Origin: Perkinsus chesapeaki ATCC PRA-425
Taxonomy: Eukaryota; Protista; Perkinsozoa
Assembly: GCA_013115145.1 (NCBI GenBank)
Contig: JAAPAO010000117.1
Span: 1-64,000 of the forward strand
Reading direction: 5' to 3'
Length of the DNA: 64,000 nucleotides
How positions within the stretch are numbered: position 1 is the stretch's first letter; each line of letters starts with the position of its first letter. The notes below the pieces were generated by a model that did no database searches, was not told where the DNA came from, and saw only the letters and a program-made list of their open reading frames with translations. The position numbers were made by a program, and so were the translations under genes. Positions 1-64,000 of the stretch are shown here, in pieces.

Positions 1-86
1 AACGGTTCGCGGGTCGCGGGTTCCAATTTAGGTATTCGACACCCTACCGCTCGGGAGGAAGGACTCGGGTAATCACAGTTATGAGA

Positions 87-780
87 TTATAACACTGGAG
101 GAACAGTGGACCAGTATTGCTTCAATATCTCCTCGTATAATAAATTGATACCGAAATGAGCGTCGCAATTTTGACCCTGATAACCCTCCCTTCCTGGCTT
201 GAGGAACAGCTCCTTGATTAAGTTACCAGTCGCCTTATGCGAACAAGGTAATAAAGCACTGAGGCAGTACTGCACTCCCTGCCACGATTCGTATTGTGTA
301 GTCCTATTGAAGCTCTTTCTCCTACGGTAGGATAATGAACAACTCAACGGCATATTTAATGAAGCATATCTAAAGCATATAGTAACGGCCACAGTGGCAA
401 ATACCCGAGATGCACCACGATCTCAAGCCGTAAGAAATACAGGACGGACTCATTACGGATTCAGTGCATATTTTTGCAGACGAGTTTGTGTGTCCAGCTT
501 TCTTGCTAGGCTTCTGGTACTCATAGTTACAAAATACGTACCGGTTGCAACCGGTTTCTCTTAACAACCAATAAGCTGGTATTGGTGGCGAGGATAAGCC
601 AGTGAGAGAAGATTAAACTCCCTTGCGTCCAAGAAAACTAACGTGTGATGCGTTCTATGCCTCCTCATTCTTGCATTATGCTACGCAGCGTAGCCTGTAA
701 TCCACGGCTCCATGACGCCACTTGAGCCCAGGCAATTCTCCTCTCACGGTATATCGATTAACTATATGTGCTCATGGCGA
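87..780 (-). CDS. Unassigned minus-strand coding exons (hypothetical protein, 3' part)
   Basis: ORFs 87-392 and 370-567 share the strand of the neighbouring block and have AG acceptor-like boundaries; no recognisable motif. Confidence 0.3.
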
Positions 781-1148
781 TGATAGGATGCTCTAGCTCC
801 TAACAAATACAATATGTCCTCGCCACACCTGAGCACCTCATTTCACACTAGGCCTCCTAAACTCTATAAGATCTCATAATGCTATAAGGTAAACCTGGCG
901 ACTAGTGTTGATGTTATATGCAATGGTGTCTCAGAAAACAAAGTTGTCATCGGTACGAACAACAAGATGGATTATCTGGTAGCAGGCCAGATGGTCCGAG
1001 GACAGATATAATCGATACATGCAACTATTCCCATTCCTGCGTGTGTTGCATCCTTCAACTTGTCCGAGGTAGGCTCCACTCACACAAACCCCTAAAGAGT
1101 TATATGGCTAGTGTTTTATCCACCTTGTTTGTTGTTTTGTTGTAGTAG

Positions 1149-2569
1149 TTAAAGAACACAACTGTACATTATGAATGGAAAAGTGAATAAATATAATGGA
1201 TAAGGGCCTTCACCATGATATATGATGTTGCGGCATTTACAGATGATGTTACTACTATAGTCTATGTCTGAATGTAGCCGAGGAGGCCAGGGATCCTCTA
1301 CCACCCACAGTCTGGCCAGTGGATATGCTGGAACATAAATCAGAAGTAGCGTATTCATAACGCCGTTGATCCTTGCCATGTGTATTTCCATCTCGAGGTG
1401 GGTGACGATGTGTATTCTTCTGAAAGATATCGATACAGTCCCTTGGATAGACTGGACACGTGTGATGCCTACCATCAAAGACAGTAGATCGCCTCGTTCC
1501 CCAGTGCCCAGCATACGTAATATTTCATCATCTATTTTGCTGCTACAGTGACTAACTGCGCTTCTTGCTCTCCCGTTGGGGACTAGATCTCTCCCCAATG
1601 GCAGCAATGACTTTGTTGGTCCGTCGATATCATCATCACAGTTCATTCCATTCATCAGCGCCTCGCTGGGTTCCTCTGTGTATGGCAACTTATCAAAATC
1701 ATGTAATGTTCGCTTTCTCTGTCTCCTATATCTTTCATTCGCCTTCTCTGCACTCAATAATTGTGCATTCAGTTTAGCTGTCTCTCTGTTGCACTCTGCC
1801 ATTTTGCATTTAATATCGGCTCTGTCAGAAACATGATAATCTCAACACACACCGTAATAGATAGAATACTTTTTCTTTTCTAGTGTTCTCAAATTTTCCA
1901 GGAGCAGTGTTGCTGATCGGTGGTCATCCTCTATTGTCTCATGTACTCGACTCTCCCGAGCCGCGCTCGACTGGCCTGTTGCTGAGTGTTTATGATTATG
2001 ATGGTACTCCTGAAATAGCCACACATCTATCCACACCAGAGCAGCAGTGGCGGCCGTGGCTGCCTCACCCAGAATCTGAGAGCCTGTTTAACATGGATTA
2101 AAGCTGAGGAAGGAAAACTGTTCACGACATAGGCTGATATCATAGCAACCTTCTTTGGCGTTCATCCCATAACCCATCAATAGTATTGGTAGCGTTTTGC
2201 TGTGATTCATGGATATCAGCTCAGTTTGGTCAGGTGCTAAACGAAATCGTACTCCACTCTGGCGGCAAATCGGGCACTGGTGCATCTACCAACGTAAAGT
2301 AAAGGTAAGCAACGATAAAGTACAGACATCCTGATCGATCGGTGATAATTTCCTTTTCTGCTGCCACACTCTATAATGTGCCGTGCATATAATATCACCG
2401 CATGTCCCAAACAGGAGCCTGAATAATAAAAATGTTCTTAACAATGATTGAAGCTACATTCCTACTGCGTTAGTGGTTCAGCAGTTAGTTGGCCCTTCCT
2501 GCTCCCGCCAGCCTCCTTGCATGACTTCACACCACATATGAAACCTGGTGTATTAGAACGATGCGTCAT
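1149..2569 (-). CDS. RING-finger plus coiled-coil protein, HEI10/CCNB1IP1 (Zip3-family)-like
   Basis: Hand splice gives MTHRSNTPGFICGVKSC...GTCGDIICTAH...CPICRQ...LLMGYGMNAKEGSQILGEAATAATAALEY...coiled coil...RYRRQRKRTLHDFDKL. This parallels HEI10 TCGHLLC/CPIC/PQILMKSAYRSVMFY/RQKRKLDEMYDQL. 3' end uncertain. Confidence 0.55.
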
Positions 2570-2709
2570 AGGATGAGTTGCGAGTGAGCTGCCATTATGC
2601 AGGTCAACCAAGAACCAATCTGGGTGATCAGCGTGCAAAGCAGTTTATCCTGTTAGAACGAAGAACGCGCGACTCGATGATGGCACTGAAACTTTATCAT
2701 CACCGCATG

Positions 2710-3678
2710 TCAAGGGATATCATACTTCGGATATTTTGTGGGTTTACAATTCATAAGAAGAACGATCTCTTGCTGATAGCCCGGCCAATCGGAACGGATA
2801 CTTCTCCTAGCAAGTTCATACCATTCTGACTTAACAGCGTCAAAGAAGAGCTTTGCTCCAGTTGATACGGTGGTCGTTGTTGCCGTTGGCCATTCTCCAA
2901 TAAATACAATAAATTGGCCGGTGAAAGCTTTGAGGACCTTGAATGCAAGAGCATCAGGTTCATGTGGTGGCCAGCTTAACCATAACACCTCACATCTGGG
3001 TGACCACGATCTAACTGACTCGATTGCATCCTTTTTAACTATGTTGCGAGACCACCTTAATTGGTTGGCAGGTTGGGCGTCGGACATCTCGTAGTGCAAC
3101 AGCTGATTATCCACTCTAGAGGAGATTGCGTTATTTATAAGATAACCATGCCAACCAGCACCGGCAAAGGGATCAATGATACCAGTTAAGTTAGACGAGG
3201 AGTTGAGTCGCCTTACAAGCACATCTATGATCCACTCTATTTCCCCGCTGGACACAAGTGCCCAAGCATATCGATGACAACAGTATTCTCGCCAAACTCT
3301 CATCAACTTGCTAACTTCAAGTGGTAGTTCCCTCACCCTGATCTTCACTATACAATCGCTTGCGTCTTTCAAGGCTGTTAACATGCCCTCATATCTTTCG
3401 ATCACATCGCGTTGTCCATCTTTATCGGACGATATTATAGCTCCTCGAATGGAATCAAATAGATTTAATAATTGTGGTGCCGGCTTTAGCCTTGCCATTG
3501 CACGTCGAGCATCCCTAATATTGCTAACCTTGAGTATTCGCATTGTAGCGCTATCAAATCTTGTGGTGAACCGTTGGAGATCAGATGCCAAGAGATGGTC
3601 AGTGTGAGTTTGAGATGAGCCTTCATCACATAGAGCTAGTTTCATACGTAAATGGAAAAGTGCGAAATACTTTACCAA
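2710..3678 (-). CDS. Intronless class I SAM-dependent methyltransferase-like protein (uncharacterised family)
   Basis: 322-aa ORF with YAWA, motif I IIDPFAGAGW, acidic residue after strand 2 (MSD), LWLSWPP, IVFIGEW, STG and DWPGY. Confidence 0.7.
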   Translation of the reverse strand: MVKYFALFHLRMKLALCDEGSSQTHTDHLLASDLQRFTTRFDSATMRILKVSNIRDARRAMARLKPAPQLLNLFDSIRGAIISSDKDGQRDVIERYEGMLTALKDASDCIVKIRVRELPLEVSKLMRVWREYCCHRYAWALVSSGEIEWIIDVLVRRLNSSSNLTGIIDPFAGAGWHGYLINNAISSRVDNQLLHYEMSDAQPANQLRWSRNIVKKDAIESVRSWSPRCEVLWLSWPPHEPDALAFKVLKAFTGQFIVFIGEWPTATTTTVSTGAKLFFDAVKSEWYELARRSIRSDWPGYQQEIVLLMNCKPTKYPKYDIP

Positions 3679-3768
3679 TTCGTCTCGTGGTATTCACAAC
3701 GCAATCTAGTAGTCCGAGTACGTTATCGTAGAAACAAACACACAAAGGGGACAGTCTGAATTGTATCG

Positions 3769-5721
<1,953 letters not shown>

Positions 5722-5893
5722 GGACAGATAGGAGGTGTAGTGTCCTGATTAATGTATGTAATAATGAGACACATTACAACACAACAGCAGTATAGTAGTA
5801 ATGTGTATATAACAGAAAGTATTCCTGGGGTTATCCAGTTACGATAATAAAAGCAGCCACATCATCACCATCTTTATGGTCACATCATTAACA

Positions 5894-8800
5894 TCAATCT
5901 CGCATAAATCTACTGAGGTGGTGGTGGTAGGGCTGAACTACTTCCTCTGGGGGTGCCCGCTGCCGCCGCTGCAGTTGAAGTAGTACTCTGTTTATTTACA
6001 GGTGCCGTACTGCTGCCAGTCACTTGCATTAGTGATGCAAATGGATCTAAAGTGGTAGTCTATTATAACACAACTATGACAGTGGCGTACGTATATCGTA
6101 CCTGTTGTGCCATGAACTTGATGAGGTCTCTGCCTTCTGCTTGCATGAGGAAGCATTCTCTTCGGAGCTGGTCGAGGCTTTGATGGTTGAGCAAAGGCTG
6201 CGGGGGGGAAGCCGCCATCAGCCCCTTGGGATGCTGCTGCTGCTGCAGGTGATGATGAAGATGACGCCGCAGGGGATTCAGCACTGATGGGCTGCTGGTC
6301 CACTGACGGAGTTGGTGATGAGGCTCCAACAGCAGCACCAGCAGTCTGGCTGTTGTTGTTAGGTGAGGGCATCATAGGACTGACCCCTCCGCTTGGTGGG
6401 CTGGGAGCTGTAACCGGTGGTGATGGTGCCATAGCAGGAGCCGGAGGCCGTACAGCAGGAGGAGGAGGGGCATGGTGCTGCTGCTGCTGTACTCCATTGG
6501 ATGGTGAGGGAGCGGTAGTAGTAGCATTGACCGGATGGGGGGAGCCTTCTCCTCCTAAAGTTCAACATTCCATTGCCCTACTTAATATTCGTCTAAGCCC
6601 TACTTCTTATCCCATTCGATGGCAGCACTGAACTAGGATGGTACTGCATACCTACCGGTGCTGGTGCCGCCCCTGTCGATACCCCACCTGCAGTGCGAGC
6701 CGTGGCCACCGCCGTTGGACTGGTAACTGCAGCAGCAGCAGCAGTAGCTGTCTGTGATGGTGTTGTTGTTGTTACCTCCAGTAAATGCAGCATGTACACC
6801 AGGTGAGGCAATGCTTGACTTCATAGTCTCGGCCACTGGTGATATAGGTCCACTAGGGGGCATTGAGGGAGGAGCATGAGGAGGAGGAGGGGCAGCCGCT
6901 CCAGGTAGCGTAGAAGGAGAAGCAGCACTGGCTACTGGTGGTGGACCAGGAGGGGCAGTGTTGATAGGGGCTGGCCTTAGACCGTTGAGGTTGGGGAGAA
7001 CAGGATGAGGAGGAACGGCCGCGGGTATCTCATCTGAAGTGGTATGAGATATTCAATATATGATATCAACAACAAGCAGCAGCAGCAAGGTGATGATGAT
7101 TGAAATCGCGATATATGGAGCAAATGGCTGATGATGAAATGACGATGCTACTTCTCGATCTGTCATCCTCTTCATTTGCGAACGATTCGTCTCCATCTGG
7201 TGTATTATTCTCCTCCTCTTTATTGTTATTTTGTTCAAACTCAGCTAGCGATGATCTCTCCTCTTGAGTAAGGTTCGACAATGACCGTGATGTAAGATGT
7301 TCAATAACCTGACCAGACCACATCTCTATTCGCTGCTATTAGTACTACCTGTTGACTAGAGGATAATAGTTCACAGTCGACCTCATCAAGATCTTGCTTC
7401 AACACCGCAATATCACAAATTATACCATTAAACTTGGACTAACAATCAATGAACTGCTGCTGCTGTTGCTGTTGCCTTCTACAGTAGTATTACTACCTGA
7501 CAGTCCTCCATAAATGACTGTAAGCTTTGTGTGGTGTAGTTTGCCATCTGCCCTAGATATTGTATCTAACCAGCATCAGCACATTGTAAATGCAACACCG
7601 CTATACCACGTTCTTATTCACCACCTGTTGTATCAGTTGTGTGAACTGTTCTTCACTAATGCCCCCAGCAGCGGTTGGAGGTAGCGGAGAGCCAGCAGTC
7701 GGTAAGACTGCTGTAGGTGTATTGGCTGCGAACTGTTGCTCCATCTTAATACGAGAATCTCTAAACCTCCAAAGAGCAGCATCATCAGCCTTGGGAAGAG
7801 CTGGAGATTTTTTCTTCAACCATGCATATACCAGAGTAAGCATTAATACAGCACAAGTGATGTATAGGTCGATTAATGGTGACTCACAGCCAGTAGCTGC
7901 AATTATGTCCCTCTTCAGTGGTTGGGCATACGTAAGCCAAAGTCCTTCGGCTATTAGTAAAGCCTCCTTGGCCTTAACTTCAACTTCATCCTTAAACTTA
8001 TTAAATGCTGATTCAGTAGGCACTGCTGCTGCCTGTGTAGTTGGCACAGATATTGTGGTAGTAGGTGGAGGAGCTGGGCTTGTTGAAGCCCCTTGGCCTG
8101 GAGGAGGAGGAGGAGTCAAACCTCCTGGACCAACATCCTTGTCAGTGTGTAATGGGACTGCAGTAGCAGTTGTTGTTGTAGTGATATGAGTATTACTGCT
8201 ACTACTAGTGTTGCCTCCCTCCTCTAGATGAGTCCATGCGCTACCAGAGGCCTTTACCTGCTCTTCCTTGCTATCTGCTTTACTCGATCCTTCTCCATCC
8301 ACATCCTTATGGGCATCGAGCACACCCTCTGAGCTACTATCCTCTTTTTGTTCGGATGTGTCCTCTGTCGATCTCCTTTCCTCATCTGCTACTCGTCGTT
8401 TATGATCTTCCTTTTCTTCCCCTTTGCGTTTAGCAGCTGCCTCATCCTCCTTTCTTTGCTTCTCTTTTGCCTGCTTCACCTCCTTCTCTTTCCTTTCAGC
8501 CTCCGCCTTTTCCTTTCTTTCAGCTTCTTCCTTTACTTTCTTTTGCCTTTCGGTCTCCTCTTTCTCCCTTCTCTCGTCTTCTTCCTTTGCTTTCTTTTCA
8601 GCTTCCTCCTTCATCTTTCTCTCCACCTCTTCGCTCTTTTTCTTCTCAGCTTCTTCCTTTTCTTTTCTCTCAACTTCTCGCTTCTTCCTTTCGGCTTCCT
8701 CCTTTTCCTTCCGTTCGGCTTCCTCCTTTTCCTTCCTTTCGGCTTCCTCCTTCTCCTTCCTTTCGGCCTCCTCCTTTTTCTTCCTGTCGGCCTCCTCTTT

Positions 8801-10147
8801 CTCCTTCCGTTCGGCTTCCTCCTTTTCCTTCCGTTCGGCTTCCTCCTTTTCCTTCCGTTCGGCCTCCTCCTTTTCCTTCCGTTCGGCCTCCTCCTTTTCC
8901 TTCCGTTCGGCTTCCTCCTTTGCCTTCCTTTCAGCTTCTTCCTTTGCCTTCCTTTCAGCTTCTTCCTTTTCCTTCCTCTCGGCCTCCTCCTTTTCTTTCT
9001 TTACCCTCTCCTCCCTTTCCTTCTTCAGCCTATCCTGTGCCTCCTTCATAAGCTTATCAGCCCTCTCTTTCCTAGCTCTTTCTTCCTCTTCCCATACTGC
9101 ATCCTCATGTTCATCACCATCCTTAGCAGTAGAGACTGCAGTAGGCACAGTGCCCTTCCTTTGCTTCCTCTCGGTAGTATCATCCTCAATAGTAGTAGTG
9201 TGGTCAGAAGGGCTCACTACATGGTCGACATCAACACCACCCTTATGTATCGGCGTAGCCCCATGTCCCTCTGCTGCTGCTTGGGCTGTTGATCGGGCTA
9301 CTGGTATTGCCCCGGGAGTAGGAGGAGGACTCGTAGCAATAGGCGTGGCTGTAACAGTCATGGGAGTTGGCTGCTGCTGTTGCTTATCTTCCTCTTCTCC
9401 TTTAGCATGGTTACCTCCCTCCTCCTCGCCAATAGGATATGCCTTAGGACGGCTACCCATATCCGAATACTTAGATAAAACCTGACAAGTAGTAGTGCCA
9501 TGTTTAAACAACCTTGAAGATTCGGGCTGCTAAACCAATGATGTTAGAATTCACAGAGGAAGCTCAAGTGTCAGGAGGATTTAGTAGTTACAGCAGACCC
9601 GCGATGAAACATTGAAATTGACGATGACGATGATACTAACTTATACTACCTACCACCATTACAGACAGAAAGTACAGATGGTGGTGGTCTCGGGGAAGGA
9701 GTGTAGGCTAATGTGGAAATAATTGGGGGGCAACACATGGCTTTAGATATTAGTGAGTGTACTATCTTAAGAAAGCGTGCGTAACCATAACAAGTATACC
9801 ACATGCGAGTTGTGAACAGTCCTGTATAACGATACCTTTCCAGTCTAAACGTTTTCGGATACTGTGTAGGTTCTTAGCAGTGATTCCTCCCTTATTACAG
9901 GCTCTGCACTATATGTTGGTATATCATCAGCAAACAAGTCCAATGTACCATCCGGACGGACATATCGATCTCCTTCTACTTTATCCCTACCCCTCTCCTC
10001 TACTGCTGCTGCTGTGGATGGCTGGAATAGACAGCACTGGCAGAATAATACAAGTATTAAAAGGTAGTGTGGCAATCTTAAAGGAGAAGACGGCAGTGAT
10101 GATGATGACGATCGTACAGCAGTTGTTCTTCTTGTTACCCGACTCAT
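5894..10147 (-). CDS. Signal-peptide, single-pass membrane protein with Glu/Lys repeat ectodomain and Pro/Ser-rich tail
   Basis: Hydrophobic N-terminus (YLLILVLFCQCCLFQPSTA); 636-aa exon 7601-9511 with EKEEAERK repeats; TM segment LYITCAVLMLTLVYAW followed by KKK; downstream Pro-rich exons 5894-7000. Confidence 0.7.
8430..9030 (-). repeat. Coding 24-bp tandem repeat (EKEEAERK)n
   Basis: Repeated unit ttccttccgttcggc(t/c)tcctcctt on the + strand, more than a dozen near-identical copies, degenerate at the edges. Confidence 0.95.
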
Positions 10148-10315
10148 ATCAAGCAAAAAACTTACACAATTAACAATAAGAAAAGCATGGTATTAAAACT
10201 GCAACACAAAGCAGCATAGTTGGGGGAGGGGGGGGGCAACTATCCAGTGAATGTAAACTAACTGTGAACTGCTTTGAGGATACAGAGAAACTTATCCCCA
10301 ACAGAAATGTAAGAA

Positions 10316-13009
10316 CTAATGCTGCTGCTGTTGTCCAGAAACCTGATTCATGTGGTGACCACTTGGCTTGCGGTCTTTACCAATAGTCTTGAATTTAGCA
10401 AGGGATGCTCTGAGAGTAAGGCAGTAGGAGGAGGAAGCAGCAGCAGCAGTTAAGTGGGTTTACTATTACCTATTAGGGTTCATAAACTCCTTAACCATGT
10501 CATCAGTAACCTTTGCTCTTGCCTCCTGATGCTGTTTAGTGAGCTTAACAAGCTCATCCACTAAGATGTTTTTAACCTAGAATATAACCTATTACCAACA
10601 GGCTACTACCATTCCCTCCAACTAACCTCTCCAGTGAGGAGCTTTCCAGAGGAGTAATCCTCACCAATCTGCTCGAACTTCTCATCATCATCCATAATAT
10701 ATCTACCACACTACTACATCAACACCACTTTTTAACCACCCCTCATGATGTACCTTAGATACTCATAGGCTACATCAACATCAAGATTAGCTCCAAGCCT
10801 CCTCTGTTCCTCAGCTGTCTCCTGTCCTCCAGAGAAGCAGTACTTCATTATCTTATTCTTGATCTGTATCCAATAACTCTATCATCCACTACGCCATGTA
10901 CTTTGCTTATTACCTCTTTAGGAGTATCAGTTACCATAATAGTAGTATTACCAACACTACCGCTCATCTTAGTCTTATGACCTTGAAGAGCCGGGAAGAA
11001 CTTGGAATGGATAAGAGCAGGTTTAAGCATTCCCATACGTGGGGCAACATCCCTAAGACCAAGGCTAATCTATCACCAATGTTGTATTGGTGGCCTAATA
11101 CCTAGTAACCCTGAAGTAAGGGTCCTGATCGATAGCCTGGGGAATGAGACACATAATATCCTTACGGTCACCAAAGATGGATGGGAAGGTGGTAGAGAAG
11201 GATGGGCTGGCTTGGATAGCACAGAAGCTGGACTTACCAACACTATCGGAACCTATGGTATGCACTCGAAAGGTAATGGATGATAGTTAACCAACCTGTG
11301 AAGCCGAATGCACCCCTGGCTTGGTTATAAGTGATAAGCTTCTGTATCTTGCATACATTAGGGTACCTAAGATATAGTAGTGAAGGAGGGGGGGGGAGTG
11401 CCCACTATATTACATAGTCCCCATATAGTCGAGGTCAGAGAATATAAAGGTCTTGCTCATATCAAACCCACATGCAATAATATCCTTAGCATTCTCATAT
11501 GCTAGACGATGAGCTTCCTCGAGAGTCTATAGAGAATGAGTAAAGGAGGAGGAGGAGGCGGCAAGTTAGGGGGCGGTGCTGATGAGCTTACGAGGTAGTC
11601 CTTGAAGAAGAACTTCTCATCATCAGTGAGCTGGATAACCAGCGGCACATCAAAGGTGTCCTATAAGGAGAGATATTGAACTAGTACAAGTATACTGTAA
11701 AGGGCTTACTTGCAACCACTTAGTGAACTGGAAGGGCACGAGATGACCAAGATGGAGGGACTCAGATGATGGGCCACGACCAGTATAAAGGTAAAATGGA
11801 ATACCTATTATATGGTTGCGTGTGTATAGCTAGTAGTGTGGAGGAGTGGTGGCGGCGGCAGTACTACCTCTCTCATACTTATCCAGAAGGATATTCAAAT
11901 CACGATGAGAGAAGAATAGGCCTCTACGTAGGAACCTATGGGCCTTCTTCCCAGTAACCCTTTCCATCCTATCAATTAGCTTCTGGTCGATGGGAGAGCA
12001 ACCAAAATCCCTAATGAGCTTATCGTAGTCGATACCCTAATAAGTAGTAATATAATGTATATAACTGGAGGAGGGCTTTGTAATTATACCTCATCAGCAC
12101 CTTCTACTTCCCAAGGTGTAACCTTCTGTCCCTCTGATACGCCAAGGACACCCTCTTGAGAGAGTTGTTCTACATAATAACAACAGTTACTCCAATACTA
12201 CTACTACCACCTATACCCTTATTACCATCAGGAACATATGGTACAGCTATCTCAAGTGGAGGGAGGTCCTCAACATTACTATCCTCCTCAGCCATCTCAA
12301 AAACATCAGAGGTTGCCTCAACTAAGAGATGAACATAAGAATATCTACTACTGAATTGAAGGTCTACTACCAGTAAAGGATATCTCCAAGGTGCTCTTTT
12401 TGGCAGAATACTTCCACTTAGTCAGGTTAATTTCCCCCAATAGCCCAGTGGATTTAACAATAGGATGTACCTAATACACCATCTCAACTTATCCTATCGC
12501 CTCTCTATATTATTACATTGCAGTTCAAGTTCCACTGCTCTAAATACACCAGTCTAAGCTCCTTAACAGAGTCAGGGACCTTAAAGCTATCATACATGGT
12601 GTCAAAGTACTTCTTTTCTGCTAGTTCACGAGGTACTCCAGTGAATATCTAATAAACCTTTATACCTACCTATGAGATAGTATTACCTTAAAGGGAGCAT
12701 TCTCCTCCACTTTATTATGCACATTAGTGGCTATAAGCTCCTTCTGTTCCTCTGTAGGCTCATCCTACCAATAACCACATTGACCACACCATACCCAAAG
12801 AACCCTTATTACCTTGATAGAGTTAATGGTTATCTTACCACCACCTTCATGTGGTGATACTCTATCAGTAGTCCTTCCAGTAGGTATACGTAGGACCTAT
12901 CGACATCCTTAATGACCTTGCCTCTCTACCCCTCTGGTATTACAGTACAGACAGCTCCCTTAATAACGTGAAGGGCAGAATCAAAGGCAGGGGATCTGGC
13001 TACAGACAT
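10316..13009 (-). CDS. WARS: Cytosolic tryptophanyl-tRNA synthetase with N-terminal AlaX/tRNA_SAD-like extension
   Basis: [63 protein letters not shown]; ATG at 13009, stop at 10316. Confidence 0.95.
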
Positions 13010-13450
13010 GGTAAAACAATATCTGTTAAGGGAAGGATTTAGTTACCATTAATAGAGCAGGTAGAAGGGGGCACCACTGGCTGAGAATAAAAAATCAGAC
13101 GGAGCGAAGCGGTTCACGAATATTAACTTTTGCAAATAATATTTGGGAAGGGTCTAAAAGTGCGCTATAGCAGTATTATCCTCTGCCTACCCTCTCCCAT
13201 ATATAGTAATGTGCCTGTTATCATCAGTCAAGATGTGTATTTGATATGAGAGCTACAGCCACAAATGAATTTGGGTAGTATAGTAATAGACCAGTGATCT
13301 ATTGGAAGAATGAAACTGGAGAGAATATAAGTGTTTTTTCATAATATAACATAGCTTGTCAGTCAAGACTTATGGTATTATTACCCCTGTCATAGGTAGC
13401 TTCATACTGGCCTATCGAGATATTAAGGTTACTATAGTTGTTATACTATT
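13010..13450. promoter_or_regulatory. Divergent strand-switch region between minus and plus gene blocks
   Basis: 440 bp non-coding between WARS (minus) and the F-box-like gene (plus); lacks long ORFs. Confidence 0.45.
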
Positions 13451-15323
13451 ATGACAACTTCAACAACATCTAACCCGCCAATTAATGAATTATTCTATTC
13501 TTGCTTACCATTAATTGTACCCTATATTGGTGTTAGTGGATCATTAAGATCTTTGGGTATGGTATCTAAGGTAACTAGATGTATTGTATTAGAGCCAACA
13601 TCATGGTCACATGCTGAACTAGAGCCACCACTATCAACTAGTAAATGGTCAATGGAACGGTATAAGACAGTTGTACCTTTATTTACCTGTGTTAGTGACC
13701 TTGCAGTTCATGGTAGAGTACAGCCCCTGCCTAAGCTTATTATTACTTTATCAACTATACAAAGGTTACGATACCTTCAATTAATAGGGGTTACGGCGTC
13801 ACCTTTATATAATATCCTATCTCCATCTACTACTAATGCTATACCATTCTTAGAGTCATTAACTATAGGCTTTAGAGGTGATGAGGACCTAACCTATCCT
13901 ACAGGTGCTCGTCAGGGTAATACTATACATAGTAGGTTAAAGAGGGTAAGCTTTATCGATATAGACTTTGGTCCTAGTATTGTGGGATATGATACCTTCT
14001 CGAGTGATAATGGTATAGCTTTATGGTTGATACATTTCCTGGCTAGCTGCCCTGTACTTGAGGAACTAAAGGTCTTACAGGCACCAGCTAGGCGAAGGAT
14101 AGATAAGGTTAATGTAGATATCGAAGCATCTAGAGAGATCATACTTGGTAAAGGTATGCCTACATGGAATAATGGTGGACACCTTAAGAAGCTGCATCTT
14201 GGGTTATGGTCAGAGAGGGTTACACAAGGGTTGGTTCATAGGGTATCAGTAGCAGGGTCATTGGAAGGGATTGAGATACTATCAATGGGAGTATTGTCTA
14301 GTATTACTATGAAGATGTTATTGGATAGAGGGCTAGGGGGACATCTAGAGCAGGTGATGTCACAAAGATGGATGCCATCTATTCCAGGGCCTGATGGTGA
14401 TACTAGTATGAATAGGTTATTGGAGAGTAGTAGACATACACTTAAAGGCCTCAGTCTTGAATGTAAAGGTAGCTGCCCTGTACCGTGGGATATTATTATT
14501 GAATATATTATACGGTATCGTCCACCATTATTAAGGAAGGTGTACTTAACATTAATAATGGATGATAGTAATGGTGATATGGTAGCACCTGTACACAGTG
14601 CTCTATGGAGTGCTGCATTACGGTGCCATTATCCTAATATACCCTACTTTCGTCGTACTACCTATACTGTTATTATGGATGATATATGTAAGACTAATGT
14701 CCTTAGGCGTACCCTAGGCCTGTTGTATCCAGTAACATCAGCTAGGGAGCTGTTTGAAGAGGAGCAGGTAGTAGAGGGATGCCAGTGGATGCTGCTGCTG
14801 CTGCTGGGTTTAGGGTAGCGTTTAGGTCCTATGTGTTAAACCATATGACCATCCTGATAGACGTGCTAACCTCGATGATGATAATGAGTTCTTGGAGCTG
14901 TGGGATAATTTACCGATAGAATACCAAGGGCAATATTGGAATATATATAATAGTATATTTGGTATCTTTAGCTATAATAATAGAGGATCTCCATCGACTA
15001 TAACCCCTACCCCTAGGCCCAGACGGTCTAGGTATAGGTCAATAATATCACCGACACGCCATACTACAACAATGCCATTGGATCCTCGACACCGCCGCGG
15101 TGGTGATGATGCTATAGGGGCAGAGACAACAACACCAGCAGCAGGAGGTGTTAGCAGTAGATCAGTCGATACTATTGATGATGACGATGATGGTAGTAGT
15201 AGTGTTAGCAGTGATGCTAGTAATAGCTTGTTGGATATCCTTACCATAGAGGAGTTACTTAAGGAGGACATTACTCTTGGTACAGCTGCTAGTACTGGTG
15301 TTGTTGCATATTCTGGTGGATGA
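13451..15323 (+). CDS. F-box/LRR (RNI-like) protein
   Basis: N-terminal LPLIVPYI..LRSLGMVSK...SWSHAEL resembles an F-box; repeated LxxLxL segments (LRYLQL, LESLTI, LKRVSF, LEELKV, LKKLHL); one intron at about 14767-14824 joins the 14892-15323 frame. Confidence 0.55.
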
Positions 15324-15456
15324 TAGGTAGTAGTATCATGATCGTTGTTACTAAAGCATGCAGATAATATTAGTTTCGATAGGTTATTATTGTGTTAAGG
15401 TTATTATTAATAATAAAGGGAATAAGGATTGATTACTGTATTGTCTGTTTCTAATA

Positions 15457-17098
15457 ATGCAAGGGTTTACCCAAAGGAATAGGTCTGCATCATCATCAAC
15501 ATCAAGTAGCAGTAGTGGGTCAGTGTCGGTGATGAGTGATATAACCGCTGAGACATTGAAGACAGTGATGCCACAAGGGAGGGAGGAGGAAGTGCCGACG
15601 GGTGACAATAGGGAGGCTAAGCGGTGTAAAAGGAGAAGGAAGCAGGTAGTTGTGGTGGCAAGAGGATTACAAGGCAGCGGCAAAAGTAGTAATATAGGCA
15701 GTGATGGGGAAGGGAGGGGAGCTGCCAGGTATTAGGTACAGCTATGAGGGCAGCAGCAACACTATTGGGTGGAATATGGTTGAATCAAGATGAATTCCGT
15801 AGTCCTAGTAAAGGGGGTGGTAATGCTAAGGGTAAGTTCCTTGATAAGCTATCATGGTGTACACATTATGGAGATCCACAGTATATCATGGTTGATAGGA
15901 TTAATACACAATATCGGCATAGGTAGAAATAATGAAAGGGTTATTGTTGTTTTATAGGGCTGATGGTTGTTGCTGTTGTAGGTCTGATATATATAATGCT
16001 ATATATCCATGTAAGGGTGAGTATCCTGAGCTTATCTATATACAATGGGTACATCCTGATGATGAGAAAGAGGAGGAGGGCGGGGGTGGCGGTAAGGCTA
16101 ATGGTGGGGATATGTCACCATTCGACCCTATAAAGGGACGGAAGTACTTTGATGTATGTGCTAAGAATGTCCGTAATAGGCATGGCAAACATAGAGTAAT
16201 ACAGGGGGTGGTGTACAAGGGGGGTACAGTGATGTTATCTTAGTCTATTGATCGGTATGCTGATATTGACTTTATATTGGGTACAACAGCCTCGCAGGCG
16301 GAGCCTATTACTAAGGAAGAGATGTCACACTTCTCTGTAGCCAAGCTGTGTGGTATAGATGTTACATTGGATAGGAAGGGTATGGTTAGGAGGATATTGG
16401 AGATATTGGAAAGGGATGGGGACTTTAATGATGATGATATTGATAAAGCTATAGGTGATGTTGCTAAGATAGAGAAGACTATAGTACCTGTTGGCACTGG
16501 AGGAGGGAAAGGCGGTCAGAGACTAACAAGGCAGCAGCAGCAACAGCAGCAGGAGTATGATGAGAGACGTCATGATAGTGTTACAAGTGCTAATGGAAGC
16601 CTTGGAACGACAGGGGTGCCGTCTTTGGTGGGGCGTATGATGTTCCAATTAGAGTTAACTATGGATTCTCAGAGGTTATTGAGGAGAGCGGTAGGGAATG
16701 GTTGGGGGTATATGGCTGGTAAAGGGATAGTACCTAAAGATGAATTCCATGTTACATTACTATATGTTGATAATACTAATGCATTTGATGCAGCTAGTAT
16801 AGCATTAGTCAAAGATCTATGGCCTCGAATAGGGGATACCTTCTCCATCACGGTAGCCTTTGCTGTTTGCTCTGATTATGGTGTATGTGCATCACCGGTA
16901 CAATTCCTACAACCAACACCTTGTGGTAATATGTACCCTCATATAACATTAGGGGTGTCTCCAAATACATTGGCTAAGGAGAGTAATGAGATGTTAGCTG
17001 GTAAGCATCCTATGGAAGCACTAAGAGTATTGGAGTTACAGCTACCAGAAAACCAGACAGAGTTGGAGCTAAGGGCAGTGCTACGAGTATCCGAGTAA
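15457..17098 (+). CDS. Polynucleotide kinase plus 2H cyclic phosphodiesterase (Trl1-type RNA healing domains, no ligase domain)
   Basis: Spliced P-loop VVVARGLQGSGKST; WLNQDE; IMVDRINTQYRHR; two HxT motifs FHVTL and PHITLG..KESNEML. Confidence 0.8.
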
Positions 17099-17244
17099 CC
17101 TGTTATTATTATTATTATCAACTGTCCTCTACTTTGTGCTATATAAAATGTGTTGTTCTACTATTATTATGTTTCTTGGCCTCCTTATCTCAAGTCGTTG
17201 AGTTACAGTGCTACTATACCGATACCTCAGGTGTATCCTATAGT

Positions 17245-20200
17245 ATGGCCAGCCGTAAGAAGTATTATGTATTACTATTGGATGTAGGAAGGACAATGGC
17301 TGAGGAGGCTGCAACAGCAGCTACGGAGGGGCAGCAGACTGTTACTAAATTGGAGTTAGCATTGAAGGCGGCTAAGATGTTTGTAGTAGCAATGACCATA
17401 GGAGGGTGTATGAGGAGTGTAGATACAACAGAGGCTTATTCTTGGGGGTAAGAGTACCCAGGTAGCATTGGTACTAATGGGGAGTACTAGTACACGTAAT
17501 AGGCTAGAGAACAGTGGTTATCAGAATATAGATGTTATAAAGGACCTTACTATACCTGATATAGATATGGTAATAGTCCAGTGTTATTAGTGTTATGTCT
17601 AATCTTATACCTAGTTACATTGCCTGTCTAGTATTCATCCAGGAAGCCCCTATAGTAGTGATATTGTTGGTGGTCTTATAATAGCATTGGATATGATTAA
17701 GAGTGCTACTGAGAAGAGTAAGGCTAAGTAATAATAGACAACAGTAGAAGGGGTATAGGAGGTATCATACAAGGTCCCAGAGGACAGTATTAGTATTAAC
17801 CGATGGCTGCACACCTATAATGGGTAGTGGTGACCTACCCAGTGTCGTAGAACAGATGAACCTTCTTAATGTAGAGCCTATTATAACAACCTTTGGCAGT
17901 AGGACTCCCTGTCCTCTGCGTTTGTGGAATGCTGTTGTTATTGCTCATCAGCTCATCCTTTACCAGAAGTCCATACAGTATTTGAGGCATTTATCGCCCA
18001 GTCTCAGCAAGGGCAGTATCTAGAGGGGGCTACACTAATGGGGATATTAAAGCAGGTGCGGCGGTAGAGGGGATGGGTGGGCCCTGGGTGGTGGTGACTT
18101 GGGATGATGATGATGATGTCAGATAAAAAGTAAAGATACCCAACAGATATCAAAGTGTAGGGTAGATATGGAGATAACAAAGTATATGAAGATACCAGTA
18201 TGGTGTTATGTTAAAACTAGTAAGGTTACCTTACCAACACTTAAGAAGGAAAGTAGTAGGAGGAGGAGGGCACATACTACTACTACCACCCTTTTTGATG
18301 ATGGATTGAACTCAGGTGTTGATGGTGGTGCTCCTGTTAAAATGGACAGGGCTTATTTTACCGTAGATGACCCAGATGGAGAGGCTATACCAGCAGAGGA
18401 GAGTAACAATGCTAATCTGTTTGCCTAGTTGTTGAGACTGGTCTGTTAAGACCATACAGTATGGTCACCAAGAGTCCGCCGCTGTGTCATTATCGTCATC
18501 CCGTGATGTTCTGCTTAGTGTATCTCTACTATATTGTTGTTGTTAGGGCTAAAGGCTTATAAGTACGGTAGCAGCCAGTATGTACCATTTGAATCATATG
18601 ATGAAGCATCATTGAAATACCATTCGGATAAGTCCCTCACCATGCTTGGTTTTGCCAGGGCTAATTCTATACCTCAAGAGTAAAATGTTATTATTACTTG
18701 TTTGTATTAAATATTATAACAGCCTTATAGGCTTATGATTGGTGATACGGTAGAGTGTGTTGCAGCTGAGCCTAATAATATAGAGTCTGCGAAGGCTATG
18801 AGTAGCCTTATTAAAGCGATGGTAGAGTCAGGAGTGGTAAGTTAGTACTACTACCACAGCTGCTGCTGCTGTTGAGTAGTGTTATTGGCTTCTTCAGTAC
18901 ATGCTGGCACGGTATTGCTTTCGTAATGATATAAAACCTAAGTATGTATGTCTAGCCCCACATGTTGGTGATAGGTAGTAAGAGGTAGGGTTAGTTTGTG
19001 TTAATGGTAGTACTGGTGATGCTGTTTTAGTAAAACCTGCCTTTATATGAACCAATTACCATTTAGTGATGATGTACGGACTGATGGTATAATATTTCAG
19101 GATTTTAATACAGACTTATCAAACAAGGAGGTGCATGCTATAGATGTAATAGCTATAGGGAAGTTGGTTATAAGGAGAGGGGAGGGGAAGGGAGGAGGAG
19201 TTAGTCTTTGTTGGTTACCTAACAAAGAGGATATGGTCATCACAATGCTAATTCTCGCATGGCACACCACCCAGGGAGACACTGCACTGTAGTGTGTTCC
19301 TTGCCTACAGGCTATAGGATAGTGCCTATGGCCATAGGCGATAGCCTCTTTTGCTGGTGTGGTAGTGGTTATAGGTATTAGATTTTATTTGTTGTTGTCC
19401 TTTATTAAGCAACGGTCTCTCTTGATAGTCGTTGATGGATACTATGAATCTTGAGGATGATGGTGAGTCTCATGAGCTACTAAAGATGAAGGATATTCAT
19501 AACCCTACACTATTGAGGTTTTGGAGGACCGTAATACCCTATTATCACATGCTGCTATAGAAGGCTGGGAAGTTGTAGGTTATAGAGAGGGCCGATGATC
19601 CCGACGCACCAGTGGTAGGAGTAGACGAGGAAATAGATAGGTATTATGGTATAATGGCTTGTTGTTAGTATGGGTATGGGGGCTGGTTATAGGTATCTAC
19701 ATCCGGAAAGGGCTATAGAATGGCGGTTTATGAAGGATGTTAATGCATTAAAGGAAGTGTTCCCGTTAGTTAAAGTGCCAGTAGATAAGAAAAAGAAAAA
19801 GAAGTAAGAGGGGGGACTGCTGTAATAGGGATGTAAGTAGTTATATGGTATTGGTAAGGTACTGGAGGGGTTCACCGGATATAGAGACAGCTCAGGCTGC
19901 AGGGTATCAAAAACCTCCACCTGTTGACCCATCACATTTGGTACTATTATTATTAATTCATAGTGTTGATGTGGTGTTATATAGGTATTCGATTTCCCTG
20001 ATGAGGATGAAGGTGATGGTCTTAGTTCACCTGCTGTAGTGTCAGCCCAACATGCTGTACCATTATTCGGAGGAAAGCAGATGTATCCCCAAGTTAGGAT
20101 AGGATCTACAACACCAGTTAAGGACTTCACCACAGCAGTCTATGGTACGAGGCTATTTATCGAGTATTCACGGTAAACTGATGACACCACTAGTATCCAA

Positions 20201-20853
20201 CCTGGTGGATACCACCGCCGCCGCCGTCGTCCTTCGTGCCCCCAAGATAATATCTCTTTACGATCTCTACTGTTGACTTGAATACTGTAGGGTATCTTTG
20301 GTAGGAGCTGGTGTAACTAGTGGCCTGTTGGATGAAGCTATGAGGAAGATGAGTGGTATAACATTACACTTACTCGGGCATCCAGGCTATGAGTAAGCAG
20401 TAGATTAGAGCAGCAGCTACTGTGATGATACTGGGTATAATAGAGGTGCTGCTTAGTTATGTCGATAAGGCTGTGGACTGTATAGTGGCTATGAGGGATG
20501 CTGCTATATGTTATGGTAACGATAGGATGGTCGTGATGGATTATAATAAGTGAAATGCTGGGGAAGTGTCGGTATGAAATAACCACCACCATGATCGGGT
20601 TAGGTTCATACATGATACTTTATCCAAGTGTAAAGACAATGCCTATCTTTGGGAACGTAGTGATTAAGCCAATAGTACTTAGTTATAATAATACTACTGA
20701 GTATCAGGTGTAACAGGCAAAAGGATAACCTATCTTACCAGTAAAGAGGCCTCAGCATCGGATAAGACCGATAAGGACGCTGAGGACTTTTTAAACAAGC
20801 AGCAGCAGCAGCCTCCACAGGAGGAGGGGGAGCAGCCGCCTGTAAGCGAGTAA
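17245..20853 (+). CDS. KU80: Ku80 (NHEJ DNA end-binding subunit), multi-exon
   Basis: vWA start VLLLDVGRTM; GYQNIDVIKDL; IPVWCYVKT..PTLKK; AYKYGSSQYVPF; LTMLGF; NQLPFSDDVR; C-terminal IGSTTPVKDF. 3' end approximate. Confidence 0.9.
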
Positions 20854-21184
20854 TGTTGAAGTAATGAACAACCCTCTGTGAGTGTTGTATTATGTATAGG
20901 CACCACGATGATATTGTATCTGGAGGAAGTATGGTATGAGACATTCATGCTATCATTCGATAACAACAACAATGACCATTACAACTACTACTGCTGCTGC
21001 TGCTGATGCTGATGCAATTAATACATTGTTTCATTCTTAAGTCATTATCACTTTGTACTTGTGTTGTTGTTGGCTTTCCGCATACGTTACTTGTATAGTT
21101 TGGCTTTGACTTGGCTGTGCCGTTATTATTAATATTATTACTCCTACTACTACTAACGCTTCATCCCTAAGGTGAGTATCTTTG

Positions 21185-24100
21185 ATGAACTTCGGTCGGC
21201 CGCCCCCTCAACAACAACAACAACCCATGGCTCTTGGTGGGGCACCCAATGGCGGCGGAAACAATAATAACGGGTCAACACAGTATGATATGAGAATGAT
21301 GCCCCCTCAACAACAACAACAATCTAACTCCACCACCACCACAGGAGGAGGAGGAGCTAATACGCAGTTGATGCATCCACCACCACCACCCCCACAGACA
21401 CAGATGCCCAATAACGGTGGGTATATTTGGCTTGATCATTATGGTGGTATCATTGTTGTTGTAGCAGGTCCACCTTTCCCTATAATGTATGGTAGTCCAC
21501 CATCACCAAGGGGGTATATGGGTATGGGTAATAGTAGCATGCAGCAGCAGCAGCAGCATGCTGTATCATTATCAACATCATCAATGATGCATCATCATCA
21601 TCATCACCAGCATACGTCACATCATTCAAATCATCATATGTCTGGAGGTGGTGTGGGGCAGCATCATGTACCACATGGCCCTATGATGATGGCTCCACCA
21701 CCACCACCGATGATGATGATGATGACGTCACAGGGTATGATAATGCCATCATCATCATCATCACCACCTGGTCTACCACATATGCAAGGTAACATTATTA
21801 TATATTTATACTGTTATCATATAGCAGCCTTGTATAGGTGGTATTGGACCACCATCGATGGGAGGGCGTATGATGACCATGATGTCTAGTATGGATGATG
21901 ATTACCATCACCCTCCACAAGCACCACCATCTGCTGGAGAGCATCTCCCCCATTACGGAGTGAGTAGCTTAGCCCACTTGTTGTTGTATATACAACATGT
22001 TTTAGTACATGATGGAAGGCAATGGTCCAAGTGGTGGTGGTGGTCTGCGCAGCTCATCAATGCCTATGATGGTTGGTGGCCCTCCTCCTCCGCCTCCAGG
22101 GAGCAGTGGTAACCCAGTGAGTTCCAGTCATAGCAATACCTGGATACAAGTACGAAGATATTAATCACTTATACCAATCCAATACCTACCTACATACCCA
22201 GGTCATGCAACAGCATTCTATGTGTCCAGCTCTACTAAATCAGAGTGACCATCCTACACTATTACAGTGGGATCCGTAAGCATACGATAACCATAGCCTC
22301 TAGTCATTCAACTTTATTATTATGGTCTTGTTGTTATTAGCTTTGAAGATCTCTTATGGGTCGGCACTCAACAGGGTCGACTAGCGTCTATGCAATTCAC
22401 GGCAAATGGCAACCTTACCGACTACACAAGGTTCCAGTAAGAGTATATAAGTATATAGTGATGATGGGCTGTATACCCTCAGATTGGAGAGAAGTATTGA
22501 TGAGGATGGTATGAGTGGTGATGGTGGTGGTGGTGGTGGAAGCTACTCCCCAGCAACAGCAGCTTCTTCCTCCTCCTCTTCGATAGGGGGTAGTGGTACA
22601 GCAGCAGCCTACAATCCAGTAGAGCATTTGTTATTTGATCAATCTGGAGTTATATCAGTAACACCTCATAACATTCATTTTCATACAAGAGGTGGTGTAC
22701 GACATTATATTATGGATGATAAGACGATACATAGGATGGGTTCAAACGGCAATGTACTACCACCGTCACCACCACGGCTACCGACAACAACAACAAGATG
22801 ATTAGTGTCATTGTTTAGGTTATCCGAAGTGCTGAGTTTTATCAGCCTAATCCATCTCATCTTGTTGTTGGTGGTGAAAAGAGAACGCTATTCTTCGTGG
22901 ATATGCAAGCTGGTTCATTAAGCACATTTATTGATGTAGACTAGACACTAGCAACTATGCTATTATTATAACAACAACAACCCTCTCCACCTTCATCCCT
23001 CTTCATTAGGTACCCCATGGCTGCTCTGTATTACATAACCCACAGCGATCATCAGTACTTTGTATGGGTGGTACTGATGGTAGCATTAGCTTTGTGGATG
23101 GTAGAGTCCCTAAGGTGGTATACATAATGTATAATAACAACACTCGGGAGTCGCTGACAGGTCCTCACTACCCTCAGTGCCCATCCACGTGAGATAACAA
23201 CACTTAGTAGTCGTGACCATTGGCTCATCAGCTGCGGAAAGAGGTACGATGACTGGTGGTATTTTAATATGGTCATCGCCTACCACTCTTCCTTCTGTTT
23301 AGGGATGGCCCTGGCTCTATTGTTGGACCCGATGTATTTATGAAGGTATTTGATCTGCGTACGCTGCGTCAAGCACTACCGATATCATGCCCTACTGGAG
23401 CCTATATGGCCAAGTAGTACTAGATTATGATGATCATGCATCATCATCATCACATGCATTGTGTTATAATGCGTTGTTGTATTAGGTTCCATCCTACCTT
23501 ACCATCATCTGTTATACTACTAAATGTACATGGTATGTGGCAACAGGCAGACTTTGTTCCAGGCGCATCACAGCTCATGTCACCAGCGTAAGGGGAGTAG
23601 GAGGAGGAGGCATTGGTGATGAGTGGGTTAGGTATTATAAAACAGTAGCAGTAGGGCATCCACGAGGTTATAAGAATACAGGAATGGCTAGGAGCTCTAT
23701 GTAAGATATAACCAATAGCAGTAGTTGAGTTATCATAGCAGCAGCTGCAGCAGCAGGTCCGATAGCTCTACCGTTGGGTCATGTGGTGATGGTACAGCAG
23801 GATCATCATCCTCCCCTCCTCCGGGTAGAGAGGTTATGGGGGAGGTTATTGACATGGATATAGCTACCACTGGAGGGACGGTAAATAGGGTGTTGACGGC
23901 GGCGGCGGTGGTGGGGGGGGCATTGTTGATGTTGTAGGCTGCTTTATTGGATAGTAATGGATGGATACATTTATGGCAGACAGTATCTGAGAATGCAATG
24001 CAGTCCCAAGGTATGCATGCTAGAGTTAATATCTATTCCAATCCTACTGGTAATAATAAGCAGCAGCACCAGCACCAGCACCAGCTGCTGCTCTTCAGCC

Positions 24101-27100
24101 CCCCATAACCCCAGAGCACGTCATCTTGTTACTGGTATGCTGGATGGTTCCACTGACAATCGTGTATTGGCTGATGAAGCACGGTCTGTTAGACAGAGGC
24201 CTATGTGTGTTATCGATCCCCGTACTGGAGGATTAAGCTATAACTACCAAGATACCATGCCCCTGTGGCCAGTAGGACTGCAGCCTATAGCTGATGATGA
24301 AGAACAAAGGTAGTAACATAGAGAAGGGGGACGAGTGGGATAGGGTATGTGGTGATGATGATGATGACTGTGGGGTTGTTGTTGTTGTTTTCAGGCAATA
24401 CAATAATATGCCTGGGGCATACTATGATGATGAACAAAATGGATGTAGACGACTGCTGCCACCACAGATGATGCTACCAGCTGTAAGGGAGGCAGCAAGG
24501 GGACAAGGTAGATAGTTTATAGAGTTGAGAGTTCAAGTATGGTATGAATTGTCAGGCATAGATGTCAGCAAGCATCCTGATTCACCTAGAACAGCTTCTG
24601 AATTACCAGTGGTTCATATGATGCTGCCCAACAAGTATGGTGATGGCAGCAGGAGCGGCACTGGCCTTGAGGGTGATACTATACTATGGCATACTACTGC
24701 ATTAATGAATGAAGTATCGGAGGAATTGAGAACTATGCGAAAGGATAGAAGGATGCATAGGTAGGCTACCATACTGTTGTTACTGCTGGGTAGGCTTGTC
24801 TAGTAGGCAACCACGTGCTGAATCACAACTATCGGATATATTCACAGAGAGTACTGAGGAGGAGGAGGAGGAGAAGGATCCTATTACTGGTTTGGCGAGG
24901 ATACCACGACGGTAGCGAGTCAGCCGCTAACTAACACTAACATTAATTGCTTATTATATTGCTGTTGTTGTTAGGTTCCAATTCACTGAGATAGACTATG
25001 GTCAAAACTATAATAGGTTCCCATTTGCCAAGTATAATAGGTCAAGGTTTGTGTGTGGATTGGATAATAGTTATGGTGGTACCAACTGGAACGGTATTGA
25101 GTTTTGCAATAATGCCATCACGCAGGTGAGCAGCGGGAGGAGAAGGAGGAGCTACTACTGCTACTTGTTACTGTTTAGATATTATATTTTATTCGACCAT
25201 TTATGCAAGCAGCTGAGAGGCATGTATGTAGTGATGATGAATGTATATATTGTGATATAGGATATGTATTCCATATGATGGAACAGCTTATGTTTGCCAG
25301 CAATAAGGTAATAGTACCACTCCTCCTCCTGCCGCCGCTGCTGCAGTAATTGCCGTCCTATAGATATGCCAATGTACTCGGTTATTACGAACCTTAAAAG
25401 CCACATCACCATCAGAGTTACGGGCTCCTATTGACCCAAAGCATCCGGCATTGAGTATGGGCCATAAGGGAATACTACTGTTGAAGCATATACTATTATC
25501 ATGCAAGAAGACAGCTGCTGCTGCGGCCGCCTCAAGCGCATCGGTCAGCTATCGAAGCTCTCCTCATATATCCCCCATACCTAGTGGATATTCTCCACCA
25601 TTATCCGGGCTCAGGCATCCTACCAGCGGCAGCAGCAGCAGCAGTGGTAATGTTGTGTCGAGATTGTTTGGTCTGTCCCCTCCACCTGGTGTCCCTCCAA
25701 GCCCCTTTGTAGCACTACAGATGCCTAATAGTGAGGAACTGAAAGAGGCCATAGCTAGGAGTAAGGCTGAGGCTGCAGCAGCTGCTGCTGCAGCTGTGGA
25801 ATTGACAACCAGCTCTGAGGAGGATACTGCTACTGAGAGTGACGAGGGTACAGGGTCAATGACAAGCGGCACTGAGCATCATGACAGTGAAGAGGAGGAG
25901 AAGGAGGAGGAGAACGATGATGATGATGATGATGCCAAGGCTGAGCCACCACTGAGACCAGATCATGCAGCCTTTGTGAAGATGATACGCCGTTCTCTGG
26001 TTGGAGGGCATGGTACTCCTCCAGTGCTACTGATGGACATTTGCCCAAAGGATGGTATTGAGGCTGAGTTCTGGTCGATAGGTGGCAGAGGCTTCTTACC
26101 CTCTACCATTTGGATAGGATATAATGATGCACATGACCGTAAACTGATAACTGATGTGTCTACAAGTAAACCGTATCCTAATAACCGTAGCCGTCAGCAG
26201 CTAAGACCGCCGTACAGCTCCTACTCCAAGTATGAGCTACAGTCAGTGGCTCTTCATGTGAAGGATAGGCCTACGAGGAAGTGCCCACAGGGCCATCTGG
26301 TGGGTATAACTAACATACCACCGGATTATCACACTGATACATTCCGTACTAGTGGCACTGCTACAAGGGGGCCTAGTATAAGCTCAGCCAGAGGCCCACC
26401 GCCAGAAGGTGGTAGTGGTGGCGTGCCCATCACTTCTCCAGCGGCAGCAGCAGCAGTACAGCCGACTGTGGGGCCTGTTGGAACAGGAGGAGCTCCTATT
26501 GGCATAGTGCCTACCCCTCCGAAAGGTACACCTACCCGGTTCACACCAGGCGCGGCGGCGGCGGGGGCGGTTATGTCACATCATAGCCCTACAGCTCAAG
26601 CTACACTTAGCAATCCACAAATACCAAGACCATTCAGTTATGCTGCTGCCGTTGCTGGACGTTCCTATGCTGCGGCTGCTGGGGCCACTAGCTCTGTTGG
26701 CAGTGGTGCAGGCTCGGGACGAGGGGATTCTATGTCACCATCACCAGCGGAGACTGAGACTGCTACATCAACAGAGGAGGATGATGAGGAGGATCAGAAT
26801 TGGATGGTGCTTAATGACTTCGTTATTACACCTAGTTTGAGGTGAGTTCGCCACCTAGAGGGGGCTTTGTAGTGTAAGTCTTTGTTAGGGAAGAAGCTGT
26901 GGACTTTAAGGCTGATTGGAGGACACCGGTTTTGGCTGTCTACGTCCAGAAGAGATCTCTAGCACAAGTAGCTGTACAGGATAGGCAGTTGGTAGCGACA
27001 CCACTATCAGCAGCCTCATTGCATCCAGAAGGGGTAAGGGAAGAAGTGCTTGTTCTTGGGCTTCATTTTATGATATTATTTGCCCTCCTCAGCAGCAGCA

Positions 27101-28050
27101 GCTTGGGAGGATACCACCAGGCTGCCATTGTAGCCTCGAGATGTTCCTAGAGGACCACTGCCTTAATGCTGATCCAGAATCAGCAAGGATAACGAGGAAC
27201 TTTGTACCACTAACAGAGAAGGAGATCGATCGACTGCTACATGGTGGCCTGACAGTGGCACTAGATGCTGAGTTTGTGGCGATGGGCTTAGCGAGTGTTG
27301 AGATCCGCGAGGATGGCAGCAAGGAAGTGTCATCTCCTGGTGAGATGGCAGTTGGTAGAGTATCTGTGCTGAGGGCTGATCCTATCAATCCTGATGATGC
27401 GGATGAAGGGATAAAGGAAGGAACACCATTTATAGACCATTACCTACAAATTGATGAATCAGAGATTAAGGACTTCGTTACCAGATTCTCTGGTCAGTTG
27501 CTTCATCATCGAGCGTCAAGCTTTGTTGTAAGTTGTATTATCAGGTCTGGTCCCTGGTGACCTAGATCCCAAGACATCCCGACATTGGTTGGTCAGCAGC
27601 AAGTCAGTGTGCCAGAAGCTACGCTTTTTGGTTGATTGTGGTTGCCGGTTTGTCGGTCACGGCTTGTCCACGGACTTCAGGTAGAGACTAGAATCGTCAG
27701 TATGTAATAGTTGTTCTATCCAGCAGTGTTGTTCTATTGTAGGATAATAAACTTATTCGTTCCCCAGCGTAATATACGTGATACAGTGGAGCTGTTCCAT
27801 CTCCCCGGTCAACGATTCCTCTCCTTGAAGTTCCTCGCACAACACCTGTTGGGGAGTTGCATACAGACTGACACTCATTGCAGTGTAGAGGACGCTAAAG
27901 CTGCTCTACAACTTTATAGAAAGTACACCACCTACCATTCTGCTTGGCTATTACTGTGGCATCAGGTATCAAGAACTCGAAGCTGATGGTACTCTAGATG
28001 AGAAGGTAAAACAGCTATATGAAGTTGGCCGACAGCAAGGGTGGAAATAG
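21185..28050 (+). CDS. PAN2: PAN2 poly(A) deadenylase catalytic subunit (WD40, pseudo-UCH, DEDDh) with long low-complexity N-terminus
   Basis: LLWVGTQQGR, KVFDLR, GLDNS, VALDAEFV, FIDHY, FVGHGL..DF, IRDTVELF, RFLSLKFLAQHLL, HCSVEDAKAALQLY; stop at 28050. Confidence 0.92.
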
Positions 28051-28646
28051 AGCCTTGATCATTACCTATCACACTACCTTCAAGCATCTTGTTGTTCAGA
28101 CTAATATATTTCTTATCTTCTTCTGCACAGTATAGTTTTCATTCTCAGTGCTGCTGCTCACTTATTAATATCTTAAATAGTACTCATGGCGACAAGTTAT
28201 CATGTACATTACTCCTCCCTCCTAGCCCCTTGACTCTTATTATCATCATTAATAACAACAACAACTCTATCATTGCCTAATTATGTGCTCTACTACTGCC
28301 CATTTACACTCCTCTTCATACTGTGACACTTGCTTGCTGTGTTCTATTAGACTATCTGCTGCTGCACCATAAGGGGCATTGCTGTGACTGTGAGCACTTG
28401 TGATGGTCGTGGTTATAATGTTAAAAATGATGGACTATTGGCTAGTAGCCAATTCTCTATTCACGCTGATGCATTGTCGTCGTTGTCGTCGTTCATATCA
28501 TCTGTTGTACGATTACCATTATTAAAGGCAATCAATAGCAGCAGCAATCTTCATCATTGTTACCATAACACCATTTTCACGGCACCCTTGCCTCGAGTTT
28601 CCTCAACCATTAGAACCCTCACTCTCCTCCTACAGTATCAAGGTTT

Positions 28647-29344
28647 ATGAACGGCTGCTCGAAGAGGAAGTCTCATCCAATTCTACCGGACTTCCGCCGA
28701 ATGGAGCTCCATGCTAAGTTCCCTCTAATACCGTAAGCTATATATAGGGATAGCCCACAGCGGGTCATTGTCAGATATGGCCAAGGGAGAAGGATCATAC
28801 AACAGTTCAAGCTTGGTTGGGTAACTTGTCTTATTCTTATTCGTGCAACTGTGATGCCCTCAGGCTAGCTCTTCAACCCATCGATGCCATGACACATGGC
28901 TGAGGTTCCGGAACTGTGTGTCTCTCAGACCACAACGATTTGTTGAGCGTTGCCAAGTTCAAGCTGCACTGTACGATTGCTATGATATTGTGAATCTACT
29001 TGTTTGATTAGGCATTTGGATTGTTTGAAAATGCATGGTCAAGGGAAAGCGGATGATGCGAAAAGAGTCCACTTTCGGAGGTACGCCCATTGGCTGTGAT
29101 CTAGGTAACAACTTGATGTGCTGTAGATTCTTGGAGAGGTTCCGTGTATTTGATGAGAAGTATTATAAGAACAGGAAATATGCTGACCCAACAGTTAACT
29201 CCCATGGAGAGGGAACAGTGTTCCAGTTCACCACACCATCACCAAGCACAGCAGGAGGGGCTTGGTGAGTGGAGTGTGACATCTTATGATGATGCTTTAA
29301 CATGTTTCTGCACCACTTGGTTGTTGTGTTTAATCTAAAGTTAG
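28647..29344 (+). CDS. Small twin-CX9C (CHCH-like) protein, probably mitochondrial
   Basis: Five exons splice in frame (about 160 aa) and contain CHDTWLRFRNC and CQVQAALHLDC. Confidence 0.6.
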
Positions 29345-29684
29345 AACATCTATGACCGTCAAGACACAGAATGAGCCACGGAACTCATTAGCGAATGTGC
29401 TGATGCCAAAGACGCGAAGCAGCCTCTTGCCGCTGCGTAGGTCTCAGTTTATAACAGCTACACGGTATGCAAGATAACTGTAGCAGCAGTGCAGTAACCA
29501 ATGGTGTTACAGTAATGGTGTACCGTTAAACACAACAATATCAGTTAAAAAAGGACACTACTACTCCCGTGAGATAGGAAAATTGTTTTTACATCAATAA
29601 TAGCATGTGTAGGACTATAGCTACTTGAATGATAAAAATGAATCACTCGTCGGCCTCCCTCTGTAGAGCAATGCTCTACTCGAC

Positions 29685-30993
29685 TCATTGCGCCAAAGAT
29701 ACAGCCTTACCGGCGGCCTCATTTAGATCATCAAAGGCGTAGACTTTGAGCCCCGCGTCTTTAATAATCTGCTTGCCTTGTTCAACGTTGGTGCCGACAA
29801 GCCGTATGACGATTGGCTTCTGCATGTTAAGTTCAGTCGTGGCTTGGACAACGCCTTGAGCGATGACGTCACACCTCATAATACCACCAAATATATTAAC
29901 CAGAATACTCTTAACCTTGGGGTCCTTCTCGAGGATCTCAAAGGCAGCTTTAACCTGGTCAGCCTGAGCAGAGCCACCAACGTCCAAGAAGTTAGCAGGA
30001 CTGCCTCCTTTCAGTGATAGAAGGTCCATCGTAGCCATAGCAAGACCGGCACCATTAACCATGCATCCTATGTTACCATCTAGACCGATGTAATTAAGAT
30101 CCCATTCAGAGGCAGCTACTTCACGAGGATCCTCTTGGGTACGGTCTCTCATAGAATGGACACACTTCTGACGGAACTGAGCGTTGTCATCAAAATTGAC
30201 CTTAGCATCGCATACCATCACACGGCCATCACTGGTCTCAGCCAAAGGGTTAATCTCAACCATAGTGCAGTCGGATTGACGGAAAGTATCGTAAAGGGCT
30301 TTGATAGCGATAACCGCCTCATCCACTATTTCGCCTTGGAAGCCGATCTTCTCAGCCATCTCTCTGGCCTCGCCATCTGAGATGCCACTATTGATATCAA
30401 CGGGGATCTTAATGATAGCATCGGGGTGTTCGGCAGCTACGTCCTCGATGCTCATACCACCGTATTTGGAACCAACCATAACAGGGCCGCCAAAGGAACG
30501 ATCCATCAAAATAGCAAAGTACTTCTCAGATGCGATCTGGAACCTCTCCGACAGAAAGACGCCATTACAAGGCTTGCCAGCCTCGCCAGTCTGTTTAGTG
30601 ACGAGAGTCTTGCCGATCATCTTGGAGGCAATGTCTTTAGCCTCGATAGGATTCTTAACGATATGTACCCCACCTTGGAAACCATTCTCCTTGAAGTAAC
30701 CACGCCCTCTGCCACCAGCCAACACCTAATTAGCGTTAATCCAAAGGATTTAGGCCTACTAAATATCTTACCTGTGCTTTGACAACCACATCACCACCGC
30801 CCAGCTGCTGTGCGAATTTCTCGGCATCTTCGGGCGATGTAGCATAATAACCATGCGGTACACATACGCCGTACTTCTTAAACACACCGAGGGATTGATG
30901 CTCATGGAGATTTAGATGACGAACTTGCTGGCCTTTAGGGACGAACACTCGGTGGGCTCGATGAAGGGTGGAAAACATAGCGGCATTGGCCAT
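29685..30993 (-). CDS. sucC: Succinyl-CoA ligase beta subunit, mitochondrial
   Basis: Presequence then LNLHEHQS; VVKAQ|VLAGGRGRG; EINPL; DAKVNFDDNA; GCMVNGAGLAMATMD; ANFLDVGG; NIFGGIMRCD. Confidence 0.97.
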
Positions 30994-31475
30994 AGGCAGG
31001 ACGCCATGGCGAAGTATACCGCAGCTGCTCCTTGTAACAGTTGATGAGAAGGTTGGCAGCATTACCAGGAAAATGGGGATAAAATAGGTCTGAAAAGTGG
31101 TGTGTAGTGAACAGTACTGCCGTCTCCCAAATAAAATGCACTTCGACGCGGAACCATAAGACAGCAATTCGACCCTAGAGTAAGGTGACTCAAAGAAGGT
31201 AAAAGTGACACAGTAGAGCACTAGCGTAATAGTGAACCACTGCTATGAGAAGGTAACAACAACGACAGGACTTAACAAGAAGAAGACGGCGAAAATTTTG
31301 AGGCGAGCGCTATTAGAAAATTTAGCCGTTCGTGAGGAGAAGTCCTATTATGCAGTGGGATTCCTTACCGTCTATGAGAATGGAACTATCTAGAACCAGC
31401 TTGGGGAGGATTTAGGGCGATGAAGGGAAATATTGCGTCGATTATGACTTTTAAAATTGGTAATCTATCAACAGC

Positions 31476-33724
31476 GTGTCTCAGTGCGGCTTTACTAGGC
31501 CTTCTATGAATGTGACTTTACCTATACCTAAACTTAATAACACATTTCTACAGGATGAGTATCTTCAGCGCAACCTGCGCCGAATCTTTGGCGACGCAAG
31601 ATACTCCGAGGTTGAAAGTGACCTAATAAGATTTGGTGGCGATTGTGCAGGGCCTATCTTGGAGGCTGGAAGGCAATGTGAGCTTCATCCACCTTATCAT
31701 AGACCATATGATGCTTGGGGTAACAGAGTTGATGAGATATGGACATGTCCAGAGTGGAAGGGAATGCATGGCATAGCTGCCAAGGAAGGCCTTATTGCAT
31801 TGGCATACAGTCGACCATTGGGAAGGGAGATATCAAGGCTCTATCAGCTGGCTAAGCTTTACCTATTCGCACCATCCAGTGGCCTCTACAGTTGCCCACT
31901 GGCCATGACTGATGGTGCTGCCTTTGTTATCGAGAAGGTACTTCAATATATCATCTAGAAGCTTGATGGGTCCTGTAGGTGTTGCAGAAGGCAGGTGTGG
32001 ACGGGAGACTTAAGCGAGAGCTTGAAGAGGCATTTAGCCATCTGACGAGCCAAAATCCTGATGAGTTTTGGACTAGTGGGCAGTGGATGACGGAGCGTGG
32101 TGGTGGTAGTGATGTAAGTGCAGCAACGGCTACTACTGCTGCTGCGGCTGTTAAGGATACTGGACAGGAGGATGAGTGAGTGCTTCAGACACTTGCTTTA
32201 TAGGATGCCTATTGGTAGGGTATGGTTGTTATCTGGTAATAAATGGTTTACATCTGCAACTGATGCCCATATGACCTTTACTCTTGCTAGAACCCCCGAT
32301 ACTAATGGTAAGGTGGATATGTTCTATCTTAAGACTAGGGACCAACAAGGCAAGCTCAACGGCTTAGAGGTCGGTGAGATACCTATTGACGGTGGTGCTG
32401 CATTCTGGTATAGGTGGTACGACTTAAAGATAAGCTGGGTACACGGCAGTTGCCCACTGCCGAGATGAACCTGGTCAACAGTCAGGCTATGAGGGTGAGA
32501 TGGGTGGCTGGTGGGGCGGTAGTGGTGGTATTAGTTCAATAATAGTAGGTTACTGAAGATGGTAAAGGTGTTGGTATGATAATGAATTTAGCATCTATTA
32601 CACGAATACATAACACTATATCAGCATCATCTGGTATGAGGAGGATACTTCAATTAGCTGTGGATTATTCAACTAAGAGGGAGGCTTTTGGGCGAAAACT
32701 AATGGAGGTAGTGCCGTGGTATGGGCTCTTGGTAGTAGTATTAGCTTATACGGTCTTTTCTTATGTGTGTTACATAACATGTACTCATTCGTCTTTTCCT
32801 GCTTGTATGATATAGACGATCATCGAGGCAGTTGGACAGCGGTTGTATTACTGCGAGCACCACCTTAAATGATCTAGTCCCTGGGTAGGGCTATATCTCC
32901 CTGTATAGTTACCAGCACACGTAGCAGCATTAGCAGAGCTAGAGGTAGAGGCACGTGCAAGCTGCTCATTATGGTTAGAGATGGGTAGACTACTTGGTAA
33001 AGTGGAGGCAGGAACTGCCAGTGATGATGAAGTACTAATCTATTGGTAATATGTCTTTATTATTTCTATAGGCGTTAGTGTTTCGGCTACTAGTGCCGCT
33101 GTCTAAGCTCCAGACTGGTAGGCAAGGTGTGGATGTCGCATCCAAAGGCATTGAGCTATTTGGTGGTGCTGGTTATATGGAGGACACTGGACTACCAGCA
33201 CATCTACGTGATGCTCAAGTAGGGCGTGGATGATCTTCCTTATGGTGTGGTATTGGTGTTGGTAGGTATTGGCTATATGGGAAGGCACTAGTAATGTACA
33301 AGCACTGGATGTTTTGAGGGTAATAGCTCAGACCAATGGAGCAGCATTGGCAGCACTGAGGCGTCGCTTCAGTGACTCTAGGGTAGGACTTCTTCCTCAT
33401 GTCGATGTCATTGTGAAGTAGGTTATCTCTCTTATTGCCCCAGCTGAGCAGCTTCTATGTGATGAGTTCCCCGAACCTCTAGCTCTACGTGCCGCGGTGC
33501 TGTTGGGCCGGGCTGTTAGTGGCGGGTTAATGTTGGAGCATGCCAGCTATCTGGGCAGTACAGCCTGTAAAAGCGATATGTTGGCCGCGACACGATGGTT
33601 GGAGGGGAGTAGTGGTAGTGGTGCCCAAGTTCACATGGACAATATAATGCTGGTTTATGGTGGTAGCAATACATGTTTATCATTCAACAGGATGAGCAGG
33701 CCCGAGGGTGTCTCTGCACTGTAG
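31476..33724 (+). CDS. Acyl-CoA dehydrogenase, AidB/ACDH-11-like
   Basis: [77 protein letters not shown]. Ends approximate. Confidence 0.9.
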
Positions 33725-33797
33725 CGTCCATAAGTTTGTTTTCAGCAGTATTGAGTTCAAGTATGTTGTTATTATTTAGTGATTTGTTATTATCCTA

Positions 33798-35133
33798 ATG
33801 TCCGAATGTGGTTTTGGTTCCCCAGTCCCGTATGGAGAGCCCAATTGGTACTATAAAGGTTTCTCATCTCCCTATTACACCGACTCGCATCGAGCCTGGC
33901 GACAGAGGTGTCGTAGTTTCGTCGAAGAGCATATCATCCCTAACGTATCCGACTGGGAGAAGGCCAAAGCTATACCAGCTGATGCCTATGTGAAGTGCTA
34001 TAAGGCTGGCCTACTCCCGTGTGTGGTTGGTGCTAAAGGATTCGATTATGTTGACTCTAAGGTGGCCCCTAAGCCACAGGGTTATGACTACTTCCATGAG
34101 CTTATCTTCATTGATGAGTTGGCTAGATGTGCCAGTGGTGGTGTGTTGTGGGGTCTTATCGAGGGTCTTCAGATTGGTCTACCTCCTGTCCTTAACTTTG
34201 GCAGTGATTCTCTCAAGGAGAGGGTAGCTGGCCCATGTCTTCGTGGTGAAAAGAAGATATGTCTTTGTATTACAGAGCCCTATGCTGGTAGTGATGTGGC
34301 CAACATTCGTACTACAGCCAAACTGAGTTCGGATGGCAAACACTATATAGTGAGCGGAGAGAAGAAATGGATCACCAATGGCATCTTTGCGGACTACTTC
34401 TCTGTTGCGGTTAGGACTGGTGGTCCTGGTATGAAGGGGATATCCATGCTGCTCATAGAGCGTGATATGCCTGGGGTTAAGACTACTAGGATGGAGTGCC
34501 AAGGTGTGTGGCCCAGTGGCACCACATTTGTTGAGTTCAACGAAGTGAAGGTCCCTGTTGAGAATCTAATAGGAAATGTGAATGAAGGCTTTAAGGTTAT
34601 TATGTATAACTTCAACCATGAGAGATGGGGGTTTGTGGTCCAAGGGGCAAGGTTGGCCAGAATGCTTTATGAGGAGTCCTTCAAGTACGCTCAGAAGCGT
34701 AAGACCTTTGGTAAGGCACTGATAGAGCATCCAGTTATAAGATGGAAGTTGGCTGAGATGGCACGACAGATTGAGGGTTTGCAGTATTGGTTGGAGAATA
34801 TAACCCATCAAATGAACACGATGTCATGGGCTGATAGCATGGCGGCCCTAGGTGGAACATTAGGTTTGATGAAGGCCCATAGCACTAAGGTGAATAAGGT
34901 TATGATGTATCAGAGCTAATGTCCCCTATCAGGTATTTGAGTACTGTGCCCGAGAGGCATCACAAGTGTTCGGTGGCAATGCCTATACGCGTTCCGGTCT
35001 AGGAGAGAAGGTTGAAAGGCTTTACCGTGATGTTAGAGCATATGCTATACCTGGTGGATCAGAAGAGATCCTATTAGACCTCGGCATCAGACAAGCTGAT
35101 CGGCTCTACAAACAGCGCATAGCAAGACTTTAA
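33798..35133 (+). CDS. Acyl-CoA dehydrogenase (medium/long-chain type) with C-terminal PTS1-like ARL
   Basis: CLCITEPYAGSDVA, SGEKKWITNG, FNHERW, FGGNAY, IPGGSEEI; ends KQRIARL-stop at 35133. Confidence 0.93.
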
Positions 35134-35361
35134 TTTTTTAGGCGCAGCGAGAATCAAACCGCGCCAGAGGAAGTCTCGCTCGCCCAAAATGGAAATATGA
35201 AACGGCTGGGTCGTAAAGAAGTTTTTGAGCTCTATTGATACTCTTGTGATTGGTATTAGTGTGAAATATGTAGTGTTGGTTAATTACCTTATAAGGTCTG
35301 CTGGGTGGTGTTGATTGATTGTTATTGTTCTTTCTCAGAGCTTATTAGTTCACTAAACGCT

Positions 35362-36252
35362 ATGGCGACCAGAGCTGCTTATGCAAGCCCCACCTCTCCT
35401 CTATTGGCCCCTCCTCTTCTGATGCCGTTCCAGCTTGCTGAACCTGTTAGTGGTGACATTCCTTATATTGAGGATGAACCTCCGGTTATCTGTGCCGATG
35501 GCACTAGGCTTCCCCGCCCTCCTGTACTGCAACCTGGTGATATTGGTCCTATGCAATACCTGCATCAGAAGGCGATGGCCGAGGCCGCTTCGAGGACTCC
35601 CCCTTCTAGGACTCCCGCTGGCACCCCTTGCTATTCGTGTGGTCCGACTCTATTTCCGGATTCTATCGAGAGACACTACAACGAGGCTATTGCAAGGAGA
35701 CATTTTCGAGAAGCCCAAGCCGCTGCTATGGCTGAAGCTCTTGCCAAGTCCCATGCTGAGGAGAGAAGGCCCAAGAGGTGGAGAAATGTGGCACGAGCCC
35801 GTCGTCTGGAGATAGATACCGATCTTGATGATCGTGAGGTCCATACTAGATTCATGTTTGCTATCAGTAGCAGGAAACTCAAGTAAGTCCTCGTCTGATT
35901 GTTGTATTGTTATTTGTTCTTTCTCTTTAGTCTATATGAACCCGTCAAGGGTACTAGCGAGTACTACAGGCTGCTGCATCGAGATACTGCCAAGCCAATA
36001 TACTGGAGAGACGACTGCTATTCACCGGTACGACCTCGGCCTCTTATAGACCAAATCAGGGATCGGATTGATTTGATTTACTTCACTGCTCCTGCTCCAC
36101 CAAGACCAGGAGTATTTGAAGTTGTGGTCGAGGAGTCTCCTCCAGTCAAGGAGACTGCTACTCATTGCATCTCGCTCAAGTGGCTATCTCGTGCTGTCAA
36201 GCGTGTTTGTGGTCGTCGTCGCCGTTGTGGTGATGGACGTCGTGTCAAGTGA
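35362..36252 (+). CDS. Hypothetical Pro/Arg-rich protein, two exons
   Basis: ORFs 35305-35886 and 35899-36252 join in frame through a gtaagt...tttag intron. Confidence 0.55.
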
Positions 36253-36711
36253 TGATGATACTGTCTGACTGATGAGTGCACTATTGCCCACAAGAATCTC
36301 TTCGCTGAAATTGATTATGATTGCCGTCGCTTCGTATTATACTAATTGATTACGTCTTGATTATCGTGCATAAGTATGGCAACTAAGTAGAAGATGATAT
36401 AGCAATTGCTATACTCGTCGCTGCTTTTGCTTGGTATTTTAACGTTTTATTACATTTACGCGCTCGTATTAGTTGTACTGGCTATATTCCAAAGTTAGTT
36501 GGTGGTTTGTGTTAATATGGGAGTAAAAGGGGCAACTTAATTAGTTAATGTTATTCTCGTCAGAAGCGAGTCGCGAGGACGAGATCCGCACCTTCGCTCC
36601 AGTGACCCGATGGTCGTTTACCAACGAGAACGAGAACGGTGTACAATTAGGCTGTTTAAAAGTAGGTGTAATAAGGTAGGCGCAGAATCTTGATGTTATT
36701 GTTTTAGTCCG

Positions 36712-37276
36712 ATGTTACACCGTTATGTACATGCTCCAGTGATCCACTCTTGTCTGTTAAACAAAGGAGTAGCGTTCTTACAGTTGCTAAAAGGTAATCC
36801 TTTGCTTTATCACACTGTTGAAATGGATTATTTCAGGGAAGCTGATATGTTGGCGAGCCTCACTGGCTCAGTTGAGTCTACTCCCACTACAGCATTGAGA
36901 ACCTACAGTCTGTTTCAACCGGCTAAGGACCTGTCTCGGATACCTCGTCTCGATGGGACCACAGCACCAAATCTTTGCCAAGGACCAGAACGAAGAGTTG
37001 TTGGACATTCCGTGATGTTCGAGAAGAAGCCGCCAATGGTTCATACGCTTTATTCAAAGACGTGGGCTCGACAGTCGTACGGGCAAGTAGGCGAGAAGAG
37101 GCATCGAGCGAATGAGCGGAGTGGCAAGTTTGAAGGTAGGTAGATTCGATTATTGTAGTGTTGATAATGTTGTCAGATAATCGTTCATCATACGGTCCGA
37201 GTAGAGGTATACCACAATTGAGTACAGCATCACTTAGCACTATGTTCCAGAGACGGAGGAATCTATTGTTGCATGA
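36712..37276 (+). CDS. Hypothetical protein
   Basis: ORF 36712-37143 continues through a GT-AG intron to a stop at 37276; no known motif. Confidence 0.4.
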
Positions 37277-37534
37277 TACATGAATGGCTATGTTGTCCAA
37301 CGGCTACTCAGAGTTGTGTTTGAAGTCGAGTGAGATAAAAGGGTTCGGAACACTTCACATTCATATGATATTGTGTTGAACGTTGTTGTGTTCAAGTGCC
37401 TCCTTGTGAAATTGAGTTAACTAGTAGTAACAATAACATAATGACCATAATAAGAAACTTTGTTATTACACACATGGGCCACACTTCATGCAATATTCAG
37501 AAAGGAATGCAGAACTTGATGTAAAAATGATGTA

Positions 37535-40500
37535 TTAAAGAAGACCATGTGCACAACGTTTGGCGGGTCCATTACACTCATTCCCTTCACGATAGGTTTC
37601 ATCGTCATAATTGTTATCATCACAATTATCATTAGGAGAACGAAGCTTATGAGTTAGTCTAAACCACCAAAGGCTAACAGCTCCAGCACGACTAAGGCGA
37701 TGTACCATGCACATGAATGGGACCAGTACGAGAACTGTTAAAGCACTACCAAACATCCATTTAACAGCACTATCTGATGGGAGGTCTGAGTTATTGGTAA
37801 TAAAACCAGTAATAACAAATACAATACTAGCTAATAAAAGTGATAGAATAGTCATATCAATACGATCTTGAAGGCTGAGCCACATAAAGCCAGAACCGTG
37901 ACCAGTGCGGCAGCCTATCTCGAGGAAGAAACTCCAAACTGCCTCTCGACATTGCTTGTCAGTTATGCATCCGGCTGTATCTAGTGGGGTTAGACCTTCG
38001 TAATTGGTGATATTAGGTGAGCCATGACCTAAAGAAGATATGCATGTTATTATGGCGTGATTAAGAAGGGCAGACCTGATTTGTAGAGTATAGTACAGCA
38101 TGCTCTAATGAGATGGCTTGGACATTGTACTGTTGCCCAATGTAATGCAGTTCCTCCTTTATTATGGGGAAGTACCATATCGATACACCGTGATGGTCCT
38201 TTACATGTACTTGGACCACCAATAGGCCTCTCAGGTGCCCCACAAGATGCACGCCGCGGAGGGGTCGATGCCACTAAACATGCAGGTTGTTGGCAGTTAT
38301 GTACAGGCAACTTTACCTCGCTTATTCGTCTCCTCAGTCGTTATAGTAGGCATTGTAGATAACATAGGTATCGAGCTCCTAGGTGATACATACATTATCA
38401 TGATGACCATCCCCAAGCCCCCTACTTTGGTATAAGATCTCGTCTATGATGACTTGGTACATGTATTCGTCCTAATCGTCTTGCATGATGTGCCATTAAC
38501 TCTACACAGCTAAGGTTGCCTGCCATAATAGCCAGCTGGACCGGAGCCAAGGATCCAGTGCACACCATCCTCCCTGAGCAATAGATTCATTGTAATCATC
38601 ACTATAATGTCGCTACTGACCCATCATCTCAGTGGCCTGGTCTGTAGTTGTTGGCCTATCTGACGGTGTGCACTCATCGGCAGGATTGTCAAATGGGTTC
38701 ACGCCAGCCTCCATGAATACACGACATAGTCTAGTGCATCCAGCCCAGGCTGCTTGCCCAAAAAGTATAAGTTTTTTCTGTGGTGAGCACTCCCTGAGTA
38801 ATCTTCGTATGTGTCCTTCTCTCAATGGGCCAACACCTAGCTCATCGGCTATAATGCTCCATGGTAACACCTGGTGTACTGCATCTCTTAGCATCATATC
38901 ACCTACTAGCTCACCAGTGTTGGGGCACTGTCCCTCAAGACACGTCGATTGATTCGAGCTGATGTGTCTATTATACGGAGAATGTCTCTGTCAAATGCTA
39001 TGGACAACAGGCGTCTCAAACCACGGCATGAAGATGTCGGTCTGTCTGATGACCGTGGCCTCAAAGACTGGCGCAACACACTAGTGATTTGAGGGTACCT
39101 AAACAGCAGCAGCAGCATCGCCGTTCGGAGAGGGTGATTGGCGGCAATGTTATTACCCAGGGCAGATATCCCTCTTCTGGGACTGTAGCTCGGCTGCTGA
39201 GGTATCACGGTATTTATCAATAGCAACAACTAATCGACGATAGATGTCCCCACCAGCACGCATAGGAGAGGTCACTATCTCAAGACCTATTACGAGCAGC
39301 AGCAGCAGCGTGCTACTACTACCAACTATCAGGCTTGGCGGTACTACTCACCATAGACGCCCCGAGCTAGCTGGTCCTGTGCTTCATCCAGAGATTGGAC
39401 ATGAGCCTCCATAAGCTGTTTAACTCTAAGGAGGCCATGGTCTTCTAGTGTGACTGGTGTAGAGCAATGAGCAAGATGGGAAGCTCTTGATGATGTTAGC
39501 ATTAAAGGGTTATGTTGGGCGGCTGCGGCGGCGGTGGTGACAGGCACACCACCACAGAATGCTGCTGCAGACCTCGGCCTTACTGCACTGTAGCACTGGG
39601 ACAGTACCACAGCGCAGGAATAAAGGTCCATGGCCTGATAGATGGTCAGTTGATGAAGACGAACAAACATGCAGTCGTTCACAAGATTACCAGCTCAGAC
39701 ATCGGCGGCGCACCACGCTGGTGAGCGTCCATTGGACTAGGTAGAACCGCATCAGGTGGAGATGGGAAGGGGGATGCTGCTGCTGCTGGCTGGGCAGTTG
39801 AGATGATACCCATTACTGAGTTACCAAAGCTGGACTGTTGGGCCCATCTCTGGATCTATAGTCCGAGTGTCTTGTATCTATGAAGTACTATCCTACTTGC
39901 TCCGGTGATGCCCAACCAACAATCTTCAATAGTGATGACCAGTCTGGTACGGGCCCTACACCAGAAGACTGCTGCTGCTGTTGTTGCTGCAAGTGATCAT
40001 CATCCTTAGCGGGCCCGCCTTCTAAAGGAGGTCGAGGCGATGGTCTATTACCATCTGGGGAGGTTGTTGTCGTGTTTTCTAATTAATACAAATGGTGTCG
40101 TTGGATGGGGCGGCGGTGGCGGCAGTTACCCTGTTCAGTAGCAGGATGCATGCTCTCTACAGTAGCCGCAGCCCAATCCATCAAGGCTACCGTTCTACTA
40201 TATTGACTCGGAGGAGCGGCGGCATCATCATCATCATCATCATCATCGAAGATAACACTCCTGCCATCTACCGTTGTATTACTGTTAGTCCCCTTCATAA
40301 TGACTATACTCCTTGGGTTGATATTGTGGTGTATAACACCAACATCATGAGCAGCCTCCACCTAAGTAGGTAACATGCAGCCGAAGCAGTGGTCTAGATG
40401 ATGATGATGATGATGAAGAGGAGAAGTAGTAGCAGGTACTACTGCTGACAGGAGGGCTGCCATGAGACCCTGTGCCTCCCCTAAAGAGTATGGTTGCCTT

Positions 40501-43500
40501 CTACCTTCTATAATATCCTACAGCCAACAGTCTCCTAGAATATGTCACTGGAAACTGGAATGCTCCTACCTCAAGCTCCTGCTCTAGAGTTGGGCCCTCG
40601 AACATGTCCATAACAGAGTACCGCAGTCCAGAGTCGGTACTGCCACAATGTATCCATCGAGGGAACGGTGGTGGAGCAGCAGCAGCAGAACGGGTGTCTC
40701 GAGCCCCCTCTGGTGTATTAGAACCGCCGCCGCCCTCGAGGCGGCTCAGGTCACTGCTGGTCACGATGTTCTCACCTATAGTAAATCCAATAACAGCAGC
40801 AGTTGCTGCTGCGGTTGGTGGTTATGGTTACTTAGATATTTGTGTACTTTACACTCATTCATTATCATTGATGTCTCCCCATCAGTCTGTGGCCTGTAGA
40901 ACACCTTAACAGCTACTAGTTGGACAACAACAACTGAAGCAGCAGCAGCATCTGTGGGGATAACTTCATTGACACCGTCTCGGGGGCCATTAAGAGATGC
41001 CACGCTGGAGACCATGGACTAAACCAGTAGTGGCTCCACTAACGCCTCCACCTGTTTAGTTACCTGCTGCTTTTCGTTAGCCTTTGAGCGTGCTGATGAT
41101 GATGGTATGATCAAAGGCGTCGATGATGATGATGCAAGTGATGACCTTCTACCAGGCTGATGATGTTGTTGTCCTCCTCCACCCCCGCCACTGCTGAGTC
41201 TGTCTGGTGTATCCTCTAGACGACACTTGAATATAACAGATCTAGTCCCAGACCATAGGACATCTAATATGGTATAGACCCTTCCTATCCTTAGGCCTCT
41301 AACACCTGGACCTCCACCATCATACCCATCAAGGAGTATACTAGCATCCCCTAAAACAAAAACAGTGCATCCTCAGCAATTGGAGTTGTGGCTCCAGGTC
41401 GTGTATGAATCACTACTGCCGCCGGTCTCTATAAAAGCCTCGATAGCCCTGTCTAGGACACTCTCCACATCTCTCAATGCTGTTGGCAGTAGCCTATGAT
41501 CCCTTAGAAAATGATGGACCTATTATCATAGTGAGTAGCCTCTTCAGTGTCGTCGTCGTCGTCGTCTATTCAACTCACTTCGCTCTGAACCACAGTTTGA
41601 TCCAACTCCACAGCTGTGATGCATGCCAATGCTCTAACTGTGGCATCCTGTACCATCTCCCATACAACTTCACCGATGATGTCATCCAGTGCCTATCTAT
41701 AACAATAGAGCACCCTACTAGAGCACCCACACCTACGCTCCACGGGCAGGCCACACCGCCGCTTTCCATGATAGCAGCAGCCCTACGGTCCGTCTTAGGC
41801 ACCAGATCCACACCGTGAGTTGCTGGAATTCTGAGTACAGCTGTAGCGAGCTGAATGGGTGTTGTTGTTATGAGGTTTGTTACTGTGAGAGAGGCTTACC
41901 TTAAGTGAGCTGGTTATCTTGGACGTGAACTGCGGTGTGCTGCGGTGCATTTTGGGTACATTGTTCAATAATAGTTTTTGACAGTATCCAAGGCCTCGGA
42001 TGATAGGATCCCTATTCAGTAGGGTAGCTCTAGTACGCCATCTGTACAGACCGCAGCAGGTTCGATCGTTGTTGCCTATCTGGCACTGGTGTGGCAGTGG
42101 TATACCTAGCTTCCAGGGCATGATCAATGGTCCTTAGGTCGGTAATGCATCTGGCTATTGCAGCGGCTGGTGATGAGAATAGCTTTGCCAGAGTCCACAA
42201 TACCTATGGGGAGTGGTATACTGCTGTCGTTCTAGCGAACATTGGATACATTCAGACTTTCCGTCCGTTTGGTATCATTATAGATATGTTGATAATAGTT
42301 ATAAACCTCACGGGACCACATACGTTTGGCTGTCTTGTAAAAATCTTGCTTATCACCACCAGCGTATTTGAGTATATCAGAGTTAAGTGACTCTTTATAA
42401 GGGTTTAGTGCTTTGGTTAGCAACCCTTCTTCACTCTCCACTTGCCATAGCACCGATGCTTCTATTATCCGCCCTTGTGGAAGTGATACCGCCACATCTA
42501 GTTTAACCTCCCCTTGACTGTACCGTACAGCCTCCTCCAAGGTCATGCTTAATCCATTACTGTTGCCCAGTACCTATAATAATATGCAACAGCAGCAGCA
42601 GCCGCAACCTTAAGTGGTGACCAATGGTACCTTCCGACCGGCTATTATCTCTTTAGGAGACCAACGGAGCTTAGGGAAACTGCTGACCCACTGGCGAAAG
42701 AACTCATATTCAGTCATAGCCCTGTCCCTCTGTGCAGCCCCGCCAGATGACACCCTAGAGGTAAGCTTTGATGGTGACTGTGCCCTCCCCATTGACAGTA
42801 TCCAATGCTTGTAGGTTGTGCTCCATTGGGCCTCGACAGAGTGTCTAGAGTCCAGGCATGGTGCCTTACGCAGCACATGCTCACTCAGAAGGCCCTCGGC
42901 CAGCAGTCTTGACAACTAAAACATAACATAATTATAAAGGAAGAACCCTAAGTAGTACTACTTGTCTATATACATGTGGTCCATCATACCCTACCAGCTT
43001 CCTTCCGACATAGTCCCACTTTCCCATACCAGTAATAGAGCTCAGGGTTGTGTTAGGATGTAACCCACATTTGAGTTCTAGGAAAGATACTCCATGGACG
43101 AGCTTTGCCGTTGCAGCTTTTTGAGTGATCCTGTGAGGCTCTTTAGGATAGGTGGCGGATGCTGCCTGGATGTTAAGGATGTTCAAAATGATTCTTTGGA
43201 GCTCAGCCGTGAACACTCTGGCGGTCACGTCACTAGGCTTCTCTAGGTAAATCTGATCTACTTATCAATGTACCCTTAGGAAACCCTGTCTGACTTTCTC
43301 AAAGACGTCAATGTCCCCCCAGTACTTGAATGCCAGGTAACGGTAGCTGCCTACTGGGGCAGGCGTATCTTTCCCCATTGTTATTAGCTCTACAACCTCC
43401 TTCAAAGCTGGGGAGTATCTTATCAGATTAGCTTAACCCGGTTTAGCTGTTGAGATGTACTGTAGGTTTACGTCCTGGCATCTAATGGATGTGTTAACCT

Positions 43501-43766
43501 AGAGTCCCCTCTAAGGCCAGTATCCTCTTCCTTAATACTTTCAACATACATTCTACTGGCCATACTAGTCTAAAACAATGTCTAACGCTGGATAGTGGAT
43601 GATAACCTACCCTCTTCATCTGTCCAAAGGCATCCCTGCTGGCTAAGGATGCCAGCTCCTCTTGTTTACTATCGACGCTCCTAGAACTAAGTGGCTGCTG
43701 TTGGGTGTCACAAGGACCACCACCTGCGCGACTGCAGCCAGAGCTGGTCCAGTGCAGAGGAGGCAT
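37535..43766 (-). CDS. Multidomain protein: Pol-beta-type nucleotidyltransferase, pseudokinase, ankyrin repeats, 2 TM helices
   Basis: About 25 GT-AG introns keep one frame. NTase: VGSY..WGDIDVFE, FLELKCG, KLRWSPKEIIAGRK, VKLDV. Kinase-like: YTILDVLWSGTRSVIFKC, VAVK, IHHNINP, DWA, GWASPEQ, DLYSCAV. ANK: LAPVQLAIMAGNLSCVELM, GGTALHWA, GLTPLDTA. TMs: ILSLLLASIVFVITGFI and WMFGSALTVLVLVPFMCMV. Confidence 0.75.
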
Positions 43767-44092
43767 TAACACTAACCAGGAGGGGCTTCAGTTATCAACT
43801 CAACGAGGTTCATTTGACCTTATTTCTAGATCCCCGGTTCGATAAAAATATGAAAAAGGCAAACGTGACACCGCGCTGTAGCGGAGCGATGCACTGACGT
43901 CACAGCAAGGACGCAACTCATTCTTAGGCAAATCGTTTTCTGATAGAGAACTCTCATTATGGGATCGCGCTTGAAATGTGAGGTTCAGGGAATATGTAGT
44001 TATCTAGGTATAGCCAAATAGAAGTAATAGAAACGTTCGGTCTTACCGCAGATGGACGGTGGATGTATAGAGTCATTTGTTATTATTAAATC
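43767..44092. promoter_or_regulatory. Divergent intergenic region with a TGACGTCA palindrome
   Basis: 326 bp between head-to-head genes; TGACGTCA at 43895-43902 and CGTGACAC at 43864-43871. Confidence 0.35.
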
Positions 44093-47000
44093 ATGGCCAC
44101 TGCTGCCGCCACGGCTTTACCTGGGGGTAGTACAACACTTACAGTACACTCTACAATAGGTGGAGGAGGAGGGCCATCACCAACAGCAGGGATGCATATA
44201 CCTGGCGGTGGTATTAAAAGTGTGATGTCGACATTATCACAATCTCCAACAGCAACTACATCTAAAGCTGATCTAGAGCTTAGAAAGATTATTGACGCTG
44301 GTAATGTAACCTACTGGGAATCCTGCTAGCATGAGCCTAAGATTCGTTCACTCATAGGTGTATTACGATTTAATAACTCCGCTAAGGATGGTATACAATA
44401 TTTAATATCAGCTGGTGTATTAGATGATGATCCAGCTGAGATTGCAGAGTTCCTGGCCAAACAGGAGAATTTAGACAAGCATGTTATCGGAGAATATCTT
44501 GTAATAAGGTTAATGGTGTTAAAAGGTGATGGAATGATATCAGGGCAAGGATAATGAATTCAACGTTGCAGTATTGAATCGTTTCGCTCAACTATTCGAC
44601 TATCGTGGACTACCGCCAGATGAGGCCCTCAGGCTATTCATGTGCAGGTGAGTCTGAAGTATCTAGTCTGAAATATAGCCTTTGTTTAGATTTGCCATGC
44701 CTGGTGAGGCACAACAGGTGTATCGTATCTTAGAACGTTTCTCAACGTATTACGCAGCAACATCCACTTCACTTAATCGTGACCAAGTTCATGTAGGCCT
44801 CTCTACACCAAGTTCCTCTATTACTACTAGATACTAGCATATGCTCTTATTATGCTTAATGTTGATGCTCATAACCCCCAAGTTACTGATAAAATGACAA
44901 GGGATCAGTTTATTAAGAATACCATGCCTGAAGTTAGCCCAGGGTGCACTGCAGAGGAGCTTGGACAAATGTGATGGATATTATATAGTATATTGTTATT
45001 AACCAACCTCATATAGGTATGATAGAATAGTTGCCAAGGAGTTCCGACCAGATACTACACCACAGGAACTGATGTAATAAAGGGAAGGCGGGGTTGGTGA
45101 TGGTGGTGGTGGACGCTGTTGGGTATAGGTATGTGAGGCTGGCAAAGAACCCTCAGTATTCGGCAGATGAGAAAAATGTAGCAGCAACGCCTGAAGAGAT
45201 ACAGCGGATGAAAGTTGGTGATAACTTTCTCAAGTTTGGCAGACGTGGCCGTCCGCATGCCCGGCGGGTTTTCCTATCGGAGGTAGTACTAGGGTTAACG
45301 GTGGGGTAGGGGGGTCATGGTTTCTCAGGATGAGACCAGGATATGTTGGGTTGAGCCTACAGACTCCCGGGGAGGGCGTCTAGGATCGTTATTGAACCAC
45401 GATGCCGCAATGCCGCGCAGTAGGCCTACTACGGCTGGAGGCAGACCCTCCACAGCACCGGCCACTACTACCAATGGTGGTGGAGGCTCTGTGGGAGGGA
45501 AGAGTCCAGCTGCTCATAGCGAGTTAATGGTCTCGGGGAAGGCGATGCCAATAGCAGGTAGGGGATATAGCAGGGTCTAGCAGGAAGAAGTATGGTCATG
45601 CAGGAGCGGGAGATCTGGCCACCTCGGGAGCATCGGCAACGCACCATCTACGTAACATAAGGCTTGATGAAGTTACAGGGCTATGTGTTGGAACATCGGG
45701 ATCTAGTGTATTCCGAAAGCAATGGGTACCCGAGGCCTTGGAGGATAGATGCTTCTCTATAATAACTGAGAAGAGATCTCTTGATTTACAGGTGATCATC
45801 GTCATCATGTTATCATCTACCATATGTGTCTACCCCTGACATTGTTACCTTCCCCTCCATTAGGCCCCAGCAGCGGTGGATATGCGTATGTGGTTGCGGT
45901 TCTTCCATTATGTACTGTCTGAAAGGGAAGCTAAGATACGGGCAGCAGCAGACCCTGTTAAGGAAGCCCAGGAAATGCAGCGTGCTGGGGCTAAGAGACT
46001 TAGGATATGGAAGGAAGAGATACTACCCAATTGGGCCAAACATTGGACCACTGGTATGCTGCTGGTGTTGAGGGGGGTAGAGAGTAAGGCTACGAGGTCA
46101 TCAGGTGCACAGGCTGGCTCGGGGACACAGGGTAGGAACCCTGATGGTTTCCGCAGTAGAGGGTTACGTATGTTGGAGAATGCCACACATAGGATAATAG
46201 TTAGTGACAAGCAGCCCAATGAGGCTTTAACATTTCAAATGTTCTATTCTGGTGGATTTGCCTTGGATAGAGGGCAGAGGCTTGAGACGGCCCGGACACC
46301 GACGTTGGTCAATCTATGGCTTGAAGGTAGTAATAGGGTAATCTGCGGTGGTGGGGGATGTACCAGCGTTAGGTCTGCCACCTGCATTAAGGTGTAAGAT
46401 ATGGCCAATAGCTATAGGAAACAACCTGAGGATTAATTCTGACACCTTTGCTACCTTGACCCGGAAAGTGCATCGAGCCGAGAGGAAGAATTCGTGGAGT
46501 AAATCACAACAGACTTATCTCACACGATTCAAAAACGACCTAGAGTCCGACTTGGTGCAGACTTTTATTGGAAAGGTGGTGGAGTGGCTGCATACCTTTG
46601 GCACTAGAGAGCAGCTGGAAGGGTTCCTGGATGCTGCTACTGAAGATGGGTATAGGAAACTAAGGGCACATGAGAGCATTATGGATGACCAAGGCATGAT
46701 GAGGGCTAAGTCTAGTGGGTCGGATGATGACGATGATGATGATGAGGGGTACTTCTGTGAATGTGATAGCGATGACGATATCTATGATAATGATGATGTT
46801 GAAGCGCATCATAGGTCACATAGGTGTGATGATTGTGGTGTAGCAGTGGAGGCCATACCGAGCCCTGCTCATGGATTGGCAACACCTAACACAATAAGAT
46901 CGAGGGCACCATCAGATCCTTCTGGGGCACCACCAACCCATGCTTCTAATGATGCTGCATCTTTGGGGTCTAGAGGGGGCAATTCTACGGTCATTTGTGA

Positions 47001-48053
47001 GAGATGCCGTAAGATAGCTATAAAGAAGAAGTTGAATACCAGAGGGACGTATAACCAGCCATGGGAGACGGCATGGATTGGTGGAGGGAAGTCTGATACT
47101 TCTGATGAGGTAATGACCTGCTCTTACTGGTCTTGGACGGACATATCTCTCTCCTCAGGATGCCCTCATACGGAAGGGCTTATTGATGCTGCTGTCAGAT
47201 CTCATCAAAGCCTTCATCGTCTATAGGTCGGATGTTGGTAACGTTGTTCATCCCTTCATTATTGTTATTATTACATTTTGTTAGGTTATGTTCCTGGTAT
47301 GATATCCCTTTGTACTACTGTATTGGTGAATGTAGGCCCTCGTCCGTTGGGACAGGCCTTCTGTACATTTGCTAATTTAATGCATCAATACTACTTCTTG
47401 GATGTGTATATGGTTAAGAGGAGGAACATGAAGATGCGTTTTGATTTTCTTGAGGTAGTACACTACCTTCCTCCTCCTCCGCTCCCCCTTACTTATCCAT
47501 GCGCACCCCCCATCCAGGTCCTACTGCGCGAGCGTGCACCATTCCTAGAGAAGCACTTCTCTATATTACAGCTGACTCCAGAGGTCTACTTCCTACCGTG
47601 GTTAACTAGTGTCTTCACTAGATGTATGCCGTTCCATGCAGTGTGTCGAATGTGGTAAGTGTTCCTGAGCATGTTCGTGGAGCACCATTAGTCACTTAGG
47701 GATGGATTCCTTCTCCTTGGCGAGGCCCACGTCTTCACGTGCGCACTGGCATTACTGCGATATCACGAGCATGCTTTAATGACATCTGGTTTTGGAGGAT
47801 GTTTAGAGATCCTTACCTCTCCACCAGATGAGAGACTGTTTGATGAGAATAAGTTCTTCGACTATTATATGAAGCTTCCAGAGACTGTGGTGAGTGGCAG
47901 TGGCATTAGTATGCACACACTTCATCGAACTTACTCATTGCTACTTTGTTGATGCATTTTATTTAGGTACCTAATGAACGGCTAGGAGCTTGGATGGCTG
48001 CCCAAAGATTGGGAGAGGAGAAGACTTCTCTATTTGAGCTTCTATTTTCTTAA
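44093..48053 (+). CDS. Sec7 (Arf-GEF), PH and TBC (Rab-GAP-like) fusion protein
   Basis: Sec7: FNNSAKDGIQYL, LDKHVIGEYL, FAMPGEAQQVYRILERF, LAYALIMLNVDAHNP. PH: FLKFGRRGRPHARRVFL. TBC: GLPPALRCKIW, GYVPGM, YFLPWLTSVF, CRMWD; stop at 48053. Confidence 0.88.
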
Positions 48054-48377
48054 TAGTGCTTGTCATCATGGTGATGATACTGCTGCTGCTATGACTGCCT
48101 TAGTACTACTACTGCATTTTCTCTTTTATTATATGTCTCATTACTATTTGCCTGTATGCTATAATCTGACTGTTGATGATGATGATGATGAATATGATGA
48201 TAATAACCCTGTTGTGGTTGTTACTATCCTCCCACTGTGTCCTCCCTTTAACTTTGAATATTTGCAAGTAGCCCCCATCACCATACAATATTATTACTCC
48301 TATACCAATCCACTAGTCTTAAGTTAGTCTATTACAAACCGGGAGTGTTAGAGGAGTTTATTGACCTTGTTGACAGT

Positions 48378-50843
48378 ATGCTGGTGATTGCCCTTCTTGG
48401 ATTTGTTGTTGTCTGTGTATCACAGACGGGACCACACGAAACGGCTACTGTAGAGGCGGCCATTGAAGAGGCAATGTCCGCTGCTGATGTGAGAGGGACA
48501 GAGCAAGCCGAAAGGATCTCCGCCGAAGTCAGCCTCATAGACATACTCTACCAGAACATTCTGTACATAGATACTCAATATCACCCTTCCGCTATCCGAG
48601 AGGGTACTCGCAGACCCCCGCACCAACGTAACTCGGTGTGAGTACGCTGGTGAACCTGCGGGCCTGTACAAGCCTGGCTTCTGGAGGCAGCATATACTTA
48701 TCTGGAGCACTCGATATAGCTGGGCAAGCCACTGCTGCTACTGTTACCGCGGCTGCTGTGGGTCGGCTATAGGGACTGCTATAGGTTACAGAAGCTGAGA
48801 GTATTGTGTTCCTACGTATGCTGCTACGAATAGCACCAGACATCGAAGAGGTTATCAAAGACTGTGTCCAAGGCCTTATTGTTGTCATGCTACTATCAAT
48901 GGATGCTGTTGAAGTAGTGGTCGAGTAGACTAAGTGGTAGACTAACATGCTACCTGAGCAGGTGCAGACGGGCGACTTGAGGGTGGTGCAACATCTCTAT
49001 ACCATCACTGAAAGCCTAATAGATGACTATGGTCATCTTATTAATAACTCTGATTGGACTGAAGGGCTTCGGATGGAGAAGTGCTGCTGCTTTGTGTGCT
49101 GCTGTCCCCAGCCTGATCATGGCAGGTTCTGGCGGCCTGAGTGGGACCGTACCAAGTTGAACTCTGATGATCCGAACCAGCTGTTCTGGGTTGAACCATT
49201 TAAACACGAGTATCGAATGCTACTCGACTTGACTACTAATGATTGTGCACATTCGGACTTGAAGATCTTTGTGTAAGTTTGCCCCGACGAAATCAGCTAC
49301 CACCACGGGCAGCATAGATATGACCCATCCCCGTGGGAGGCAATGCTCAACCCAGGCAGCCTGAGTTGCGGTAAAAATTCTCAATGGGGCTTTGAAGCTG
49401 TATGGCACAAGTACTTCAAGAACGGCGCGTGCAGAACGGCGGTGCCCACAGAAGCAGACCTATTCTTCGTACCTCTCTACCCGATGTGTGCTCGTGTTAT
49501 CTCAAACACCACAAGCCATTTCGATACGGAAATGCGGTATGTGGTGATAAAACACCTAACATTCATAGACAAGTAGGGCCATGTTAAGTCGGAGAGAAGT
49601 TGTCTTCAGTCAGGCGTGGAGGTGCTGATCACATATTTGTGTTTGTGGATGATGCTGAGATATTCTTCCCATCCTGGCGTAGCTTCATTCCTAACTCAAT
49701 TATACTAACCCCAGATGCTGTACACTACGCTACTGTCTCTAGTCCCTGTTGTTAACTCTCTTCATAGATAAGGCCCGGGCATGCGGACTGGCAGTACCCT
49801 ATTATCGGACCACAACGCCGCGAGAAGAACATGTTCAACGTCTGGCGTGACGTTGTTGTCCCTAGTTACACTGACTATTTCCGTCGCCAAGTCATACGCA
49901 TCTTATCATATTGCTCTCGACCATCTTGTCAGGCACTGCTCCGCTTTGATCGTCCCTTAGAGGAGCGCCCCTTTCTGGTAACATTTGTCGGCCGTCATGG
50001 AGGTTCGCATGAGCTTTACAAAAGCAATGAAGTCAGAAGGCTTATATTTGAGCATCTTCGTAACGCCAGCCATGTACGGTGCACTCTTCCTCGAGCTTTT
50101 CACTACATGCTATTATTATCAGTCTGCTGTTGCCGAGAATGTGGAGGATGCCTTTGATCTGAAGGGGCAGAGTATATTCTGTCTTGTCCCTCATGGTACA
50201 AGTGTATGGACGCATCACCTTATTGAGGCTGTTATGGTCGGTTGTGTACCGGTCATCCTCTCTGGTGAGCGCATAAGCACTTAGCTCATAATATAATGTA
50301 TATGAGTGATTACTACAAAGCGTATTTTGTCTTGACGGCTTCACGCGCAAGAGGGTAATTCCTTAAAAGTATCATTTCGAAGTCTCATCTTTGCGCGGTA
50401 GCCATCTCTCTATGCCAAACCCTCGCTCCGCTCCATTTAAGTCCAAGGCGGTCCCCTCTAACTTGCCCCCTATCCACTTCAGATAGTCTAGTATTGCCTT
50501 TTGGTCACGTCATTCCTTGGCGAGAGATATCAATAAGGTGGCCACAGCTCGAAGTTGATTATGATAACTTTTATCGTTATTTATGGTCACAGAGGAACCA
50601 TCCAGAGGGATGGAGGAAGCTCCTAACTATGAAGGAGAAGGTGTCTTCATTACTTCGACCTGTTATGCATTTCATCACTGCTTTCAGTTGAGGAAGTACC
50701 GTTGTTGGCTGGACTACCATAGTGATGTCCCTAACTGTTCACCGTATCATGCTGTGATGCCTATCCTAGAGTCTAAAAGGACGCTTTTAGATCTTAGTTT
50801 GGCCTCTTCGGATGCATACTATACCATGGATCACATTCAATAG
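48378..50843 (+). CDS. Exostosin-family (GT47) glycosyltransferase
   Basis: Signal/anchor LVIALLGFVVVCVS; RTAVPTEADLFFVPLY; FCLVPHGTSVWTHHLIEAVMVGCVPVIL; LPFGHVIPW. Confidence 0.88.
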
Positions 50844-50990
50844 TGCATGATGATACTCATGGACTCTATTGTTTCGTAACACAGACTTTCAGATCACTTC
50901 TCCCATTGTTCGGTGTTCCTGCCGCCATGCCGGCCCTTCTGATCCCACTCTTTTTAGTTTTCAAATGTACCCTATCTATTTCATTCCATA

Positions 50991-51430
50991 ATGCAAACGT
51001 TAATACGGCCTATCATCCTCGCCACATCCATACTAGTCTGCTGCTGTGCGCTGGCAGCTTTCTGGTCGTATTGGAAGCTCATCTCCTGGGAAGTATGGTA
51101 TGACTCACCCCCAGGCCGTTGATGATTGTGGGGGGGATGATGTGTCTTGCTTCGAGACGTATCTGAAACGGTTCCGCTTCTACTTGGCTTTCGAGAACAG
51201 CATGGGCCGATGTATATAACTAAAAAGCTGTTGAATGTTTGTGAACGGCAGGTCGAATGGGGTACACCCAGGTTCTAGGGGAACCCAAGGCGGATTATGA
51301 GAAGCTCGCTCCACCAGGGAGTTTCACGTTGATGCTTTCGATAACACTAAGGCTCTTGTTAAATATCATAACCAACCACAGCGCTCGCGAGCTACTTTGA
51401 GTGGCTTAAAGCTTATGGGGTCCTTGGACA
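50991..51430 (+). pseudogene. Alpha-1,3-fucosyltransferase (GT10) relic with internal deletion, frameshift and stop
   Basis: Type II anchor MQTLIRPIILATSILVCCCALAAFW abuts RFYLAFENS(MGRCI-stop); ADYEKLAPPGSF/HVDAF split by a frameshift; SYFEW. Confidence 0.7.
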
Positions 51431-51660
51431 GTATTACACTCACTGCCACTCATGTCAACGTTATTTAGGGTGAAAAGAGGTCACAACAATAATGCAAGGC
51501 AAATATACAGGCCTTTATCAGTGGAGCACCGAGGGGCAGGGTCACCACCCACGACCATTGAACGCATGACAAAAGTCGTGAATAAATCTCTACTGATAAC
51601 ATTCATGGAATTGTGTTAGTCGTCGGACCCTTCAGTTATCACTCGATTGCCACCAGCATC

Positions 51661-52218
51661 ATGGTTCCCGTCCTGTCACAGCGTTTTGGTATTCCCACCC
51701 TGCAGCTTGCTTCCCGTGTTCTGTGCATCAGGACGTTTGCCACGGGTAAGGCGCTAATCAAACTATCTTTATGCTAATTCATACTGCTCAAGGTGCTAAC
51801 ATCTCAAGGCCCGCGTTGTCGCTCGAGAAGGCCCTTGCTGAACCCGACCTCCTAGTATTAGATGTGACATCTGAAATGGAGTTTAACGAAGGTAGCGGCC
51901 CTCACCTGCGTCACATAGTTCAAGTTTGATAATGTCTTCTCTCCAGGTCATCATCCAAGTGCTATGAACATTCCTATGCAGGAAATTCCTGAGAAGATTG
52001 GCGAACTCGGCAACGACAAGACCAGACCTGTCTTGGTTTACTGCAAAAAGGGCGTGAGATCAGGTGCATTACTCTTAGTGTTCTCAATACCAGTTTGAAC
52101 TCATTCAGGTATGGTCACCAATGCATTGATGCAAAATGGCTTTATCAATGCCTTTGCGACAACTAATAAGGATGTAGCGAAAATGCTAACTGACAAGTTT
52201 GGCCAAGTGACCCAATAA
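51661..52218 (+). CDS. Single-domain rhodanese (GlpE/PspE-like) with mitochondrial-type presequence
   Basis: Four exons: LLVLDV..EFNEGHHPSAMNIP..VLVYCKKGVRSG..LMQNGF; stop at 52218. Confidence 0.88.
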
Positions 52219-52608
52219 AGCCGTGGCTCCTAGAAAATTTCGTTAAGATATCTCTGAATCACGAAAAAGGCGACACTTACTATGCACTTTTTCTACCTCG
52301 ATTCCTACATCTTGTCAATATGGTTGTGTTAAGACCCATCACCAGTTTCGTTGAGTATGGTCTACAAGAGTTGAACATCTGCAATGAGATGTCCTCGATA
52401 TAATAATCCAATCATTACCCCCATTAGTAGCCCGGCTCTTCGGCTTCTGTAGTCGGATAACCTCACCTACCTTTCGAACCTGCTTACCCTGCGTTACGGT
52501 AGTCTCTCTAGCCCTAAAGAGAGTTTTTCGGACAACATCCACCATTTCAACGGTCAAACTTGAATTCGATTCAGCGAAATCTTTTTATCGGTAGCACTGC
52601 CCTTTACG

Positions 52609-54005
52609 ATGATCCCTTCTTCGTCCCTTACGTCAAACAACACCAGCTTCGTTACCTACTCCGCCGTTGGTCTCGGCGGAGTCGTGTTGGGCGGACTTAT
52701 AAGTGCCGCGTACATTAAATCACGTAAATCGAGGCAGCTAGAGGATCATGACGAAGTAAGGCCATTGCCTGGTATTCCCGTTCAAGTTCTCCCTTTCAGA
52801 CCATCCCCCAGTTGCCAACTCAGGGTGGTAAGCGCAAATGGTTTAGTGAGGTATCGGATGAAATGTGGCCCGGGCAGGTGAGCCTTAACTGGCGTCGTTA
52901 TACAGGTACTCGTTTTCAGGCTATGAGTTTGGAGATATCGAAGGTCATCTATCATGAACGGTCGCGCTATCAAGATATCATGGTCTTTGACTCGACTACG
53001 TAAAGAGAGCCTTGTGAGGTTCACTGTATATGCTTTCTCTATTGCGCAGATGGGGTAGGGTATTGTGCTTGGACGGAGTATTTCAGACGACTGATAAGGA
53101 TGAGTTTTGGTCAGAACTGAATTGAATGCCAATACCAATTAGATATCTACTCAGCTACCAAGAGGCCATGGCCCACACACCAACGTTCCTTCATCCAAAT
53201 CCTAAGAAGGCATTGATCATCGGTGGTGGTGACGGTGGGATTCTCCGGGAGCTCACCAAGTATGTGTTGATAATACACCTTTATAGCCCTTATTACTCAG
53301 ACATTCGTCATTCACTGAGCTGCATATTTGTGAAATAGACGGGCAGGTTATCGAGGTATCGAAGGAGTACATGAAGCAGCTATCAGTCGGCTTTGCTGAC
53401 CCTCGTGTGATTGTAAGATATCTCCAGCAATGTAAAGGTATCCCATAGCTTCCATCCTTAGGTCCATCTTGAAGATGGCGCTGCCTTCATGAAACGCCAC
53501 TCTAACGAGTTTGACGTCATCGTTTGTGATACGAGTGATCCTGTCGGCCCTGCTGCCAGTCTATTCACCAACGATTTCTATGATACCATATACAACGCTT
53601 TATCGTAGCGAATTTCAAATAACAATTCGTATTTGATCGTTACTTCAGTGCTGATGGCATCGCAGCAACCCAAGGAGAATGCTACCATCTGAGTATTCCT
53701 CTAATACACAGGTTGGTTCAACATTCTCAAAAGCATTTCCACGATGTTCGTTACGCCGATATACGCATACCTACCTACCCTTGCGGACAGGTAACATTTG
53801 AATAGAACAGATTACATTATATTTTTATTAGATTGGCTGCCTTGTACTGGTGAAGGCGAGAGGAGTGAAGGCCAATGAACCCATACGGTCTGTGCCCAAG
53901 GAGATGGTCGATGAATTGAAGTATTACAGCACGAAGCTGCATAGATCACAGTTTACTCTACCAGCAAAAGTACATAGAGATATCTACGGAACAAGTATTG
54001 AGTGA
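52609..54005 (+). CDS. speE: Spermidine synthase with N-terminal hydrophobic anchor
   Basis: [64 protein letters not shown]. Confidence 0.95.
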
Positions 54006-54166
54006 GGTCCTCATTGTGAGGAGTCTTTTTTTTTCTGTTTCTTGGCCTTCTCCAATAATCCACGTAATGCATCGCGTTCGCAGTACTTGCATACGAGTCC
54101 TCCACCTTGATGATAAATGGACCGAGATAAACACCATTCATTGCTGGTGATGTCGCTTTTGACAGT

Positions 54167-54211
54167 CTGTTTTGACATGGTATCTCTGCCAGAGATACCA
54201 TGTCAAAACAG
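54167..54211. repeat. Perfect 22-bp inverted repeat with 1-nt spacer (45-bp palindrome)
   Basis: CTGTTTTGACATGGTATCTCTG-C-CAGAGATACCATGTCAAAACAG; extends 4 more bp with one G-T pair. Confidence 0.97.
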
Positions 54212-55793
54212 GCTGGCTAAGTATGGCCGATGAAGACGGAAGTGTATTAGGCCCGTACACTTCCGGGCCGTCCCAGTTCATCGTGCCACCAGAGATTCTC
54301 TGGTATAACGCGTGGACAAATCGTGACGTTCATCTCATTCGAAGAGATGATAGAATGTCATAACCTATTTATGGGCAACAAAGACGATGCAACGAACAGG
54401 TTTCGCCCAAACAAAGCTCCCCTGTGTGCTGCTCACATTCTAGTCCACCACGGGATTCATTCCAATATGAGGCACAGTATACGAAGTGTATTGAAGTGAA
54501 ATCCGAACAAACCGGCCTCTCGGCCACCCACGCGTGCTCATTATGCATGTCACGGAATACCCAAAAGGTGCCGTCGAAACAGACGAGCTCTGGTCTCGCC
54601 TTCTGGCTCGCTCTGACTCCCTTAGAAGCAGAACAATCAGTTCGATTTTACAGAACGAACAGTTTGGTTTCACAAGATTGCGCCAAATCTTCCGCGCTGT
54701 ACGGTTCCGTGAGTCGAGCTCCCTCTCCCATTGTCAAGCTAGCTAGCGCGCGAACATGTAGAATTTCACTCAGTTCCTTATCGAGTGTGTTCGGAGATGA
54801 TGCGTTGTCTCCTTGAAGATGAGACGTAAGTCATGTGACACCTTATCTCAGTCGTGATCTTTGCCCTATTCTCTTAGGGTGCCCTAATTTCAGCGGTGAC
54901 CTCGCAGTTAATGATGGGAAATTCGTGACTGATTAGGTGCCACGTGAGCCACACAACGAAGCATATCTCCTGTCACACATAACGAAACTAGGAGTCGCTT
55001 CCCGAAGTGCTTTGTTTCCATATTTTCTTGGCTCACACTGAGTTTCACCGCAGAAAAAGACGGACTTGGTGCCGCTTAAGTGGTTGGAGCCACTTAAGAC
55101 GTTTTGAATCACCTTTTATTCTGAGAGGTCGTGACGACCCGGTCGTCCGATGGATTAAATCCTCTCCGTCCTCTTGGTAGGCATCGAGCTCAATATCGAC
55201 TAGTCTGCGCAATGCGACTGCGCATCCGTGCACTTTTAGTTGTCCTTGGGAAGTAGTATTGGGTGCTGTGGCTGAAGGTCTTCGTTGTCTTACTCAGATA
55301 AGTTCGTCAGCTGAGACCGCGACACTTTGTGCGGGAGTAGCTGAGCGCACACACGTACGGAATCTGTCACAACTTGCGACTCGCAAGGGAAGATTCGCTG
55401 GATTCCAGCGGCTGGAATCTTTCATACGTGCTTGTGGAGGGGATTTAATTTCACTTAAGCTCCATTACTTGTCTCCAAGGTCTCAAGCTATTGTACCTCG
55501 AGCTTTATTGGCTATACAGCTCGAGGTACAAAGTAGGTAAGTCTTTAGTATGGTCTTACCAGAGACGGTCGTCTACCATAAGTATCAATAGCCTTATCCA
55601 TCACCACTCCGCCCGCAGCCCTCGGTGTCGCTGAGACGCAACAATTTTGAACAGGGTTCTAGGAAGGCACTCTTTCAAAACCTTCACTTCAAAATTTTCG
55701 TACCCTCGAGCTTTTAGTTCCAATTTTCCGGTGGTGACTACATTGCAGTCTTCGCTTCAGTTTAACGTTGAGACTTAACGGTTGAGTTCCCAA

Positions 55794-56216
55794 ATGCTCG
55801 CCAGCGCCCTAGCTATTTCGGTAATTGCCTTCCTTGGTTGCCAGGCCTACTTCCCGCCTAACGAGTACTGTTGCTCTGAAGAAGCAACTCAACAAGGACA
55901 TTTGTGGGCCTTACGTTTCCCTAGGAACTCCGAGCCGTACTTGGATAATACGATGAGCATATTCCACATTAAGGATTCTTAGCAAGTGTTCACGTGGGGT
56001 ATCCCAATCACGAACCGCACCATTCGTGAGCTGGTCTTCGTCCAAGTCGATACCGATTCGTCATCCTTCAGAGAGTTCGCCGACAAATGCGGCCTTACTC
56101 CTGGGCTGTGGTTCCTCCTACGCCTAGACTACAAACACAACAGTGTAACTATCGTCCCAAACACAACTAGCCCGACATATGAGCTGTTCCACAGCTACTG
56201 TCACACGCCGACTTAA
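55794..56216 (+). pseudogene. Small secreted-protein family, copy 1 (single nonsense codon)
   Basis: Colinear with 58732-59154; TAG at 55980-55982 where copy 2 has AAG; frame otherwise open. Confidence 0.85.
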
Positions 56217-56640
56217 GGTCTCCCTACACGGTGTTAAACATTCTATGAGGGCGGCAGTCTCGGTATCATTCTGATAGTAGACCATTATTCCTGCATAGAA
56301 CGTCTAGTGGATGTAGGTCCGTATTATAAAGGGCCGCTTTTCATATGTCAATCAACAGTTTGTTTCGTATAAGGCTTGGTGTTGACTCTAATTATAAGTA
56401 ACCCGTACGACCTCCTATAGAGTCTCTATGAACCGGAATTTGGTGTCTGTCCTACTGTAGCTCTGTAACACCAGAACTCCACCTGATGTTCCGTGAAGAG
56501 GAAATGAGCATCTTGTATCAAAGGTTATTAAGGTTCATAACAGATTAATTATATTTCAAATGATTTGAGTTCGTCAATCGACCTCTGTCACGATCGGAGA
56601 CCGGCTCGCACTCGCAAGTTGCTGTTGTGTTAGCGTTGAG
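56217..56640 (+). repeat. Duplicated downstream flank, copy A
   Basis: Aligns with 59155-59565, e.g. ataaagggccgcttt, caatcaacagttt, aaggttattaaggttcataac, aatgatttgagttcgtcaatcga. Confidence 0.9.
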
Positions 56641-57726
56641 CAATGCAGTCGGGAGGGCACTCATCCGCTGGCTACTATACTACGATACATGGATGAAAGC
56701 ATGAAGGGATATCCTTCGGCCAAATATTGGCGCAACCCGTACTACGGGTCCCGTAGTGAGCATGTGAGCAGTCCATGACACCAGACTTTAGTGCACAAAT
56801 ATTGCGCCGTAATGCCGATCGATGTCGTGAAGACCGCTTTCGTTCATTAAGCAGCGATGAACCTCCAGAAACGCAGCTAGCGAGGATGATAGGATGAAAG
56901 CAGTGGCATGGCAGACCATTCTCTCAAGAACTTCAACTTCTTAGTAAGCCAAGGGGTTGAAAATAATTTAGATTAATACCGTTCATTCCTTTAATCGATG
57001 TAGCATGCCTTCGGCACGAGACATATTGACTACTCAGTCAACACCCCTCTACCCTCTAACTCGGTCCTCTCGTTGGACATAGAATATCTCTACTTTGAAG
57101 AGGCAGCTTCGAAGTATTTTGTGCCACAAGGCCTCAGTGAGGCGTTTGGCGCCTGGCCAATGTCCAGCCAATGTCGGCATTGTCCATCGACGACACAGCC
57201 TTGCGTTCAAGTAATTTACTTGTGAGATGTTACGAAAAGTCTAAGTGATCTATCAACCCGCACCAATGCTATCTGGTGGAATGCAATTAGCGGCCTCCGA
57301 GCCACGATGAGGGTGACCTGGAAAACCCGCCAATCCGTCAGATTTGAGCTCGCCCCGCATGAGGAACTGATCAAAGCTCTACGTAACATTATTCAACCAA
57401 TAAAGCCGGGTAAAGACTTTCTCCTTGAACTCTCCTCAGTTCAGATATGCCGATGCTGCGACGCACTCTAGCTTCGGCACCTTCCGGTTGTTCTACAGAC
57501 ACGAGTATCTTTGATAAGCGGCGATGCATAATAATGGAAGAATACAGAATGCTGTATTCGTGATGACCAAATTTCCTAGCGAAAGTCACATGCAGTAGTG
57601 ATACCACTATTATCCGTTAACCACAGAGAATGAAACTAATGAGCACGTCGCAATTACGGGAAATGATACAAAATACTCGAATTCTACTGACACGTTGACG
57701 CTGAATTACGGAGGAAGGCCTACAGG

Positions 57727-58486
57727 CTACCAGTTGAATAAGATATACGGAGGCTTCTCAGAAAGCGCCAAGTTATCGGCATATCTCGCTCTACTAGACC
57801 TGGTGCGAAGGTGGTTAAAGATGTTTTTTTGATTACGTAACTTCTGCAGTAATGGTAGTACACTAGGGAAGAGAGTAATACCGATGCAAGCGAGCAGTTG
57901 CCCTTTGTACAATGTACACATTGAATCATCAGGCACTTTATCGCAGACTATCTCAAACCCAACTGAAACGGCTTTAAGCGTCTTCCGTCGAGTCGGCTTT
58001 CTACGGGCATATAGGGACCCGAACAAATGAGCAACACCCGTACGTGGACTCCCGAAGACTACGAGCCTGACATGATCCTCGTACCCAATGTCATCGATCA
58101 ATGCATGAGATGTTCAACTTCATGAGGGTTTTGAACAAGTAAGCGCCCCTCACGGAGCGGCCTCACGAGCTCTCCAAGAGAGCTCGTGTGATGGACCGAG
58201 TATTGATGTGGAACTTGGCTAGTGTAATTCTGAAGTACCTCAAGTAAGCCATTGAAATTCCATCATCGAACACACCAAGGTTTGCGAGAAACTCTCTTTC
58301 AAAATCGAATGATTGTGCGACACCTTCCTGTACCCTACGGGACGGTCGCGTGCTCGCGTCACGAAGTCTCTCTTCGGGGAAGTCTGCAATAATCTGGTGC
58401 AGCACCGCGGCACTCTGAGATGCTATGTGGGAGGACTGAGTCTTTTTAGCAAAGCTCATACGTTGAGTATCGGAAGACAAGATCAC
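57727..58486 (-). pseudogene. Possible class 3 lipase relic
   Basis: VRLVVFGSPRTG resembles the lipase_3 FGxPRxG motif; upstream GRSVRGA after an in-frame stop sits where GHSLGGA is expected. Confidence 0.3.
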
Positions 58487-58731
58487 TGATAAGGATAGTA
58501 TGGTAAGCTACGAAGTATGCTCCCTCCCAGGGAGTCCCTCGTGATCCCGTGACACGACTGTGAAGCAGTCACAAAGCTTGTGGCCAGCGTCGTTAAGCAG
58601 CAAGAGAGGAACTGAGTACCAGAAAGGTCCTTTATTGGAACCTCTACCTTGACAACCTCGAGCTAATCATTTAGATCATCTGATGATTATCGTCGTGTCG
58701 CCTTCCATTTAGACTAACGTTAAGTTCCCTA

Positions 58732-59154
58732 ATGCTCGTCAACGCCCTTGCTCTTCCGGTAATTGCCTTCCTTGGTTGCCTGGCCTACTTCCCGCCTTAC
58801 GAGTACTATTGCTCTGAGGAAGCAACTTTCGAAGGAGCCTTGTGGGCCTTACGTTTTCCTCGTGGCGGTGAGCCTCGTTTGGATAATACTATGAGCATAT
58901 TCCACATTAAGGATTCTAAGCAAGTGTTCACGTGGGGTATTCCAATCACGAACCGCACCATTCGTGAGCTGGTCTTCGTCCAAGTCGATACCCGTTCGTC
59001 AAATTTCACCGACTTCGCTGATAAATACGGCCTTACTCCTGAGCTGTGGTCTCTTCTCCTCCTCGATAACGAACATAACAGTGTGACTATCGTCCCAAAC
59101 AGTACCAGCAAGACGTATGAATTGTTTGCTAAATTCTGTCGTACGAGGCTTTGA
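58732..59154 (+). CDS. Small secreted-protein family, copy 2 (intact, 140 aa, intronless)
   Basis: Signal peptide MLVNALALPVIAFLGCLA; FPP..YCSEEAT; WALRFPR; TMSIFH; VFTWGIP; FVQVDT; C-terminal Cys. Confidence 0.85.
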   Translation: MLVNALALPVIAFLGCLAYFPPYEYYCSEEATFEGALWALRFPRGGEPRLDNTMSIFHIKDSKQVFTWGIPITNRTIRELVFVQVDTRSSNFTDFADKYGLTPELWSLLLLDNEHNSVTIVPNSTSKTYELFAKFCRTRL

Positions 59155-59565
59155 GGTGCCCCCGATGGTGCTAAGCATTCTATGAACCCAGAAGTTTCTG
59201 TATTATGCTTATATGCTAGAACGTAGGTATGATCCCTGAACGTAGGCTCGTATCATAAAGGGCCGCTTTCCATATTCCAATCAACAGTTTATTCCGTAGT
59301 AGGCAAGGTGTTCACGCTAATTGTCAGTAATTTGTACGACCTCCTACTCTGTGATCTCGGAACTCGACTTCTTTCCTATTGTAGCTCTGAAGCACCAGAA
59401 CTTCATCTGATGTTCCATGGAGAGAAAATGGGTATCTCATATTGAAGGTTATTAAGGTTCATAACTTATGATATACTGCCAATGATTTGAGTTCGTCAAT
59501 CGAGTTCTGTTCCTATCAGAGATCAGCTCACGCTCACAGGTTATTGCTGTGTCCGCCTTGAGAAA
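59155..59565 (+). repeat. Duplicated downstream flank, copy B
   Basis: Aligns with 56217-56640. Confidence 0.9.
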
Positions 59566-62298
59566 TAAGATTCCCACGACACTTACTCCCTAACGATTTA
59601 CTGAGTTACTGATGAAAAACACGCCGCTGAAAGCTGTGGCACTGCCACAGTGGCAGCATCCGAGCCCTCTTGCACGCAAGCGCATTACGGAGGTGGGCAT
59701 TACGGGCACTATCTCACCCGTCCGCCGCAGAGTGTACGACCCTGCGCCTACAGTTTATTCCCCTCCGGTGGGTTGACGACATGGGTATGAAGGGGCTGAC
59801 GTGAGAGTCCAATCATTGGACTCTCATTGGACATCATTGGACCATTGGACTCCAATGGTCTCGCTGAGTGAACACTCTTCTTTAAAAGAACGTTCTGCTC
59901 CCTCCGCATATCGAGATCTCGGGTACCTCCTAAGGCTGTACTTGACTCTTCTGCTCGCCCAATAGAATACAACTCACGTTTTCTAGTAGACTACGAGCTC
60001 TAACGAGACCATTCAAGAAGTGCTCCGGTTTTCACTAAGAAAAAACTCGGATCAGCGGCGCAGGAGATCACACTGTGGGGCGTTAGTACCCCGGCTGCAA
60101 GGAAGCATGCTGCACTCGGGGCATCTTGTTTCGCTGAAAATTTGAAAGGTTTCGTATCGGCTCCTGACACTGAGCTTGCAGGTCACCAAGCCATTCAACA
60201 GTAGGGGATTACCAATATGACATTCAACCGAAAAGTTTTCACGGTCCTCCGGATCCCTATTGAGAGTTTCTCATGTGACTGTTTCTTCAGAAATACCTCG
60301 AGTTATTCAATGTTCGTCGACACCTTAGCTGAAAAATGTGGAAGTATATCAATACATAGGATGTATGATCACTGTAGGATCAATACATGCTCACTAGGCG
60401 TTTGCTCAGGCAGCGCTTGAGCTCTCCCATGCTTAGACTTCTATGACGGTCAGCGTCAGACGGTGCCTTTTCAAGGTCTTGTTGCCCAGGGTGATTGTTC
60501 CCCCGCATTTTAATTATTTCATGCCTCATCGCCAAATGTCTGGGCAATGCTGCATACCCGTGATATGTGAAGATAGCTGAGGTGCAGCTTTAGATGAGTA
60601 GTGGATGTGCGCTTCAGAGTTGTCCATCTGGCCTGCATGCAAACCCTGAAACTCTAATTATGAGGTTTGTCCCTCACCGTGAACATGAGAGTCTTTTCTT
60701 ACATACTGGCGATGAAGCTCAGTGATAAGCTCTAGCGAAATCCCTAGAAACTCAAGCCCAATTCTGGGACGATCTTCGACTTCGAACCACGTCAACATCG
60801 GTATAAAAAGTCACTGTCATGTCACACGACTCGTGTGAGCCTCAACTTGCTCCTTGAACGTAGAACAGGAGCCGTGACTATTCAAGTGAGGGTATACAAT
60901 CATGATCCGCAACGGCACCCGGCTGTAATATGCCGAGCATTTACTGTGCTTACCGCAGAACAAGCTCATGGTTTACATTAGGGTCCTACATAGATTTGTA
61001 TTAGGTACACCGGAATTGGAGTCGATCAGGTACTCCAAGTTGGACAAAAAGAGTGAAACAGTCGACAACGATTGAAAGGTCAAGCTTAGGAAACGTTAAC
61101 TTCGGACGAGGGGGTGTTTAAGGACCTCTGATTCCAGACGAATGAGAACAATTTCAAACTTGAAGAATTCAACTGGACGCACACATCCAAACTCAAGACG
61201 AATGTTGTTTTCGACTCGAATGTGATATATTCAATGTACGGAACCTTTCCGTTGGTAACACGGAGATGCGGTGCCTAGGTGAGTATGGCAAAGAGAATTT
61301 GTAATGGAGCTATATGAAACACATCTTTTAGTTTCGGGTCCGCATCTACTGAAAAAGGTCGCAGTGCGGTATCTGACGCCAGCCGCTTGCACTAGTATGA
61401 AAGTCCAGCTAGTCGCGAATCCAACACAGTACAATGTATCTCAGTGCTTATAGCTATGATCTTATTAATATTAAGGCTGTGGCGTTCTCATGTCAGCATC
61501 AAACTTCACAGTATTAGCAGTCCCGTGCGGGAACATCGAAAGTGGAAGATTAGCTATATCTGATGTGACCGATCTGTTGCTGATAATTAGCTATGACACA
61601 TTGTAGAAGCTCTATGATCATGTATTTTCCCCGCCGCTTGGTGATTCATCATGACTATACGCTCTAGGCGAGCAATCATCCTTCCAGTAGAAGCAGTGTT
61701 TAGTTGGAAGGAGGCAAAGCCTCGTTTCATGGCTCCGTCCGCGTTCCGCAGAGATTCGTGCCGTAACACGTGCCCTGCCAACTTCCTAAGGGAAAGTAAA
61801 AGAATCAAGAGGGCGAAAGCCGGGCTTTATAGCAAAGCGGCGTAGCTTGTGTTACCTACCGAGCTGAAGCCTTAAAAACCGGCTCTCTTGCGGCAAAAAT
61901 GTGCAGAACGATTGAGTAAAGGCTCACAAGAAAAACTCGACTGTCACACTTGCATGTCACCATGTTCGCCCAAGAGGTAGCATTCTTTTCATGCTAGTGT
62001 ACCTTGTTGTATAAAGACACTGGGTACTAGAGCTAGCATCGCTGACCATATCTGGCGGGTGCAAACTGAATATGATCAGAGTGCCATAGCCCAACATAGG
62101 CCGCTTGGTCGACTTACTTCGCCATGAATCGTGGTTTCATCGTCGCCTCCGGGCGTGACACGGAAAAGGTCACTAAGCAGTGCCGTTGAGCAGAAGAAGT
62201 ACTTATCAGAGCTTTTAAGCTACAAATTCTCTCGCCCCCGTGCTTCCCGTTTCTGATTCACGTGTATTTCTTCTTTGGCACTTACTTCTAGTTATCCA

Positions 62299-62733
62299 AT
62301 GGTTGTCAACACCTTAGTGCTCTCGTTCATTTCCCTCATTGGCTGTCAGGCGGTCTTCCCGCCCAATGAGCAATACTGTTCTAAAGAAGCAACCTCTGCG
62401 GGAGCCATGTGGGCTTTGAAATTCCCTCGTGACTCCGAGCCGCCGCTGAAGGATACGATGAGCATATTCCACGTCGCGGGTTCCCAACAAGTGTTCACAT
62501 GGGGTATTCCAATGCAGAAGAACACCTCTGGTGACAAGACCTTCGTCCAGGTTGATACTTCTTCGGAGCACTTCACGAAGTTCGCTAAAGAATATGGTCT
62601 TGCTGCCGACCTGTGGGAGCAAATCCCGTTCGACACCAAGAGCAACAGTATGACGATTCAGCCAAACAGTTCTAGCAAGCAGTTTAAACTGCAGCCAGAC
62701 TTTTGTTTCAAACGGACTCGAAGAGCCTTTTGA
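62299..62733 (+). CDS. Small secreted-protein family, copy 3 (intact, more diverged)
   Basis: MVVNTLVLSFISLIGCQA-VFPPNEQYCSKEAT..WALKFPR..TMSIFH..VFTWGIP..FVQVDT..FC. Confidence 0.85.
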   Translation: MVVNTLVLSFISLIGCQAVFPPNEQYCSKEATSAGAMWALKFPRDSEPPLKDTMSIFHVAGSQQVFTWGIPMQKNTSGDKTFVQVDTSSEHFTKFAKEYGLAADLWEQIPFDTKSNSMTIQPNSSSKQFKLQPDFCFKRTRRAF

Positions 62734-63628
62734 TGATGTTGATGATTCTGAGAGTACAAGAGTCGAGGGGAAATGTCAATATGTTACGGCCTCGTGCATA
62801 TATCGCATGCGCGCTGGTCAAAGCCCGTACGATTTAGGGCCTTCTATCTTATGTCAATCAACCGTTTGAAGCGTAGTGGGCTAAGTGGTCATCGGTGACT
62901 TGCACCCCAATCATTAGTAGCCAGTACGGTTTTCCATTTTATCTCTGTGATTCAATGGTCCAGCTTATGCCCTCTGTAGTTTAGGAGCGTCTTACTCTTA
63001 TTTGATGTATGTAGCTAGAAAAGACGGATATCACATATTCTTTCAGATGTCAAAGTCAAATAATAATGATACTGTTCTGTTTGTCAATCGGCATACTCAG
63101 CGCTGACCACAACATCATACTAAATTGATTGTGTTACACGATACGTCAGGACTTTCTGCGTCTGGGCTTCTACTCATTTTTTCTGGGCCAAATTGATATG
63201 GTATTGGCTCCTAACTATTCAGATATTGGAATGGTGTAGATGTCGTGTACTATAGGCTGGTTATCTGTGCGGTCCTCTCATGATCGCGTGACATGATCTT
63301 AACTTGTTACCCGCAGTGTCGTTAAGTAGAAAGAGGTAAGCAGGTAACCAGCGGTCTTCGAGTTCTGGTTGAAGAATCGGGGATTAGATTGTGCTGGTGA
63401 ACAGTTTGCGCCATCAATGCCTCTTAAAGTCGTCGAAAGGCTCCCTCCACACCAATGTTGTTTGTAGCTTCTAATACGCCCATTGGCTTCCATTACTTCG
63501 TTGTTTATGTGTGGCGGTCATAACATCAGAGCTACTGACGTTCTGATTAACTTAGATATCGATTTTTCTCTTGAAAGTCCCTTGAAGACTGGGCTGTTCC
63601 GTCACTCTATTGTCGAGACAATATGTAG

Positions 63629-63835
63629 TACAGGGTGTCCCAGAAAAATGTTTCTTGAATAACTTTTTGCAAAACTGCGACGTCCGAAAGCTCTCGAGCT
63701 TATCTCTCTAATGCCATAAGACTCACAATCATATTCGATGGGGTTGGCGAGAAACGCAAATTTTAAGATCTCAAAAAAACTGTTACAATGGAAGAGGTCG
63801 GACTTGGCAGAAAATTTGAAGGCCTAATTTTGAGT
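63629..63835 (+). mobile_element. Possible Tc1/mariner-type element or MITE end
   Basis: TA followed by CAGGGTGTCCCAGAAAA, a typical Tc1/mariner terminal sequence; no partner TIR or transposase seen in the window. Confidence 0.4.
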
Positions 63836-63841
63836 TATCAA

Positions 63842-64000
63842 ATGCTCGTCAACGCCGTTGTTCTCCCGGTCATCGCCTTCACTGGTTGCCAGTCCTACTT
63901 CCTGTTGCTCTTATGAAGCAACTCCCGAAGGAGCTCTGTGGGCCTTACGCTTTCCCCGTCCTCACTTGAATGGTACTATGAGCATATTCCACATTAAGGA
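63842..64000 (+). pseudogene. Small secreted-protein family, copy 4 (frameshifting deletions, runs off window)
   Basis: MLVNAVVLPVIAFTGCQSYF, then a ~14-nt deletion relative to copy 1 gives a TGA; atgagcatattccacattaagga is identical to copies 1 and 2. Confidence 0.85.

Follow-up and report, generated by a model that had tools for sequence, protein, structure and literature searches.

A divergent L544/Mg662-type nucleotidyltransferase in Perkinsus chesapeaki, and its probable continuation into pseudokinase, ankyrin-like and transmembrane parts

Based on a curated gene model for the minus strand of Perkinsus chesapeaki contig JAAPAO010000117.1 (positions 1 to 64,000, the whole stretch of 64,000 nucleotides analysed here and called the window), the predicted protein at 43766-37535 begins with an enzyme whose sequence places it, as a divergent member, in the nucleotidyltransferase (NTase) family of Mimivirus L544 and Megavirus Mg662. 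The most likely origin of this NTase is capture from a giant virus or virophage in a common ancestor of P. chesapeaki, a parasite of clams, and P. marinus, and such an origin would make it an unusual domesticated viral enzyme. The reading that we favour, with reasonable though far from full confidence, is that of a functional, intron-rich Perkinsus gene in which the captured NTase runs on into pseudokinase, ankyrin-like and transmembrane (TM) parts, and we infer that all of these belong to one protein.

Across this region, 24 exons can be joined without a stop by removing 23 GT-AG introns (Table 1), close to the "about 25" introns counted in the first-pass annotation. The predicted introns are 41-66 nt long in 21 of the 23 cases, their donors are GTA (17), GTG (three) or GTC (three), and the acceptor is YAG in all except two. 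Support for exons 1-8 comes from P. marinus; the later exons are predicted from reading frames, splice signals and domain logic, the exon limits 3' of 41350 being predictions of which several are ambiguous. The sequence features from which the first-pass annotation started are real: a hand check of the minus strand found the GS, DxD and KLD motifs at the positions it had given, and the junction that it described between the NTase and kinase parts is present and phase-compatible, the preceding exon ending ...GGC GGC A at 41417 and exon 12 beginning GG GAT at 41350.

Table 1. Predicted features of the locus, in window coordinates (aa, residues of the predicted protein).
Feature	Position	Strand	Basis or remark
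Whole predicted coding region	37535..43766	-	~1591 aa; curated model
Start and stop codons	ATG 43766-43764; TAA 37537-37535	-	
Exons 1-8, L544/Mg662-type NTase module, aa 1-506	41900..43766	-	Family HMM, tblastn, selection
Exons 1-4	43766-43611, 43569-43472, 43418-43295, 43252-42962	-	
Exons 5-8	42915-42631, 42573-42250, 42203-42106, 42041-41900	-	
Gly-Ser of hG[GS] NTase motif, PVGSYRY, aa 106-112	43346..43351	-	Hand-checked; nearly invariant in family
Asp-Ile-Asp, two metal-binding carboxylates, aa 120-122	43307..43315	-	Columns invariant in 34 sequences
FLELKCG, equivalent of family motif DFKAG (Lys, Gly invariant)	43064..43084	-	Family alignment
Perkinsus-specific insertion, ~115 aa, between FLELKCG and KLRWS motifs	42673..43063	-	HMM alignment gaps
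Third catalytic Asp, in VKLDV, aa 341-345	42496..42498	-	Invariant D235 of P0001
KTAKRMWS, family motif KxxKRxWS (K, K, R invariant)	42313..42336	-	Family alignment
Exons 9-11, predicted helical linker, aa 507-617	41850-41737, 41692-41579, 41519-41417	-	Frames and splice sites
66-nt NTase-kinase intron, GTAGTG...TTTTAG, phase 1	41351..41416	-	Splice signals, frame
Exons 12-18, divergent protein-kinase-like domain, aa 617-1140, long low-complexity inserts	39352..41350	-	Kinase HMM
WSGTRS loop	within 41261-41238	-	
VAVK Lys	40919-40902	-	
Alpha-C Glu	40862-40845	-	
Hinge	40614-40594	-	
HHN-INPRS	40337-40308	-	
DWA	40184-40167	-	
SPE	39917-39897	-	
DLYSCAVV	39631-39605	-	
~4 degenerate ankyrin-like repeats, aa ~1280-1467	37910..38765	-	Repeat HMM
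Individual ankyrin-like repeats	38765-38688, 38556-38470, 38157-38012, 37996-37910	-	
Predicted TM helix 1, aa 1486-1506	37793..37855	-	Kyte-Doolittle, 19-residue window, up to 2.5
Predicted TM helix 2, aa 1516-1536	37703..37765	-	Hydrophobicity

The NTase module retains every family-invariant residue (GS, DxD, the third Asp, the DFKAG-type Lys and Gly, LRW and KxxKRxWS), and its three catalytic Asp correspond, in an alignment of 34 family sequences, to the invariant columns D18, D20 and D235 of P0001, the P. marinus ortholog of the module. The KTAKRMWS motif probably forms a triphosphate-binding helix. A family HMM built without Perkinsus gave 136 bits on the spliced P. chesapeaki model and 123 bits on P0001; P0001 matched the family member P0006 in BLASTP at 1e-10, with motifs in common, and the family profile matched PDB 4AMQ/4AMS with an E-value of 1.4e-12. 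In the PDB, the AlphaFold model of P0001 (pLDDT 72.7) had significant matches only to 4XUL, 4AMS and 4AMQ, and of its 18 matches to viral models at E<=1e-3, all but three that the name tables did not cover came from giant viruses or virophages. Family alignment, HMM and fold match thus bear out the initial proposal of a nucleotidyltransferase of Pol-beta type whose catalytic triad is intact. The Pfam model PF21655 (L544_NTransf) did not match P0001, and we found no published biochemical role for the L544/Mg662 family. The Perkinsus-specific insertion is interrupted by a 46-nt intron (42961-42916) and is of low confidence in the structure model (pLDDT <50 at P0001 residues 137-169).

Besides Perkinsus, all relatives lie on giant-virus or virophage contigs, and in the tree the two Perkinsus sequences form a long branch within the viral set; because this tree has no root, the direction from virus to host is not proven. 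The sequence composition of the Perkinsus branch is unusual. In P. marinus the ATG and the intron positions of exons 1-8 are conserved, tblastn of P0001 matches these same exons of P. chesapeaki, and over 489 codons the two species differ with a pN of 0.104 and a (saturated) pS of 0.755, a sequence comparison that shows strong purifying selection on the NTase module. This bears on whether the locus could be the decaying remains of an integrated element of giant-virus or virophage origin, as the exclusively viral nature of the other relatives, the long branch and the odd composition might suggest. Such a relic is largely refuted, and we give it hardly any weight, since host-type introns occur throughout, synteny with an acyl-CoA dehydrogenase is kept in the two Perkinsus species, the invariant residues are all kept, pN/pS points to strong constraint, and neither the ORF list nor the public gene calls for the adjoining contig part contain viral genes nearby.

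The kinase-like domain, the ankyrin-like repeats and the two TM helices predicted downstream are modestly supported. A kinase HMM made from 86 natural viral kinases scored 6.7 bits on the kinase-like region, a low absolute value that none of 3000 shuffles reached, and exons 12, 13, 14 and 18 match collinear regions of the kinase profile (5-28, 36-64, 82-100 and 191-209, respectively); Pfam and PDB sequence searches with single exon pieces detected no kinase. The catalytic Asp (HHN for HRD) and the catalytic-loop Lys are lost, Ser stands for the catalytic-loop Asn and WSGTRS for the Gly loop, but the beta3 Lys, the alpha-C Glu and the DFG Asp are kept, and therefore the domain, as annotated initially, appears to be a pseudokinase, which may still be able to bind nucleotide. 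For the repeats, an HMM made from 197 natural viral ANK repeats gave 13.6 bits (again a low absolute score, reached by 0/3000 shuffles), with the best segments at aa 1284-1302 and 1399-1412; one repeat (38157-38012) is split by a 47-nt intron (38075-38029), and Pfam and PDB searches with single exon pieces found no ankyrin. The two hydrophobic C-terminal helices, which together with the repeat HMM lend modest backing to the ankyrin-plus-two-TM assignment made earlier, are separated by a loop of nine residues and followed by a basic stretch and an acidic, Cys-rich tail of 55 aa. The region of TM helix 1 also has a weak match to the DUF2254 membrane protein (E 7e-4).

One open reading frame across NTase and kinase is likely, being compatible with the sequence while falling short of proof. 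Exons 9-11 are probably the remainder of the family's C-terminal helical domain: the family profile runs ~140 positions past the last matched residue, and the tail of exon 7 together with exons 8-11 supplies 158 aa. The family C-terminal profile did not match exons 9-11 significantly (p 0.1). An in-frame TGA lies just upstream of exon 12 (41375-41373) and there is no in-frame ATG within that exon, and therefore the kinase exon cannot initiate translation; the first in-frame Met beyond it is aa 714, behind the Gly-loop strands, with none before kinase beta1-beta2. Continuity was also evaluated by searching 41899-41351 for a phase-correct path that uses only GT[AG]..[CT]AG introns of 38-70 nt. 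Such a strict path occurred in 40 of 1000 shuffles and in three of 128 other natural stretches of the window, and since this is only ~3-4% of the controls, continuity is mildly unlikely to arise by chance.

If any GT..AG is allowed, however, a linking path is present in 47% of the shuffles, and abundant GT and AG sites could then give a false appearance of continuity between two adjacent genes, namely a stand-alone NTase of viral type, with its end after exon 8 or exon 11, and a kinase-like/ankyrin/TM gene whose mRNA receives a spliced leader. Perkinsus mRNAs undergo spliced-leader trans-splicing (PMC3101222), and therefore tightly packed separate genes are possible; additionally, none of the 33 viral relatives has any further domain except, in some, a PLA2-like one, a representative search for an NTase+kinase protein found none, and the public P. 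marinus gene model holds the NTase only (413 aa). That model, however, contains a 1-nt indel, and its end falls in intronic sequence at a distance of 56 nt from a scaffold gap (100 N, exactly at the expected place of the kinase part), and is therefore uninformative on fusion. Before this gap, P. marinus, the one other species compared, retains the exon 8 donor together with the TCAG acceptor and the first ~17 nt of exon 9, despite saturated synonymous sites. Given that exon 12 lacks a start, that two genes divided by a start in exons 9-10 would lie <150 nt apart and that strict paths are rare in the controls, we consider two genes unlikely, though a serious competitor.

In the single-gene reading that we prefer, the frame would continue from the NTase via three short helical exons into the kinase-like domain and then into the degenerate repeats, and the C-terminal two-helix membrane hairpin would place the entire protein on the cytosolic face. 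The NTase, as the sole catalytic module, would use an NTP and two metal ions for NMP transfer to a hydroxyl acceptor at the membrane surface (candidates are an RNA 3' end, a protein or a second nucleotide), with the pseudokinase and the ankyrin repeats acting as a regulatory or docking scaffold. GTP was used in crystallising the closest relative of known structure.

The first-pass annotation, whose interpretation as a whole is partly supported, had gone further, proposing that the NTase makes a diffusible second messenger that the ankyrin and pseudokinase parts sense, with the TM helices as effector. This immune synthase-sensor-effector role is speculation, and we judge it improbable. The intact triad and the crystallisation of Mg662 with GTP (PDB 4XUL title) are in its favour, as is a high-confidence viral model (pLDDT 90), whose best structural neighbours outside its own family are nearly all cGAS, CdnC/E/G and NF90/NF45 DZF domains; these cGAS/CD-NTase matches are, however, weak (E 0.01-0.07, TM 0.2-0.25). 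As an OAS, cGAS or CD-NTase, the enzyme fails every sequence test: Pfam assigned none of these families to P0001 or P0006, and PADLOC CBASS cyclase models at E<=1 matched neither the Perkinsus ortholog nor three viral relatives nor two window exons. There is no KEN or other nuclease, nothing beyond anchoring is indicated for the TM helices, and nothing ties the highly degenerate repeats to ligand binding.

With cGAS, OAS and the bacterial CD-NTases (Mab21- and SMODS-type), the Perkinsus enzyme has in common the Pol-beta core, the three carboxylates and a C-terminal helical bundle, but there is no sequence-profile match and the structural match is not significant, with low TM-scores. RNase L likewise combines ankyrin-type repeats with a kinase-like domain devoid of catalytic residues; the order in Perkinsus is the opposite (kinase then ankyrin), KEN is missing, as had been recognised at the outset, an NTase and a membrane anchor are present, and the repeats are too degenerate for their ligand-binding residues to be compared. 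A kinase-like domain joined to an ankyrin docking scaffold is also found in RIPK4/ANKK1 (kinase then ankyrin) and ILK (ankyrin-pseudokinase), a likeness of architecture, with no homology established, from which the Perkinsus protein departs by its heavy low-complexity inserts, the missing catalytic Asp, the NTase and the TM hairpin. The closest known system is L544 of Mimivirus and Mg662 of Megavirus chilensis (PDB 4AMQ, 4AMS, 4XUL; PF21655), with Zamilon, Yellowstone Lake virophage 5, Qinghai Lake virophage, mavirus and the "V21 virophage-like protein" of Fadolivirus also named as related by structure search. Unlike these viral enzymes, the Perkinsus one is hosted by a cellular eukaryote, has at least seven spliceosomal introns in its NTase part, an 80-aa N-terminal extension and the insertion between the second and third motif blocks, and probably carries fused kinase-like, ankyrin-like and TM parts (0/33 viral relatives); nevertheless, it shares with L544/Mg662 the GS, DxD and third-Asp triad, the DFKAG-type Lys/Gly, LRW and KxxKRxWS motifs, and an NTase core followed by a helical domain, with both profile and fold matches.

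The short open frames of the studied gene form a mosaic across the locus on the minus strand of the window, and the curated, stop-free model that joins them has 24 exons and 23 GT-AG introns and encodes 1591 aa. Twenty-one of its introns are 41-66 nt long and the remaining two measure 160 and 198 nt; the donors are GTA (17), GTG (3) and GTC (3), and 21 of the 23 acceptors are YAG. This hand-curated model was used in place of an automatic dynamic-programming model (with a self-trained splice matrix), which broke the 3' half up excessively, into micro-exons and introns of 21-26 nt. Since automatic models are unstable in this half, the exon boundaries 3' of 41350 are predictions, several of them ambiguous. 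A route through a 13-nt micro-exon and a 24-nt intron was dropped (a single 160-nt intron gives the normal spacing between hinge and catalytic loop), as was the donor GTAAAG in favor of GTAACC. The codon-usage score did not discriminate for the gene model, codon bias being weak here. Neither Rfam nor a tRNA scan found anything in the window, and Pfam, run on 20 stop-free fragments of the locus, returned nothing useful. The motif codons of the nucleotidyltransferase (NTase) were found where the first-pass annotation had read them, and the junction that it had quoted between the NTase and the kinase-like part does exist (...GGC GGC A, an intron GTAGTG...TTTTAG, then GG GAT...).

Features of the gene, its neighborhood and related loci (nucleotide positions in the window unless stated; aa, residues of the curated model)
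Feature	Position	Strand	Remark
Curated gene model	43766 to 37537-37535	-	ATG to TAA
hG[GS] to DxD stretch	43357-43304	-	PVGSYRY...GDIDV
GS codons	43351-43346	-	
D-I-D codons	43315-43307	-	
Asp codon of K-L-D	42498-42496	-	
NTase-kinase junction	41417/41350	-	66-nt intron
In-frame TGA	41375-41373	-	just upstream of exon 12
Dropped micro-exon route	40517-40440	-	
Dropped donor; donor used	40852; 40831	-	GTAAAG; GTAACC
Codon runs Asp8, Gln7, Gly6 (kinase-like inserts) and (CAT)6 (160-nt intron)	40250-40227; 40000-39975; 41190-41170; 40420-40400	-	
Kinase-like region	aa 617-1140		predicted pseudokinase
Ankyrin-like region	aa 1184-1480		
Repeat units, HMMER	aa 1284-1302; aa 1399-1412		
Repeat units, by eye	aa 1334-1362; aa 1439-1467		not HMMER-reported
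Candidate TM helices	aa 1486-1506; aa 1516-1536		9 residues apart
Public P. marinus model Pmar_PMAR012173	L001:3037-4895		413 aa; scaffold GG671097.1
NTase genes of two virophage-like contigs	L002:283-1365; L006:3950-5377		few genes upstream of V18-19 and Sputnik-type major capsid genes
Glu/Lys-rich ORF	7601-9511	-	636 aa; long tandem repeat (EEAERKEKE-type)
Extreme local GC and AT skew	8000-10000		-0.25 / -0.36; overlaps the Glu/Lys-rich ORF
Strong positive GC skew	14000-20000		+0.26 to +0.29, sustained over 6 kb
Sec7 + Exostosin_GT47 gene	44093-50843	+	public annotation, one 1065-aa protein
Tandem paralogous single-exon genes	58732-59154; 62275-62733	+	140 and 144-152 aa; hydrophobic N-termini
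Retroelement polyprotein gene	64866-69154		1717 aa (RT_RNaseH, rve); JAAPAO010000117.1, just past the window end

On the opposite strand, the publicly annotated Sec7/Exostosin_GT47 gene seems to have the ORF at 44093 as its first exon, some 327 nt away from the start codon of the studied gene, and the unusual pair of domains may reflect a merged gene model. The two small tandem paralogs near the end of the window have no Pfam family.

By exact sequence look-up, the small ORF at 58732-59151 matches assembly GCA_013115145.1, on contig JAAPAO010000117.1, with coordinates identical to those in the window; PMC11513098 uses the prefix JAAPAO for Perkinsus chesapeaki, and the perkinsid origin guessed in the first-pass annotation is correct. 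Among 20 window ORFs looked up in this way, one was on record, the 140-aa gene, whose 10-kb flanks stop at 48.7 kb. The nearest other public sequence is a scaffold of P. marinus ATCC 50983 (GG671097.1), which aligns collinearly with the window over a stretch that begins at the NTase exons and reaches an acyl-CoA dehydrogenase gene (66-77% nucleotide identity). The two species agree in their start codon and exon 1, and their first introns have the same positions and phases. The alignment of 489 codons gives a pN of 0.104 against a saturated pS of 0.755, and the locus is a working gene. The present model also corrects the public P. marinus one, which is truncated at both ends: exons 1-2 are absent from it, as is the conserved start codon, and its 3' end falls in the equivalent of a P. 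chesapeaki intron, past a 1-nt indel and 56 nt short of a scaffold gap of 100 N.

When exon 6 (108 aa) was scanned with HMMER against 1.84 billion representative proteins, the sole true relative was this P. marinus protein (P0001, 90% identical), four further matches being repeat-protein artefacts. P0001 as query yielded one more relative, P0006, whose gene lies on a virophage-like contig and adjoins Sputnik-type capsid genes; P0006 in turn has 32 relatives, giving a family set of 34 sequences with P0001. The Pfam model PF21655 ("L544, nucleotidyltransferase domain") is reached at E<=0.01 by 11 of these 34; P0001 has no Pfam match at E<=10, and hence falls short of the gathering score of PF21655. 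A family profile built from the 33 non-Perkinsus sequences, with the query left out, gives P0001 a score of 123 bits (E 7e-37 at Z=1000) and the spliced window model one of 136 bits, and it matches the structures of Mimivirus L544 (PDB 4AMQ) and Megavirus Mg662 (4AMS) at E 1.4e-12. By sequence, the Perkinsus NTase is thus outside the curated PF21655 model and inside the wider L544/Mg662 family.

The structural comparison gave the same family. A Foldseek search of the PDB with the AlphaFold model of P0001 (medium confidence, pLDDT 72.7) found 4XUL (Mg662 with GTP) at 1e-6, 4AMS at 4e-6 and 4AMQ at 1e-5, with TM 0.35-0.51, and nothing below E 0.1 beyond these three. In BFVD, the same model matched 18 proteins at E<=1e-3, all from giant viruses or virophages apart from three unnamed ones, including proteins of Sylvanvirus, Pithovirus ("nucleotidyl transferase"), Tupanvirus, Klosneuvirus, Zamilon, lake virophages and mavirus, as well as a "V21 virophage-like protein", which is the label of a giant-virus homolog. 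For virophage V21/OLV5, a 2013 survey reported no detectable domain and no other homologs (PMC3671162). We conclude that the Perkinsus enzyme belongs to the L544/Mg662 family as a divergent member. Literature searches for L544, Mg662 and 4AMQ turned up no publication on the activity of the enzyme.

The motifs of the family are all present. The hG[GS] motif is followed on the next strand by DxD, in columns that are invariant or nearly so among the 34 sequences, and the third carboxylate lies in VKLDV, accompanied by FLELKCG (DFKAG-type), KLRWS (LRW) and KTAKRMWS (KxxKRxWS). The Perkinsus sequence keeps all ten of the columns that are invariant across the family (K78, G80, W199, D235, K289, K292 and R293 are among the family-invariant residues), and P0001 and P0006 have in common PVGS..GDID, KLRWS, VKLD/VKID and KxAKRMWS. 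Judged from its residues, the active site is intact and conserved, and the nearest structure of the viral family binds GTP.

We inspected the genomic contexts of four relatives, namely a 1.45-Mb giant-virus-like contig, two virophage-like contigs and one giant-virus-like contig, and in these four no kinase or ankyrin neighbors were found. A phospholipase A2-like domain (PF08398) occurs in 6 of the 34 family members (P0018, P0021, P0027, P0031 and P0032 among these), which suggests that in some viruses the protein acts on membranes or is associated with the virion. In an unrooted maximum-likelihood tree, the Perkinsus pair sits on a long branch within the viral set, a placement that is unsure given long-branch effects. 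Acquisition of the Perkinsus NTase from a virus is most likely.

Downstream of the NTase, a kinase was not detected with single exon pieces (by Pfam and, for two of the kinase pieces, by a sequence search of the PDB), and the piece of exon 12 gave no match in a word-based search. We scored the spliced model with a profile of 86 natural viral kinases, collected by their HRDLKPEN motif. The kinase-like region reached 6.7 bits, a score attained by none of 3000 within-exon shuffles (maximum 3.8), and exons 12, 13, 14 and 18 match profile positions 5-28, 36-64, 82-100 and 191-209, in the correct order (separate-exon p of 0.03, 0.002, 0.014 and 0.025, respectively). Homology of this region to protein kinases is modestly supported by these profile scores. 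The beta3 Lys (VAVK), the alpha-C Glu, the DFG Asp (DWA), the SPE motif and the DxxSxG helix are kept; the Gly-rich loop, the HRD Asp and the catalytic-loop Asn are absent from the domain. Because WSGTRS, HHN and INPRS replace the Gly loop, HRD and LKPEN, respectively, the domain is a predicted pseudokinase, and its large inserts make it hard to detect.

The region that follows was compared with a 33-residue profile of 197 natural viral ankyrin repeats and scored 13.6 bits, which none of 3000 shuffles reached (highest 7.6). Two repeat units are reported by HMMER, the consensus fits two more stretches by eye, and across a 47-nt intron the sequence ...ILYKS|G|HGSPNITNYEGLTPL... agrees well with the ankyrin repeat consensus; Pfam found nothing on the repeat pieces. 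Two hydropathy peaks of transmembrane strength stand near the C-terminus, with basic residues after the second. The pair presumably forms a hairpin that leaves both protein ends cytosolic.

As to whether these parts belong to one protein or to two, we consider it fairly likely that a single, predicted fusion protein joins the NTase to the kinase-like, ankyrin-like and transmembrane part. Exon 12, which carries kinase beta1-beta2, has an in-frame TGA just upstream and no in-frame ATG, so that it must be spliced to upstream sequence, and the first downstream Met sits behind the strands of the Gly loop. Three exons of helix-like character, each with good splice signals, lie within the 549 nt that separate exons 8 and 12, and a phase-correct path made of short strict-consensus introns alone occurs in 4% of shuffles and in 3 of 128 natural stretches. 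The P. marinus sequence keeps the donor of exon 8, the TCAG acceptor and ~17 nt at the start of exon 9, although the intervening intron is not conserved, and it does so at a divergence at which silent sites are saturated. Also in favor of fusion, the family profile alignment stops at position ~306 of 448, and the ~140 positions beyond the last match compare with 158 aa from the tail of exon 7 and exons 8-11, about the right length for an L544-like helical domain. The match of exons 9-11 to the C-terminal part of the family is, on the other hand, non-significant (p 0.1). Two separate genes would also agree with the reported trans-splicing in Perkinsus (PMC3101222) and with the absence of the same architecture among the 32 relatives of P0006, and the P. 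marinus scaffold gap covers the linking region.

The domestication in Perkinsus of an L544-type NTase from giant viruses or virophages is a solid new result, and the domesticated enzyme probably heads a large, membrane-anchored multidomain protein. The L544/Mg662 enzymes have solved structures and an obscure function, and had hitherto looked virus-only; a conserved, intron-bearing cellular copy under purifying selection now offers a tractable host in which to study what they do, and it is a clear instance of a gene captured between an alveolate parasite and giant viruses or virophages. A real fusion would bring built-in hints to the partners of the enzyme (pseudokinase, repeat scaffold and membrane). 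Catalysis presumably belongs to the NTase; the pseudokinase and the repeats would regulate or dock it, and the hairpin would hold it at a membrane.

The first-pass annotation had gone further, proposing a one-protein synthase-sensor-effector built on kinship with OAS, cGAS and CD-NTases; its anatomy was essentially right, its family assignment was wrong in detail and its functional story found no support. By sequence, that kinship was not recovered: Pfam placed no Mab-21, OAS1_C or SMODS domain on P0001 or P0006, and the CBASS cyclases of PADLOC gave nothing at E<=1 on P0001, P0006, two other viral relatives (P0010 and P0030) and two window exons. By structure, Foldseek upheld the match to L544/Mg662 and returned only a faint likeness to the cyclases. 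For the model of P0006 (high confidence, pLDDT 90.3), ranks 4-50, after Mg662/L544, are mostly cGAS, CdnC/E/G, the DZF domains of NF90/NF45 and FAM46, at E 0.01-0.07 and TM 0.15-0.25; the P0001 model meets cGAS/CD-NTase-type structures at E 0.28-0.67. These predicted models faintly place the L544/Mg662 family in the broad architectural class of cGAS/CD-NTases (an NTase core with a helical bundle), a placement that is silent on the product. The comparison with RNase L differs in order, since there N-terminal ankyrin repeats precede the pseudokinase and a C-terminal KEN domain, whereas here the NTase is followed by the kinase-like domain, the ankyrin-like repeats and the transmembrane helices; 3' of the kinase region, Pfam gave no match except a weak membrane-protein one, and the RNase L architecture was not found. 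An immune synthase-sensor-effector, an idea drawn from analogy with these systems, is unlikely, and we give slightly less credence still to a reading in which Perkinsus has domesticated a giant-virus or virophage NTase, structurally akin to cGAS/CD-NTases, and coupled it in cis to a pseudokinase that binds nucleotides, to ankyrin repeats and to a membrane hairpin. If true, this would give an alveolate parasite a self-contained module for nucleotide signalling or antiviral defense, a eukaryotic, one-protein counterpart of the synthase-sensor-effector systems.
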